Source: Podarcis melisellensis
Lineage: Eukaryota
DNA length: 64,000 bases
Assembly: GCA_964234715.1 (NCBI GenBank)
Contig: OZ174282.1
Strand: one strand, 5' to 3'
Shown one piece after another: positions 1 to 64,000 of this stretch. Position numbers and translations under genes: made by a program. Every line of letters begins with the position of its first letter. Positions within the stretch are counted from its first letter, which is position 1. The notes beneath the pieces were generated by a model that ran no database searches, was not told the origin of the DNA, and was given only the letters and a program-made list of their open reading frames with translations.

Positions 1-551
1 ATTTCTGTAATCATCCAATTTGTATAAAGATGCATTCTTTGTGCAACTACACAGTGCCTTTGGGGACTCCACATGATAGGAGCATCAAGGAGGGCAGTTC
101 TAGGGGCTGATAATTGTTTGGGGAGGGCAGATCTGCTCCTTGCCTGGCTAGAAGCCCCTTTAGCCTTGAATCTACTTTCTGAGTGCCTCTCTATTGAGTC
201 ACAAGGTGTTAACCCTACCCCTTTAAAAAGTAAATCTAGGGATAAAGAAATCCCCATTCCTTCCAGATACAGGTATGGTGCTATAAAATCAGATTGTACT
301 GCTCTAGTTTCTTAGTCTGTGTTTGAGCTAGCTGCCATCCAGAGGGCTGATGATTTCTTCTTTCAGGCAGAGGAGACAGGGCTGGAAGGAAGGACTGAGG
401 CTGATAAAAGGAGGGGGATAGAAGGAGAGCTCCAGGTGGCATTTGTGTGCCTCTTCCAAACAACAGCACAAGTGCACAGCCAGACCAGCGTGGCTGAGCA
501 GAGCCACAGAGGGAGACACAACTGCACTGCAATCTGGTCTTTGTTTTCCAG

Positions 552-2074
<1,523 letters not shown>

Positions 2075-2766
2075 AGCAAAGGCAGAAATGGGTGGACTGA
2101 CCGGCCTTCCCTTCCGTGCTCTCTGGACATTTTGACTCAGCAGAGGGTGGGTGAGAGAGGAGGAGATGGCGGCAGCATCAGCAAGCAAAACGGTTCTTTC
2201 CACAACACTTCAACGTCATTTGAATGTATCTCTGTAGCGGCAAGGCCTCCTCAGCCCTCCCTACTCACACTGCTTGGCTCTAGGCAGAGCTGTTGACATG
2301 TGTTCTGCTCCTCCCTCCAGAAGTAGCCACTTTACCAAAAATGGATCCTTGAATCCTTCAAGAGTTTGTGGCGGATTTGATGCAAATGCTTTAGTGAATG
2401 TTTGCCTGCCAGCATTTTGTGTGTGGTGGCCTCATCATATGAGTGTCAGGACAGGGGTGGGGCCTTGCAGACTACAACTCCCACCATCCTTGTCCATTGG
2501 CTGTGCTGGCTAGGGCTGATGGGTGTTGAAGGGCTGCAGCTTCCCTGCCCCTGAGCCAGGGTTCTGGATGACGAGCCTTTCCTTGTCTGCCCTTTTGGAC
2601 TTGGATCGGGGAGTTCTGCAGAGCCCACCTCTGGTTTCACAAGAGGCTTTCTCCCCAGGGATCCTCTTCTTGCCCAGTTCTTCCAAGGAAAGGCAAGCAG
2701 GGGTATTCCGGGGTGAGCATTTCTTTCCATTGGCTCTTGGCTTTCTAGTTCTCCTTTTTCTCAAAA

Positions 2767-2776
2767 AATAAATAAA
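2767..2776 (+). terminator. Probable GOT2 polyadenylation signal (overlapping AATAAA hexamers); a second AATAAA at 2956-2961
   Basis: AATAAATAAA about 700 nt downstream of the GOT2 stop codon. Usage is not verifiable from sequence. Confidence 0.55.
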
Positions 2777-5700
2777 AATCACTTGAAATCAGCCTGCTTT
2801 AAATGGACCCCAAGTCCCTGGCACACTCCGGGAATTTGTGTAATGAAGCTTGAAAGAGAAATTACTTCCTCTTTTTCTTCTTCCTTGCCAAAAAGCTCAT
2901 TGTTTCCATGCATAGACAGTTTATAAAGCTGACTCATAAGTTTGTTTCACTATCAAATAAAAGGCAGATAATAGAACAATCTTTTAACTCTTCTCTGGCA
3001 TCTTTGATCAGCAAAAGGGCAACAAATTAAACTGTGTTTCTTTTAATTTTTGGTCATGGGAAGCCCTGCTGGGCCCTTGCTCATTCTCTCCAAAATCCTT
3101 TCTCACAATGCTTTGTAATCCTTTTCAATCCTTTGTAATCCTTAAATGGGACTAAAGCTCAGTTATGAATTTGGAATAGCTTCCCCCACTCCACCCCCAA
3201 CCCAGGAAATGTAACTGCTCTTAAAGTGCAACTTAACTTTGGCCGTTTTTAGTTTCCTCTCTGTTCTTGCCACTCACATGTGCTCAGGATATCTACCACC
3301 TGAGCCAAGAGATCCACTGCAATTGAATCACAGCTCACTAGGCATGTAAGTAGGGCAAGATAAACTCTTCAGTGTGTTCAAACAACTTAATATGGAAAAC
3401 ATTTTTGTCTGTGAAGCATTTTTCTCATGGAACTGATTCACTCTTCTCCCTCCCCCTGCAAAGTGGAAAGAAGGGGGCAGGTCAAACCCATGGGGAAACT
3501 TTCCAGATCTCTTGTCTGTGTGTGTGAGCGACAGAGATAAGTTCTTCAGCTTTGGCAATTATACAAGAAGCAGATACCATGAACAGTTGAGCCTCCCTCT
3601 CTGGCCAGAAGTTGATTGTCTGGAGCTACAAAACATGTACCTTGCTGTCTACCCACTGCCTCTGTTGTGAAAAGGCAGTTGAGTATTTAATGCATTGTGT
3701 GTGTCTCCTTTATGTTGTGTGAACAACTTTAGGCCAGGCCTTAAGCCCCATCTCTGTGTTAGCTGAGTTTCAAAGTATGCGTATTGAATGAGGAAGGGCT
3801 GAGAGGTCAAGAAGAGCTGTTGCCACAGCGTGAAAAAGCCTCAGGCTGGTGGCTTGCCTTTGCACCCAGTGGCCATAGCTACACATGTGGAGCTGCCTCT
3901 AGGGGGCAGAAGTGAACCTGTTTGTCCGTTACTTTCAGATACTACCACCTGCTGCTGCTTTCCCCCTTGTTTGGGGTATGTGCGCTTGTCCTGTCTGCCC
4001 TTAACCAGTCTGTTTAGGGTGCTTAGCTATGAGTTTCATTTGTGTGAATAGCAGAGCTAAAGGCTGTGTTTGAGCTTGCAGGTTTTCCTGTAATTCTCAC
4101 ATGACAGAAGAGAACAGCATTTTTCTTCTGTCAGTAGCCTTTGTGGTCCTCCTATTTCAGCTTGTTTCGGCAGGAGAGTCAAGACAGCCCAACTCCCAAA
4201 GCTTCTTTTTGATTCTCCCACACTTCATGCTGCTGTTGTACACTGAAAGATTTGACTTAGAGGATAGTCCTCATTTTTCTGTGCTGTGGTTTTAGGCCTC
4301 TTCTTCTCTGATTACTGTCTCCAATGCTCCGTCCTCTCACTAGAGAATATTCTGCTGTTCAGTAATAAATCATGTTGCCCTTTATGCAGCCTGTCATTTC
4401 TGTTAAAAAATTTAAGCTGCTGTACATCTGAGCGTTACAAATCTGAGGCTTTTATTTATGATGAATTCTGCTCAGGCCTGCATCCTACTACTCTAAATCA
4501 AGCCTTCTGTAACCTGGTGTGCCCTCCAGCACTTTCAGAGCTCAACTCTGATCAGCCCCAATATCCAATGAAGTAACTATTCTACCAACTGGATCAGCCC
4601 CAAGGTAACCACACATTGCAGAAATCTGGCTGTGAGGTTTCCACAGTTAAAGCAACTTTCTGTGTTGCAACATGACAGTGAATAACCAAGGCTGCGTGGT
4701 GGGCCTTGCGCTGACACTTTCATCCTGTTCAGAATGATCCTGGTGGAGGCACAATGGAGTCAGCCTGGTGTGGGGAAGAGTGTACCTTACTGCTATTATG
4801 GGGAGTGGTGGTGAGGTACGTGAGCACTTCTACCCATAGCAGTAGCATCCTGGTAAATGGGGAGTGAGGAGTAACATGGGGAATGAGGTCTATTCTATTT
4901 GGCTTGTTCCTGCTCTGCATTAACCAGACCATCTCTTGGCTATGCTAGAGTGTGATGAAGAGATGCTGGGCAGTCTTTACACCAGGCAGATTCTGAAGTA
5001 ACAAGAGCATGTTCATGCTCTGATGTTAATAGTGGCTATATTTTCCCCTCTTATTCCTACATTGTATAAGATGTTTCTAGATCTGAATACCATATTGGAT
5101 TAGTTTGACAAGAGTACCTACCTTGTCCTACTTACCAGTGCTGGGTCAGACTTTGCGTTGTCCTTTCTCACGAGCATATAGGAAAATTAGAGCCATTTTG
5201 CCTATTTGTCCAAAGCCGCCTAAGCTTCCTTTTTTTTTGTATCCCAGCAGAAGTGGGGTGAGTGGAGGACAAGGGCAGCTTTCTGAACTTGGCTCTGTAG
5301 AGAAAGGCAGAAGCAGAACTTTCTGAGGAAGGAGGGAGCCATTATTCCTTTGTCCAGCTACAGGTTTCACTTCAGCCTCCCCATCACAAATGGAAGGTAC
5401 AGATGGGATCAAAATAGTGATAATAACATTATTATTATAACCCTCCCTCTGTGCTGTTTTTTTTATTATTATCTGCTTCTGCTGTTCTTCATTGCTTCCA
5501 GCATCTTCCCCAACCTGGCTACTTCAGTTTGCAATGCTGCATAGCAGGAGTTTCCAAACTGCTCCATTGACCACCAGTGGTCTGCAAGCTTCATTCAGGT
5601 GGTCTGTGGCATGTCCACATGAACTGCTCATATTGATTTTTATTGCTTTCTTTATTTCTTACACTGCATTACAATTTGAATTCCATGGAGAACAAATTGT

Positions 5701-5899
5701 ATTTCGATAAAATGCAATATAAGAAACAAAAGGAGCAAAAACAAACCACCCACCCCGTGCTGTTTTAAAAATATGCAACACCTAAACACGCCACATTACA
5801 ATTACTACAATAGGCAGGAAAGACGTGAAGTTGTCTGCCAAGACCCTTGGCCATTTTCAAGTGGATTATGGAGAACAGACTGGGAGACTTTTGGCCCTC

Positions 5900-6620
5900 T
5901 AGATGGCGCTGCACTACAAATCCCAACAGCCAGCATGTGGCGGGATGATGGGAGTTGCCGGTCAACAACACCCGGAGGGCTCCACCACGCAGGTTCCTTA
6001 TCCCTGCTACCCAAAGCTCCCAGCTCCAACCCGCGACCTCTCTAGGCCTGGTTGTGACAGGACTTTGTCTTCCTGAAACCCCGGAGAGCCGCTGCTGTGA
6101 GTCAGCGGAGACTATAGTTGACTGACTCGGCCCAAGGCCGCCGGTTCTCTTTCTTGTCCCTGAGGGGGCGCGGTTAGGCCTCAAGAACTACGACTCCCAG
6201 CATGCCACGCGTACAGGGGAGGGCGCAGTCGCCGCTGCTGCAGCCGCTGCCATGTGATTCTCGTCAGCTGAGCAGCCGGTGTGGAAGGAGGTGGGTAAGC
6301 GGGGTTGCGGCAGGCTGGCAAGGAGGCTGCAGGGCCGCTCCTGGCGAGCCTTTCTCGCCCGCACCCCGGGCTGAAGGCGCCCTCCCTTGCAAGCAGAAAG
6401 CTAGCTTGCCAGGGAGACGAAGGGACCGCCGCTGCGATAGCGGCAAGCGCACCTATGGGGGTGGCCGCGGGGGGCGGGATCCCCTCCATCATCCACTTTG
6501 GAGTAGAAGCTCCGGCTCCCCGGCCCGCTGGAGGGAGCCGGCCAGCCACGATTTGAATGGGCTGAGCAGCTAAAGGGTTGCAGGGTGTCTCCTTCCCGGC
6601 CCCGAGATCATTAAGCCCAC
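5900..6620 (+). promoter_or_regulatory. CpG-island promoter and probable non-coding first exon of SLC38A7 (donor GG|GTAAGC after 6294)
   Basis: Sharp rise in CpG/GC content. ZNF143/THAP11-type motif AACTACGACTCCCAGCATGCC at 6186-6206, GC boxes, and a splice donor at 6295. Confidence 0.75.
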
Positions 6621-8571
6621 AGCTTACAATGGCCTGCCGACTCCCTGTCTAGCCCTTCGCCTCTCCCTGCTGTGGGTGAGTCAGGGAGAGGCGCCTTCTC
6701 TGTGCTCTGAAACTCGCTGAGCGACCTTGGCTCGGATCTCATCTCTTAGCATTGCCTGCCCTACAGGGCTGTTGTGAGGATTAAATGGAGGGGAGGACGC
6801 TACCTTGAATCCCTTGGAGGAAAGTTGAGCCTAAAATGTTACTCACAAGTGAACACATTAGGGAGAGCTTTGTGGATAATTTTTCCCTTCTAGTGAGTTT
6901 CTCTGCCATATGCCTAGGCGTGTAAGATTTTGAATCCATGGCTCCCACCAAGCCTAGTCACTGGCCTGTCAGTGTTGGCTCTGAAGCTTTTCTGCTCAGA
7001 TTTGTGTCTGTTATCTGCCAGAAATAATAGAAGGAAACATCTGACACTCATAATTTTCCATTTAAAACTTGCTGGCAGAGAGGAAGAGAGGTAAAGGGGG
7101 ATGAATTCATTAAAATAATGTTTGTGGTAATCCTCACAGGATTGCTAAACAGTTTCTTACTGTGAAGAAATGAAATGAAGAAATGAAAATTAAAATGTGT
7201 TATACAGTACCCAGGTATGAGAGAAGTAACTGAAGGACAGGTTACAATATAGTACCATGAAGTCAGATGAAGAATTGGATGAGCTTCAAATGCTTCAAAG
7301 GAAATGTGGAATTGGCTACAGAAACATATTCAAAAATCATAGTTCGAATCTTAAAGAATCAGCCAGGATAACTGCTACAGGTTGTAGAGAAATAGGTGAA
7401 GATCCTACCATTTATTTATTGGTAGCATCCCATTTCAACCACTCCTTGTTTTTGTTATGTAATTTTTTTAAAAATATGCTTTTTATAAAAAAAATCACTT
7501 AATTTTAAATTTTTTTGAAGTGAGGTGATTAAATAATTATCAATATCCAAGTCACTTGGATTTCTTTAATTGTGAATCTTATCTAGAATGTTGTATAATG
7601 ATGGAAGATTTTTCTGAAACCTACACTAGTTTGTTAATCTTGGGGGGAAGGGGGGTTTAAATTTAAACAGAACAAATTACTCACTCCTGCTCCTCAGAGA
7701 TTTTAATTCCCCTTGCTGATTACCAAAAAACACACACGCTTCTGTATGGCTGATTGAGGAGTTGAGGACTAAACTAGGTGATGTAAGCAAATAATTTTTA
7801 AAAATGGTTTTACCGCAACAGTGGATATGCAATAGAAATTATGGGGCTTGGGAGGAGCAAAACTGATTTTTTCACCAGTTGAGAAATCTTTTAGCTCCAC
7901 CCTGTGGTTTTGTGGTCCCCCCCCCCCCCAGAAATCCAATTCTAAACTTTGCCCAGCATGAGCAAAACAGGTTTTTTGCTGAGTTGTAGAGGGAAGTGCT
8001 TATGCAGCTGGTTTCTCTAGCAGCCCACAAAAGAGGATAAGCAGCAGTGGAAGACCTCTTCAGCTTTTCTTGTTTTAGCCATTGCAAAGGGATATTTGGG
8101 TGCTTGGAGCTTGGTGCCTTGGGAGCTGGGCCACAGGTATGCTAGGGCCAAATTTTGAATCTTTGTGAAGATGGTACTGAGTGGGAATGGCTTCCTGGGT
8201 CACCACTTTGGATTCTGAGCTCTTAGCAGTTACTGCATGCTTTAAAAATCACGATGCCCAGAAATGAGTTTTTTAATGTTCCCCTCCTGCATGGGTTTTG
8301 AGGTCTTCTGTGAGCAGGGGCCTGTATTTCCTCTCCATCTGCTCAGAGCTGACTCTTTTCCTTTGGTTTCTTCTAGGGCCATATGACCCACCAAACTGCA
8401 AGCATCTCTGCTTGTGACATTATTCTGAGCTCAGGCATGTCTCTTCTATATGCCACATATCCATGCCTGTCAGGATAACGCTTGTTGCTTCTCGGAGGCT
8501 GGGGGGATGCAAAGTGCGGTTCGTTGGATACAGATTAGCCTGCCACTGAGTGGCCCTTTCCAGCGGAGGAG

Positions 8572-11500
8572 ATGTCTGAAGGCCACTTGGGGATCAACAC
8601 CGAATATGGTGACTGGGAATGGAGTGCGGATGCTGGCGAGAGGGCCCGGCTGCTGCAGAGCCCCAATGTGGAGATGGGGCCCAAGGGCAACGAAGAGCGT
8701 GGACCTGCTGCAACCTCAAAGCTGGGAGCTGTCTTCATTGTTGTGAACGCGGCCCTGGGTGCCGGCCTCCTGAACTTCCCAGCAGCCTTCAGCATGGCAG
8801 GCGGAGTGGCTGCAGGAATCACGCTGCAGATGGTGAAAGCAGGGAGGGTGTGGGGATGAGGAAAAACGTGTGGGCGGTGGGAAGAGATCCATTTGGGAAT
8901 GTGCAGAGTGTGCTGGTGGTGTTTCTCATTTGGCCTGGCTGGAGCACAGCTTGATGTGGGCGGCTGTGAAGGTCTTGTGACGGTCACCAACTTGGATGGC
9001 TTTGAAAGAGAACTGGGCAGATTCGCAGAGAAGTCTTTCAGTGGCTGCTAGGAACAATAACTATGCTCTGCCTCCACTGCTGGAGGCAGCAATGCTTCTA
9101 AATCTGGAAGCCACAGGTGGGGAGAGTGCTCTTGTGCTTGGGTTCTACTTGCAGGTGAGAACAGGATGCTGGACCAGATGGGCTCCCCTTGACCTGAACT
9201 AGCAGGTTCTTACGCTCTTAAAAGTATTTTTAAAAATAAACTTGCAGCTATAGAATGTCCAGAAATTTGCCATGGGGACAATGTAGCCTTCCCCAAGTAG
9301 GTGCCCTCCAGATGTTTTGGACTGCATCTCACATCAGCCCAAGCATCACAACACCTGTGCTGGCTGGAAAGCCAGGTTGACAGCAGGTTGGAAAGCTAGA
9401 ATAAACTAAACTATGTATGGAGCAGGAGAGAGCAGGAAAGCAAGACAGGAAATGAGTAAAGAAAAATATGCCCAGAGCTTTTTACTGTTTTCAGTTTGTC
9501 TGCTGGCGCCTGCCACTCATCTCATGGTGCCATTCTTCCCTTTTCTGCTGCAGTGCATGCTGGTTTTCATCATTGGCGGCCTGGTCATCCTGGCCTACTG
9601 CTCCCAGGCTAGCAATGAGCGCACCTACCAGGAGGTGGTGTGGGCCGTGTGTGGCAAAGTCACCGGGGTGCTGTGCGAGGTGGCCATTGCTGTCTACACC
9701 TTTGGCACCTGCATTGCCTTCCTCATCATCATTGGAGATCAGCAGGACAAGAGTGAGTACTGCTAGGAAAGGAGGAGGCCTGTTTGGGCTTTTATGCCCT
9801 TCCCTCTTTGTCAAAATTCATTTCATTTTGAAATCTTATTGGGAAGACAAGGTTTGATTGAGCTCCATTGGTGTTTGACATATACTTGGCCTTCTGTTTT
9901 TGGTACTGTAAGAGGCTTGAAGCTGTGCTCCCTCCTTTGTTTTGTGCAGCTTGCAGAGAGAACAAGACCTGTACAATCTTCTAGAGCTTCCAACTGCCTG
10001 TTTTTGGCTCTGGCTTCATCCACCCTGGCTGCAGCTCCTGATTTACTTTTTCTGTAGGTCAGGTGTGGGAACCTGTGCCTCTCCAGATGTTGCTGAACTC
10101 CAACTCCCACCAGCCCCTGTAGCCAATGGCCAGGGGTGATGATAAAGAGTTGTAGTTCAGTAACATATGGACAGCTAAAGGTTCTTTCCACACTAGGAAA
10201 CTCACAGAGAATTATGCCACAAGAGGAGGTCCTGTTTCCTTTGTGGAGGGCATACTCTGTAGCCTTCAGAGGAATTACAGCCTGGGGGGCTATATAGAAT
10301 AACTGCCTGTGCTGTTTTTCAGTATACAGAATACTTGAAGTTTCTTTACAGCATTTTGCCCTCACAACAGCTCTGTGTGGTGAGCAAGGCTGAGGGAGAA
10401 TGGCTTGCACCCAGGCCACCAACTGAACTTTATGGCTAATACCCACCACATTCACACTATACTGTGACACAGATACATTGAATAGTTGGGCATCAGCTGC
10501 CTGTTCAGACTCCTGCCTGTGAGTTTCTTGGCAAGTGTGCCACTGACCACTTGGGGGGGGGGCTTGCACATAGCAACAGGTGCTCAGCTCTCCTGTCTCA
10601 GTAATTGTGCTCTTGCATTAGGCTACCCTTGCTGGAGAGCAGGGAGAGCTGTGCTGATGCCTGGGAGTGCCTCTTGCTGGCAGTGTCTGCTGAGTGATGA
10701 AAAGGGTTTCTGCCAGCGTTGCTTTCATAACATTGTGAATCGCAGGGTCAGAGGGAGCTACCATTAACCTCGTGCCCTCCGGATAGTTTGAACTTCAATT
10801 TCCATCATCTTTGACCATTGGCCATGCTGGCTTTGACTGATAGGACTCGTAGCTCCCAACATCTGGCAACTGGTGTAGTCCAGTGCAAGAAATCCAGAGC
10901 TTCTCTTGCCTGGGTCCTGGTGCAGTGGCGTAGTGTGGGGGTGCAGGGGGGGGCGGTCGCACCGGGCACAACATCTGGGGGTTAGGATTAGGGGGCGCAA
11001 ATCCACGGGTTAGGGGGTGCAAATTACTTGCCTTGCCCCGGGTGCTGACAACCCACGCTACGCCACTGTCCTGGTGTTCTGTACAGCTTTCTATAACACA
11101 AAATTTCCCCTTAGTTCCATACCAGTTGCTTTGTGTTTCCTTGGACATAAGATGTTCGAGTCTCTCTGAGAGTCTTTTTGTGTGTGTAGCTGTGCACTGG
11201 CCTTTGAGCTTTGACTTCCCTCTGCCTGATGGATTGGGCCCAGAGGATGATTGCAGTCTCTCTTTGTCTAGTAATTGCAGCATTAATGAAGGACTCCACA
11301 GGGGCAGAGAGCGGCCACTGGTACACAGACCGCAAGTTCACCATCAGCATCACAGCCTTCTTGCTCATCCTTCCCCTCTCAGTGCCCAAGGAGATTGGCT
11401 TCCAGAAATACGCCAGGTAAGCACAGGCCAGTTCTCAGCTGGCACACATCTTGGCAAATGCTCCCCAGCCACTGCTGCCAACCAGGGTCCTCATGAGATG

Positions 11501-14500
11501 AAAGTGTGAGGGTGGCAAACAGGCCGTGCCTCTGTATTGCTTGCCAGGATGTGTTGCTTGAGTGAAAGACTATGTGCCATTGAACTGCTCTGTCAGGGGC
11601 AGGTCTGGATGCAAAAGGTGGGTGTTGACATCTCAAGATGATCCTTGGATGGAGATAGTAGCAGCGGCAGCAACTCCATCATCTGTCCCACCTCTCTCTC
11701 TCTTTCTCATAGCTGCTTGAGTGTTATCGGGACCTGGTATGTGACAGCCATCATAATTATCAAATATATTTGGCCTGATGAGAACATCCCACAGGAAATT
11801 ACAACAAGGTACGTGGGAGTGATGCTCCTTCAGAAAGAGGTGGAGCCGTCTTGAGCTGCCACCCTTCCAGTCTTTGTTTTCTGCAGTAAGGCAGTGGAGA
11901 GACCTGACAATTTACCGTATTTTTCGCTCTATAAGACGCACCAGACCACAAGACTCACCTAGTTTTTGGAGGAGGAAAACAAGAAAAAAAATATTCTGAA
12001 TCTCAGAAGCCAAAACAGCATGAGGGATCGCTGTGCAGTGAAAGCAGCAATCCCTCTTGCTGTTCTGGCTTCTGTGATAGCTACGCAGCCTGCATTCGCT
12101 CCATAAGACGCACACACATTTCCCCTTACTTTTTAGGAGGGAAAAGGTGAGTCTTAATAGAGCAAAAAATACGGTAATTACTAGACTACCTAGTCGAGAG
12201 TCTCCAGTTAGCTTTTAACTTTCAATGTAAAAAAGTTTTTATTTCTGTGGTGGGCACTGTATCTGCCCACTCTTTAAGCTGCTGAGAGGTGCATCCCATT
12301 CCTCTGACTTTTGGCCATCCTTATGCTGGGGACCCATCCAGTTCTCCCCTGCTCAGGACTTGACGACTTGCAGCTAGCAGTCAGTGGGGACACCTGAAAG
12401 GCAGAGGGTAATTCTCACTGTAGGGGGAAGAAGGATGCATTAACCCATCCTTTCCCAACCCAATGCCTTCCAGATGTTTGGATTTCAGTGACTGGGCTGG
12501 CTAGGGCTGATGGAAGTTTTAGTCCAAAACATCTGGAGGGCATCAGATTGAGAAAGGCTGTGTTTGCGAGTGGAAGGGTTCCAGTTTAGGCATTGTCTGT
12601 GAAAATAGAGATGTGCATCTTAAGGTAGATTCATTTCATTGGCAGTGCCTCTCTTGCATTAATTTTAACTGTCCGAGTTAAAACTAGATCCTGCCAATCA
12701 GTTCTTGACACGTTACTCCCCTCAGGGGAGGGGATTTTTCCATTCTGAGTAAATGCTGATGGTAGACATTTGCTGAACCACACCATGAACTAACATGTGT
12801 GTTCCTCTCCGCAGCCGCTCCTCTTGGATGTCTGTCTTCAATGCCATGCCCACCATTTGCTTTGGCTTCCAGGTGAGGCTTGTCTGAAGGCCCCAGGTGG
12901 GTGTGGGCACATTGAGGCCAAAAAAGTCCACCTCTCTCGGTGTCTCTGTAACCAGGCCTTTGGCTGATTAAACATTCTATGGCCTTTTAAAGTGTATTTG
13001 GGGGAGGGAGCAGCTATTGGTATTTGTTTTACTATATATTATGTGTTCTCATTTTGTATTTTTATTTTGTGAGCTGCCCTGTGATCAGATGAAGCGCAGC
13101 ATACAAATTTAATTAGTAATAATCATTGTACCAAGTAAAAGCACAGTGAGCCACCCAACTCAATATTTTCTATGCTAGCTTGGTGCCCTCCAGACTGGCA
13201 GGGTCTCTCTGGGGTTTCATTCAGGGGTCTTTCTCAGCTCTATTTGGAGACACTGGGAGTGTAATGGGATGGGAAGAGAGACAGAATAATCAGTCTAAAC
13301 CCTGACCTTTGTTTCAAGTTTAATTCATTTTTATCTTGGATGAAATTGTAGTGTTTTCTTTCATACGGTGTTTATGGCATGTAGCCTTGTGTTTTTCTGT
13401 CCATTTTTTATAAGTAGGATGTGATATCCTAAGTACACTAGCCTCAAACTCTTGCAAGAAAGGTTGAATAAGGTGTGAACAGACAGACAAAAGCTTTTGA
13501 TGTGCTCATATGGAGCCTGCGCTCCCTACTCTTGACAGATGAGGGATAAGGGGAAATGGATTACTGTAGAATACAAATACAGCTGTCCTAGGAAAAGTTA
13601 AGATTGAATTTGGTTCAGAAAGCATTTAAAAAGGGATAATGTGAGTTACTCGGGTCCTGGAATGAGGCAGAGGTGGCTCTTATTCGTCAACCGTCTTAAG
13701 GGAAAATCAGAGACCCTGTTATAGCATCCTCCCTCCAGATGTTCATGGCACCAGGTTGGTGAAGGCTACTTTTTGCTGAATTTGTTGACTGGTTGTTTGG
13801 TCTCCAGCTGTGAAAACGTATCTGTGTAAAAACTGCACTAGCCCAAAGAACAAGTCAGGGAGAAGGCTCTCCTGTGCAAGTAATCACAAAGGCTGATGAC
13901 TTCTGCACGATCAGAAAACTTGCATTCTCCTCTTCCACACCTAACAACCCTTTCCTATTCCTCTTCTCCCTGGCAGTGCCACGTCAGTAGCGTGCCCGTC
14001 TTCCACAGCATGAAGCAACCAGAGGTGAAGCCATGGGGGGCCGTTGTGACAGCAGCCATGGTCATTGCTCTTTTTGTCTACACGGGCACAGGTAGGCGGG
14101 ATGAAATAGAGGAAGCGCTCAATCTCCTCTTCTGAGCTGCATAAGGGAGACTGATCTGTATTCCCTCATGGGATGGGAAGTGGCTGATGGTGGGCTCTGG
14201 GTCATTGTGAACCACCACCACCTTCTTTCTTCATCTTCTCCTCTTCTTCCTCCTCCTCCTGTTTCCTGCCAGGAGTCTGTGGATACTTGACGTTTGGGTC
14301 CAGTGTGGAGCAGGATGTGCTCATGTCCTACCCCTCCAACGACATCCCAGTCGCCATTGCCCGGGTTTCCATCATCGTCTGTGTTCTCACTTCCTACCCG
14401 ATCCTGCATTTCTGTGGCCGGTGAGCGTGGAACAGGAGGGGTTGGTGGGGCTGGCTGGTGCGAGCCTCTCCTGCTGCTGTGCAGTCTTTGCAGGGGGTGT

Positions 14501-15838
14501 TGCAGTGGCAGAGGGCAATCCCTAACTCCTCCTTTTGTCTTGGCTTCCTGCCCAGGGCTGTGCTGGAAGGCCTCTGGCTGCGCTACAAGGGGGAGGCGGT
14601 TGAAGAAGACGTCGTGCGGGAGAGGAGGCGGCGCCTCTTGCAGACGGTCAGCTGGTTCCTCCTCACGCTCCTCCTGGCTTTGTTCATTCCTGACATTGGC
14701 AAAGTCATCTCTCTCATTGGGGGCCTGGCTGCCTGCTTCATCTTTGTTTTCCCAGGTAGTTTCCCCTGGCTGTGTGTAACAGGGGGGTTCTTATTCTGCT
14801 TTTGCTGGGGGGATCTGAACCTGAGGCTGCAAGCAGGGACCCATGGAGGTGCCTCCCCCAGCTTGATTTACCTGAGGAGTAAAGGTGCTCCCACTCCAGG
14901 GTCCCTGCCCAATGGCAGGGGGAGCCTTTCAGGCAGAAGGCTACAGAGAGGCAGAGAAGCACTTGCCCTCACACTGGGGAGTCTCCCTTAGGAGGGGAAA
15001 AGAGGACAGAGGGACTCAGAAGACCTCAGTTCACTTCTGCTTTTAGCAGAGCAGATCATAGAATCATAGAGTTGGAAGAGACCACAAGGGTCATCGAGTC
15101 CAACCCCCTGCCAAGCAGAAAACACGATCCCTTGGAACTCTATTTGGTGGTCTTTACTACCAGCCTGGCTCACCTCGCCTTGCGGGTACCTGCTCTGGAC
15201 AGGCCAGAATATTCCCCTAGCCGGAATTCTCTTACTCTCGAAGTTCAGCATGAGTTGCCACCCTTCCCACACCCACTTCCTTTGGATAAATTAGCAATTT
15301 ATTGTTAGCCCACACAACCAACTTTCTTCTGCACGGTGACTTTTCTGCAACCACCTCAGCGGTGGATCTTCTTTCACTAAAGTGTTCAAGACATACTTCC
15401 TTTGCACACCAACAAGAACCTGATATTACTCAAAACAGTTGAACATAACACTGGCTTTGTTAGAACTATTCATCATTCTGAGATTCAGATGGCTTCCAAA
15501 AAAAAAAAGCCTTGGTGGTTCCTTCTGCTTTTTTCCTTCACTGTTTTCCTCTGCTCCTTCCTTGCCAGGACTCTGCCTCATCCACACCAAGCTCTCCGAA
15601 ATACAAGAGGCCAGACCAGCCGGGTAAGAGCTGTGCTTCTTCTTTGCTGCCTCCTCTTGCCCAGTTCATCCATGTGGGGTCAGTGGTTATGGAATCATGT
15701 GTGCTTCATGCCAGTCTCCCCTCTTTTATCCATAGCTGGTGGGCGATGGTGAGCTACGGCGTCTTCATGGTTATCCTTGGAGCATTTATCTTTGGACAGA
15801 CAACTACCAACGCTATCTTTATGGATCTCAAGAAGTGA
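8572..15838 (+). CDS. SLC38A7: Sodium-coupled neutral amino acid transporter 7 (SNAT7), complete, 10 coding exons, 1380 nt / 459 aa
   Basis: Exons 8572-8832, 9554-9752, 11272-11416, 11713-11808, 12815-12872, 13977-14091, 14273-14420, 14556-14755, 15569-15623, 15736-15838. All GT-AG with phases that join into one frame. Motifs [54 protein letters not shown] and GQTTTNAIF match SLC38A7. Confidence 0.97.
10923..11068. mobile_element. Non-autonomous hAT-type MITE (146 bp)
   Basis: TIRs CAGTGGCGTAG...CTACGCCACTG with a perfect 8-bp target-site duplication TCCTGGTG at 10915-10922 and 11069-11076. Confidence 0.9.
11915..12174. mobile_element. Tc1/mariner-superfamily (Tc2/pogo-like) MITE
   Basis: TIRs CCGTATTTTTCGCTCTATAAGAC... 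and ...GTCTTAATAGAGCAAAAAATACGG, flanked by TA on both sides. Confidence 0.85.
15056..15125 (-). mobile_element. CR1-type LINE/SINE 3' tail fragment
   Basis: TCATAGAATCATAGAGTTGGAAGAGACC...GTCCAACCCCCTGC is the reverse complement of the CR1 (ATTCTATG)n terminus. Confidence 0.65.
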
Positions 15839-18117
15839 TCCCTACAACTGCCCTCGGAGGGTGCCTTTCCTCCTCTGGATTCTTGAATTCCAATTTTTGG
15901 GGATGTCTCGTGTCAGCAGGAGGCAACCGTTCCCTCCACTCTCCCCCGGTGATTGTGCTACTCCTGTTTTGTTTTGTTGGGAGCCTCTTCCGAGACTTTG
16001 ATTTCCAACTTCTTTCCCACTTGATTCTTGATAGACCAGTCAAGTCCCCACAGGGCCACTTGCTGTGCATGCAGCTTCACACTCTGAACACAAACTGAAT
16101 TCCTCTTTGCCTTTTGGGACATCGCTCTCAAAAAGGACTTTCCTTTTGCCCTTGCCTTCCACACACTTATCTAAGAGGACCCAGACCATTCACTACACAA
16201 CTTCTGCTCTAAATTTATGTGCCCGGGGGGCTCATCTTTGTATCATGACCAGTGATGTAGCAAAGGTCATGTGGTTGATAATGACATGACCTGCACAGTG
16301 TTAACTACAGCTTAATTACTTTAAGGCAGCCTTCCCCAGCCTGGTGACTGGTTTGGATGACAACTCCCATCAGCCCCAGCTAGTACAGCTGTATGGTGTT
16401 GGGACTGATGGGAGTTTCCCTCTGAAACATTTGGTAGGCACCATGTTGGTAAAGGCTGGCCTGTGGACTTGGTGCTTATTGTGGAAGTTATTTGTTTTTA
16501 TATTGTTGCTATCCTTTTACTTTTTATATTAGAAAATGAAAACTGAGGGAAAAGATCCTTGAGTTTTAGATACACATACATTGGAAAAGGGAATATTTGA
16601 CTACATTTGAGGGCATTTCCTTGGCATCAAATTCATGTAGGTCCTTCCTTCCTGTCACCTGGCTACTTCCTTCCCCTCCTTTCTGGTGAGATTCGCCAGA
16701 TTCAGATGCCACATGAACAAACTCTATTCCTTTGCTGGGCGGTGTCTCTGCTCCATCCAATCATGTTTTAACCCACAGTATTCATTTGGTTTTCAGTTGT
16801 CAGAGACCTATTTCCTTTTATGTTTTCATTTGATTAAGTTGATGCCAGATTCTGGGGCTGTAGCACAGGTTTGCCATGTGTGGGGAACCTGTAGCCGCCC
16901 CCCAGATGCTCTCATCGGCCTGTGCAACCAGCCAGGCCCAAGTGTCAGAGATGATGATGGGAGCTCTGTTAGTACAGGAGCATCTCAGGGCCACACCTTC
17001 TGTTGCAGGATCCCATTCGTATCTGTTGGTTCCAATGTGGCATTTTGTAGCATGTTCTGATGTTTACAAAGCAGATTTTTAGAAGGTCTCTATGTCCTGG
17101 CAGATGGGACTAAAGTCCAGGCTCTCTCTCAATGTCAATTATACACTAATTTTGAAGATTTTTTGTGGGGGGGAGGTGCAACGCACACCCCCAGCCTCCA
17201 TTTCAAATCTTGTGTTCCAGGATGGGTGGTGGTGGTGAGGTTTGGGATTTAATGGGACAATGTCACCATGGAAATAAGAATTAAAAAGGAAAATTCCAAC
17301 TTCTGGGTTGCTTGTGCTTTGATTCCTGTCTATTAATGCAGATCCAGTTCTAGGTGGCTTCATAGCTTGGTTCTCCTGCAGAGAGGGACAGAGAAGCCCA
17401 AAACTCTCTTACCCGCCTTCACCTTCTTCCTTGCAGGAACCATCTCTTTGCCAAACTGCCAGCTATTGAGCAACCCCTCCCAGCTTCTCTTTCACTCATT
17501 GAGCGATGCAGCATAGTTGGAGCAAAATAGTTTTGTCCCTCTCCAAGATCTGGAAATGGAGTGAGAGAGAAGACAGCTTCTAGTGGCAGCACTAGGGAAA
17601 CTGGTGTGGGCCATCCATGCAGGGTAACATTGCCTTTCAGGTTCTGTTTATCTAATCTTTATGCAACAAATTGCATTGATTAATGTTTGCATAACATATT
17701 CCTATACGTAACCAGACCCTTTGCTGCAGGCCCTTTAATTTCATATCTGTTTTTATGTTCCGCCTTTCTGCGTAGAACTCTGTGGGTCATGATCTCAAGA
17801 ACCACTGTTTAGAAAGCCAGTACAAAGAAAAATAAAACCAGTCAAAGTCACCAGCAGAAATGCTACTAAAATGTGAGAGCTGAAACAGGACTCTCAGGCT
17901 CCGCAACCAGGTGCCCTCCAGATGTTTTGGATTGCAAATCCTCTGCCAGTATCAACTACAGTGGTGTAGATGTAAGCCGACTTGGGGATTTTTCTCTTCC
18001 AGCATCCTAGATTTTAAGTTGTTCCTGGTGAATGTCTAGGTTGGAGATACCATTGAGCTGCCACGGCCTAAATAAATTAACATTATTATGTATACGACTT
18101 TGGTTTAGTGCCATGTA

Positions 18118-18343
18118 CAGTGGTACCTCAGGTTACATACGCTTCAGGTTACAGACTCCGCTAACCCAGAAATAGTACCTTGGGTTAAGAACTTTACTTC
18201 AGGATAAGAACAGAAATCGTGCTTTGGCGGTGCAGCGGCAGCAGGAGGCCCCATTAGCTAAAGTGGTGCTTCAGGTTAAGAACAGTTTCAGGTTAAGAGC
18301 AGACCTCTGGAACGAATTAAGTACTTAACCTGAGGTACCACTA
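18118..18343. mobile_element. Tigger/pogo-like MITE (226 bp)
   Basis: TA-CAGTGGTACCTC...GAGGTACCACTA-TA, with internal CAGGTTA repeats. Confidence 0.85.
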
Positions 18344-20739
18344 TACATAGGTTGAGCCAACAGAGTCACCTTTGTTTGGAGGTGAGCATGGAATAGTTTT
18401 TGTGAATGGCTTTGAGTGGGGGGGGGGCAGCTTCCCCATCTCGTATTTTTATATATTTTTATATCCTCTTCCCACAAAGGACCCTGTCCTTTAAATTCAC
18501 CATGGTGAGATTTGTATAATTTGCATCAAGAAACCTGTCTCAAACCACAGCTGTATTCCTCACTTGTGTCTTCTTTGGTGCTACCCTTTTTGGTAGGATC
18601 TGCTTGGCCTCAAACTGCACTGGCAACAAACTTTTCCAAGGGCAGGAAATGTGCTGAGTCAATAGAAAATATTTTGCCTGGAAAATAGGAGGCAGCAACC
18701 TTGAAAACCCTACTTAGAGCTTGTGTGGGTCACTGCTATTTTTATCTTATTGTACTGTATTTTTTTATTTGTTCCACCTCACACTGAGGGGGGAAATTCC
18801 AAAGGTGAAAAGTGGGCCTGATTAAGAGCAGGTGTTGCTGAGTCTCACTTCCACTTGAAGAAGGGTTCCTCAGTTTCATCCAGGTGAACTTTCTTGAAGG
18901 GTCTGAGAGGTACACAAAGACCCTCAAAGGATCAGATAACTTGATAGATGGCATTCACTTTCCCAAATTGATGGATTTGGAGAGAAATGAATATGACTGA
19001 GTAGAAAACCAGATGTCACCCCAAAGCACCTACCTTGTGTTCAATATGGGCCACCTCATCTGTGTGCCTTCCAGCATCTGCCAGGTTTGAATGGGTAAAT
19101 TTGTGAATCCACCATTGACACCTCAGGGAAGTGGGTTCTCAGAGGAGTGAATTACAGATGGTTCCTTCCAAGTGGGGTGTTTGTGCCATAGCCCATCATT
19201 TGTCTGGCTTGGGCAGACTGGTGGCATCAGGCAAGCCAGCCTGGCACTCCTGACTGAATTTAAGCTCTCAACCTGGGCAACATCTTACTGAGAGGGGGAA
19301 CCAGACTGCTGGTCTTCAGCCCATCTCAAGCTTGCACACCATGATTCCAGGCATCCAAAACTTCTAGTCCACCCTCAAATATAAATATTTCCGGCACAGC
19401 TGGATGAAACAAACTGGAGAAGGCAGCCACAGTCTGCAGCATCCACCACATCAAAGAGGGCATTTCAGGCCAGGAGGGAAAGTTTCCATGACTTTGAGAA
19501 GACGTGTTTTGCACTTTAGAAACTCTGGACCCAGCCTGTGAGCTGGCCCACACATACACACTTAGGAGATGGTTAGCATGTGGGATTGAGCCAATGCATA
19601 TCTACCAGGGAGATCAGCCTGGGCCACCACAAAGACCGCACTGTTCAACGGGATCTCTTCATACAGTCAGAAGCCGGTCTCAGTTGATGTGCTCCACATA
19701 ACTGAAAGGGTACCTTATATTTTGGAAAAGCTTGACTCCTGATGGAGAAGTGAAATTCAGCTGGGTTATGAATAAAACCACCTAATTTTTCAAACTTGTT
19801 ACTTAAGTCTGCTAGAGATCCGATATACCAACTTCCACCAGATGAGATCACCCAAGTGTCTTGTACCCTTACTTTTCCAGGTGATGCATCAGGTTTTAGC
19901 TAAGATAGTTGTGAAGTTGGAATAGAAGAGCACTGACATAATGGAGGCGCTGGACCCAGCTTTTAAAGTGGCTAATTACCATTTCTGAATTAAGTGCTGG
20001 TTTTTAAGGCTACTGGAACCAGAGGTAATTCACTGTTCTATAATTCAGTCTATCTCTATTGATCCAGTAAAGATTCAAGTCTTTCTGTAAGTGAATCAGC
20101 AGTGGTTGTTGATACACTTCATCAAATAAAAGTTTCAGATTGGGGGACTCATACATCACTGTGCTGTTTTTTTGTCACTGAGCAACAGCTTACAGTACTG
20201 TATTATTTCTACATCTAAGCTTTTCTTACCTGTCCAAATGAAATAGTTTGTTATCCTTAGTTGGTTATCCATTTTCCCCCCCAAATGTCTGGGAGACCTA
20301 GGTTTGAAAAAGAGCTAATCCAAGGATTAAAAAAATAAATAAAACCTACATACAGCAAGAGTGTTTTGTGTTGTGTAGGCTCCTATGATGTAATAGGCCC
20401 CGCCTGCTAGACTGCTCTCTAAAATATCACATATAAAGGGCCCCATTATCTTCAGTAGCTTAGGGCCTCATCAAACCTAAGTCCGGGCCTATGCCTAGAT
20501 ATTTCTGCTTCTCAGATTTTGAGAGATTCCATTAAGGAAGTGTCACTTAACCGTATCAGTACCAATTCTTGGAAAAGATTGATCATAATTTACCGTGAAG
20601 CCAGAGACTTAGCCAAATTGGTCAATCTAATCTGAAGTCTTGTTAGGCTAAATTAGGTGAAGGTGACATTTCAAAGTGACATTTCCTTCCAAAGAAGCCT
20701 GGCTTGTGTTTTGCTGGTACATTGAGCCACGCTGCCCGC

Positions 20740-20870
20740 CTTCCTATTATCTCTAGTAATCAAGAAACAATATTATGCTGTTGGCTTGTTATCAGAGTAC
20801 ACAGGCCGAGCATGATATAAGGTGCCCTGCAACTCCACCACTCTATGGCAGCCTGTCCCAAAACAGCACC
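20740..20870 (+). promoter_or_regulatory. Putative TATA-type, non-CpG-island promoter of the CTSA-like gene
   Basis: TATAAG at 20816-20821, 55 nt upstream of GCACCATG. GATA-type hexamers TTATCT (20747) and TTATCA (20789). No CpG island. Confidence 0.45.
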
Positions 20871-21558
20871 ATGCACCTCTTGTTCAGGTTGTGCGCCGTC
20901 TTCAGTGTCTCCTTTGGCCTCTGCTCAGGGACAGATGCTTCTCCGGATCTCATCACTTCCCTGCCAGGACTGTCTGAGATGCCAACCTTCCAGCAATGGT
21001 CCGGCTATCTCCAGGCAGGATCTGGCCAATACTTCCATTACTGGTAAGCAGAGAGCCAGGGAGCCAGAGATTGAATAATATTCATGTCTCCTCTTCATTG
21101 AACTGTTTGTTGCTTTTGGGTATGTGCTGGCTGACCTATGCATGCTTCCAATTGCTCATGAATTAAGAGCTAAATAGCTAATCCTGGCTAGACACATTGC
21201 TGACATCCAGGCAACAGCTGCTTCATGGACTTCCACCATTGGCAGCAGCAGCAACACTTCTGAATGCCAGTTGGTGGAAATTGCAGGATGGCAGAGCACT
21301 CTTGTGTTTGGGTCTTGCCTGCAGGTTTCCCTTGGGTTGGCCCCTATGAAAGCAGGGTGCTGGACTAGATGGGCCCCCTTGGGTGTGATCCAGCAGGCTC
21401 TTCCGATGTCCTTATGCTCTTGCTAACCGTTTGTTGAAATTGCCTTTGCCAAGATGTTCTGGATGAGTTGCAGCTTACAGAAACGTTTATGCTTCTCTAC
21501 TGCCCTGGAACTAGCTGTGTGGGGCAGCCTAAGAATAAGTTGGTTGCTTGTAACATTA

Positions 21559-21594
<36 letters not shown>

Positions 21595-24500
21595 ATAATA
21601 ATTTGTGTCTTCCCTTTACAGGCACAAATTCCCCCCAAGGCAGCTTACAAATAAAGTCAAAGTGCAATAACAATAAGACCATTATGAAAACAGAAGCTGT
21701 TTCATTTCTGGTGGTGATCCATGGCCCTGCAGAGGGGCGGGGGTGGGGGCAGGAGGGAGGCAGGCCCAGTAGGAGCAGGCTGCCATGTTGGATGTTGTAG
21801 TTCCTTGCCTGCCTCTCTCCTGGATTCCTGCCCATAAGGTAGCTGCATGGAGGAAAACGTTGATTCAGTGGGGGCTGCTTCACTAGCGTAAATGCGGCAC
21901 AGCCCCACCAACCTTAGCTATGTCACAACTGCCTGCCTTATGATTTACAACGGGCCCAGGGAGTGGCCCTGCTTGCCACCTTCCTCTTCCTCAGTCTCAG
22001 GGTTGATCTTGTAGAAGTCACTTGGGACAAAATTTTCTGGCTCTCCCTGTTGCTGGCTGTGGCTCCACCTCTCTCTGCCTACTATTAGTCTCTCTCCCTT
22101 CTGCCCCACTAGTCCCACCAGCTAACACCACATTTATTTACACCCCCAATGATGATGCCCCTGTTCTTCCTTCCATGTTCCCAATGCAGCCCCTCACTCA
22201 GCACAGGCATGCTTAGCTATAGAACTGCTGCAATATCGGGCAAAGGCAGTTTTAGGGTGGCACAACCAGAGCAGTCACACTGGGTGCCACACTGCAGGGT
22301 TCACCAAAACAATGCTGTAGAACAAAGCATAAGAGGCGAGGTTGCACCAAATATTAGTGTCACACAGGGCGTCGCTGAAATTTGAGAGCCCAAAGTCTGC
22401 TACTGCATCAGGTATCTTCCTCGGGTCTCCATTCTTTGGGCCTCCTCTAAACATATCCATCAGGGCGTTTGGTCTCTCCCTTTCTATCCTGACAGGTTTG
22501 TGGAGTCTCAGGGCAACCCAGCGACTGACCCCGTGGTGCTCTGGCTAAATGGGGGACCAGGCTGTAGTTCCATGGAAGGCCTCCTGGCTGAGAATGGACC
22601 TTTCCATGTGAGTCTGTGGCCGCTCTGTATGCTGATGGGAAAGGAGAGAAACATGGGACAAGAAAGGGGTTGTGGATCAGGCAGTTGGGGTTCAACTGGG
22701 CCTGAAGCTCTTGATCTCATCTCAAAGTTGTGGAGGCTGCCTGGGATCATTCTGTCAGGAGGGAAAGGTGCTATATACAGGTGCAGAGGCAACATTATTT
22801 ACTTACTATGAGATCACCAGAGCCAGGTGCAAAGGGGCTCTATGTTGTTTTAATTTTGCCCAAAGTTGTTGAGCTTTTGGGGATTTTCTTGGACATTTTC
22901 CTGATTTCCACCTGGACACTGCTGCCGACTGCAGTATTCTGTATGTGTCCGGGAGAATCTTGGATGTATGGCAATCCTGCAATAATGCCCAGACCAACTC
23001 ACAGGTGCCTGATTTCTCAAGGACTGGGAATCTGATACTGTGCTTGGAGGCAATTTATATGGAAGATTTAATGAACAGCATGCTGCAAATACCTCACATC
23101 CCCAAAGTAACCCGCTTTGCCTGCCTTGTGGTTTTGTGTAGCTGAATGACGATGCAACACTCTACCTGAACCCCAACAGCTGGAACAAGGTAGCCAACGT
23201 GCTTTACATGGAATCTCCGGCAGGAGTTGGCTATTCCTATGCCACAGAGGACAGCCCTATCAATGACAGCCAGGTAGGTCATTTGCTGTTCGTTCCTGGC
23301 CTACGGACCGCATTCTCTAGTAAACAAAATGGGGGCGATTCATATCACATGCCAGTGGTGGGTGGGGCAATTGATGGAATGGTGATGGTAGCAGCTGATG
23401 GGGGAAGGTTGTTAGTCCTGTGGCAGTAATATAGGGCAGAACCACACCATACATCATCATCATAATTAATTTGTACTCCACCCAACTGACTGGGTTGCCC
23501 CAGTCACTCTGGGCAGCTTCCAACAGAGTATAAAAGAACACATGATACATCAGACATTAAAAGCTTCCCAATACAGGGCTGGCTTCAGATGTCTACAGAA
23601 AGTCATATAGTTGTTTATATCTTTGACATCGGATGGGAGAGTGTTCCACTGGGTGGGAGCCACTACCAAAAAGGCCCTCTGCCTATCTCCCTGTAACTTC
23701 ACTTTTTCAAAATGAGGGGAGAGTGTTCCAATGGGTGGGAGCCACTACCAAAAAGGCCCTCTGCCTATCTCCCTGTAACTTCACTTTTTCAAAATGAGCT
23801 GGACCTCAGTCACGGTTTTAAAACACAGCCAGTGCACATTTAAATTATACGACTTCCCCTAAAGAATCCTGGGAATCGTAGATTGCTAAGGGCACTGGGA
23901 ACTGCAGCTCTTTGAGGAAGAAACTACAATTATCAGCATTCTTTGGGGGAGCCATGTGTTGTAAATGTGCATTGGCTGTGCCTTAAATGTGTGGCATGGT
24001 TCTATCCAGAGGCAATATAGACTTCCTACACAGCTGCCTGGGCTGTGAGGGATCAGCTCACAAAGTTTGTAAGTATTGTTGGGACAGATTCCATTTGCCT
24101 TACAGGTAGGAGAAGTCTTTATTTGGATGTTCATTGAGACAAATCAAGACTTCTGTCATATACTCCTGACGGATGAGGAGCAGAGGGGTGGGGTGGGGGA
24201 AGATAATGCCAGGAGTGTGTTTCTTAATGCAGCCGCACATGATATGCACATCAAACTCTGTCCTATGATTTGCACCAAAGCTAAGAGGTGGGTCAAAATT
24301 TCTCCCTACTTTAGGTAGCTGAGGACAACTACCAGGCTCTCCAGAGTTTCTTTGCTAAATTCCCAGACTTTGCAAACAACGAATTTTATGTTTTTGGGGA
24401 AAGTTATGGTGGAATCTATGTCCCCACTCTTACTGCCAAGATTGCGGAAGGATCAGCAGGCATTAACCTGAAGGTAAACACAATCGCGGTACAGGAAGCA

Positions 24501-27500
24501 GGGTCACTGGAAAACCAGGAGACCTAAGATCTTCCATGTAGGCCAAATGGCACATTTAGGGGCAATGAGTGAGCACTGCCAACCCACAAGCAGCAGCCAC
24601 TAATGCAGATTTTGCCCTGATGACAACAAGCCCTGAAGGCCTCACTTCTCTCACATCCAAAGCAGGCCACATGGAAAGGACATGCCTGGAATTTGGGAGG
24701 TGGATTCACTTTGAAGGCCTTGCTTGGTAGCTGCCTCTGAATGTCCGGTGCCATTGCCCCACATCCAGTTGTGCTGTATCTCAAGAGGCACTAGACACTA
24801 CAGTTCCTCTGCCTACTATCTTCAAACCTGGCATCAGGCCTGGTTCTAATTATAGCCTTTCAACTAACTATCCCATCATCTAGTTTCATACAACTCCTTT
24901 CTTGGCATGATCTTTTGTTATCTGATTCCTCAGGGATTTGGGGTTGGCAATGGCATGCTGAGCTATTTCCTCAATGACGAGACACTGATGGAATTTGCCT
25001 ACTACCATGGAGTGTTTGGAGATGAGTGAGTACAGAAGAGGACAAGGGGAGTTGGGTCAGCAAGTGGCCACAGGTACAAGTCAACAACTGGTAGCTCCAA
25101 GTTCACAACTGGCCTCTAAAAGAATTGTCCCTGCCTTCTCCATTTGCCAGATCAAATGAGAAGCAAAAAAGGAGAGTGGAGACTGTAGTAAAGGGTCTTG
25201 CCCTTGTCATGCATCACTGAGTACATCAGAAACAAGAAACTGGCAAGCAAGGTGGTTGGATGGCAAGTGAGTCAAAGGTGTGTTAAATAAGGGGAAGCCG
25301 TTGTTTCTTGTCAGTGAATAAAATTAGCAATTATCTCCACTGAAGAGAGGACAGAAAGAAAAGCTTAGCTTGCACAAACTGTAGGCAGAATAGTTAGGGA
25401 GGTTGTTGACATCTCCAGGGAACACAGGACAGATATCTGTCAATGTTGTTTGAACTATCTGTTCTCCTTTGTTGGGCAGGGGAGCCGGTGTGTGTGTGTG
25501 CTCACACACACTTTGTGCTTCTAAGTTGTGAACCACCCTGTGATTTTGAGTGAAGGGTGGTATACAAATGTAATGATTGAATAAAAATGAATAAGCTTCC
25601 TTCTACCTGACACTTTACCGCCTTCTTTCCTGCCTTATAGCTTGTGGGCCTCCTTGAACGAAAACTGCTGTGATGAAGGAACTTGCAACTTCTCCAGCAA
25701 CATGAACAGTGATTGTATCACGGCAGTGAGTGCCTGGACTGAAAATCCTTGATACTAACTCATGTAGTGTGCACTTTGCAAACTCAATTTGCACCTGGCC
25801 ACAAACTAGAATGTTCTAATTGTTATGCAATAATGTGTTTTGGCCTGAACTGGTAGATTATGGGTTTAGCAAAGTCTTCTGGAAATGTCTCTGCCCTATT
25901 TTGTGCCCATAGCACCTACTACACCAAATTCTCTGAACAGCATTAGGATGTTGCCAACATGTTACTACACCGTTGAAATAATTGCAATGGGTGCTAATTA
26001 CGTAGTTACTGGGCTAAGTTAAATGTGCTGGTTTTGGTGCATAAATCCCTATACACCTTGGAACTAGGATTCCTGATAATCCCACCCCTTATATATTCAG
26101 TTGATCACAGTGCTCTGTAGGTGAAGGCTGCCTGCAGATACCGTCTTATAATGAGGTCTATTCTGCACAATGTAGTAATCTGGTCCTTAGTGTTGGGGCA
26201 CCTACCCTTTGGAATCCCCTCCCCTTGAATATTACACAGGTGAAATCTCTTGTCTTTTAAGTGGTTATCTTTACCCCAGTCTGCATCTGTACTGGAATTG
26301 TTTTTAAGATTTTGGAATATGTTTTATTGCTATGTTGTTAGCTGCCCTGGGCTCCTTTGGGCAGAAGGGCAAGATATAAATTTGATAATTAACCCATAAA
26401 AATAAACTGATGACCCTCAAAGGCTATAAATATTACTGAATTCCACACATCTGTTTCCTTTCTCCTCTTTCTGCACATAAACTCAGAGCGTAGCTAACTC
26501 TTCTATCCTCTTCTTCCCTGTTCCCATCCTCAAGATATCACAAGCCTATGGAATTCTTTATGGAATTGGCCTCAACGTGTACAACCTCTACACATCTTGC
26601 TGGGGAGGAGCACACTACCAGGAGCGTTATGAAGCCGATCTGTCGAGCCTCTTCCACCACTACCAGTTTGATGTCCCAGTGCCAGTGAGTTGCTAGGCTA
26701 TCTTCATCACATTTACATCACTCAGGTGGCTCTAGCGATTCTGTGAATTTGGCAAACTTAAAAAAACCAAAAAAACACACATTTTCTTAAGCATTAATAT
26801 TCAGTATGGAAATTTATTCCTAAAAGTTAATGCTGGGAAGGCATGATTCATCCATTTATAAATGAACTATGGGCCACTTGCTGAATCAGGCTTAGGTCTG
26901 GCAAAGCAAGGTGCTGGTATCTTGCACCAGCTTTTCCCAGAAGAATTCAACCTCATCTTGCCTTCTCTTTGCTTTCACTTTCAGAAAATTGGCTCTATCC
27001 CAGGAGTGCCACATTGTATAAATGCCACTGCGATGTATGTGTGGCTGAACCAGGATGAAGTCCGGCAGGCTCTCCACATCCCCAGCACTCTCCCAGACTG
27101 GGAGCTCTGCAGGTGACTCCCATCAAATGTTTCTGCTCTTCAGAAGCTTGAAAAAGTTGTTTGGTAATGGAATGGTAATGAAGGGCAGTGGCCTGGCAAG
27201 GCTTTGTGGAAAAGTGGTGTTTCTCTGCTGGTACAGTACTGATGCACTGCAGGTTGCCAGAGCTTGATAACATATGGGTATGTACTAGGACTGAGATCAA
27301 ATGAAAATGCAGACTGCAACAAAAACAGCTTCCCCATCTTTGTTTTGACAACCCTCTAACGTGAAGCACCTGTTTCACTCTGCCCATACTTTCTTGCCCT
27401 AAGCCTGGAAGCTGGGGAAGTGATGTCAGAATTATCTGCAAGGGTAGTCTCCTTTCCCAGATAATGAAATCAAGTGAAGGGAACTGAAGATTTTATTGAT

Positions 27501-30500
27501 GTACTGACTACCTTGCTTCTTCAAGACCCCTCGGGTGAGCTGACAGATCTCCAATACCAATAGTCCTGGGAGACAACAATCATGTTACAGTCATCTTGTA
27601 AGATGTGGCAAAAGTCCTTTATGATATTGAAGAAATCTTTCCCCTGTTGGGGTTGCATGCATAGTGAGTCATCTGATAGAGCTTTTTCAGGTGACAAATG
27701 GACCTTTCTTCTCCTTGTTCATCTTACTGACATGCAGTCATCAGTAGTCTTCTGTGGTATTTTTGTTGGGCATTTGGAGGGGTGTACAAAACCTTATCAT
27801 TATTTATTTGGGTATTTCAGTCTCACTGAGAAGTGACATTACATGTTCAGGAAACTTGTTTGAAAAAATAACTTCTCCATAGGTAAGGTTTTCCACATGG
27901 CTAATCCTCACGTTTGTTCACACCTAGCATAGTTGTGCATTTTTCTGTATTCTAAGTACTGATGCTTACCACCATTTCCCATTAAAATGTCTTATTGTGG
28001 CTTAGGTGGTTTTCCTTAAAAGAGACAATGAATACAACAACTAACTGCTATTACTGGGCATTAAGAGGTTTTGGCTGGAACTAATAAGTTGGATCTCAAT
28101 TGTATGAGAATTCTGAAAACAGTTGTAAAACAAACTGCCTTCCAGACATCATTGGATTAAATTATAAAGGATATTTGTCTCAGTTGTGGACCGCTAAGGT
28201 TGGGAACATTTATTTCTCCCCAGCTTATTTATTCTTCTTCCTCTGGGGCAAGGTATAGAGTACATGGGTTTGTATATTCAGCATCATTTCCTCTTGAAAC
28301 CACTTGGTGGTGGATGGCCTTGGCTCATGCTCATATTCTGATAGGCCTGCAGGAGCAGGAAAGGAATTCTGTGGCAGTTGGCAGTCAATGAGAACCCCAA
28401 CTTGCATGCTCTTGGCAGCTTGGATTTGCATCTTGGTGACAAAATCAAAAGGGCACCCTTGGTTGATCTTACTGGTGAAACAAAGGGGAGAAGGGATGAG
28501 GGGCCCAAGCTCCTTGAACTCCACCCCCCATGCATTTCTCTTCTCCATGCAGTACACAGGTTAGCTCTCATTACCAAAGGGTGTACAGAGACATGACTCC
28601 CTTCTACAAGTATCTGCTGGCTCAGGACCTACGAGCATTGGTTTATAATGGAGACGTGGACATGGCCTGCAACTTCTTGGGGGCTGAAAAGTTTGTTGAG
28701 TCTTTAAATCAGACTGTAAGTAACTCCTTTGAACTTTGCATATCTTAAGTGCTGTATTGAAAACCTATTGCTCCTTAATTTATGTGGGAAGACACAGCTG
28801 ATCCTGCCTTTTAGACCCAGGTTTCCAACACCAACAGATGTGCAGTTGTTGTTGAAGACATAACCAAGTTGTCATTTAGAAAAAAAAAGTTAGAATGGAT
28901 GGGCAGAGATGAAGAGAAAGTTAGCAAAACATGATCTGGAGTAAGTCTACTAAGAGCCAGTTTTGGAGCATCCGTGATAGACTAGTATGTACACTAAAAT
29001 TGGGTCTGCTGTCCGTTTCCAGTTTGTGACCTTCTTTTTCATTAATTCCACAGGTGCTAAATGATTACCAGCCCTGGTATTTCAATGATCAGATTGCAGG
29101 ATTTTTCAAGGAGTATGAGAAGATCACATTTCTCACCGTAAAGGTCAGTGATTTAATTGGAGCCAGTGGGCATTATACTTTTCATTATTTAAAAGATTTA
29201 TGCTCTGCTTCTCCCCTGTACAACAGTGTTACTCAAAGCAGATTTCAAGTAAAAATCAGCAACATGCTAATAATTAAAAGACAAAATAACTAGTTTATAA
29301 ACAGCAGGATAACACAAAAACAGGAAGAGCAACACTAACAGCCAATACTTTAAAGCAGGAGCAGAGCCAAAAGCTTGTTTAGAAAGCTCAGTTATTTTAT
29401 GATTCTCAAGATAGAGGTTTGTGATGGGCCCAGTGACTGCTTTACAGATTTCATCCCAACACAGCCACAGAAAAAGGTCGACCCCTCTTCCAACAGTAAA
29501 TAAAGCCAATATATAAAACATTGGGTTATAAAAGATAGCTACTTCTACTCTTCCAGCTTTTCCTTCAGGTTCTAGGAGGAGGAAGCACCTTTTATTTCTT
29601 TGCCAAAATGGGTCCTAGCAGGCAAAAGTGCTGATCTGGGTAACAGTTTTACATTGGGAATCTTCTGCCCTTAAAAATGAGGCTTTTTGCTCCCAGGATA
29701 AACCTTTAAGGAAAAGCCTGGGGAAAACTGCTGCAATGACTACCAATCAGGGACAGAGCAAATAAAATGTTGCCCCAATACATGGTGTGGAGGGTTGGCA
29801 CTCATGGCTTGATTGAGTTTACACTACTTCTAGCCTGGGAAATGCTATTGCTTGCTAGATCACCTCCCCATCAAGCGACAACTATGATTTCAGTACACTG
29901 TTAAACAGGATGTGCCACCTGTTCCATGCGCCCTACAGAATCCAGTCCCTCACCTATGACATATGTGTTTGTGTGTGTGTGCAGTGTCCCATAAAAAATG
30001 CTGGACAGTTAAGAGCATAAGCAGCCAACAGAAAACACGTTGGGGGCAATGGCTTCTCTAGCTGGAGAGACCCATTATTAAAAGGGCTTAGGTGTAATCC
30101 TGGGCCCTGTAACAAAGGCCTGGTTCTCAAGTAACATTAAGCTATGGTTTGTTTAGCGTAACTGTGGTTTGTCTGAACATGTGAAAACATATCAGCAAAC
30201 TAGCCTGTTTATTTTCTATCAGCAAATGACAATGTGAAGCCATGGCTTGGTATTGGCTTAAAAATCATGGCTTATTCTAACTACGGTTTAACATTACTTA
30301 TGAACCTAACAACCCTGCTTAACTATGGTTGTTTTCCCTACCTGTTACCCCAGATGCTCCTCAAGCTTGAGAAGGCATGACACAAGAGTAGCTAGAAAAC
30401 AAAATAAGATCTAAGCAGGTGTGGGGAACCTTTGGCTTGCCAGCTGTTGCTGAACCATCAGTCCCAGCAAACATGGCTAATGATGATGGGAGTTGTAGTT

Positions 30501-30886
30501 CAGCAACAAATGGAGGGCCACAGTTTCCCACACCTGCTCTAAATAAAAATACATGGCTTGTTTGTTAAATAACATTAACCCCAGTTTATGTGAAAACACA
30601 GCCAATGTGATTAATTGCACGCACATTATCAAGACAGCACTGGTGAAAAGTTGCTTTCTCTCCTTCACACAGATGTTGCCTCTTCTTGCTCTGTTCAATA
30701 TAAGCTTCCAGTATCCTTCACAATGTTTTGGGCAGGGGGGAATTATTTCAGATGTACTTTATCAGCTCTTTTCTAAAGCATCTTCCCTCTCATATATAGG
30801 GTGCTGGTCACATGGTTCCACAGTATAAGCCTGGACAAGCTCAGAAGATGTTTGAATGCTTCCTCTCCAAAGCCAGCTACATCTGA
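20871..30886 (+). CDS. Cathepsin A-like / lysosomal protective protein-like serine carboxypeptidase (peptidase S10), 11 coding exons, 1371 nt / 456 aa; a paralog rather than canonical CTSA
   Basis: Exons 20871-21043, 22496-22607, 23142-23273, 24315-24473, 24934-25025, 25641-25725, 26535-26684, 26985-27112, 28553-28715, 29054-29143, 30800-30886 join in frame with no stops. Signal-peptide-like N-terminus, [10 protein letters not shown] and [10 protein letters not shown] are present. Catalytic Ser in GESYGG (24402), Asp in NGDVDMAC (28659), His in GAGHMVP (30809). Confidence 0.93.
21559..21594. repeat. (GATT)9 microsatellite
   Basis: Direct reading of the sequence. Confidence 0.95.
23450..23800 (-). 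mobile_element. L2-like LINE 3' fragment containing an internal 82-bp tandem duplication
   Basis: Tail CCACCCAACTGACTGGGTTGCCCCAGTCACTCTGGGCAGC is the reverse counterpart of the 40925-40980 tail. Duplicated units at 23635-23716 and 23717-23798. Confidence 0.6.
30416..30536. mobile_element. hAT-Charlie-like palindromic MITE (ACTACAACTCCCA family)
   Basis: CAGGTGTGGGGAAC...GTTTCCCACACCTG termini, TCTAA-type flanks, core GATGATGGGAGTTGTAGTTC. Confidence 0.7.
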
Positions 30887-31015
30887 TCTAATGCCTTTTA
30901 AAATAGTAAATGTCACTGAAAAGTTCCACATAGTACACAATACTTTGTAACATAGTAACATAATTGAAGCTATGTACATGCTTATCTTCTTATGATTGAA
31001 TAGTTGCAAAAGCTT

Positions 31016-31021
31016 ATTAAA
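31016..31021 (+). terminator. Candidate polyadenylation signal (ATTAAA) of the CTSA-like gene
   Basis: 130 nt after the stop codon and followed by GT-rich sequence. Confidence 0.4.
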
Positions 31022-31899
31022 TCATGTAATCTCTTGGGTGTGTGGTCATTCTTGGCAGGGCAGGGAGAACAGATACTTCTATGGCACTTTTGTGGGGGCA
31101 TCACACAGAAATGCCCCCCTGTGGTAGAGAACCTATAACATGACCTGTTTCTAGGGCTGCCATACACCATGCTTTTGTATTTAAAAAAAAAAGCTCAACA
31201 ACTTTTGGGGTGTCTTGGTTTTTACTTTTTGAAATATGGCAACCCTACCTGACTATATTTATTATATTTATATACTGCTTTCAGAAGAATATTGTTTTGC
31301 AAAGCAGCTTACATAAAAAAAGTAACAGGCCCTTCCCTTTGACTTACCAACTAAAAGAAAGCAAGAGAAACAGGTGAGATCAGCCTAATGTTGTGAGAAC
31401 AGAGCATAAGTTGTACAAAAGCCTCCACATCCAGCTGAGGTTATGCTCCTTTCCTCACATAAAAGTGGTGCAAGTATGCAAGTGGCTCTTCATCGTCTGG
31501 TTGGTGACATAGGGCCAGAATGGCTTGCTCTTCCATTGCCAAAGAGTGACAGGCAGTTGGAAGTGTTTTTTGATGTTGTGGGAAAGGAGCAAGGTCTCTG
31601 AGGCTGCTCCGTCACTGGGTAGGACCAGGCTAGTCATCCGATTGCCATAGGGGCAGAGGGAGGGGGCAGGGATTGTCTCAACTCTACCCAGCTTTTCATG
31701 CTATGACAGAAAATCCTCCTCCACTCCAACCTGAGGTCTACAAGGCTCACAAGCTGTACACAACTGCCCTGGCTAGTATCTATTCTTCTTCTCCACGAAT
31801 CTGCCTAACAGATTTGTTTAAGCCCTCAGAGTTGTGGGCCTCGCAACACACTTTAATTAGGCGAGGAGGAAGTAGCAGCGAGTTGGTCGGGCCTGAATC

Positions 31900-33500
31900 T
31901 TGCAACATTCAGCTTCACTGGCGGGGGTCCAACGTTACGAGGGTGGGGGGACTTCTTTGCCCACTTTCTCCACCGCACCGCCGTGGTTTTAAGCACCTCT
32001 TTCACGTCCGCTCTCAGTTGTCCTTTTTATTTTCATGAAGGAAACAGACCCCAATGTCACGTGGTTTCCCCTACCCGGGATGCTGCTTCTCCAACACTTT
32101 GGTCCCCCTCAGACCCCCGTCTACTCCGGCCCCACGGAGAAGCCCCAGGGAAACGGCGTTCCGAGAGGAACCCCTCAAGCCAGGCGCGGGAGCGGCTCCG
32201 AAGGGAGGATGCGAAGACCCGCTTAGCAGCTGCACAACCGCCTCAGGCGCACCCCCGCTCTCCGGGAAGCCCGTGCGCATGCGCTTCCTTCCAGGGTGGA
32301 GTGCTCGTCGACCTCCTAGCTGCCCCGTTACACTTCCCAAGGAATCGCGCCTGACGCCTGGCTCCTCGGCCACAGCAACCGCGCCCGACTTTTATTGGTC
32401 GTAGCTGACACGCTCCCTTCGCGGCGCCACGTTATGATTGGCCGAGCTGAGCTCAATATTGCCTTTAACCAATCCTTGTCGGTCGATAGTTCTGCAGCGC
32501 CCCCTAGCCATCTCCTCCGCTTTGCGCCGCCTTCCAGCAACCACTTCCGAACACGGATTGGGTAACCTGGCCTTCGTCCCTACGCAGACGCAAAGGGGGA
32601 AAAATAATATCGCGCTGCGCCTCGAGGTGGGGATTGGACGAAAGCAGGGAGGCGGGCTCGAGCGCGGAGCTGGACACAGCCTGCGATTGGGCCAGAGCTT
32701 CCTCGCGCGGGCGACCTAAGCGAGATCGAGGAGCCCCCGCCCCTGGCCTTACGTCCGTCGCAGGGGAAGACGGGAAGAGAAGGGCCGCGACGTGAGCGCG
32801 CGACTCCCGGCGCCATTTTGTTTGGGAACCAGCGGAGGAGGTAGCTAGAGAAGCGCGAGCGGCTCAGCCAGGCGCCCGCCCCGGCCCCGAGACCCTCGCC
32901 CCCGGCCCGCCCCAGGTGAGAACCGCGCCATTCGCTCCAGGCGGCAAGGCCGGCGCTGGCGGAAGCCACCGGGAGGCCGAGCGGTAGTGGCGGTAGCGGT
33001 GGGCGGCCTGCGTCCCGCGTCTCTCCCCGCGTAGCCGGCGCTGAAGCGCCAAGCAAAAGAGTGGTGAGCTGGGCCTGCCCGTAGCTCGCCTGTCCCTGCA
33101 CGTGTTGTCCCCTGTGGTGGGGCGAGGAGGCCTCCCTGAGACCCCCTGCCCCTCTCTCCCTCCTTCCCCTCTTGCGCCCCGAAGGCGAGTCCGGCCGCGG
33201 AATAAATAAAAGCCGAGGGTCGCTCGCGGCAACGGCGGGCTTCTGCCTGTCCCAATTAGGCCGCCGAGAAATTGTGAGGGGCCCCGTCCGCTCCGTTGGC
33301 CTGTCCTGCCCGCCCTCCGAAGCCGGAAGTGACTTGGGCCACTACTTGTGGGAGCGAACGAGGCGGGTCGGGAAGCGTTGTTGCTTGTTCAGAGGCTTTA
33401 GTTAATCCATGTCGAGGCGCCCGCCAGGCCCAGGTGTGCGCCGCCCTCGGGCTTCCTCAGCCGCTCCCGAATCGTCTTGTAGGATACCCGTCAGAGGCTG
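31900..33500 (+). promoter_or_regulatory. CNOT1 CpG-island promoter with non-coding exon 1 (donor CAG|GTGAG after 32915)
   Basis: Dense CpG. NRF1 site TGCGCATGCGC (32274-32284), six CCAAT/ATTGG boxes (32394, 32437, 32469, 32557, 32633, 32686), YY1 site CGCCATTTTG (32811-32820) and ETS site CCGGAAGT (33323). Confidence 0.85.
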
Positions 33501-34358
33501 CTACAATACAGGCGGAGAAAGAGCTTAATTCCCGTTTTTGTTCTTTTTTCCTCCTATCTCTGATCCACGACGGACTTGAATCTGCTTATAGGTTCTATAT
33601 CTGTTTCAAACGTCCTATAAACATCTTTACTTTACCGGGGATATGAGGGGAGGTAGTGGGATCTTATTTCTGGCAAAAGTCTGTGGTCTAGTGCCAGTTT
33701 GGCCGGGCTTCTTTTGGCAGGTGAGACAGGCACTGGAATAATGCTTTCTGGTAACTTGAAGAATGATTTATTTGCTTGTCTTCATATTACAGAACTGAAA
33801 CCATTATCTTTTCATGTGAACCGCATGGTTTCACCTATATGGGCTTGGACTTTTCTTGTGCCAAAAAAAAAGTGATCTAAAGTGTTGTTAATAAGAAAAT
33901 AACTAAGCATATGGGAGAACAAGACTTACTGAAGTAGAGCCTGCATAGCTTCTGCAAAGACAACTCTTATCTTATGAAGCTATTAAGAGTTCTTTGAGAA
34001 TGTCAATAAACATAGAGGTGATCTGCTTACAGTACTTGCATTTCAAAAAGCTTATGACAAGTTGCCCCACCAAAGATTCCCAAGTAAACTTAGCAGTTAT
34101 GGTATAAGAGGAATTGGTTAATAGGAAGCAAACAGTAGGAATAAACGGAAAGTTCTCTGAATGGAGAGCTGTAGAAAGTGGAGTTTTCCAAGGATTGATA
34201 TTGTGCCTTTTAACTTGTTCATAGAGGATCTAGAGATAGGGGTGAGCAATGAGGTGCCCAAAAGATTTTCAAGAGCTTCAAAAAATATTCTCTAAACTGA
34301 GTGAATGGACTGTAAAATGGCAAATGCAATTCAGTGTGTAGAAAGTGTGATGCAAAAA

Positions 34359-34612
34359 CAGTGGTACCTCGCAAGACAAAATTAATTCGTTCTGCTAGTT
34401 TCTTCGTCTTGCGAATTTTTCGTCTTGCGAAGCACGGATGCACCCTGGTATTAACGGTTTTAAGAAAAAGAAAACAAACTCGCAAGACGTTTTCGTCTTG
34501 CGAAGCAAGCCCATAGGGAAATTCGTCTTGCGAAGCAACTCAAAAAACGAAAAACTCTTTCGTCTTGCGATTTTTTCGTCTTATGAGGCATTCGTCTTGC
34601 GAGGTACCACTG
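34359..34612. mobile_element. Tigger/pogo-like MITE (254 bp) with internal TTCGTCTTGCGA repeats
   Basis: TIRs CAGTGGTACCTCGCAAGAC...GTCTTGCGAGGTACCACTG. Confidence 0.85.
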
Positions 34613-34945
34613 AAATAATCATCTATGCTCATGGAGTCTGAACTGGCAGTGACCGACCAGGAATGAGCCATTGGGGTCATAGTAGGTAACTCAATGAGGA
34701 TGTCTACCCCAGTGTGCAGCAGCTGTGGAAAAGGCATACTAGGGTGGAAAAATTAAAATAAAACTTTCAGTATCATAGCGCCATTATACAAATATATGGT
34801 AAGATATGATGGAAGTTTGTAAAATTATTCACAGCATGGATAAAGTGGGAAGAGAAAAGTTTTTCTCTCTGTGTCATAGCACTAGAACTCATGAACATGC
34901 AGTGAAGCTTAGTGTTGGAAGATTCAGGATTGGCAAAAGGAAGTA

Positions 34946-35171
34946 CAGTCATACCTCATGTTACGTTTCATGTTATGTTTTTTCATGTTGCGTCCTGCGG
35001 CAAACCGGAAGTACCGGAAAGGGTTACTTCTGGGTTTCGCTGCTTGCGCATGTGCACAAGTGCCAAATCACACCGTGCACCTGCGCAGATACGGCACTTT
35101 CAGGTTGCACTCTTTTCATGTTGCGAACAGGCCTCTGGAACAGATCCCGTTCACAACCAGAGGTACCACTG
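34946..35171. mobile_element. Tigger/pogo-like MITE (226 bp)
   Basis: TA-CAGTCATACCTC...GAGGTACCACTG-TA. Confidence 0.8.
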
Positions 35172-37038
35172 TAATTCTTCACACAGTGCATAGTTAAACT
35201 GAAACCTGCTCCTACAGGAGACTAATGGCAACTCATTTGAATGGCTTTCAGTGGCTACTGGCCATGATAGCTGTGGTTTGGCTCAAGTTAGAGGCAATAA
35301 TGGATCCAACAACTTAGGCCTAATTTTTGTGTAAAGGAGTGGATTTAGCAGACCGATGAATTAGGAAGTTGCTGGTTCAAATCTCACTTTACCATGAATT
35401 AGCTAGACCATCTTGAGGAACAGCTCTTTCAGCTTTAGGATCCCAATCAAATTCAACAAAAGTATTGGCTTCCTTTGCAGCACAATTGTAGTTAGCTCTA
35501 CCTTGTAATCCTTGGTAGGTGGCAAACTTTAGTGCTAAGTTATGTGATTTTCGAGTTGTACTCAGGATGTTCCATATTTAAATCATACAGGTTAAAGCAT
35601 TTAACATCCGTCAACATTGTACGTAGTTCCATTTGTTCAACGTACACAACAGGTACTACTAACCTTTACCCTTGATACTGCGTGAGGCAATAAACTAATA
35701 TGGGTGGGGCAGAAGCTGCTGCATGCTCATTTAGACATTTCGATCAGTTTAACATGGGTACTCATGTTTTGTTTCCCACTTGTGTGCAATTCTCATCTTG
35801 CTCTCATTTTTCAAGAAGCTCTTCCTTTCACCCTTCCTCCCACTCCCCCTTTTGAAACATTTAAATTTGTTTTATCTTACACATTCATCCTGATTTTTTA
35901 TTTTAATATGCTGTTAGTTTTTGAGAATACTAAGCTACTCAATTCTGCCTTTTAGATAATTAGATTTATATATTTATTTAAGGTGGCTTTGTGCCCCTGT
36001 GTGTCACAATGTAGTTTGAGTGGTAGTCCTACCAGTTGGTTAGTATCTGTGCAGAGTGGCTAATGCTTAAGTTGCTGAAAGCAGTTTTGTTGTAATCTAA
36101 ATTGTAGTGTAGCTAGCCGATTCCTTTGTCTTAAACCTTGTTGCTTAAATGCTAAAATTTCCCTAGTTGAATTTGGGCTAACCTTGATAGACTTTGACTA
36201 CCCACTATGTATTTCACCAATATTGGCTACCCTCATGAAAATAAAATTAAAAAATCCCTTCCAGTAGCACCTTAGAGACCAACTAAGTTAGTTACTGGTA
36301 TGAGTTTTTGTGTGCATGCACACTTCTTCAGAAAATAGTTTATTTCATGAAAATAATTTATTTGGCAAGTGGAAAGGTTTCTGTTCAGTTCTCATCTTCC
36401 TTGATCTCTCTGCCACCCCTTGATACAGCTGATCACAATTAAGTTGTGATTCCCTTTAAGCCCTAGGTCCTTGATTCTGTCCTCAGTTGATTCTCTTCCT
36501 AACTGGCTAATCATTATTTATTTAGAAAAGTATATATATGTTGCTCTCAGAAAACATTGGGGTTTTATACATCAACATTATAGCAATCCTTTAAAAGCAG
36601 TACAGAACAATCATTAAAATGACTGGCTGCTCAAGAAAATGCTAAGCAATTGCATAGGCATTAAAAAGTCTTTAAGAGATGCTTGACAGTCAAAAGCAAG
36701 GGTGCCTGCCAAATCACTGCTGCAAAAGTGTTCCACAGCATGGGACACCAGTGACACCAAATGACTGACTTCTAGTTGAGGCCAATCAGACTTCTAACAT
36801 ACAAGAGGAATGTCTTCCTCTGCTTTCTCAGTTTGTAGGGATCCCTTAGGGTTCTGTTTTTGGCCCTCTGCTATTTCTCTTGGTACATTCTTTTTGGGTA
36901 ACCTCATCACATACTGTGGCTTTGCTACCACTTGTATGCTAATGCTGTACAGCTGTACCCCCAAAAAAATATTTATTTCCCTCCAATCCCACATCACTTC
37001 TCTGATATTTCCACTGGGATGTGTCATTGTTGCCAGTA

Positions 37039-37264
37039 CAGTGGACCCTCAGGTTACGTTACCTTTGGGTAACGTAACTTTCGGGTTGCAAATGCAGCAA
37101 ACCCGCAAGTGTATACTTCCAGGTTTCACCGGATGTGCAGAAGTGTTTTGTCACGCCGCGCGTGTGCGCAGAAACTTTGTGTGTGCGCAGAAACTAGATA
37201 CAGACTTTTCGGTGTACGTATGAACCCCTGGAATAAATTAAGTTCATATCTGGAGGGACCACTG
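37039..37264. mobile_element. Tigger/pogo-like MITE (226 bp)
   Basis: TA-CAGTGGACCCTC...GAGGGACCACTG-TA. Confidence 0.85.
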
Positions 37265-38218
37265 TACATCCACAGCCAAACGTCTCATCTTTCCTCCCGT
37301 CTACCAATCTCATTTACACTTCCTCTATTGCCCACTTCATCAGGATGAAATCTTTGTTTCTCTGACTCTTTTTTTTTTTTTTTTTTTTGCTTTTGTCCCA
37401 TATTCAGTCCATCCACAAATCAATGCCACTTCTCTCCATATATTACAGAATGATCATCTTTCTTCAGCAGAATTTCAGGCCTTGCAATCTTTTCCGCATT
37501 GGTCTTGGAAGTGGCCTGGAAAAATAGAAAGCAAAACTGGTGAAGATTTCAAGATTGCCTTGTAAACATGAAGCAATTTTATCATTTCATAAGTTTGGAA
37601 TCTATATTGGCAGGACAATAACCTATTAAGAAATCTACAATCCTAATGATAAGCTTCCGTCAAGAGAGGCAAATGCTAATGAACAGATCATTTAAAATTA
37701 TTTTTAAAAATTGTATATTTGCTTAAAACAATAATTCAGAGTTGGTACCTGGGTACACATCTTATACATGACACTTCATGCTGTTGAAAGTGTAAATAAA
37801 CTCCTGTGTTCTCATTAACAAGTGAAGACTATTCATAATTCTATAGATCTGAATAAAATAGTCTTTTGCTCCGATTGGACTCATTGACTGTATTTGGACA
37901 ATACACTAAACAGGGATTTTAGTGTTATTTGGCTTGGCAACTACTTCCCTCTTCCAGTGCAACCTAGAGGAGGAAAGCACTTGTTTTTTATTCCACCTTG
38001 GAGTGGCTTGTTATGCCCAAACCAGGGCCAAATGTGGTTAGTTTTAACTCTGGTTGGTTTGTCTGAATAGGGCAACTTCAGACTGTGGCTTATGATGCTG
38101 GCTTTGAATAAACCACAAGCCTACCAGTAGCCCCAGATTGACTTTCAATACAATTTTCTCCCATGCCACGCTCACCTATGACTTCAGGTGTGGGGCAGGT
38201 ACTGCTGTGGCTCTAGAG

Positions 38219-38356
38219 CAGACTTTCTCAACCTGTGCGTCCCCAAATGTTGTTGACCTACAACTCCCATCACTCCTAGCTAGCAAGGCCAGAGCTCAGG
38301 GATGATGGGAGTTGTAGTCCAACAACATCTGGAGACCCACAGGTTGAGAACCGCTG
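38219..38356. mobile_element. hAT-Charlie-like palindromic MITE
   Basis: TIRs CAGACTTTCTCAACC...GGTTGAGAACCGCTG with a perfect 8-bp TSD CTCTAGAG (38211-38218 and 38357-38364). Long internal inverted repeat CTACAACTCCCATCA/TGATGGGAGTTGTAG. Confidence 0.9.
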
Positions 38357-38861
38357 CTCTAGAGAAACAATTGGGAGCATTACCATGATCTGCCACTTGT
38401 TCCTTTTAGCTCCCAAATGCAGACGATCCTTGACTCGCTTTCATTGCTGAATTGAAATTCAATGTCAAATACAAGCCCTCCTTTTGGAAGGGTAAGTGGC
38501 AGAATATTCTTCTGCGGAATAAACTTCCTCTGCAGTCCCAATTTTAATTAAATTTGGGGCTGGAAAGTATCCAGAGTGTACTATGAGTGCTCTTTGATTC
38601 TTCATTTGAAGGTGGTTCACAGATGGTGTGGCAGTTTTGGATTCAGCCCTCGGGGCCGGATCTAGTTCCTGACCCCTGAAATAAACTATAGTTCAAACTG
38701 CCTTTAACAGCCTTATCAAATCTGCAACCTTTTGCTTGCAAAGCAAGTGCTTTCCCATAAAACTCTGGCCTGTACCATCATTACATTTACGATTGTTTAG
38801 TTATACATGACCAGTCACTAGCAAATAGATTATGTATAATCATTGCTGTTTTGTCCTGCAG

Positions 38862-38950
38862 GTGCCATGGTTCAGAACAGAGTGAGAATACTGGGAAAGA
38901 AGAGCTGAACATACAGCATAAATTGATTATATAGGCTAACTGGAAAAAAA
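38862..38950 (+). other. CNOT1: Visible 5'-UTR part of CNOT1 exon 2 (rest of the exon, including the ATG, is hidden in the gap)
   Basis: Acceptor TTTTGTCCTGCAG ends at 38861. The N-terminal coding segment (MNLDSL...QEIQH in human) is not found elsewhere before exon 3, and the adjacent 204-N gap is large enough to hold it. Confidence 0.65.
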
Positions 38951-39154
38951 NNNNNNNNNNNNNNNNNNNNNNNNNNNNNNNNNNNNNNNNNNNNNNNNNN
39001 NNNNNNNNNNNNNNNNNNNNNNNNNNNNNNNNNNNNNNNNNNNNNNNNNNNNNNNNNNNNNNNNNNNNNNNNNNNNNNNNNNNNNNNNNNNNNNNNNNNN
39101 NNNNNNNNNNNNNNNNNNNNNNNNNNNNNNNNNNNNNNNNNNNNNNNNNNNNNN
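38951..39154. other. Assembly gap (204 N)
   Basis: Run of N flanked by A-rich sequence. Confidence 0.99.
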
Positions 39155-40699
39155 ATTTAAAAAAAAGAAATGAAAAGGGTATCCACAACTTAGTTTGTAC
39201 TGTTTATATTCCCTTTTCTCACTGCTTGATTGGTTTAGTTGCTAGAACAACCTTCCCCAACCTGGTAATCTCCAGATGTTGTGGATTACAGCTTTGACCA
39301 CAGACCATGTTAACTGGTTGATGTGATTTGTAGTGCAAAACACCACAGACCACTAAGTTCTTACTATATTTTGCTTGCTGGGAGTTGACAATTGTTAAGT
39401 TTATTAAATTCTAAGTAGTTTTATATCTTATTTATCCTGTTGTTTCATCTTTTTTGTTGTTGTTTGTACCTGAATTGATTTACAACATTGACTTTAATTA
39501 CTCGGTGGTCCTGTAGAGTTATTGCTCATTTTCATGTTTATAACAGAGTTCTTTGGAGTATTTAAAATCAGCCTGTCCTGACCTTCTTGCAATGTCTTGT
39601 AGTAATTTAATGCAAAATTAAATTGGCAATACTTAGTTCATTCTAGGGTGAATTTATTGCAAGTGTTATTACAGTTTGTTTTCCTTATTAAATGAAAATT
39701 GTTCATTCAAGCTTGTATTTTTCATAGTTACAAAAGTAGTTGCCTCTTTCTTTTTGTTGTCTCGAGGTCTGCATTCCTTTTTTGAATGTTTAGATTTTAA
39801 AAAAAGGGAAAAAAAGAATTGAGGCTGGTACTGGTGGTAGAAATGATGGTGAAAACAGTGAAGTGAACCTTCAGGTTTGCAGTTTCCTGCCCAGTGTGGC
39901 TAGTAATGTCATTTAATTCTCAACCTGGATGAGATGTGAAAAAGTAAATGTGGAAGAAGTGTAGCATGAAGTATAGTGACCTGAAGAACAATTACTTCAG
40001 GGCAACATCTTTGTGGCAACCATATGCCCACGTTGTTGCTGCCCTAGTTTTTCTGCAAACCTTTGAAGCTGGCAGAGGGTTTTTGGTTAACGGTGTGTTC
40101 TGGTCTTCTTCACTTGAAGGGTCTTATACTCAGTACTACTTAGAAGTATGCTACTTTGATCCTTGTTTACATCCAACTTTCAAATGCCTTTTAACTTTTG
40201 TGTTTAAGGTCTTTAAATAACTGATTCTTTTGTAAAGTTTTAAATTTTCATTTTATAGTGTATATAATATGGAGAACAATTATAGACCAAAATTAAAACA
40301 TGAAAAACCTATACAATATGCACGTAGGAGGGGGAAATAAGACTTTAATATTGCAAGCAGACAATAAGCAATGCAAAAAAAGAATTTGAGGATGACAGCT
40401 GCTAAAAACAAAAATCAACAACTACAAAATACTTCAGTAGTTAGAGACCATCTAGGGAGACAGCTGGACCTTTGAACAGTAAAGGAGTCAAAAGCTGTCT
40501 AAAGGAAGAAAAGGTGAATGCAGAGAAGCTGAATGAATTCACAGCAGAAGATATAAGGGAAACCCCTGTGCTTCAACTCACGCTTGCTCTTTCTTCATTG
40601 ACAAAATAAGCTGTTGCATCTTCTTTAAAAGAAGCTACAAGTTGGCCCAGCCTGGATCCAGATGATATTAACTATAGGCCAGTGGCTAATGTTTCCTTA

Positions 40700-40985
40700 T
40701 CGGTTTATTGCAGTGCACTCTATGGGATTCCCCTTGAAGATGGTTTGGAAGCTGCAACTGGTACATAATATAGGAGCTAGCTAGGTTACTGCTGGGTGTT
40801 TCTGTCAGGGCTCACCTTACGCTGGTCCTGAAAGATTTTGTGCTGGTTGCCAATTTGCTGCTGAGCCCAGTCTTAAGATGATAATATAAAAAGCCCCAAA
40901 CAACTGAATACTAGTGACAAATGAGAGGGCTGCCACCCAGAGTGGCTGGAGAAGCCCGGCCAGATGGGTGGGGTATAAGTAATAA

Positions 40986-41036
<51 letters not shown>

Positions 41037-41037
41037 T
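40700..41037 (+). mobile_element. L2-like LINE 3' fragment ending in an (ATT)17 microsatellite (40986-41036)
   Basis: Remnant ...GGAAGCTGCAACTGGTACA..., tail CCCAGAGTGGCTGG...GATGGGTGGGGTATAAG, then ATT repeats. Confidence 0.65.
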
Positions 41038-41389
41038 ATCTCCCTTCTGGGGTGTGTCATTGTAACATTTTCAGTGTCAAGTTAAGACATGCTTCTTTAC
41101 CAAGCCTTTCAGGCAAGTGGATGCTTTCCCTTCTGCTGTATTGCTGCACTCCTGTTTTGTTGCTCTTGTGATTTTGTTTAGTTTTCTGAATTTAGCTTAG
41201 GATTTTAATGAACTATATATTGTTTTCAACTGATATTTTGTATAAAATTTCCATGTCCATTTGGTGATGTGTGGGGCTGTAAGTATTTTTTTAAAAAGAA
41301 AATTGTAAATAAATCCTTCCTCACAAGGTGATCAAGAGAGTAGGGGCCTGCTCATTCTAATTATTCTTAGATGAATCTGATTATCTAGA

Positions 41390-41526
41390 ACGTGGTCGGA
41401 AACCTCTGACCCTCCAGCTGAACTACAACTCCCGTCAGTCCCAGTAAGCATGGCTAGTGGCCAGGGTCAGGGATGATGGGAGTTGTAGTTCAGCAACATC
41501 TGGAGCGTCACAGTTCCCTGCACCTG
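41390..41526. mobile_element. hAT-Charlie-like palindromic MITE (ACTACAACTCCC family)
   Basis: AACTACAACTCCC...GATGATGGGAGTTGTAGTTC core, ending in ...GCACCTG. Confidence 0.65.
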
Positions 41527-41778
41527 CTTTGATACGAAGTAAACAAGCTGTGACTTGTTTGCTTGTCTGCGAGGTGAGTCATGGTCTGTTAAATAACATT
41601 AACCACAGTTTATGTGCAAACACAGCCAATATGTGATTCATTGCACACACATTATCAAAAGACAGCACTGGCAAAAAGCTGCTTTCTCTTCTTCTGCTGC
41701 TCAGTAATAAGCTTCCAGTGTCCTTTATGAAGCTTTAGGCAGGGAAAAAATATTTGAGAGGTGCTTTATCAGATTGTA

Positions 41779-42140
41779 GGGACGCGGGTGGCGCTGTGGG
41801 TTAAACCACAGAGCCTAGGACTTTCCGATCAAAAGGTTGGCGGTTCGAATCCCCGCAACGGGGTTAGCTCCCGTTGTTCGGTCCCTGCTCCTGCCAACCT
41901 AGCAGTTCGAAAGCACGTCAAAGTGCAAGTAGATAAATAGGTACCACTCTGGCTGGAAGGTAAACGGCATTTCCATGTGCTGCTCTGGTTCGCCAGAAGC
42001 GGCTTAGTCATGCGGGCCACATGGCCCAGAAGCTGTACGCCAGCTCCCTCGGCCAATAAAGCGAGATGAGCATCCAACTCGGCCAATAAAGCGAGATGAG
42101 TCACGACTGGACCTAATGGTCAGGGGTCCCTTTACCTTTA
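41779..42140 (+). mobile_element. Near full-length Sauria SINE (tRNA-derived)
   Basis: Head GGGACGCGGGTGGCGCTGTGGGTTAAACC with B-box GGTTCGAATCC, body CCTGCCAACCTAGCAGTTCGAAAGCAC...AAGTAGATAAATAGGTACC, and tail CCTTTACCTTTA. Confidence 0.9.
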
Positions 42141-43189
42141 AGACAGCCTCCATTTAGGCTGATCTTTGCTGGCAGATGGGAAATGGAACCTTGTTGATTC
42201 TCCTGGAGCTCTCAGTAGTGTTCAGTGCCATTAATAATAATGTCCTTTCAGTTCAGCTGTCTGGTTTAAGTTTGGGAGGTACTGCTTGATGCTTGTTCTG
42301 CAGAGTTCTATTCATCTGCCCACACTGTTTAACATCTTGATGAAACCATTGAGAAAGAGCATCTGAAGATTTGTTTGAAGGTGTCACTTCAAGATGATAC
42401 TCAGCTTTATATTTGTTGCTCATCACATGCAAGTGAGGCTGTGCACGCTGCTTGGGCATGGCAATGAACTGGATGAACTCTTAAAAACAGAGGTTCAGGG
42501 TGGAATTGAACATCACACTATGATGAATGTCCCTATTAGTACAAGCAATGCAGCTTGCCAGATGGAATGATCCTCCTCCTCCTTCCTGTGCACTGTTTTG
42601 GGGATTCTTCTGACCTCCCCTTGCAGCCAATTTTGGGGGTAGTGGAAGGAGGAGAGCAAGGAAAGCCCTGTTGTGCAAGTGGAAGCCCTCTTGCCCATAG
42701 TCACAGAAGATTAGAGGTATTGATTGGTTCAGGGTGGTCCATTGCATGACCTAAGGGCCACATGCAGCCCTTGAGGCTTTTTTTGGCAGCCCTCTGCAAC
42801 ATTTGACACAGACCCACCCCATTCTTCACACTGCCTTCCCAAAGCTGTTTAAGTGAGGAGCTGGGCTTTGGGAAGGAAGACTGAGGGCTGTAACCATGTC
42901 TTAAGAGTCCTCCCACCTCCTTCCCAAAGCTGGGAAAGAGCTAACAAGGCTTTGGGAAGGAGGTGGGAGAACTGTAGGACCCTTATAGAGCTTCATGCCT
43001 CCTTTCCAAAGCCTGGCGTCTCACTTAGGCAGCTTTATGAAGGCAGTGTGAAGGCTGGCGGGAGGGGGGGCATCAAATTTGGCCATGCTCCCATGTGTGC
43101 AACAAGGCAGTGTGCAGCCCATGGGCTCTGTCAAATTACCATTGCTGCCCACTTGGTATGAAAAATTGGCCTGCCCTATTTGGTTGGTT

Positions 43190-43810
43190 TATCTATTCAG
43201 GTGAATAGTATTCAGCCTGTTCTAGATGGTGTTCTACTCTCCCTAAAGGATCAGGTGTCCAACTGGGGGTGCTTATTGATCCAGCACTGGAGGCTCAAAT
43301 GATCTTACAACTCAAATTACCTATTCTCAGCTTTGGTGGATACACCAGCTTTGACCTTGCCTGAGTGGTGATACCTTGGCCACAATTGCCCATCCTCTGT
43401 TGACTTCCCGTTTAGACTATTGCACTGCATTGTATGTGGGACTGCCTGTAAAAATGGTCCAATAACTGTGGTTGGTTCAGAACAGGAGTTAAAAGGTTTT
43501 AACTAAGACTGTGCAGTTTGATCATATTGTGCCTGTGCTTTGTTCAGCTGCGCTGGTTCTCCATCTGTTTCCGGGGCTAATTTAAAAGTGCTGGTTTATA
43601 AATGGCAAGCTGTGTACCTACCTGAACCTTAAGATCTTTTGGAGGCCCTGCTCCTGGTGCCCCCACCAAAATAAGTGAGGGCGGTAATCTTTCAGTTGTG
43701 ATACCCTGCTTATGAGACAGCCATCTCTGGGAGGCTTGTATTATCCCATTCATGTGGTCCTTTGGCCACCAGGTAAAATCTTTTGTTTCACTCAGGCCTT
43801 CTGAAAGAGT
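43190..43810 (+). mobile_element. Degraded L2 LINE ORF2 fragment
   Basis: TCCCGTTTAGACTATTGCACTGCATTGTATGTGGGACTGCC reads SRLDYCTALYVGLP, the typical L2 C-terminal motif. Confidence 0.7.
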
Positions 43811-44539
43811 GGTGTGGTTTGGGCCTCTCAATTTTTAAAATATTGTTTTAAAATATTCAGTTGCCTTCTTGTTATATTTATGCTGCTTTTGGTCGTAGAA
43901 CTTTCTTTGTATTAAAATAGCTTTTATATTTAATATAAGTAACCCAGATAAATGACAAATCTTCGATTCTGGACTCAACAGGAATTACCTCAATTATATG
44001 CATACTCTGCAATATACTGTATTTAGGTTGCTTTTTTATTTTCTTTTGCTTAGTGCTAACATGCTCTACTTTAAAAGCAAGCAGATTTTCTGTTTATTCA
44101 AGAGTAATTTAAATTATATCCCTTTTCATTTTTAGAAAGTGGTTCTAAGCCCTCCCTATTTTTCTGGGTCATTGGCCCATTTGAAGACTGCTAGGGTCAC
44201 TTGCTGCTGTACTTGCTTCCCCCTTCAGTCTGGCTTGTCATGTTGCCTGACAAACCACGAACATTAAAGTTCATTTTTGGCTTGCCACTTTAGTTTTTTT
44301 TGGGGGGGGGGGGAAACCAACTAAGAGCCCAGGTTCGGGTGACATCAGAAGTCAGACGCTGTGGTATTTGAGCAGTGTTTACCACCACACTGTTCAGTCA
44401 TGTTAAACCAAAACTTGTTTAAACTGTAGTTTAATGTGACTTGGACACTCTGTGAGTTTCCCTTATTTTCTCCTTTTTGCTACTAGCATGGACCCTGCCA
44501 GAAAGCTGTGTGGCTACTGCTCCTTAAGAGTGCAGCTGA

Positions 44540-44694
44540 AAGTGGTAGAAACACTCCGTTAGAACATGGTGCTGATAAACATCAAGGTTGAAGGTCGATC
44601 CCCATAAGGAACAGCTGCATATTCTTGTGTTGCAGGGGGTTGGACTAGATGGTCCTCAGGGTCCCTTCCAATTCTACAGTTCTGTGATTCTATG
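44540..44694 (+). mobile_element. tRNA-derived SINE with a CR1-like tail (Squam3-like)
   Basis: Decayed B-box GGTCGATCCC and 3' GGTTGGACTAGATGGTC...CCCTTCCAATTCTACAGTTCTGTGATTCTATG. Confidence 0.6.
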
Positions 44695-44749
44695 TAGTTA
44701 CAAATGCTATGGTACCTCGCTTCAGCTCTTTCGTTTTTCTTGCAACTAG

Positions 44750-47700
44750 ATTGTGAATCGGCACGGCCCTGAGGCAGACAGGCATTTACTACGCTGTCTA
44801 TTCTCGCATGTGGATTTCAGTGGCGATGGTAAAAGTAGCGGTAAAGATTTCCACCAGGTAAATTTTGTCCTTAAAGAATTTCTTGATTTTTAATTTTTAC
44901 ATTTTTTTTATTCTACGATGCTTCCATCTTGTAGTGACTTACAAAATTCATTGTGAAAATACATACAGTAAAAGCAGCATTGAAACTACTACTAAAACAT
45001 CATACATATGGATACATTTAAAACAGGCAGCAGGTTTACAACAGAACACTTCTTATAAAAGTCCCATAGCTCATTGATAGAGCACAAGCTTTTCATATAA
45101 AATGCTCCAGAGGCATCTCCAGGCAGGTATGCCAAGCACTCCTGCCTGAAATCCTACAAAGGTGCCTGCCAGTCAGTCTATAAAAATGAGTTAGATGCAC
45201 CAGTGGCTTGACTCTGTATAAGACAGGTTCCTGTGTTCCTAAGTTTTTTTAAAAATAGCTTGATTTTCTGTCCAGCAGTTAGTTCAAAAACTTCCTAAAA
45301 CATTGTTTTTGTTACCCTGTAGAAATCTGGAAGGGAGTCAGGTAAGCACATCTTTCTGGGAGAGTTTAAAAGAGGCTTTACTCCAGAGAAGACCTGTGCT
45401 TTTTTCAGATTGGCTTAGCCCACTTAGGAGTACAAAAGTTGCATAGAAGTGCCATATCTGAATGCCAAGTCTGTGTATGTGTTGTATTTGAACTGTTTCA
45501 TATATGTGTTAATTGTTGGTATGATTAATTGCTTCAGGAGGCTTCATAGGAAGCTATTCATAAATGGAAATAACTGTATCCCCGAGTACTTCTGAAGTGG
45601 CTTGTAAATGTAAATAATCCCAACACATTTTAGATTTGTGAACTTCAGGAAATGTTAAAATAGAAGAGTTGAGCTACTTTTGAATACTGCTGTTCCTAAG
45701 GTCTTGTGTGATGGAACTTCATTTTTCTCAAGCTTTGAATGACTTAGTAACTGAGTTCAGTAACTTGAATTTTAGTCACAAGTTTAGTCACAAGTCAAGT
45801 CACTTGTTTGGCTTGTCTCTGTAAAATATTTCTTAATATTAGCTTCTATTTTGTTACTATGGATACAGTATTCAGATGATGTTTGTTGTGCTGGGCATAA
45901 TCAGTAATGACGAAGAATTGTGAATTGCATTCACCTTCTTGAAAGACTAACCAAAATAGTTTAATCTGCCATCTCATCTTTATGATATCAAAATATTTGT
46001 CAAACGTATCCTATAGTAAGAAGACGGTTTGAAGTACTTTAATGGGTGTATATATTATGCTTACAGAAACAAAATCCTGGTAATATCTGGTAACTAGATC
46101 ATAGGTGCCTCCCCCAAAACAACCAAAACTTTTGCTACAGCTGTCTCCTTTCTTTTCAGACGCAGTTTCTGATCCAGGAGTGTGCATCATTGATTACAAA
46201 GCCAAATTTTATTTCGACGCTGTCCTATGCTATTGAAAATCCATTGCATTATCAAAAGGTTTGTATGCAGTTTTAAAGTGCTCTTAACAAGAATGTTAAA
46301 TAAAAACCTATTAAGGTGTCAGTGAGCTAATTTTACAAAATGTACACCTATGTTCATTATTACAAAGGAGTTTTTAAGATTTACATCATGTAAATTCTGT
46401 ACTCATAAAATATCCAGGTAATTGCCTTATTTTACATTTCTTTGCTCTGCAACATCCACTCCTCATTAGGGCTTCTGTAGCAATTTACAGAACTTTGTAT
46501 GCTGGAATTGGAGAATACTGGTAGTTTGGCAACAAATGAGATACTATCTTCAGAGAAGTTGGAAAGTACCACTAATGAGCAGAAGTTGATTTTATTTTTT
46601 TCTGTAGAGGAACTTATGACACAGAGAATCTTTTTCTTGGTACAGTATTCTGTTAAACTGTAAACATAAGCATCTCATATATAAAACTTTTTTCTTTCAG
46701 AGTCTTAAGCCGTCACCCCATCTATTCACTCAGCTGAGCAAAGTTATCAAATTAAGCAAGGTTCAAGAGGTGGGTTAAGTCCATAGATTTATCTTCCATG
46801 AAGTAGTCTGATTCCCTTTTAGTCTGACCATTAAAAATGTTGGCCATCATTGCATGCTTTTTATGTGAAGAAATGCCTCCTTTTGTCCAAACTGAATATC
46901 TCAACATTCAGCTTCATTGTCTGACTCTGACTTCTGGTATTATGAATGAGAAATGAATATTTGTCCAGTGACTTTTTCAACAGCATGCATAATTTTATAG
47001 ACCTCTATCATGTCCTTACCACCACCTCACACCCACCCCCCAACTAGCCCCAGTCATTGAAACTCTTTCTCACTGGGGAGTTCCTTCAGTTGATCATGCT
47101 ACTTGCCCTTTTCTGCACCTTTTGTAGCTCTACAATATGCTTTTTGAGGTGTGGTGAACAGAATTCTACACGCTACTCTGAACACAGGCAAATCATTGAT
47201 TTGCGTAAAGGCACTATGATAGTGATAGTTTTAATAATTATTTCCTTTCTAATTGTACCCATGAAATCTGCTGTTTTCATTTTTTTGTAAATAATTTTTT
47301 ATTAATTTTATAATTTGTAACTTCAACAATTATTCTTCATAAAAAACAAACAATAACAACAGAATATAAACAAAAGCATAAAACATTAACACTTATCAAT
47401 ATATAATCTGCTGTTTTCAGAACAGCTGCACTCTACACCAGTATTTTCATCAAACTGTCCATCACAACCCCCAATATCTTTTTCCTGGTCACTCTCAGTT
47501 TGGATCTCATCAGTGGTTTTTTATAGGCTTTTGTTTATCACTTTTCACTTCTTTTATGCTGAACTGCATTTCCTTTTAAAATGTCCAGTCACCCAGTTTG
47601 GAGAAGACCTTTTGGAGCACCATTTTGTTTTAATGCCCTGAATAATTTGACGTTGGCTCTGAACTTGGCTACCTAAATATAGATCATTTATAAACAAAAT

Positions 47701-50700
47701 TAAAAGCACTGGCCCCAATAGGAATCTTATGGAGGGACTGACATCCTGACAGAATCTGAGGAAGGTTAACAGCTGGTAGTGCTCTTGGAAATGTTCCAAC
47801 CATATTAAATAAGGTGTGGCATTAGTCACAATGATTTCCTGTCCATCTTGCTTTAGAGTAGCAGCGCTGCCAAGAATGTCATCCTCCAATTCCTAATCCA
47901 CCTTATGGGCATCCATAGTGGGTTTTTTTTAAACTCTCAGTGGGATGAGGAAAGTTGTGGGGAGGACAGTAGAGTTCAGCTCTGGTGTTTGTCTTTGCCA
48001 GTCTAGTTGCCAGACAGCTGGACTATGTATGTGATAGGTGATAATGCAGTTCTTTCTTCTATTTGTAGGTTATTTTTGGCCTTGCTTTGCTAAACTCCTT
48101 CAACCCAGATCTACGAGGTTTTGGTAAGATAAATTTGTATAGTATTATAGACACACATACCATATTTTACTTCAGTTTTAGTATAATCTGATACCTGAGT
48201 TGTCTGTAGGAGACTTAGTTTTCATCCTTCTCCTGGATCTAGTTGCTTAAGTTGTAGAATCCAAGGGCCAGAAGGGACCACAGTACAAGGTCCAGTTAAC
48301 TCATTCAGGGATCATCCTTGTAGTTGCCTCCACTGATGTTTGGAGGGAGGGGAAACACCCCAGATCTTGAAAATCTTGCCTGATCTTTGTGGCTAATAGA
48401 ATGTTCTGAAGACATAAGATACAGCTCTCCTTGAGCACTTACAGAAAGGGAAGACAACATGGGAACCATATGTAAGCTGTTCTGAGCTCACAATATAAAT
48501 CTAATACAACACACCCACCCAAAAAATCTTAAGAGGTAATTAAGAAATATGAAATCTGCTTCCTTATGTCAGTTCTGTCGACCTGGACTCTGAAAGTAGT
48601 TGATCTGCGGGTCACTGATCCAAAATATTCCCTTCTTTCTTAATTAAATGAGGTAACTACAGCAACAATTTTTCCATTAATCTGAGTTTCCTAGAGCCAC
48701 TTGTTAGTCCTGTTTGAAGTATATTTGGAAGTAAAAATTCTTAGGGTGTAATAGAGGTTATAGCTGGATCACCATTAGAATTTGAGTAGAGTCATGATAG
48801 GGCGGGCAAGTTTTAGGTGCAACCTAAGCAGGAAAAAGTGAAATTGGTGAAAAAGCCAAGCATGTATGCCCGGAGAAGTACCAGCTTCCACTTCTCCTTT
48901 CTTGTGCTTGTACCAAACAGTGTAAGGAAATGCAAGGTGGCATCAAGTGAGGTTGCATTCCAAGGCAGGGTGGTGCTGAGTTATTCTGACTGGTTGTTCT
49001 AGTATGCAACTGTCTATATACTGTCACACTTATTGTGTGACGATCAGAGCAGTTGGCAAGTGCTGTTGATAAACCAGAAGAGCAGATGCATAAACTTTTT
49101 TAAAAAGCAATTTAGTTAACTGCTTTCGGTTTCTCTCTCTCTCTCTCTCTCTCAAAGCTGCTCAGTTTATTAAACAGAAACTTCCTGATCTTCTGCGTTC
49201 ATACATTGACGCAGACGTCAGTGGAAATCAAGAAGGTGGCTTCCAAGATATTGCAATAGAGGTCTTGCACCTCCTCCTATCCCATCTTCTTTTTGGACAG
49301 AAGGGAGCCTTTGGGGTTGGACAGGAACAGATTGACGCTTTTCTCAAAACATTACGTAGAGGCAAGTATTGTATTTGATACATCTATTTGAAACCCATTT
49401 CTAAAAGGAATAGATTTTTGTGGGGGGTAAACATTTGGGTGGTAATCTAGAAAAGAAACGAGGATCCTGAAACGATTATCTTAATGCAGATCCTTATAGG
49501 ATTGTCTGCACAGTATGTCTTTCAGATACTATAATTGGTAGAAGTTTGGCTATCACAGCTTTAGAACCACCAAGGGTATTATTGTTGGCACTCCATTTAG
49601 AAATGGGATGGGGTTTGGTATAAATTGATGCTTTCCACCCCTCTGAAATTTTGGCCTGGGCTTCTCTGGTCCTACTATCTTAGCCTTCCCCTTCCCTTTC
49701 CTGTCTAAACTTGTGGCAGTTTCAAGGTGCTTTGGAATGTTGCTGTTACAATCCAGAGGATGTAATGGAGGCAGTACTGTGAGGCCCAGTTTGCACAACA
49801 TAGTAAACCATAGTTTACTGTGCACACACCTTAATGGGCTATAATCATGACTTGTTGAGAGCAAAGTGAACCATAATTGCTGGTTTGGTCATAATATTAA
49901 GCCCTGGGATAATTGTTTGCTTCCTCCCAGCATGTGTGGGAAGGAGCAGAGGGGCCAAGCGAGACATGTTCATGGTAAAGCATTAAGTATGACTTACCAT
50001 GGTATGCAACTAAGGTCATATAGTATCTAAATAGCTGAAATGTCACAGTAGGACAGTAAGTAGGCCAAAAGTTGGGGTATAAAATAAATTGCTTTCTGTG
50101 TCTCTGAATTCCAAGACAGTGATCATAAACACCTTTTAATTCAAAACTCCTTTGGTCATAACATGATTTTCACAATATGTAACAAATGATTATTGGGGTT
50201 CTGTGTTGGTCATTGGTTCTTCTGAAATACTAAAATACTCTGGGATCTCAGATTTTCCCCAGGAACGTTGCCCTGTGGTGCTTGCACCACTCCTATACCC
50301 TGAAAAACGGGACATTCTAATGGACAGGATCCTGCCTGATTCTGGAGGGATAGCAAAAACAATGATGGAGAGCTCTCTTGCAGACTTCATGCAGGAAGTT
50401 GGCTATGGCTTTTGTACAAGGTATGTAGATAAATTCACTGAAATTTGGAGTTGATCTCCTGACTCTTAAGTCATACTTTGAATATCCCCATTGAAATGAA
50501 AGGGCAAGTTAAGTCAGTTGAGAAGGCTGTTGGAGGTCGCAGGACAGCTATTCAGCTGCAAATAAAACTTTTAGTGTGTTTTAAGTGCAATATACAATGT
50601 CACACTAGGTGGCGATAGTGAGCCTCATGGAAAATTCAATGTATTTTTAAAAACGCTTTTTTAAAAAGTATTTTCAGAATGGTTTTTATATACACGTAGA

Positions 50701-53700
50701 TTCCACCCTAGTCCAGCTTAATGTACTAACTTGAGTATCAGTAATACTCCCTAAAATAGACATACTTGATAGAAAACAATTATATACTAAGTTTTGTGGA
50801 GGTCATTGTGACTTACCTTTTTAGTGTGGAGGAATGTCGCAACATCATCACTCAGTTTGGTGTGGGAGAGGTCACTGCTGCCCAGGTTGCCAGAGTTTTG
50901 GGAATGATGGCTCGAACACACTCAGGATTGGCAGACGGCATTCCTTTGCAGGTGAGTGTCCTCTGTGTTGAGAGGTGTTGTAACTGAATATAACTTAAAC
51001 AGAACTACTGAATGATGTTTACACAGAAGATTTTGGAGCCGCTTAATTCCTATGATCTTGAGCAACAAGCATGACTGAAAGGTTAAATGACTTCCAGCAC
51101 TTCAGCATTTTATGCCAAATGCTGTTTAACAGCTCTGTGTAACCTGTTGGTGGTGGTGGGATTATAAGGGGACTTGGAAGTGCTGTGTCATAATATCCAA
51201 CTCTGTTTCTCTGTACCATCTTAATTCAGTGTGGCTGTGCAAGAAATGAACTGGTGCCTGGGTGCAGTGATGGGCTAGAGGGTGGCCAATAAACTGAGCT
51301 TGAAAGATGGAGGTTCTCCGGGTGGGCAGGAAATAGGTCAGTAGGGTGGGGTTGCGCTAAATCCATTGTTGTTACTCAAGGCTCAAGTGGCTTCAGTGGA
51401 TAGGAGTGCCTTCTGCCAGCTTCATTTGATATGACAGCTGTGGTCGTTCCTGGATCATGATAGATTGGCCATGATAGTTCATACACCACCCAATTGGATT
51501 GCTGCAGTGTGCCCTGCTTGTGGCTTTTCTTAAGGCATGTCTGGAAGTTGCTGCTGGTGCAGAATGCTGTAACAAGGTTGCAGGAGGGAGAATAATTTTG
51601 ACAACACCGTTGCTGAAAGGACTGCACTGGCTTCTGGTATGCTACTGAGCCAAGTTTAAGGGATTGTGGAAAAACTTGGGTCAGATTATCTAAGTCTCCC
51701 TTAACATGTGCCCCTGCCTGGTTGCGCCGTTCCTCGGGAGAGATAATCATAATAGTACTCCATGCTCCTGCTTTTTGTCCAATGTTCACAAAAAAGGGGT
51801 TTTGTTTTTAATTCTGTTTCTTACTGTTTGCTCATAAAGCCTTCCCCTCTATTTTATTGTTAAGGGACAAGCTTGACAGTGCATTATAGAATACAGTTTA
51901 AGTATTGCTGATCTGCAGTAATAAATGTGTTGCAATCGTAAAATTCAAACTCCACTCTGTCACTTGATCTACTAAATCCATCTACACAACCGACGTCACA
52001 GGAATTCTAAACCTACATGCTTAATTTACAGTCCATCTCTGCTCCTGGAAGTGGAATTTGGAGTGATGGAAGAGATAAAAATGATGGAACACAGTCCCAT
52101 ACCTGGAATGTGGAGGTTCTGATTGACGTGCTTAAAGAGCTGGTATGTTGATCGCAATCTGACCTTTTGAAGAAAAACTGAATGCCAGAAACTTAAGGGT
52201 TGTTTCATGTATGATAGATTTCCTGTAAGGATGTCACTTCTGTGAAAGAAACTGCATATGTTTGGTTATGTTTGAGCATGTATATATTTTGCCATTTGTG
52301 TATAGCTGGAAATGCTGAATGGTGGGTTCTGCTGCATTTGGTTGTAAAACATGTAGGTTAAACTTAGAAAAACTGATCAACAGTATTAAAAGGGAAGCTC
52401 TGTATACTGTATGTGTGGCTATTGGAGAAGACAAGCAAACATGATTTTAACCAGAGATGATTATAACCAGAGAGAGGTTCATTTGGTACTAGATTGTCAT
52501 CACTGTAACTAGGTCCCTGATGAACTGACAAGTCACTATTTTCTCAAAGGTCAACTGAGGATGACATAGCATGTGTGTTTTGAACAGCTATTCCTATGCA
52601 TGATTAGCATTAGTGCAGTGTCCCCTTGTTTGGCTCCATGCTTACATTGCAAATGATGTAAGATTTATTCTGCTTTGATCAGGACTTTGCAAGTGGTGCT
52701 GATTACAGATATGGTATCATTAAACCACACCTTTATTTGTTCTTTACTGGTGACAAATCCTTAGCAAGTATTTAGCAGTGTTTTAGTTCATTTAAGGGAC
52801 ACATATCCTCTGTTGTATTTAGTGTTTTTAAAATATATTTTCTATGTAGTACCCTGTTTTTAAAATGCTGTAAACTGCTCTGAGTGGTGCATAGGGACTA
52901 GAAAGATTGATAGACATTTCTGTGGGGGGGGGGAATATAAACACCTCATTCTGCATAATGCGTACAAGGACTCTTGAATGCTTGTGGGACCACTTTTTAC
53001 ATGATTACTAATTTTTTTAATGACTGACTTAAAATATATAATGACTATTCATCATTTTGACAACTCACATGAACCATATTAAAGGAAAAATTAACTGCAG
53101 AGTTATATTCACAGACTTACTATGGGGAATGTGCTAGAGTTCATGTTTTGCAAGTTGGAAGCCTGAGATTCAATCATTGGCAACTTTGCTTTAAAAATGG
53201 GTAAAGGGAATCGGGAAAACCCCATTTCCCCTCTGTGGTTGAGCTGTTGTCAAAAGTAGCAGTCAATATATGAGCTAGAGCTAGATGAGCTAATGTCCTG
53301 CATTACGAATTGTTTCTAAGTTGTATAAGGAGAAATGTGAAAGCATGCTCTTTATTTTTGCCTCCATAAGTTGCACCACTTTTTGTTTTACTCTTTGCAG
53401 AACCCAAATTTGAACTTCAAGGAAGTAACCTATGAACTTGACCACCCTGGATTTCAAATTCGTGATAGCAAAGGCTTACAGATTGTGGTATATGGTGTCC
53501 AGAGAGGGCTAGGGCTAGATGTCTTCCCAGTTGATCTCATATACAGACCTTGGAAACATGCAGAAGGACAGGTAAAAATCAAGGAGAAGATTTTTTTCAT
53601 GCTTTCTCTCTCACTCACTACCGCCACATTGGTTAAAAAGGTAGAGGGACCCCTGGCCATTAGGTCCAGTCCAGTCACGGACGACCCTGGCTCATCTTGC

Positions 53701-56700
53701 TTTGCTGGCCAAGGGAGCTGGCGTACAGCTTCCGGGTCATGTAGCCAGCATGACTAAGCTGCTTCTGGCGTACCAGAGCAGCACCCAGAAATACCGTTTA
53801 CCTTCCCACCAGAGTGTTACCTATTTATTTACTTGCACTTCGTGCTTTCGAACTGCTAGGTTGGCAGGAGCAGGGACCGAGCAACGGGAGCTCATAATTA
53901 CCATAGAACCTTTAAAAAATGTTCTTTCAGTTTTTTGTTGAATTTTGGCTTTGGGGCTCACTAAGACAACAGTTGCTATCAAGATGTGATACATCCTTTA
54001 ATACACTGCAATTACTGTAACAGGTAGTGATCAGACTATAGAAGACTGAATCTTAGAACTTTCAGAAAGTTATTTGGAAAAGCAATCATAATAGCATAAG
54101 TGTGAGAGGGAGGGGTGGTGATTGCTTAGGAGGAAGTGCATCAAGACAGTGTAACATGGATGTAGATATGAAATGTCTCTTACAGTTATGTAATTTTGTT
54201 GCAGCTCTCATTCATCCAGCATTCCCTCATTAATCCAGAGATCTTCTGTTTTGCTGACTACCCCTGCCATACTGTTGCCACGGATATTTTGAAAGCCCCT
54301 CCCGAGGATGACAATCGAGAAATTGCCACATGGTAAACAGTATTATTTTTCTTGGGAATATAGCTGCTTCAGCATTCTGAAATGATGAGCCAGAGTATTC
54401 ATGGTTGATATCCCTTTCTTGCTTTTCTGACAGCCTTTTGGAAAAAGGTTTTGAGTCACCAAGTGCTTCTCACTTGAGAGGATGTGTGTGCAGCAGGGAT
54501 GGCCCAGGGATTAGTTTAGCAGAGGGGTCACCCCCAGACACTGGCTGCATTTGCTAGTCTGTAAATAGTTGCATAGGTAATGAGAGCAACATGTTAAATT
54601 AGCCATGTGTATTAGGCTGCTGTGAACTAAACACTGATTATATTTTTGCTGTGGTCTGGTTTGTGAAGGTTGGATCTTGAATTCTAGGCAGGCCTTTGAA
54701 CTGTTCTGACCACTCTGCATGCTGCTTGAAGGAAGTTGACTTTGATACCTATTTCCCCAAGTTTGGTTATTTCAAATATTGTCAAGCGTAACAGAATTTA
54801 GAATTACCTCATTTGATACCCATGTTAGCTTGGTGTAACAGACATCAAGCCAGAATCCTGTCAACTGATTCACAATATTGCATCCCCCCCCCCTTATTTG
54901 TTAGGAAGAGCCTGGACTTGATTGAGTCCCTGTTGCGGTTGGCAGAAGTTGGCCAGTATGAGCAAGTTAAGCAGCTCTTCAGCTTCCCTATCAAGCACTG
55001 TCCAGATATGTTGGTATTGGCATTACTACAGATCAACACTTCCTGGCATACTTTGCGGCATGAACTCATCTCCACACTTATGCCCATTTTTCTTGGCAAC
55101 CATCCCAACTCTGCCATCATTCTGCATTATGCATGGCATGGGCAGGTAAGGGCATTACAATGGTTTTGTTTTGACAACAGAGTTTAAACTTGTCACTGTG
55201 TTATGCCCCTGAAAGAAGGGTGGGATAGAAATTTAATTGTTCTTTGCTCCATGAGAGTTGTCTTGGGTGTGAGGTGAATTTTGTTATGTACCTGTACTAT
55301 TTTTCAACTGTGAAGCTGTCCAGACAGCTTGACCTCAGTATGAATATACTTATGACTTCCAGATGTCCCTCATTTTAATCTGACCCAGGAACAGAGAGGG
55401 GTCAGTCCTATATTAGTGTTTGGGTGGCCTGTAGCACAGCTGGATTGGAATAAACACTGAGGTAGAGACTGGCAGTAGCAACCTCCTGTTCCTGTCCCTC
55501 TCCTTTCCCTAGTTAAAAGTTGTTTCATGCAGCAGTTGCATGTGCACTCTGTCTCTTGGAGAGACAGCACATATGTGCTATTGCCCCCCCCCCCCGCCAA
55601 GTTAAATTGTTACAGACCCTGCATTTATATGTAATATGACAACCTGCAGTTCTGTAACCTCAGGAAATCATATACCTTGCCTACCTGACCATGGAAATAA
55701 ATTGCTATGCTATTATGTATCAGCCACTTAATTGTTCTTCTTTTGTAGCTTGCCTCTGTAAATGCCTTTATGGAGAGATGGAGCATAAATGTGTTAAAAG
55801 TGGAGCCAATCTTTGACATCTCTGTTGTTATTACTGAAAGTTAAGGCAGTAAAGAGGAAAATGGGTTGGTGGTTTGATTTGTTATTGTAATCAGGCTCCA
55901 TCACATTTGCTGGTGGAGCAAAACACAGGGCCAAGCTGGCTGTATGGTAGGGGCAAGTTGTGGAGGCCCAAGGGTTGGAGGAGCAAGGTACCTAGAACTG
56001 AAAGTGGGGGGAGAAATAAGCTGAAACCCTCTCTTCTACCTGCTACTTTCGTTCTCATTGAATTGGAACCTGTGATTTCAGTGTTACAGAGCAGTAAGGG
56101 ACTTGCCATGTGCCGGTTTAATTGCTCTTTAAGAGCTAGATAATTTATGTAGTAATCTGAAATTCAGCTGATGTTTCCTTAGGGCCAGTCTCCTTCAATT
56201 CGCCAGCTCATCATGCATGCTATGGCAGAATGGTACATGCGAGGGGAACAGTATGACCAAGCAAAATTATCACGTATTCTAGACGTGGCCCAAGACTTGA
56301 AGGTGAGTTTGATTCTATATTTTAATTGTGTGGAAAGTGCTTTGACTTTAGTGTTGGGGTTGTGTGAGATGCAGGGTTTGGGAGTGGAGGAAAATAAGTA
56401 TCACATCAGACGACATGTTTATTCTAAGGACAGGAAGAGGTTATGTGTAGGAAGAGAAACTCATCTCTTTGCTTAATATGAAGCTGTGTTGCTAAATTTG
56501 TGACTTGCTAAAGTAATTTTTTCCATCTGCAGAGTTACTAAGATCCTGAGCTGTAGTTTTCTTTTTTGTTTTTATGATCTTGCATTAGAGCAACTCCAGA
56601 GATTCTTAAAAACTTGCAAAGTGTCACTGCCGTTGTATGTTTGCCTTTCCTCTTCATCAAGAAAGTGTGCAAGATTTTGGTGGCATTGAATATCATAACT

Positions 56701-59700
56701 CTATAGCTTTTACTAGACACTACTGGGTCAGCATTCATGTTATAACTCCCAAGGAGCCCAGGGTGGCAATTTGGTTAAGTTTGGTTCAGCACTACTGAAG
56801 GCCCATAATTATTTGCTTATTTCAAGCAAGGTGTGTTGTCACCAGAAGGTATCAGTGTATTGCCTCAAGGTCCATGGCTATGCAACCTCTTTTTCTTTGG
56901 AGTTTGTACAAGAGCCCTTGCAATTGAAATGAATAGAAGTCATGTATAGTGTATATTCCTCTGAAATTTAATGGGCAGGATAATGTTGGGTTTCCAGCAG
57001 TGATAGGAGCTCAAACCACCCATAAAAACTGCTCTCCCAAGCAGCCAGGTGGTGAGGTAGGGGTTGGTTCTCCGGTCTTCCTCCAGTCTTGCACAGGCAG
57101 TTTCTAGGCCTGTTCCACCCAAGCATAGAAAGAGCTGTAACTGCTGAAGGAGGGAAGAGTGCGGATAATGCGCACAGCCCACCCAGCTTTAATGGCCATG
57201 AGGGTGGTGAGGATTACTGTCAACAGGGTGCCTGTCACCTATAGATCAGAAAATAGGGAGAGAAGAATTACTTATGTCACTTTGCTGTGAAACCTTCCAC
57301 CCTCAATGGCTTTGCCTTGCCTGTGGTCTTCCATATATCCCCCCCCCCCTCAAATTCTTAGGTTGGAGGGGAAAGCAATGTGTCCAGTGTATTCTTCTCC
57401 CAGGAGGAGGAATTCCCACCCTGGAAGCTGCTTTGCTGGCTGCTGTCTCTGTCATGTTCTGTGTGACAGAAAAAAATGTTTGGAACTGAATAATATATAG
57501 ATATGGTGGGTGTGGGTGTATGTGTGTAGGCTAATTCTAAGGGAAGCGTAGCCTGATACTTTGACTAGCAGTTTTCTAACTCTCTTTCTTTAGGCGTTGT
57601 CAATGCTGCTAAATGGTACTCCATTTGCCTTTGTTATTGACCTTGCTGCACTTGCCTCTCGACGGGAATACCTCAAACTAGACAAATGGCTCACAGATAA
57701 AATTCGGGAGCATGGGGTAAAGCAGGATTTTCTTAATTATTTTTGCAATTTTTTTGGTGGTAACAGTCACTTCTTTTTATAAAAAATGTTTCCCTGCAGT
57801 TTATAAAAATTGCTTTCAGCATGCACTCTTGAGTGATAATGTTGAACTAATACCCAGTATTTTCTATATCATAATTCTGTTAACATTCTTGAACTATTGT
57901 TAAGTGTGTGTATCCCACTGAAATTTGCACTTTTCCTTCCCTAGGAGCCTTTCATCCAAGCCTGTATGACTTTCCTAAAGAGAAGGTGCCCCTCTATCTT
58001 AGGTGGCCTTGCCCCAGAGAAAGACCAGCCCAAAAGTGCTCAGCTTCCTCCAGAGACACTGGCAACTATGCTGGCTTGCCTGCAGGCTTGTGCTGGGTAA
58101 GCAGATCATATCTTCTGGGATAGGCCGACAGTCTCATAAATAGTGGTTAAGAAGGTGAATTTACAAACTGGGAACTTGGCTATGAGCTCACTAGGTGACC
58201 TTTGTGAGCTGCCATTTCTCAGTCACCTTCTCATCCTCCAGATCCTCTGTAGCACTGGCCTGTCTGGCAAGGTTGGTGTAAAGTTTGTACTGTGTCTGTT
58301 TGGGGAGTGCTTTGAGCATTTTGGAAAAGTACTAAATAAATCCTGTGTAAGTCATTCTAGTTACATTGGGGCCATTATTAGGAAGTATAAACTCAGGGCT
58401 TTGGCAAATGCAGCCTTTGGACAGAGGGTTTTGCCTTTGCCAATGTTCAGTGCTGTGTAATGAGTAGGATTTTGTATGTTTAGGTTGTACTTAAAAGCAT
58501 ATGTAGAAGAGTTGGAGATAACCCCGTAGGGCCATTTGTCACTTGTCTCTGGAGTTTGTAATACCTTGTTAGTTGGTTGGCAAGTTTGTCCTTCAGTTAA
58601 ATAAGGGGTCAATATATATATTGGCTGATCAGTTGAAACAAGCCAGGTGATAGTTTTTCTGGTCTTGGGAGGTTGGGGAGCTCTTTCCTCTGGTCTAGTT
58701 GGGACATTGTGTTCCAGGCAGTGCTAGTGCTATCCTAGTTCTAAAGACAGCTCTCTTAGCACCTAGATAAAAGGGGGGGGGGTTATTGGCAAGTAAAAAT
58801 CATTTCTTCTCCCATTAGAAGTGTGTCTCAAGAGCTGTCAGAAACTATTCTAACCATGGTAGCCAACTGCAGCAATGTCATGAACAAAGCCAGGCAGCCA
58901 CCACCTGGAGTTATGCCCAAAGGACGTCCACCAAGTGCTAGTAGCCTAGATGCCATCTCTCCTGTACAGGTACGTGGATGCTGATAGAAGCCAAAGTAGC
59001 ATAATAATGGGAGGTGCCTTTTTATATGTCTCTAAACTTACTTTTTTATTCATAATCAAATGTAATTCAAACATATTAATTGAAACCTTGCAGTTTAAGC
59101 ACCATCTTTGAACCTGACATGTCTTTTTCATGGCTTCTTGGGTCAAGCAATGGTGCTAGATTGTAAGGACTTGTTATAACTGGGGCTCCTCAGTTCTCAG
59201 CTGAGCTGCTCTTTTAAAAACAAGGCACATGCTAGTTGTTCACCACCACACACTGTCACTGCTTCTTCCAGGTTTAATAGGGAGGAAGACCTGGTTCTAG
59301 TAACTATATTCAGTGGTAGATATAATAGCCTTTCATGATTTACTTTCTAAAGATTTAATTTGGCACCATTCTGCAGACTAAAGATTAATTGAGCAGCTTT
59401 TCATTAATAAAAAGAAACTCTGTGATACTAACAAGCAAACAGTGACAGTAGCATTGTAAGGATTCTAAGCTTCTATAAGTTTCACAGAGCTTTTTGTAAA
59501 AGTTAACTCTTAAAGCTAAGTGGTTGCTTGGGCTCCAGAACAAACTATTACTGTGCAGACCAACCCCCAAAACCACAAGATGATGTCTAGTTTTAAAAAA
59601 TTATACAGAAATACCTTGCAATGCATGCGTTTTGAAGGTGGAGGATGCCTAATGGGTCTGAAAGAGTAGTCCCAAAGTGTAAGGAATTGATGTGTGGTCT

Positions 59701-62700
59701 TAACTGATTTTAGCAAGGCTGATCTGAATGAAGATTGATTGATATAGAAAATAACCCCTTGTCTCTTTTTGAATATTGATTTTATCTTCAGATTGATCCA
59801 CTTGCTGCTGGGATGGCATCTCTCAGCCTAGGTGGTTCAGCAGTTCCACACACACAGAGTATGCCAGGTTTTCCTCCAAACTTGAGTTCTGCTTTTAGTA
59901 CTCCACAGTCACCAGCAAAAGCATTTCCACCACTTTCCACACAAAACCAGAATACACCTTTTAGTGGGATTGGCGGACTCTCTTCACAGCTTCCAGGTAC
60001 TTTTGTGTAAAGGGGCTGGTGCTTATGGGAGGAATGTGGCTGCTTTTCCTATAATTCTGGCTGGGGGCAAGCACTTCAAATTGTATCCAACATAGCATAC
60101 TCAGTGTAAACCCATTGAAACCAATGGACTGAAATTAGTTGTGTGAATTAATTTCAGTGGGCTGAATGGAAGTACCATGTTGGCACTATTCAGGGTGGGA
60201 ACAGCAAAAAAGTTATAATGTCTGTCAGCACTTGTAAACATAACTGAAATGATAATTTTATTTTCCTCAGTAGGTGGTCTTACAACAGGTAGTCTGGGCA
60301 TAGGAACTGGGGCCCTTGGCCTCCCTGCAGTGAATAATGACCCATTTGTGCCAAGAAAACTGAGTACATCAGGACTGAACCAGCCTACATTCCAGCAGAG
60401 TAAGATGAAACCTTGTAAGTGGTAATGTTGTCTGATTGTGAAGTGTGACTGTGGATGTGCGGTAAATGTGAGTTTTCCCTCTAGGGTGGGGGCTGGCAGC
60501 GGTCTCTAAGGAGCCTTCTTTGCCCTCCCCAATATCTAGCCTTTCTCCCAGGAATCTTGGAGCATCTTATGTTGCGCTTCCAGACAGTCTCCCATTCTTG
60601 TGGTGACTAAATTAAAACCTGCTTGGCTTTACCATGCTAATCATGCTCCCAGCTACTGATGCCAAAAGCTTAACCTTGTACAGTTGTAGGTTCCAAGTAA
60701 TTTCAGGTTTAAACCAACACAGATCAAGTGGTTTATCAGGCTTCATGAACGAACAGCTTTCATGTGAGTACTTCATAGAATTATTCACAATTGTCCTCAA
60801 GACTAATCTTGTGATATTAGACTAGGAAAATGTCCCTCAGTTTGATGGGAAAGTGGCATTGTGTACATAGACTCTGCCACTTTTTAGTGACATTGCAATC
60901 TTGCCCAGAAATTGATTTTGGCCAGCTCATTGAATCTATGCTACTTTGTCTGTTAACCCTCGTTCACTCAAAGTGTACCTTTCGTGTCCTTTGGTGATTT
61001 TTTTCATCTTATGGGTGTTTGGGCTGTGGGGGTTGGGAAACTACTTTGAATCATGAAGATGACACATGGAATAGGCAGCATCTTTCAAATCTTGCTGCTG
61101 AATATTTCCCAGTAAACCAAACTGAGGCAATGGCCAGAAAATAGGTGAAAGATGTAGAAATATGCTAGCATTGGTATTAGGGTGGTGGTTTTTACAGGGT
61201 CAGCAAGGGGTTAGGTGGCCAGTTGAATGTGGAATGCTTGGTGTTTGGTGTCAGGAATAGATAAAAGGACTCTTCTGGGTAGGGAAGACTTAAGTAGCGA
61301 GAATGTACATCTACAGTTTGCAAGGCCATTATGTTTTGATAATCTTAGCTACCTGCAAACACCTTAATGTGAGCCTGTGGAACAGAGATGATTTCTAATC
61401 TCTTGCTTTGCCTGAAGAAGTTTGAAAGTGTACCTGCACATTAATGTTCAGCATGCTGTGAGTGCTTGTTGCATCCTGCCCAATACACTAATCTAGGGAT
61501 GAATGATACTTTAATTCTGCAGTCATTCAGATTTGCTTTCCTGGCTTCCAGAATAATCGCTAATAAAGAACAAATGTGTTCTCATAACTAAACCAGCCCT
61601 TTCCAACTAAAATTTTTGGTCTATATGCAGTCCCACATATGTGTTACATGCCTGAGCTAAACACAATTGAGAACCCTTTAGAGCTGTGCCACATTTTGGT
61701 GATGCAGACCTCGTTCTTTTCTGCTCAGTGCCTTCTTGACTGCTGCTGCAGCTTTTGGAGCTTGCTTCCTCCCATTTATACCAGAACTTGGCCCTATTTT
61801 TCCTTGCTTTGCCAAGCTTCAGCTTTATTTTTTTCTTCTCTCCTAGTGTATCCTCTTTTTAGTTGTTTCACAGTTTCTTCTCCTCTCACACCTACAGCAC
61901 AGCGAGCATTCTTCAAGAAATGCTGGGAAGATGGGTTTAATCTTCTATCTTTAGATGGAGGAAATGTTCCTGGGTGAACAACATTCTGTTGACTGTTGCC
62001 CAAGTTGTCATGAATTCATGGCAATAACCCTCTCTGCAATGCAGCAGTCTCCCATCGTGGAACTTCTTTCTTTCCTTATTGGGGTGGCTGTCCTCAACTT
62101 ACTATGCTTCCTGCCTTGCTCTTGCCAATACTCTCCCCCCCCCCACAAGTTCTTTCTCCAACTCCAATCACAATGATCAAGATTATGTGCACTTGATCCT
62201 TTGTTGTGATACACCTTGATCTGATTTGTCCTGCCTGCTGAAGGTGGTCTTGGTGTTTCATCTTAACTGGAACTTAGTTCTTTTTATCTTGTACCCAAAT
62301 CCCAACTCAACAACTTCCTTACTAGGTCTGCATGACTATCAGATTTTCTATAAAGTAGCTTGCTTGCTGTCGCTGTCAGTAATCTGTTCACATTTGACAT
62401 AGGAAGTAACTACATTCACAGCCTTGCAACCTTGCTTTCTGTGAAATGGTTACCCCTTTGATGTGCAAGTTTGAGTGGATGCTGTCGTTGAAAGGACTGT
62501 ACTTAACATATTGTTTTCCTGACAGTGCCTTTCCCACCCTGAGGTAAGACAGCTTGCTAGTCTCCATATGTGGGACCACACACTGATCATGAAGAAGAAA
62601 GATGGGTTGCTTATCTGTAACTGTAGCTCTTTGAGTGGTCATCTGTGCAGTCACACAGCTCACTTCTTTCTCCATCTGCTGATGCTCTTCTTTGGTCTCT

Positions 62701-64000
62701 TTTGGGCAGCCACATCCTGCTGGCAAGCACCTTGGTAGCTGAGACAGGGCATCTTGCCAAAACCTTTCCGTGTCTTATCTCTACAAGTTTGGTTTGCAAA
62801 GGCACACCAATCCATACATGTAACTGAACAGAGGACCACTCAAAGAACTACAGTGACAGGAAAGCGTCCTCTTTGAGCTCATAATATGAGTGAGACTTCA
62901 TCATCATGAAATCTACTGAAATATTCCATGCTGCTTCTGTTCCCTTGGCATTGGATCTGTGATTATGAAATTAATACATTTTCCCTCCATTTTGTGTATT
63001 TATTTAATCAGTGTCTACTTTTTTCAACAGCTGACTTATCTCAGGTATGGCCAGAGGCAAATCAGCACTTTAGCAAAGAGATTGATGATGAAGCCAACAG
63101 CTATTTTCAGCGTATTTATAATCACCCACCGCATCCAACTATGTCTGTAGACGAGGTGAGCTGTGGGTAGTAATGGCATCTCTCTCAACTTGCCCTTCTT
63201 CCTTACTGTAGACTTTCTTTTCAGTCTTATGGAAAAATTGAGAAAGTAGGTACTTGCAACATTGCTTTTTGTTTGGTTGCAGTTTAAGGGAAATTTAAAT
63301 TGTAAAATTCCAAAATGTATGTCCATACAGTTGCAGACAACTTTTGTGCAAGTGAAATTGGATGTTTAAAGTTGGGTCCAGTGGAAAGATACTATTCTGA
63401 AAGTTTTGTCTGCTTGTTATATGTCACAGTGGGGAAAAGTTATACTTCACTTTAATTTGATTTGTGCCTCTGTTGGGTGAACACTTCTCCTGAGGGGAGG
63501 GGGTTGTTCCTAAATCAACAAAGTGCTACTTAGCAAAGAAAGCGGCAGTTGCTGAGCCTTAAATGTCTGGGTGACCCAGTACACTAAATTGGATCAAATT
63601 AGAGTTTCCCCTTTTAGAATGCGTTTTTGACCACATTATAGGCAATATTAGGACACACTATTTAATGTTTTGTGCTTACGGTGTTACAATCATCAGAATA
63701 TAAACATGCAAAACCTAGCATAATGACATAAACTTCAATGAATGGGGCCAGCTGCATGTAGCAAGTATTATTTGTTCTTAGTGTTCTGATTCAAGCATGT
63801 TAACTGGAGAAACCCTTTTGGCAAATAAGCAGAATAGAAATAAATAATACATGTGAGATTTTCCCTAGCAAAATTTTTCTGGTTTTCTCAGCGAACTTTA
63901 CTTTGTGTAGGTGCTCCAAGCTAAGCATAATAAATTGAGTCTCTTCATAACATTCTGATTTCTTTACAGGTGTTAGAAATGCTACAGAGGTTTAAGGACT
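44750..64000 (+). CDS. CNOT1: CCR4-NOT transcription complex subunit 1, coding exons 3-21 (partial: start codon in gap, 3' part beyond the window)
   Basis: Exons 44750-44857, 46160-46258, 46701-46769, 48069-48123, 49158-49361 (GC donor), 50252-50420, 50825-50951, 52032-52142, 53401-53571, 54205-54332, 54905-55145, 56183-56302, 57594-57716, 57945-58096, 58819-58969, 59792-59996, 60271/60274-60399/60414, 63031-63155, 63970->64000. Peptides [47 protein letters not shown] and [20 protein letters not shown] are CNOT1. Confidence 0.97.
46960..47800 (-). mobile_element. Degraded CR1 LINE fragments (antisense)
   Basis: GCATAATTTTATAGACCTCTATCATGTCC..., TTTTTGAGGTGTGGTGAACAGAATT... and an [13 protein letters not shown]-like RT remnant on the minus strand. 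Confidence 0.6.
49131..49153. repeat. (CT)n microsatellite forming the polypyrimidine tract of the CNOT1 exon 7 acceptor
   Basis: TTCTCTCT...CTC directly followed by AAAG|CT. Confidence 0.9.
51230..51670 (+). mobile_element. Degraded L2 LINE fragment
   Basis: TTGGATTGCTGCAGTGTGCCC...GGAAGTTGCTGCTGGTGCAGAATGC resembles the L2 LDYCN...KLQLVQNA motif. Confidence 0.55.
53636..53893 (-). mobile_element. 5'-truncated Sauria SINE (antisense)
   Basis: Reverse complement of the 41870-42140 body (GCTTTCGAACTGCTAGGTTGGCAGGAGCAGGGACCGAGCAACGGGAGCT). Confidence 0.88.
59097..59232 (+). ncRNA. SNORA50: H/ACA box snoRNA SNORA50 (ACA50) in CNOT1 intron 17
   Basis: Hairpin-hinge-hairpin-ACA layout with stem AGCACCA/TGGTGCT and ACA at 59227-59229. 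Pockets TCTTTGA/CAAGCA and ATAACT/TTTAA are complementary to 18S rRNA UGCUUG-UC-UCAAAGA and UUAAA-UC-AGUUAU. SNORA50A is a known CNOT1-intronic snoRNA in human. Confidence 0.9.
62605..62869. mobile_element. Inverted-repeat element resembling a non-autonomous DIRS-type (ITR) remnant or MITE
   Basis: CTGTAACTGTAGCTCTTTGAGTGGTCATCTGTGCAGTCAC (62615-62654) pairs with GTAACTGAACAGAGGACCACTCAAAGAACTACAGTGACAG (62820-62859). Confidence 0.55.

Follow-up and report, generated by a model that had tools for sequence, protein, structure and literature searches.

Galactosialidosis results from a deficiency of cathepsin A (CTSA), a lysosomal enzyme that has been studied in depth and whose gene is generally regarded as single-copy; humans have two further S10 genes, CPVL and SCPEP1, of the same Pfam family. 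Canonical CTSA lies between NEURL2 and PLTP, whereas the gene described here lies between SLC38A7, which encodes a lysosomal amino-acid exporter, and CNOT1, within a stretch of 64,000 nucleotides from the lizard Podarcis melisellensis (assembly GCA_964234715.1, contig OZ174282.1), hereafter the window. Taking the evidence together, it is very likely an intact and constrained S10 cathepsin A-like gene of a paralogous lineage, which we call clade A, distinct from canonical CTSA. Our literature searches found no described CTSA paralog: what was known is an automatic database label, and what we newly set out is a conserved paralog lineage for which no literature description was found.

The S10 gene model

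Splicing of the 11 plus-strand exons at 20871–30886 (Table 1) gave a joined coding sequence of 1371 nt, consisting of 456 codons and TGA, with no internal stops; all introns begin with GT and end with AG. This reproduced exactly the reading of the first-pass annotation, an uninterrupted 456-aa S10 peptidase with the catalytic triad and four sequons. The joined model was used for counts, alignment, dN/dS and trees, and single exons or stored database proteins for the database, fold and structure searches. Exon 1 aligns with residues 1–58 of the Podarcis and Lacerta proteins, which likewise have 456 aa, and the upstream in-frame ATG segment is probably 5'UTR, as its Kozak context is weak and the signal peptide would be buried. 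At the exon 3/4 junction, an alternative placement 4 nt more 3' on both sides leaves the protein unchanged. The exon lengths of the window gene (173/112/132/159/92/85/150/128/163/90/87) compare with about 170/112/135/159/92/85/150/128/163/90/87 across nine species; by this measure, the 11-exon structure of clade A is kept from gar to mammals and has been retained for more than 400 My.

Table 1. Features of the window, with positions counted from its first nucleotide
Feature	Position	Strand	Remarks
GOT2 3' exons	443-2074	+	
SLC38A7 coding exons, upstream neighbour	8542..15838	+	tblastn with SLC38A7 half of Hemicordylus model; Pfam Aa_trans
Upstream in-frame ATG and 32 codons	20775..20870	+	Start of 488-aa NCBI models, P. 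muralis and Zootoca
Exon 1	20871..21043	+	Start codon in strong Kozak context CACCATGC; signal-like N-terminus; mature protein begins
Exon 2	22496..22607	+	Oxyanion-hole motif; PF00450 E 8e-19, profile 30-68; AG/GT splice sites
Exon 3	23142..23273	+	NDS sequon, residue 136
Exon 4	24315..24473	+	GESYGG motif, catalytic Ser169; Pfam E 3e-15, profile 120-163
Exon 5	24934..25025	+	Model and comparison with database proteins
Exon 6	25641..25725	+	Cysteine cluster C232, C233, C238, C248; NFS sequon at 239
Exon 7	26535..26684	+	Shortened maturation loop begins, after Cys273
Exon 8	26985..27112	+	Maturation loop ends; Cys312; NAT sequon 314, universally conserved
Exon 9	28553..28715	+	Catalytic Asp380 motif; NQT sequon at 396; Pfam E 6e-10, profile 319-363
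Exon 10	29054..29143	+	PF00450 17.5 bits, just under curated cut-off of 21.9 bits
Exon 11	30800..30886	+	GAGHMVP, catalytic His432; TGA stop 30884-30886
ATTAAA, first polyadenylation-like signal	31016..31021	+	130 nt past stop; motif only
CpG-rich block	about 32000-33400		Upstream of CNOT1
Conserved element within CpG-rich block	32762..32920	+	Also ~7-8 kb downstream of clade A gene in alligator and elephant
CNOT1 exons	50203, 54813, 56213, 62928	+	

Of ten exon pieces tested, seven matched the profile PF00450 (Peptidase_S10) with E values from 8e-19 to 3e-3, six of them reaching the Pfam curated cut-off, and the matches are colinear from profile positions 30–68 through 366–396 of 420. The triad motifs are GESY at 167 (Ser169), NGDVD at 376 (Asp380) and GAGHM at 429 (His432). 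All of 45 aligned sequences have S169 and D380, and at least 90% have H432; the eight cysteines (81, 232, 233, 238, 248, 273, 312 and 343), which correspond to the canonical four disulfide pairs, are likewise invariant or nearly so. The N-terminus has a short hydrophobic, signal-like stretch ending in CSG, as read directly from the sequence. The AlphaFold2 model (mean pLDDT 80, pTM 0.84; pLDDT below 50 around the maturation loop, at 268–279 and 308–314) had the human cathepsin A precursor 1IVY as its top PDB match (Foldseek TM 0.83, 46–48% identity), human cathepsin A being compared only through the scores and titles of PDB matches, and showed the alpha/beta-hydrolase fold with a cap domain, with TM 0.65–0.70 to carboxypeptidase Y and Kex1. 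Judged by profile, triad and fold, the predicted product is a cathepsin A-like serine carboxypeptidase of MEROPS/Pfam family S10.

Phylogenetic position, neighbourhood and constraint

In the maximum-likelihood tree, for which invertebrate deuterostome CTSA-like proteins, rather than CPVL or SCPEP1, served as outgroups, the window protein fell in clade A (support 100/100), with clade B (99/94) as its sister (98/92 for A+B). Petromyzon joined A+B (97/97) and Lethenteron grouped with the canonical clade C (100/100); with a lamprey member on each side, the tree places the split between clade A and canonical CTSA before the lamprey–gnathostome divergence. When the reptile sequences were constrained to fall within the canonical clade, the tree became 134 lnL units worse (AU test, p-AU 5e-6). 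On these grounds the window gene is an old paralog outside canonical CTSA, as the first-pass annotation had proposed, and we regard its paralog identity and intactness as nearly certain. The clades linked to SLC38A7 are two, A and B, not one.

The flanking exons found in the window agree with the previously suggested position in a GOT2-SLC38A7-CNOT1 block, all on the plus strand. Exons of SLC38A7 extend to 15621 and the frame stays open as far as 15838, leaving ~5 kb to the S10 start codon; an N-terminal CNOT1 motif had no match in the window. The order is SLC38A7-S10-CNOT1 in Lacerta, SLC38A7-S10 in Tiliqua and S10-CNOT1 in P. lilfordi, and gene models of Hemicordylus fuse SLC38A7 exons with exons 2–11 of the S10 gene. 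Gar has SLC38A7, the clade A gene and the clade B gene in that order, the last on the opposite strand and tail to tail with clade A; its canonical gene lies between a Neuralized/SOCS gene and an LBP_BPI_CETP gene (NEURL2-like and PLTP-like). The clade A gene is directly 3' of SLC38A7 on the same strand in the window, Lacerta, Tiliqua and gar, a position that clade A has occupied at least since the ancestor of bony vertebrates. No neighbour genes were called in the flanks (10 kb) of the loci in elephant, Tasmanian devil, platypus, Tupaia, alligator and white shark, and tblastn found no SLC38A7 exons in the mammalian and alligator flanks or the shark locus; the one match to the window there was the short conserved element of the CpG-rich block, in alligator and elephant.

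The gene is kept in reptiles, as had been claimed, with members in lacertids, skinks, Elgaria, Hemicordylus, Anolis, many snakes and crocodilians. The accompanying claim that it was lost in mammals does not hold: intact clade A genes were found in platypus, echidna, many marsupials, armadillo and the tree shrew Tupaia chinensis, and among afrotherians in elephants, manatee, dugong, aardvark, tenrecs, golden mole and elephant shrews. At most, the loss is restricted to some placental lineages.

The window protein is identical to the P. lilfordi protein CAI5781991.1 at 454/456 residues (99.6%), to those of P. raffonei and P. muralis at 452/456 (99.1%) and to that of Lacerta agilis at 445/456. The match to P. 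lilfordi puts the intact model far beyond chance, and since this near-twin carries the label 'lysosomal protective protein-like', the gene is already automatically annotated, a label on relatives' proteins that the first-pass annotation had anticipated. A search of the representative library with exon 4 alone returned no close orthologue, only representatives of 50% clusters, including a coelacanth protein. The NG86 dN/dS was 0.127 between the window and Lacerta and 0.141 between the window and Tiliqua, the two usable squamate pairs, and 0.04 against P. lilfordi, the latter from only 2 nonsynonymous and 14 synonymous differences. These ratios, a check that had been proposed beforehand, indicate purifying selection on the clade A gene.

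The same data bear on other explanations of the locus. A canonical CTSA ortholog relocated between SLC38A7 and CNOT1 would account for the nearest solved structures being human and mouse cathepsin A and for the name 'lysosomal protective protein' given to orthologs in some databases. However, the window protein is only 46–48% identical to mammalian CTSA vs 65–70% to mammalian clade A proteins, the linkage to SLC38A7 is common to gar and other lizards, and echidna, Gracilinanus, coelacanth, gar and Amia hold both the clade A and the canonical gene; with the clade A support and the AU test ruling it out, relocation retains a negligible probability. Scarcely more credible is an unexpressed or decaying copy, a recent pseudogene with its frame still open: the 11 open exons with canonical splice sites, the few nonsynonymous differences to P. 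lilfordi and low dN/dS to Lacerta and Tiliqua, the invariant catalytic and disulfide residues and the long-held exon structure all argue against it, as do the fused Hemicordylus models, taken, from how such models are built, to imply transcripts across the locus.

It has more in its favour, though it is still unlikely, that this lizard has no cathepsin A-type gene besides that of clade A, canonical CTSA being lost or missing, and that the clade A protein also protects NEU1 and GLB1. The best 120 relatives of a caecilian canonical CTSA came from birds, mammals, amphibians and fishes and included no squamate, crocodilian or turtle, but that list ends at about 722 bits, the level of birds and mammals, and a faster-evolving squamate CTSA would rank lower. 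Naming cuts both ways: the plain NCBI name 'lysosomal protective protein' carried by the clade A proteins of Anolis carolinensis, A. sagrei, Alligator mississippiensis, platypus and the newer Zootoca annotation would fit the absence of a better CTSA candidate there, whereas the '-like' naming in the recent annotations of Tiliqua, Elgaria, Candoia, Pituophis and three Podarcis species would, going by names only, be expected if a separate CTSA were annotated there. A sequon equivalent to canonical N117, absent in most clade A proteins, is present in lacertids (including this lizard) and Python, which would suit a sole copy, while the species keeping both genes speak against it.

Maturation loop and proposed function

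Between Cys273 and Cys312, the loop of the window protein has 38 residues, and that of tetrapod clade A proteins 38–39, against 49–54 in eight sequences of canonical clade C. The clade A loop is 11–14 residues shorter than that of canonical CTSA and has no conserved basic stretch before the second cysteine, which suggests that zymogen activation differs from the canonical excision-peptide mechanism. Both canonical N-glycan sequons are present in this lizard (136 and 314), the one at 136 being rare elsewhere in clade A. In human CTSA, the N117 site carries the mannose-6-phosphate glycan, and the absence of its equivalent in most of clade A weakens a simple analogy of lysosomal targeting for the clade.

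For enzymatic activity, pH optimum, localisation and processing of the clade A protein, we infer the following course. The protein would be directed into the secretory pathway by its N-terminal signal peptide, be N-glycosylated and adopt the fold of the cathepsin A precursor, its cysteines pairing in the same four disulfides, after which Ser169, Asp380 and His432 would take C-terminal residues off peptides, most likely in the endo-lysosomal system at acid pH or after secretion. It is likely a catalytically active carboxypeptidase; for the site of action, we lean slightly towards the endo-lysosomal system.

Clade A represents a conserved sister lineage of cathepsin A with an age above 450 million years, which escaped notice because it seems to be absent from human and mouse. 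Lineage-specific processing of peptides, in lysosomes or after secretion, is an obvious role to consider for it, and it is a possible confounder of best-match 'CTSA' assignment in non-model genomes. The practical effect is modest: annotation improves, and an enzyme whose activation loop is altered can be put to the test. A broader reading would join these elements: three ancestral vertebrate cathepsin A-type genes (CTSA and a tandem pair beside SLC38A7), with clade A as the main or only cathepsin A of squamates and crocodilians, activated through its own short loop, protecting NEU1 and GLB1 and possibly co-regulated with SLC38A7 in a module that trims peptides and exports amino acids. We consider it quite doubtful that all of this holds; a scan for CLEAR/TFEB-type motifs from 15.6 to 22.5 kb found none, so the idea of co-regulation with SLC38A7 through TFEB gains no support from the sequence.

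Comparison with known S10 enzymes

The nearest relatives of the clade A genes are those of clade B, found in sharks and ray-finned fishes (e.g., Carcharodon, Atractosteus and Larimichthys) and named 'cathepsin A-like' or 'lysosomal protective protein'. The two clades are sisters with about 55–58% identity and share a neighbourhood, clade B adjoining clade A in gar and SLC38A7 in Larimichthys, and the clade B loop, with 38–49 residues, is likewise shorter than in canonical CTSA. Clade B differs in its glycosylation pattern and has no tetrapod or coelacanth member among the matches listed.

Canonical CTSA/PPCA (PDB 1IVY, 4CI9, 7KDV) shares with the window protein the S10 fold (TM 0.83, 46–48% identity), the Ser-Asp-His triad, the oxyanion-hole and GESYxG motifs, the eight disulfide cysteines, the sequon at residue 314 (window numbering) and a signal peptide. 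In contrast, clade A has been separate since before the lamprey split, its loop is without the 'VRLDPPC'-type end of the canonical one, and the N117-type sequon is unconserved across it. More distantly, yeast carboxypeptidase Y, Kex1 and wheat serine carboxypeptidase II belong to the same S10 family with the same triad and fold, but differ in their processing and cap regions and are 21–36% identical.

Gene model and genomic setting

Three-frame reading combined with a protein-guided splice search gave the exon model of the S10 carboxypeptidase gene listed in the table, with GT–AG introns throughout and a joined coding sequence of 1371 nt (456 codons) that ends in TGA and has no internal stops. 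A Pfam search, run exon by exon, matched PF00450 in seven pieces in colinear profile order, six of the seven at the curated cut-off. The protein carries the motifs GGPG (77), GESY (167), NGDVD (376) and GAGHM (429) and the sequons NDS 136, NFS 239, NAT 314 and NQT 396; the exons, open frame, catalytic triad and sequons described in the first-pass annotation proved accurate at base level. The models of P. raffonei, P. lilfordi and Lacerta start at the ATG at 20871, which has a near-perfect Kozak context and places a hydrophobic, signal-like stretch at the extreme N-terminus. The NCBI models of P. muralis and Zootoca (488 aa) begin 32 codons further upstream, at an in-frame ATG at 20775 whose Kozak context is weak; starting there would leave the hydrophobic stretch internal, and we regard this start (20775–20870) as a probable annotation artefact. 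An ATTAAA follows the stop codon at a distance of 130 nt.

Positions of the S10 exons and of neighbouring features in the window
Feature	Position	Strand	Remark
GOT2 last exons	443–2074	+	Pfam Aminotran_1_2
SLC38A7 exons	8542–15621	+	Pfam Aa_trans; frame open to 15838
S10 exon 1	20871–21043	+	
S10 exon 2	22496–22607	+	
S10 exon 3	23142–23273	+	
S10 exon 4	24315–24473	+	
S10 exon 5	24934–25025	+	
S10 exon 6	25641–25725	+	
S10 exon 7	26535–26684	+	
S10 exon 8	26985–27112	+	
S10 exon 9	28553–28715	+	
S10 exon 10	29054–29143	+	
S10 exon 11	30800–30886	+	
CpG-rich block	~32.0–33.4 kb		GC 0.59
Assembly gap	38951–39154		204 N; 5' part of CNOT1 region
CNOT1 exons	54813, 56213, 62928	+	CNOT1_HEAT and CNOT1_TTP_bind matches

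On the + strand, the 3' end of GOT2 is followed by SLC38A7, the S10 gene, the CpG-rich block and CNOT1. In Hemicordylus capensis, fused RefSeq models (P0283 and P0286; 854 aa), whose isoform names are 'sodium-coupled neutral amino acid transporter 7 X1/X2', join the whole SLC38A7 coding sequence to S10 exons 2–11 and correspond to window 8542–15621 plus 22488–30883; the SLC38A7 exons are 67–94% identical per exon to their transporter half. These models suggest SLC38A7–S10 read-through transcription. The region near the S10 promoter showed no CLEAR-type motif, and co-regulation with SLC38A7 is an idea drawn solely from the conserved adjacency and the Hemicordylus models.

An element at 32762–32920, in the CpG-rich block upstream of CNOT1, is conserved at 75% across 165 bp in alligator and at 83% across 66 bp in elephant. 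In these two species it occurs 7–8 kb downstream of the orthologous S10 gene, at an equivalent place relative to that gene, and it probably belongs to the promoter or first exon of CNOT1. A CNOT1 N-terminal motif had no match within the 64-kb window. The P. lilfordi locus (L001 22821–29071, ~window 33.7–39.9 kb) has a 74-aa gene call with no Pfam match in the interval from the S10 gene to the start of CNOT1 coding sequence; it is probably an artefact of the 5'UTR or of an upstream ORF. Intron 3 of the S10 gene holds two adjacent ORF-bearing copies on the - strand (23550–23800), with translations starting [17 protein letters not shown], that look like an interspersed repeat. A second repeat family occurs in CNOT1 introns in opposite orientations (41829–42104, -; 53702–53941, +), with the common translation ...AGVQL.GHVA.MTK.LLA.QSS...[16 protein letters not shown].

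Phylogenetic position and distribution

A single representative-library search, with exon 4 as query, pointed to a 'lysosomal protective protein-like' entry from coelacanth; P0151, a full-length member of that entry's cluster, was the query of the first homolog search, and orthologues were identified by local tblastn of the retrieved proteins against the window. The joined model was used for counting, alignment, dN/dS and trees, and human cathepsin A was present only as PDB match scores and titles. Identity is 454/456 to Podarcis lilfordi CAI5781991.1, 452/456 each to the 'lysosomal protective protein-like' proteins of P. raffonei and P. muralis, and 445/456 to Lacerta agilis. At the nucleotide level the locus is ~95% identical to that of P. 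lilfordi, which makes the source of the window a close relative, probably another Podarcis. The automated label had been anticipated, and automatic annotation covers the gene in dozens of genomes. Protein identity falls to ~83% for skinks and Elgaria, 77–78% for Anolis and alligator, 76% for a snake (Ahaetulla) and 65–70% for marsupial, elephant, platypus, coelacanth and gar.

Canonical CTSA was retrieved with the S10 half of the 854-aa Hemicordylus model, considering only candidates of at least 470 aa, which gave sequences from gar, coelacanth, caecilian, teleosts, lampreys and invertebrate deuterostomes; a further search with caecilian canonical CTSA added amphibians, birds, mammals, lungfish and sharks. 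A careful ML analysis of 62 sequences gave support values (ultrafast bootstrap/SH-aLRT) of 100/100 to the SLC38A7-linked lineage including the window protein (clade A), 99/94 to its sister clade B of sharks and ray-finned fishes, 98/92 to A+B, 97/97 to A+B joined by a Petromyzon protein, and 100/100 to canonical CTSA (clade C) with a Lethenteron protein; quick trees agreed. Clade B proteins (white shark, Larimichthys) are 56–58% identical to the joined model. Had the gene been a translocated canonical CTSA, its protein would be expected inside clade C; it falls outside, and constraining six reptile clade A sequences into that clade cost 134 log-likelihood units (AU p = 5e-6). The tree and AU test reject translocation, and the gene is therefore a separate, old lineage, as the first-pass annotation had proposed in calling it an old CTSA paralog. 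A lamprey member lies on each side of the A+B/C split, and human 16q and 20q are a recognised paralogous pair (CETP/PLTP, MMP2/MMP9, SLC12A4/SLC12A5, E2F4/E2F1, CDH8-11/CDH22); we therefore infer that the split most likely arose in the early vertebrate genome duplications.

In gar, canonical CTSA lies between a Neuralized/SOCS-box gene and an LBP_BPI_CETP gene, which is the NEURL2–CTSA–PLTP arrangement; elsewhere in gar, the clade A gene comes after SLC38A7, and tail to tail with it on the opposite strand is a second S10 gene (L004 17131–23862) with 94% identity to the Atractosteus clade B protein. The Larimichthys clade B gene adjoins SLC38A7, an E2F gene and a GAS-domain (GAS8-like) gene. 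The order is SLC38A7–S10–CNOT1 in Lacerta, SLC38A7–S10 in Tiliqua and S10–CNOT1 in P. lilfordi, and mammalian clade A loci had no called neighbour gene within 10-kb flanks. Exact protein-to-genome threading gave 11 exons of nearly equal lengths in lizards, alligator, Tasmanian devil, elephant, platypus, Tupaia and gar.

Clade A clusters include crocodilians, Anolis, many snakes, lacertids, skinks, Elgaria and Hemicordylus; coelacanth, bichir, gar, bowfin and osteoglossomorph and otocephalan teleosts; and platypus, echidna, opossums and other marsupials, afrotherians, armadillo and Tupaia chinensis. The earlier statement that the gene was 'lost in mammals' is therefore wrong in that form. None from birds, turtles, amphibians or most boreoeutherians was among the 120 best matches listed, which is suggestive of loss there. 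A less likely reading takes the clade A gene as the only cathepsin A-type gene left in the lizard. In its favour, no squamate, crocodilian or turtle canonical CTSA was among the caecilian-query matches listed, which end at bird and mammal scores; against it, both A and C are present in echidna, Gracilinanus, coelacanth, gar, bowfin, Astyanax, Denticeps and Paramormyrops. Among sampled sequences, each teleost lineage has clade A (Astyanax, Alosa, Denticeps, osteoglossomorphs) or clade B (Megalops, Chanos, Larimichthys, Oryzias), never both. Pituophis catenifer annectens has two 454-aa clade A proteins (P0523 and P0526), from different contigs of a single assembly, in one 90% cluster, which could be a recent duplicate or haplotype copy.

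Selective constraint and comparison with cathepsin A

Nei–Gojobori estimates show that the gene is under purifying selection: dN/dS is 0.127 against Lacerta agilis (dS 0.085), 0.141 against Tiliqua (dS 0.72), 0.04 against P. lilfordi (14 synonymous and 2 non-synonymous differences), 0.21 for elephant–Tupaia and ~0.07–0.13 for deeper pairs, where dS is saturated. Across 45 aligned sequences, Ser169, Asp380 and eight disulfide-type cysteines show no variation or almost none, and His432 is retained in at least 90%. An AlphaFold2 model (mean pLDDT 80, pTM 0.84) best matched the human cathepsin A precursor 1IVY (TM 0.83, 46–48% identity), followed by mouse PPCA.

The Cys273–Cys312 loop has 38–39 residues in tetrapod clade A versus 49–54 in canonical CTSA, lacking two blocks and with an IPGVP-type stretch in place of the conserved basic end; its equivalent in human CTSA contains the excision peptide, and the zymogen becomes active once that peptide is removed. 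Sequon 314 is universal across the compared sequences. Sequon 136 matches the canonical NDT site, which is invariant in clade C; most clade A and B proteins lack it, but lacertids and Python have it. We therefore predict a product that would be a glycosylated, catalytically competent serine carboxypeptidase of the secretory pathway, lysosomal or secreted, working like cathepsin A but with a probably different activation.

Full-text literature searches found no paper describing the SLC38A7-linked gene, and a 2026 survey that includes gar gives ctsa as single copy (PMC13664112). The gene is an uncharacterised new member of a well-known enzyme family and not a novel type of system; it would be of greater interest only as the sole squamate cathepsin A or if its mode of activation is distinct.
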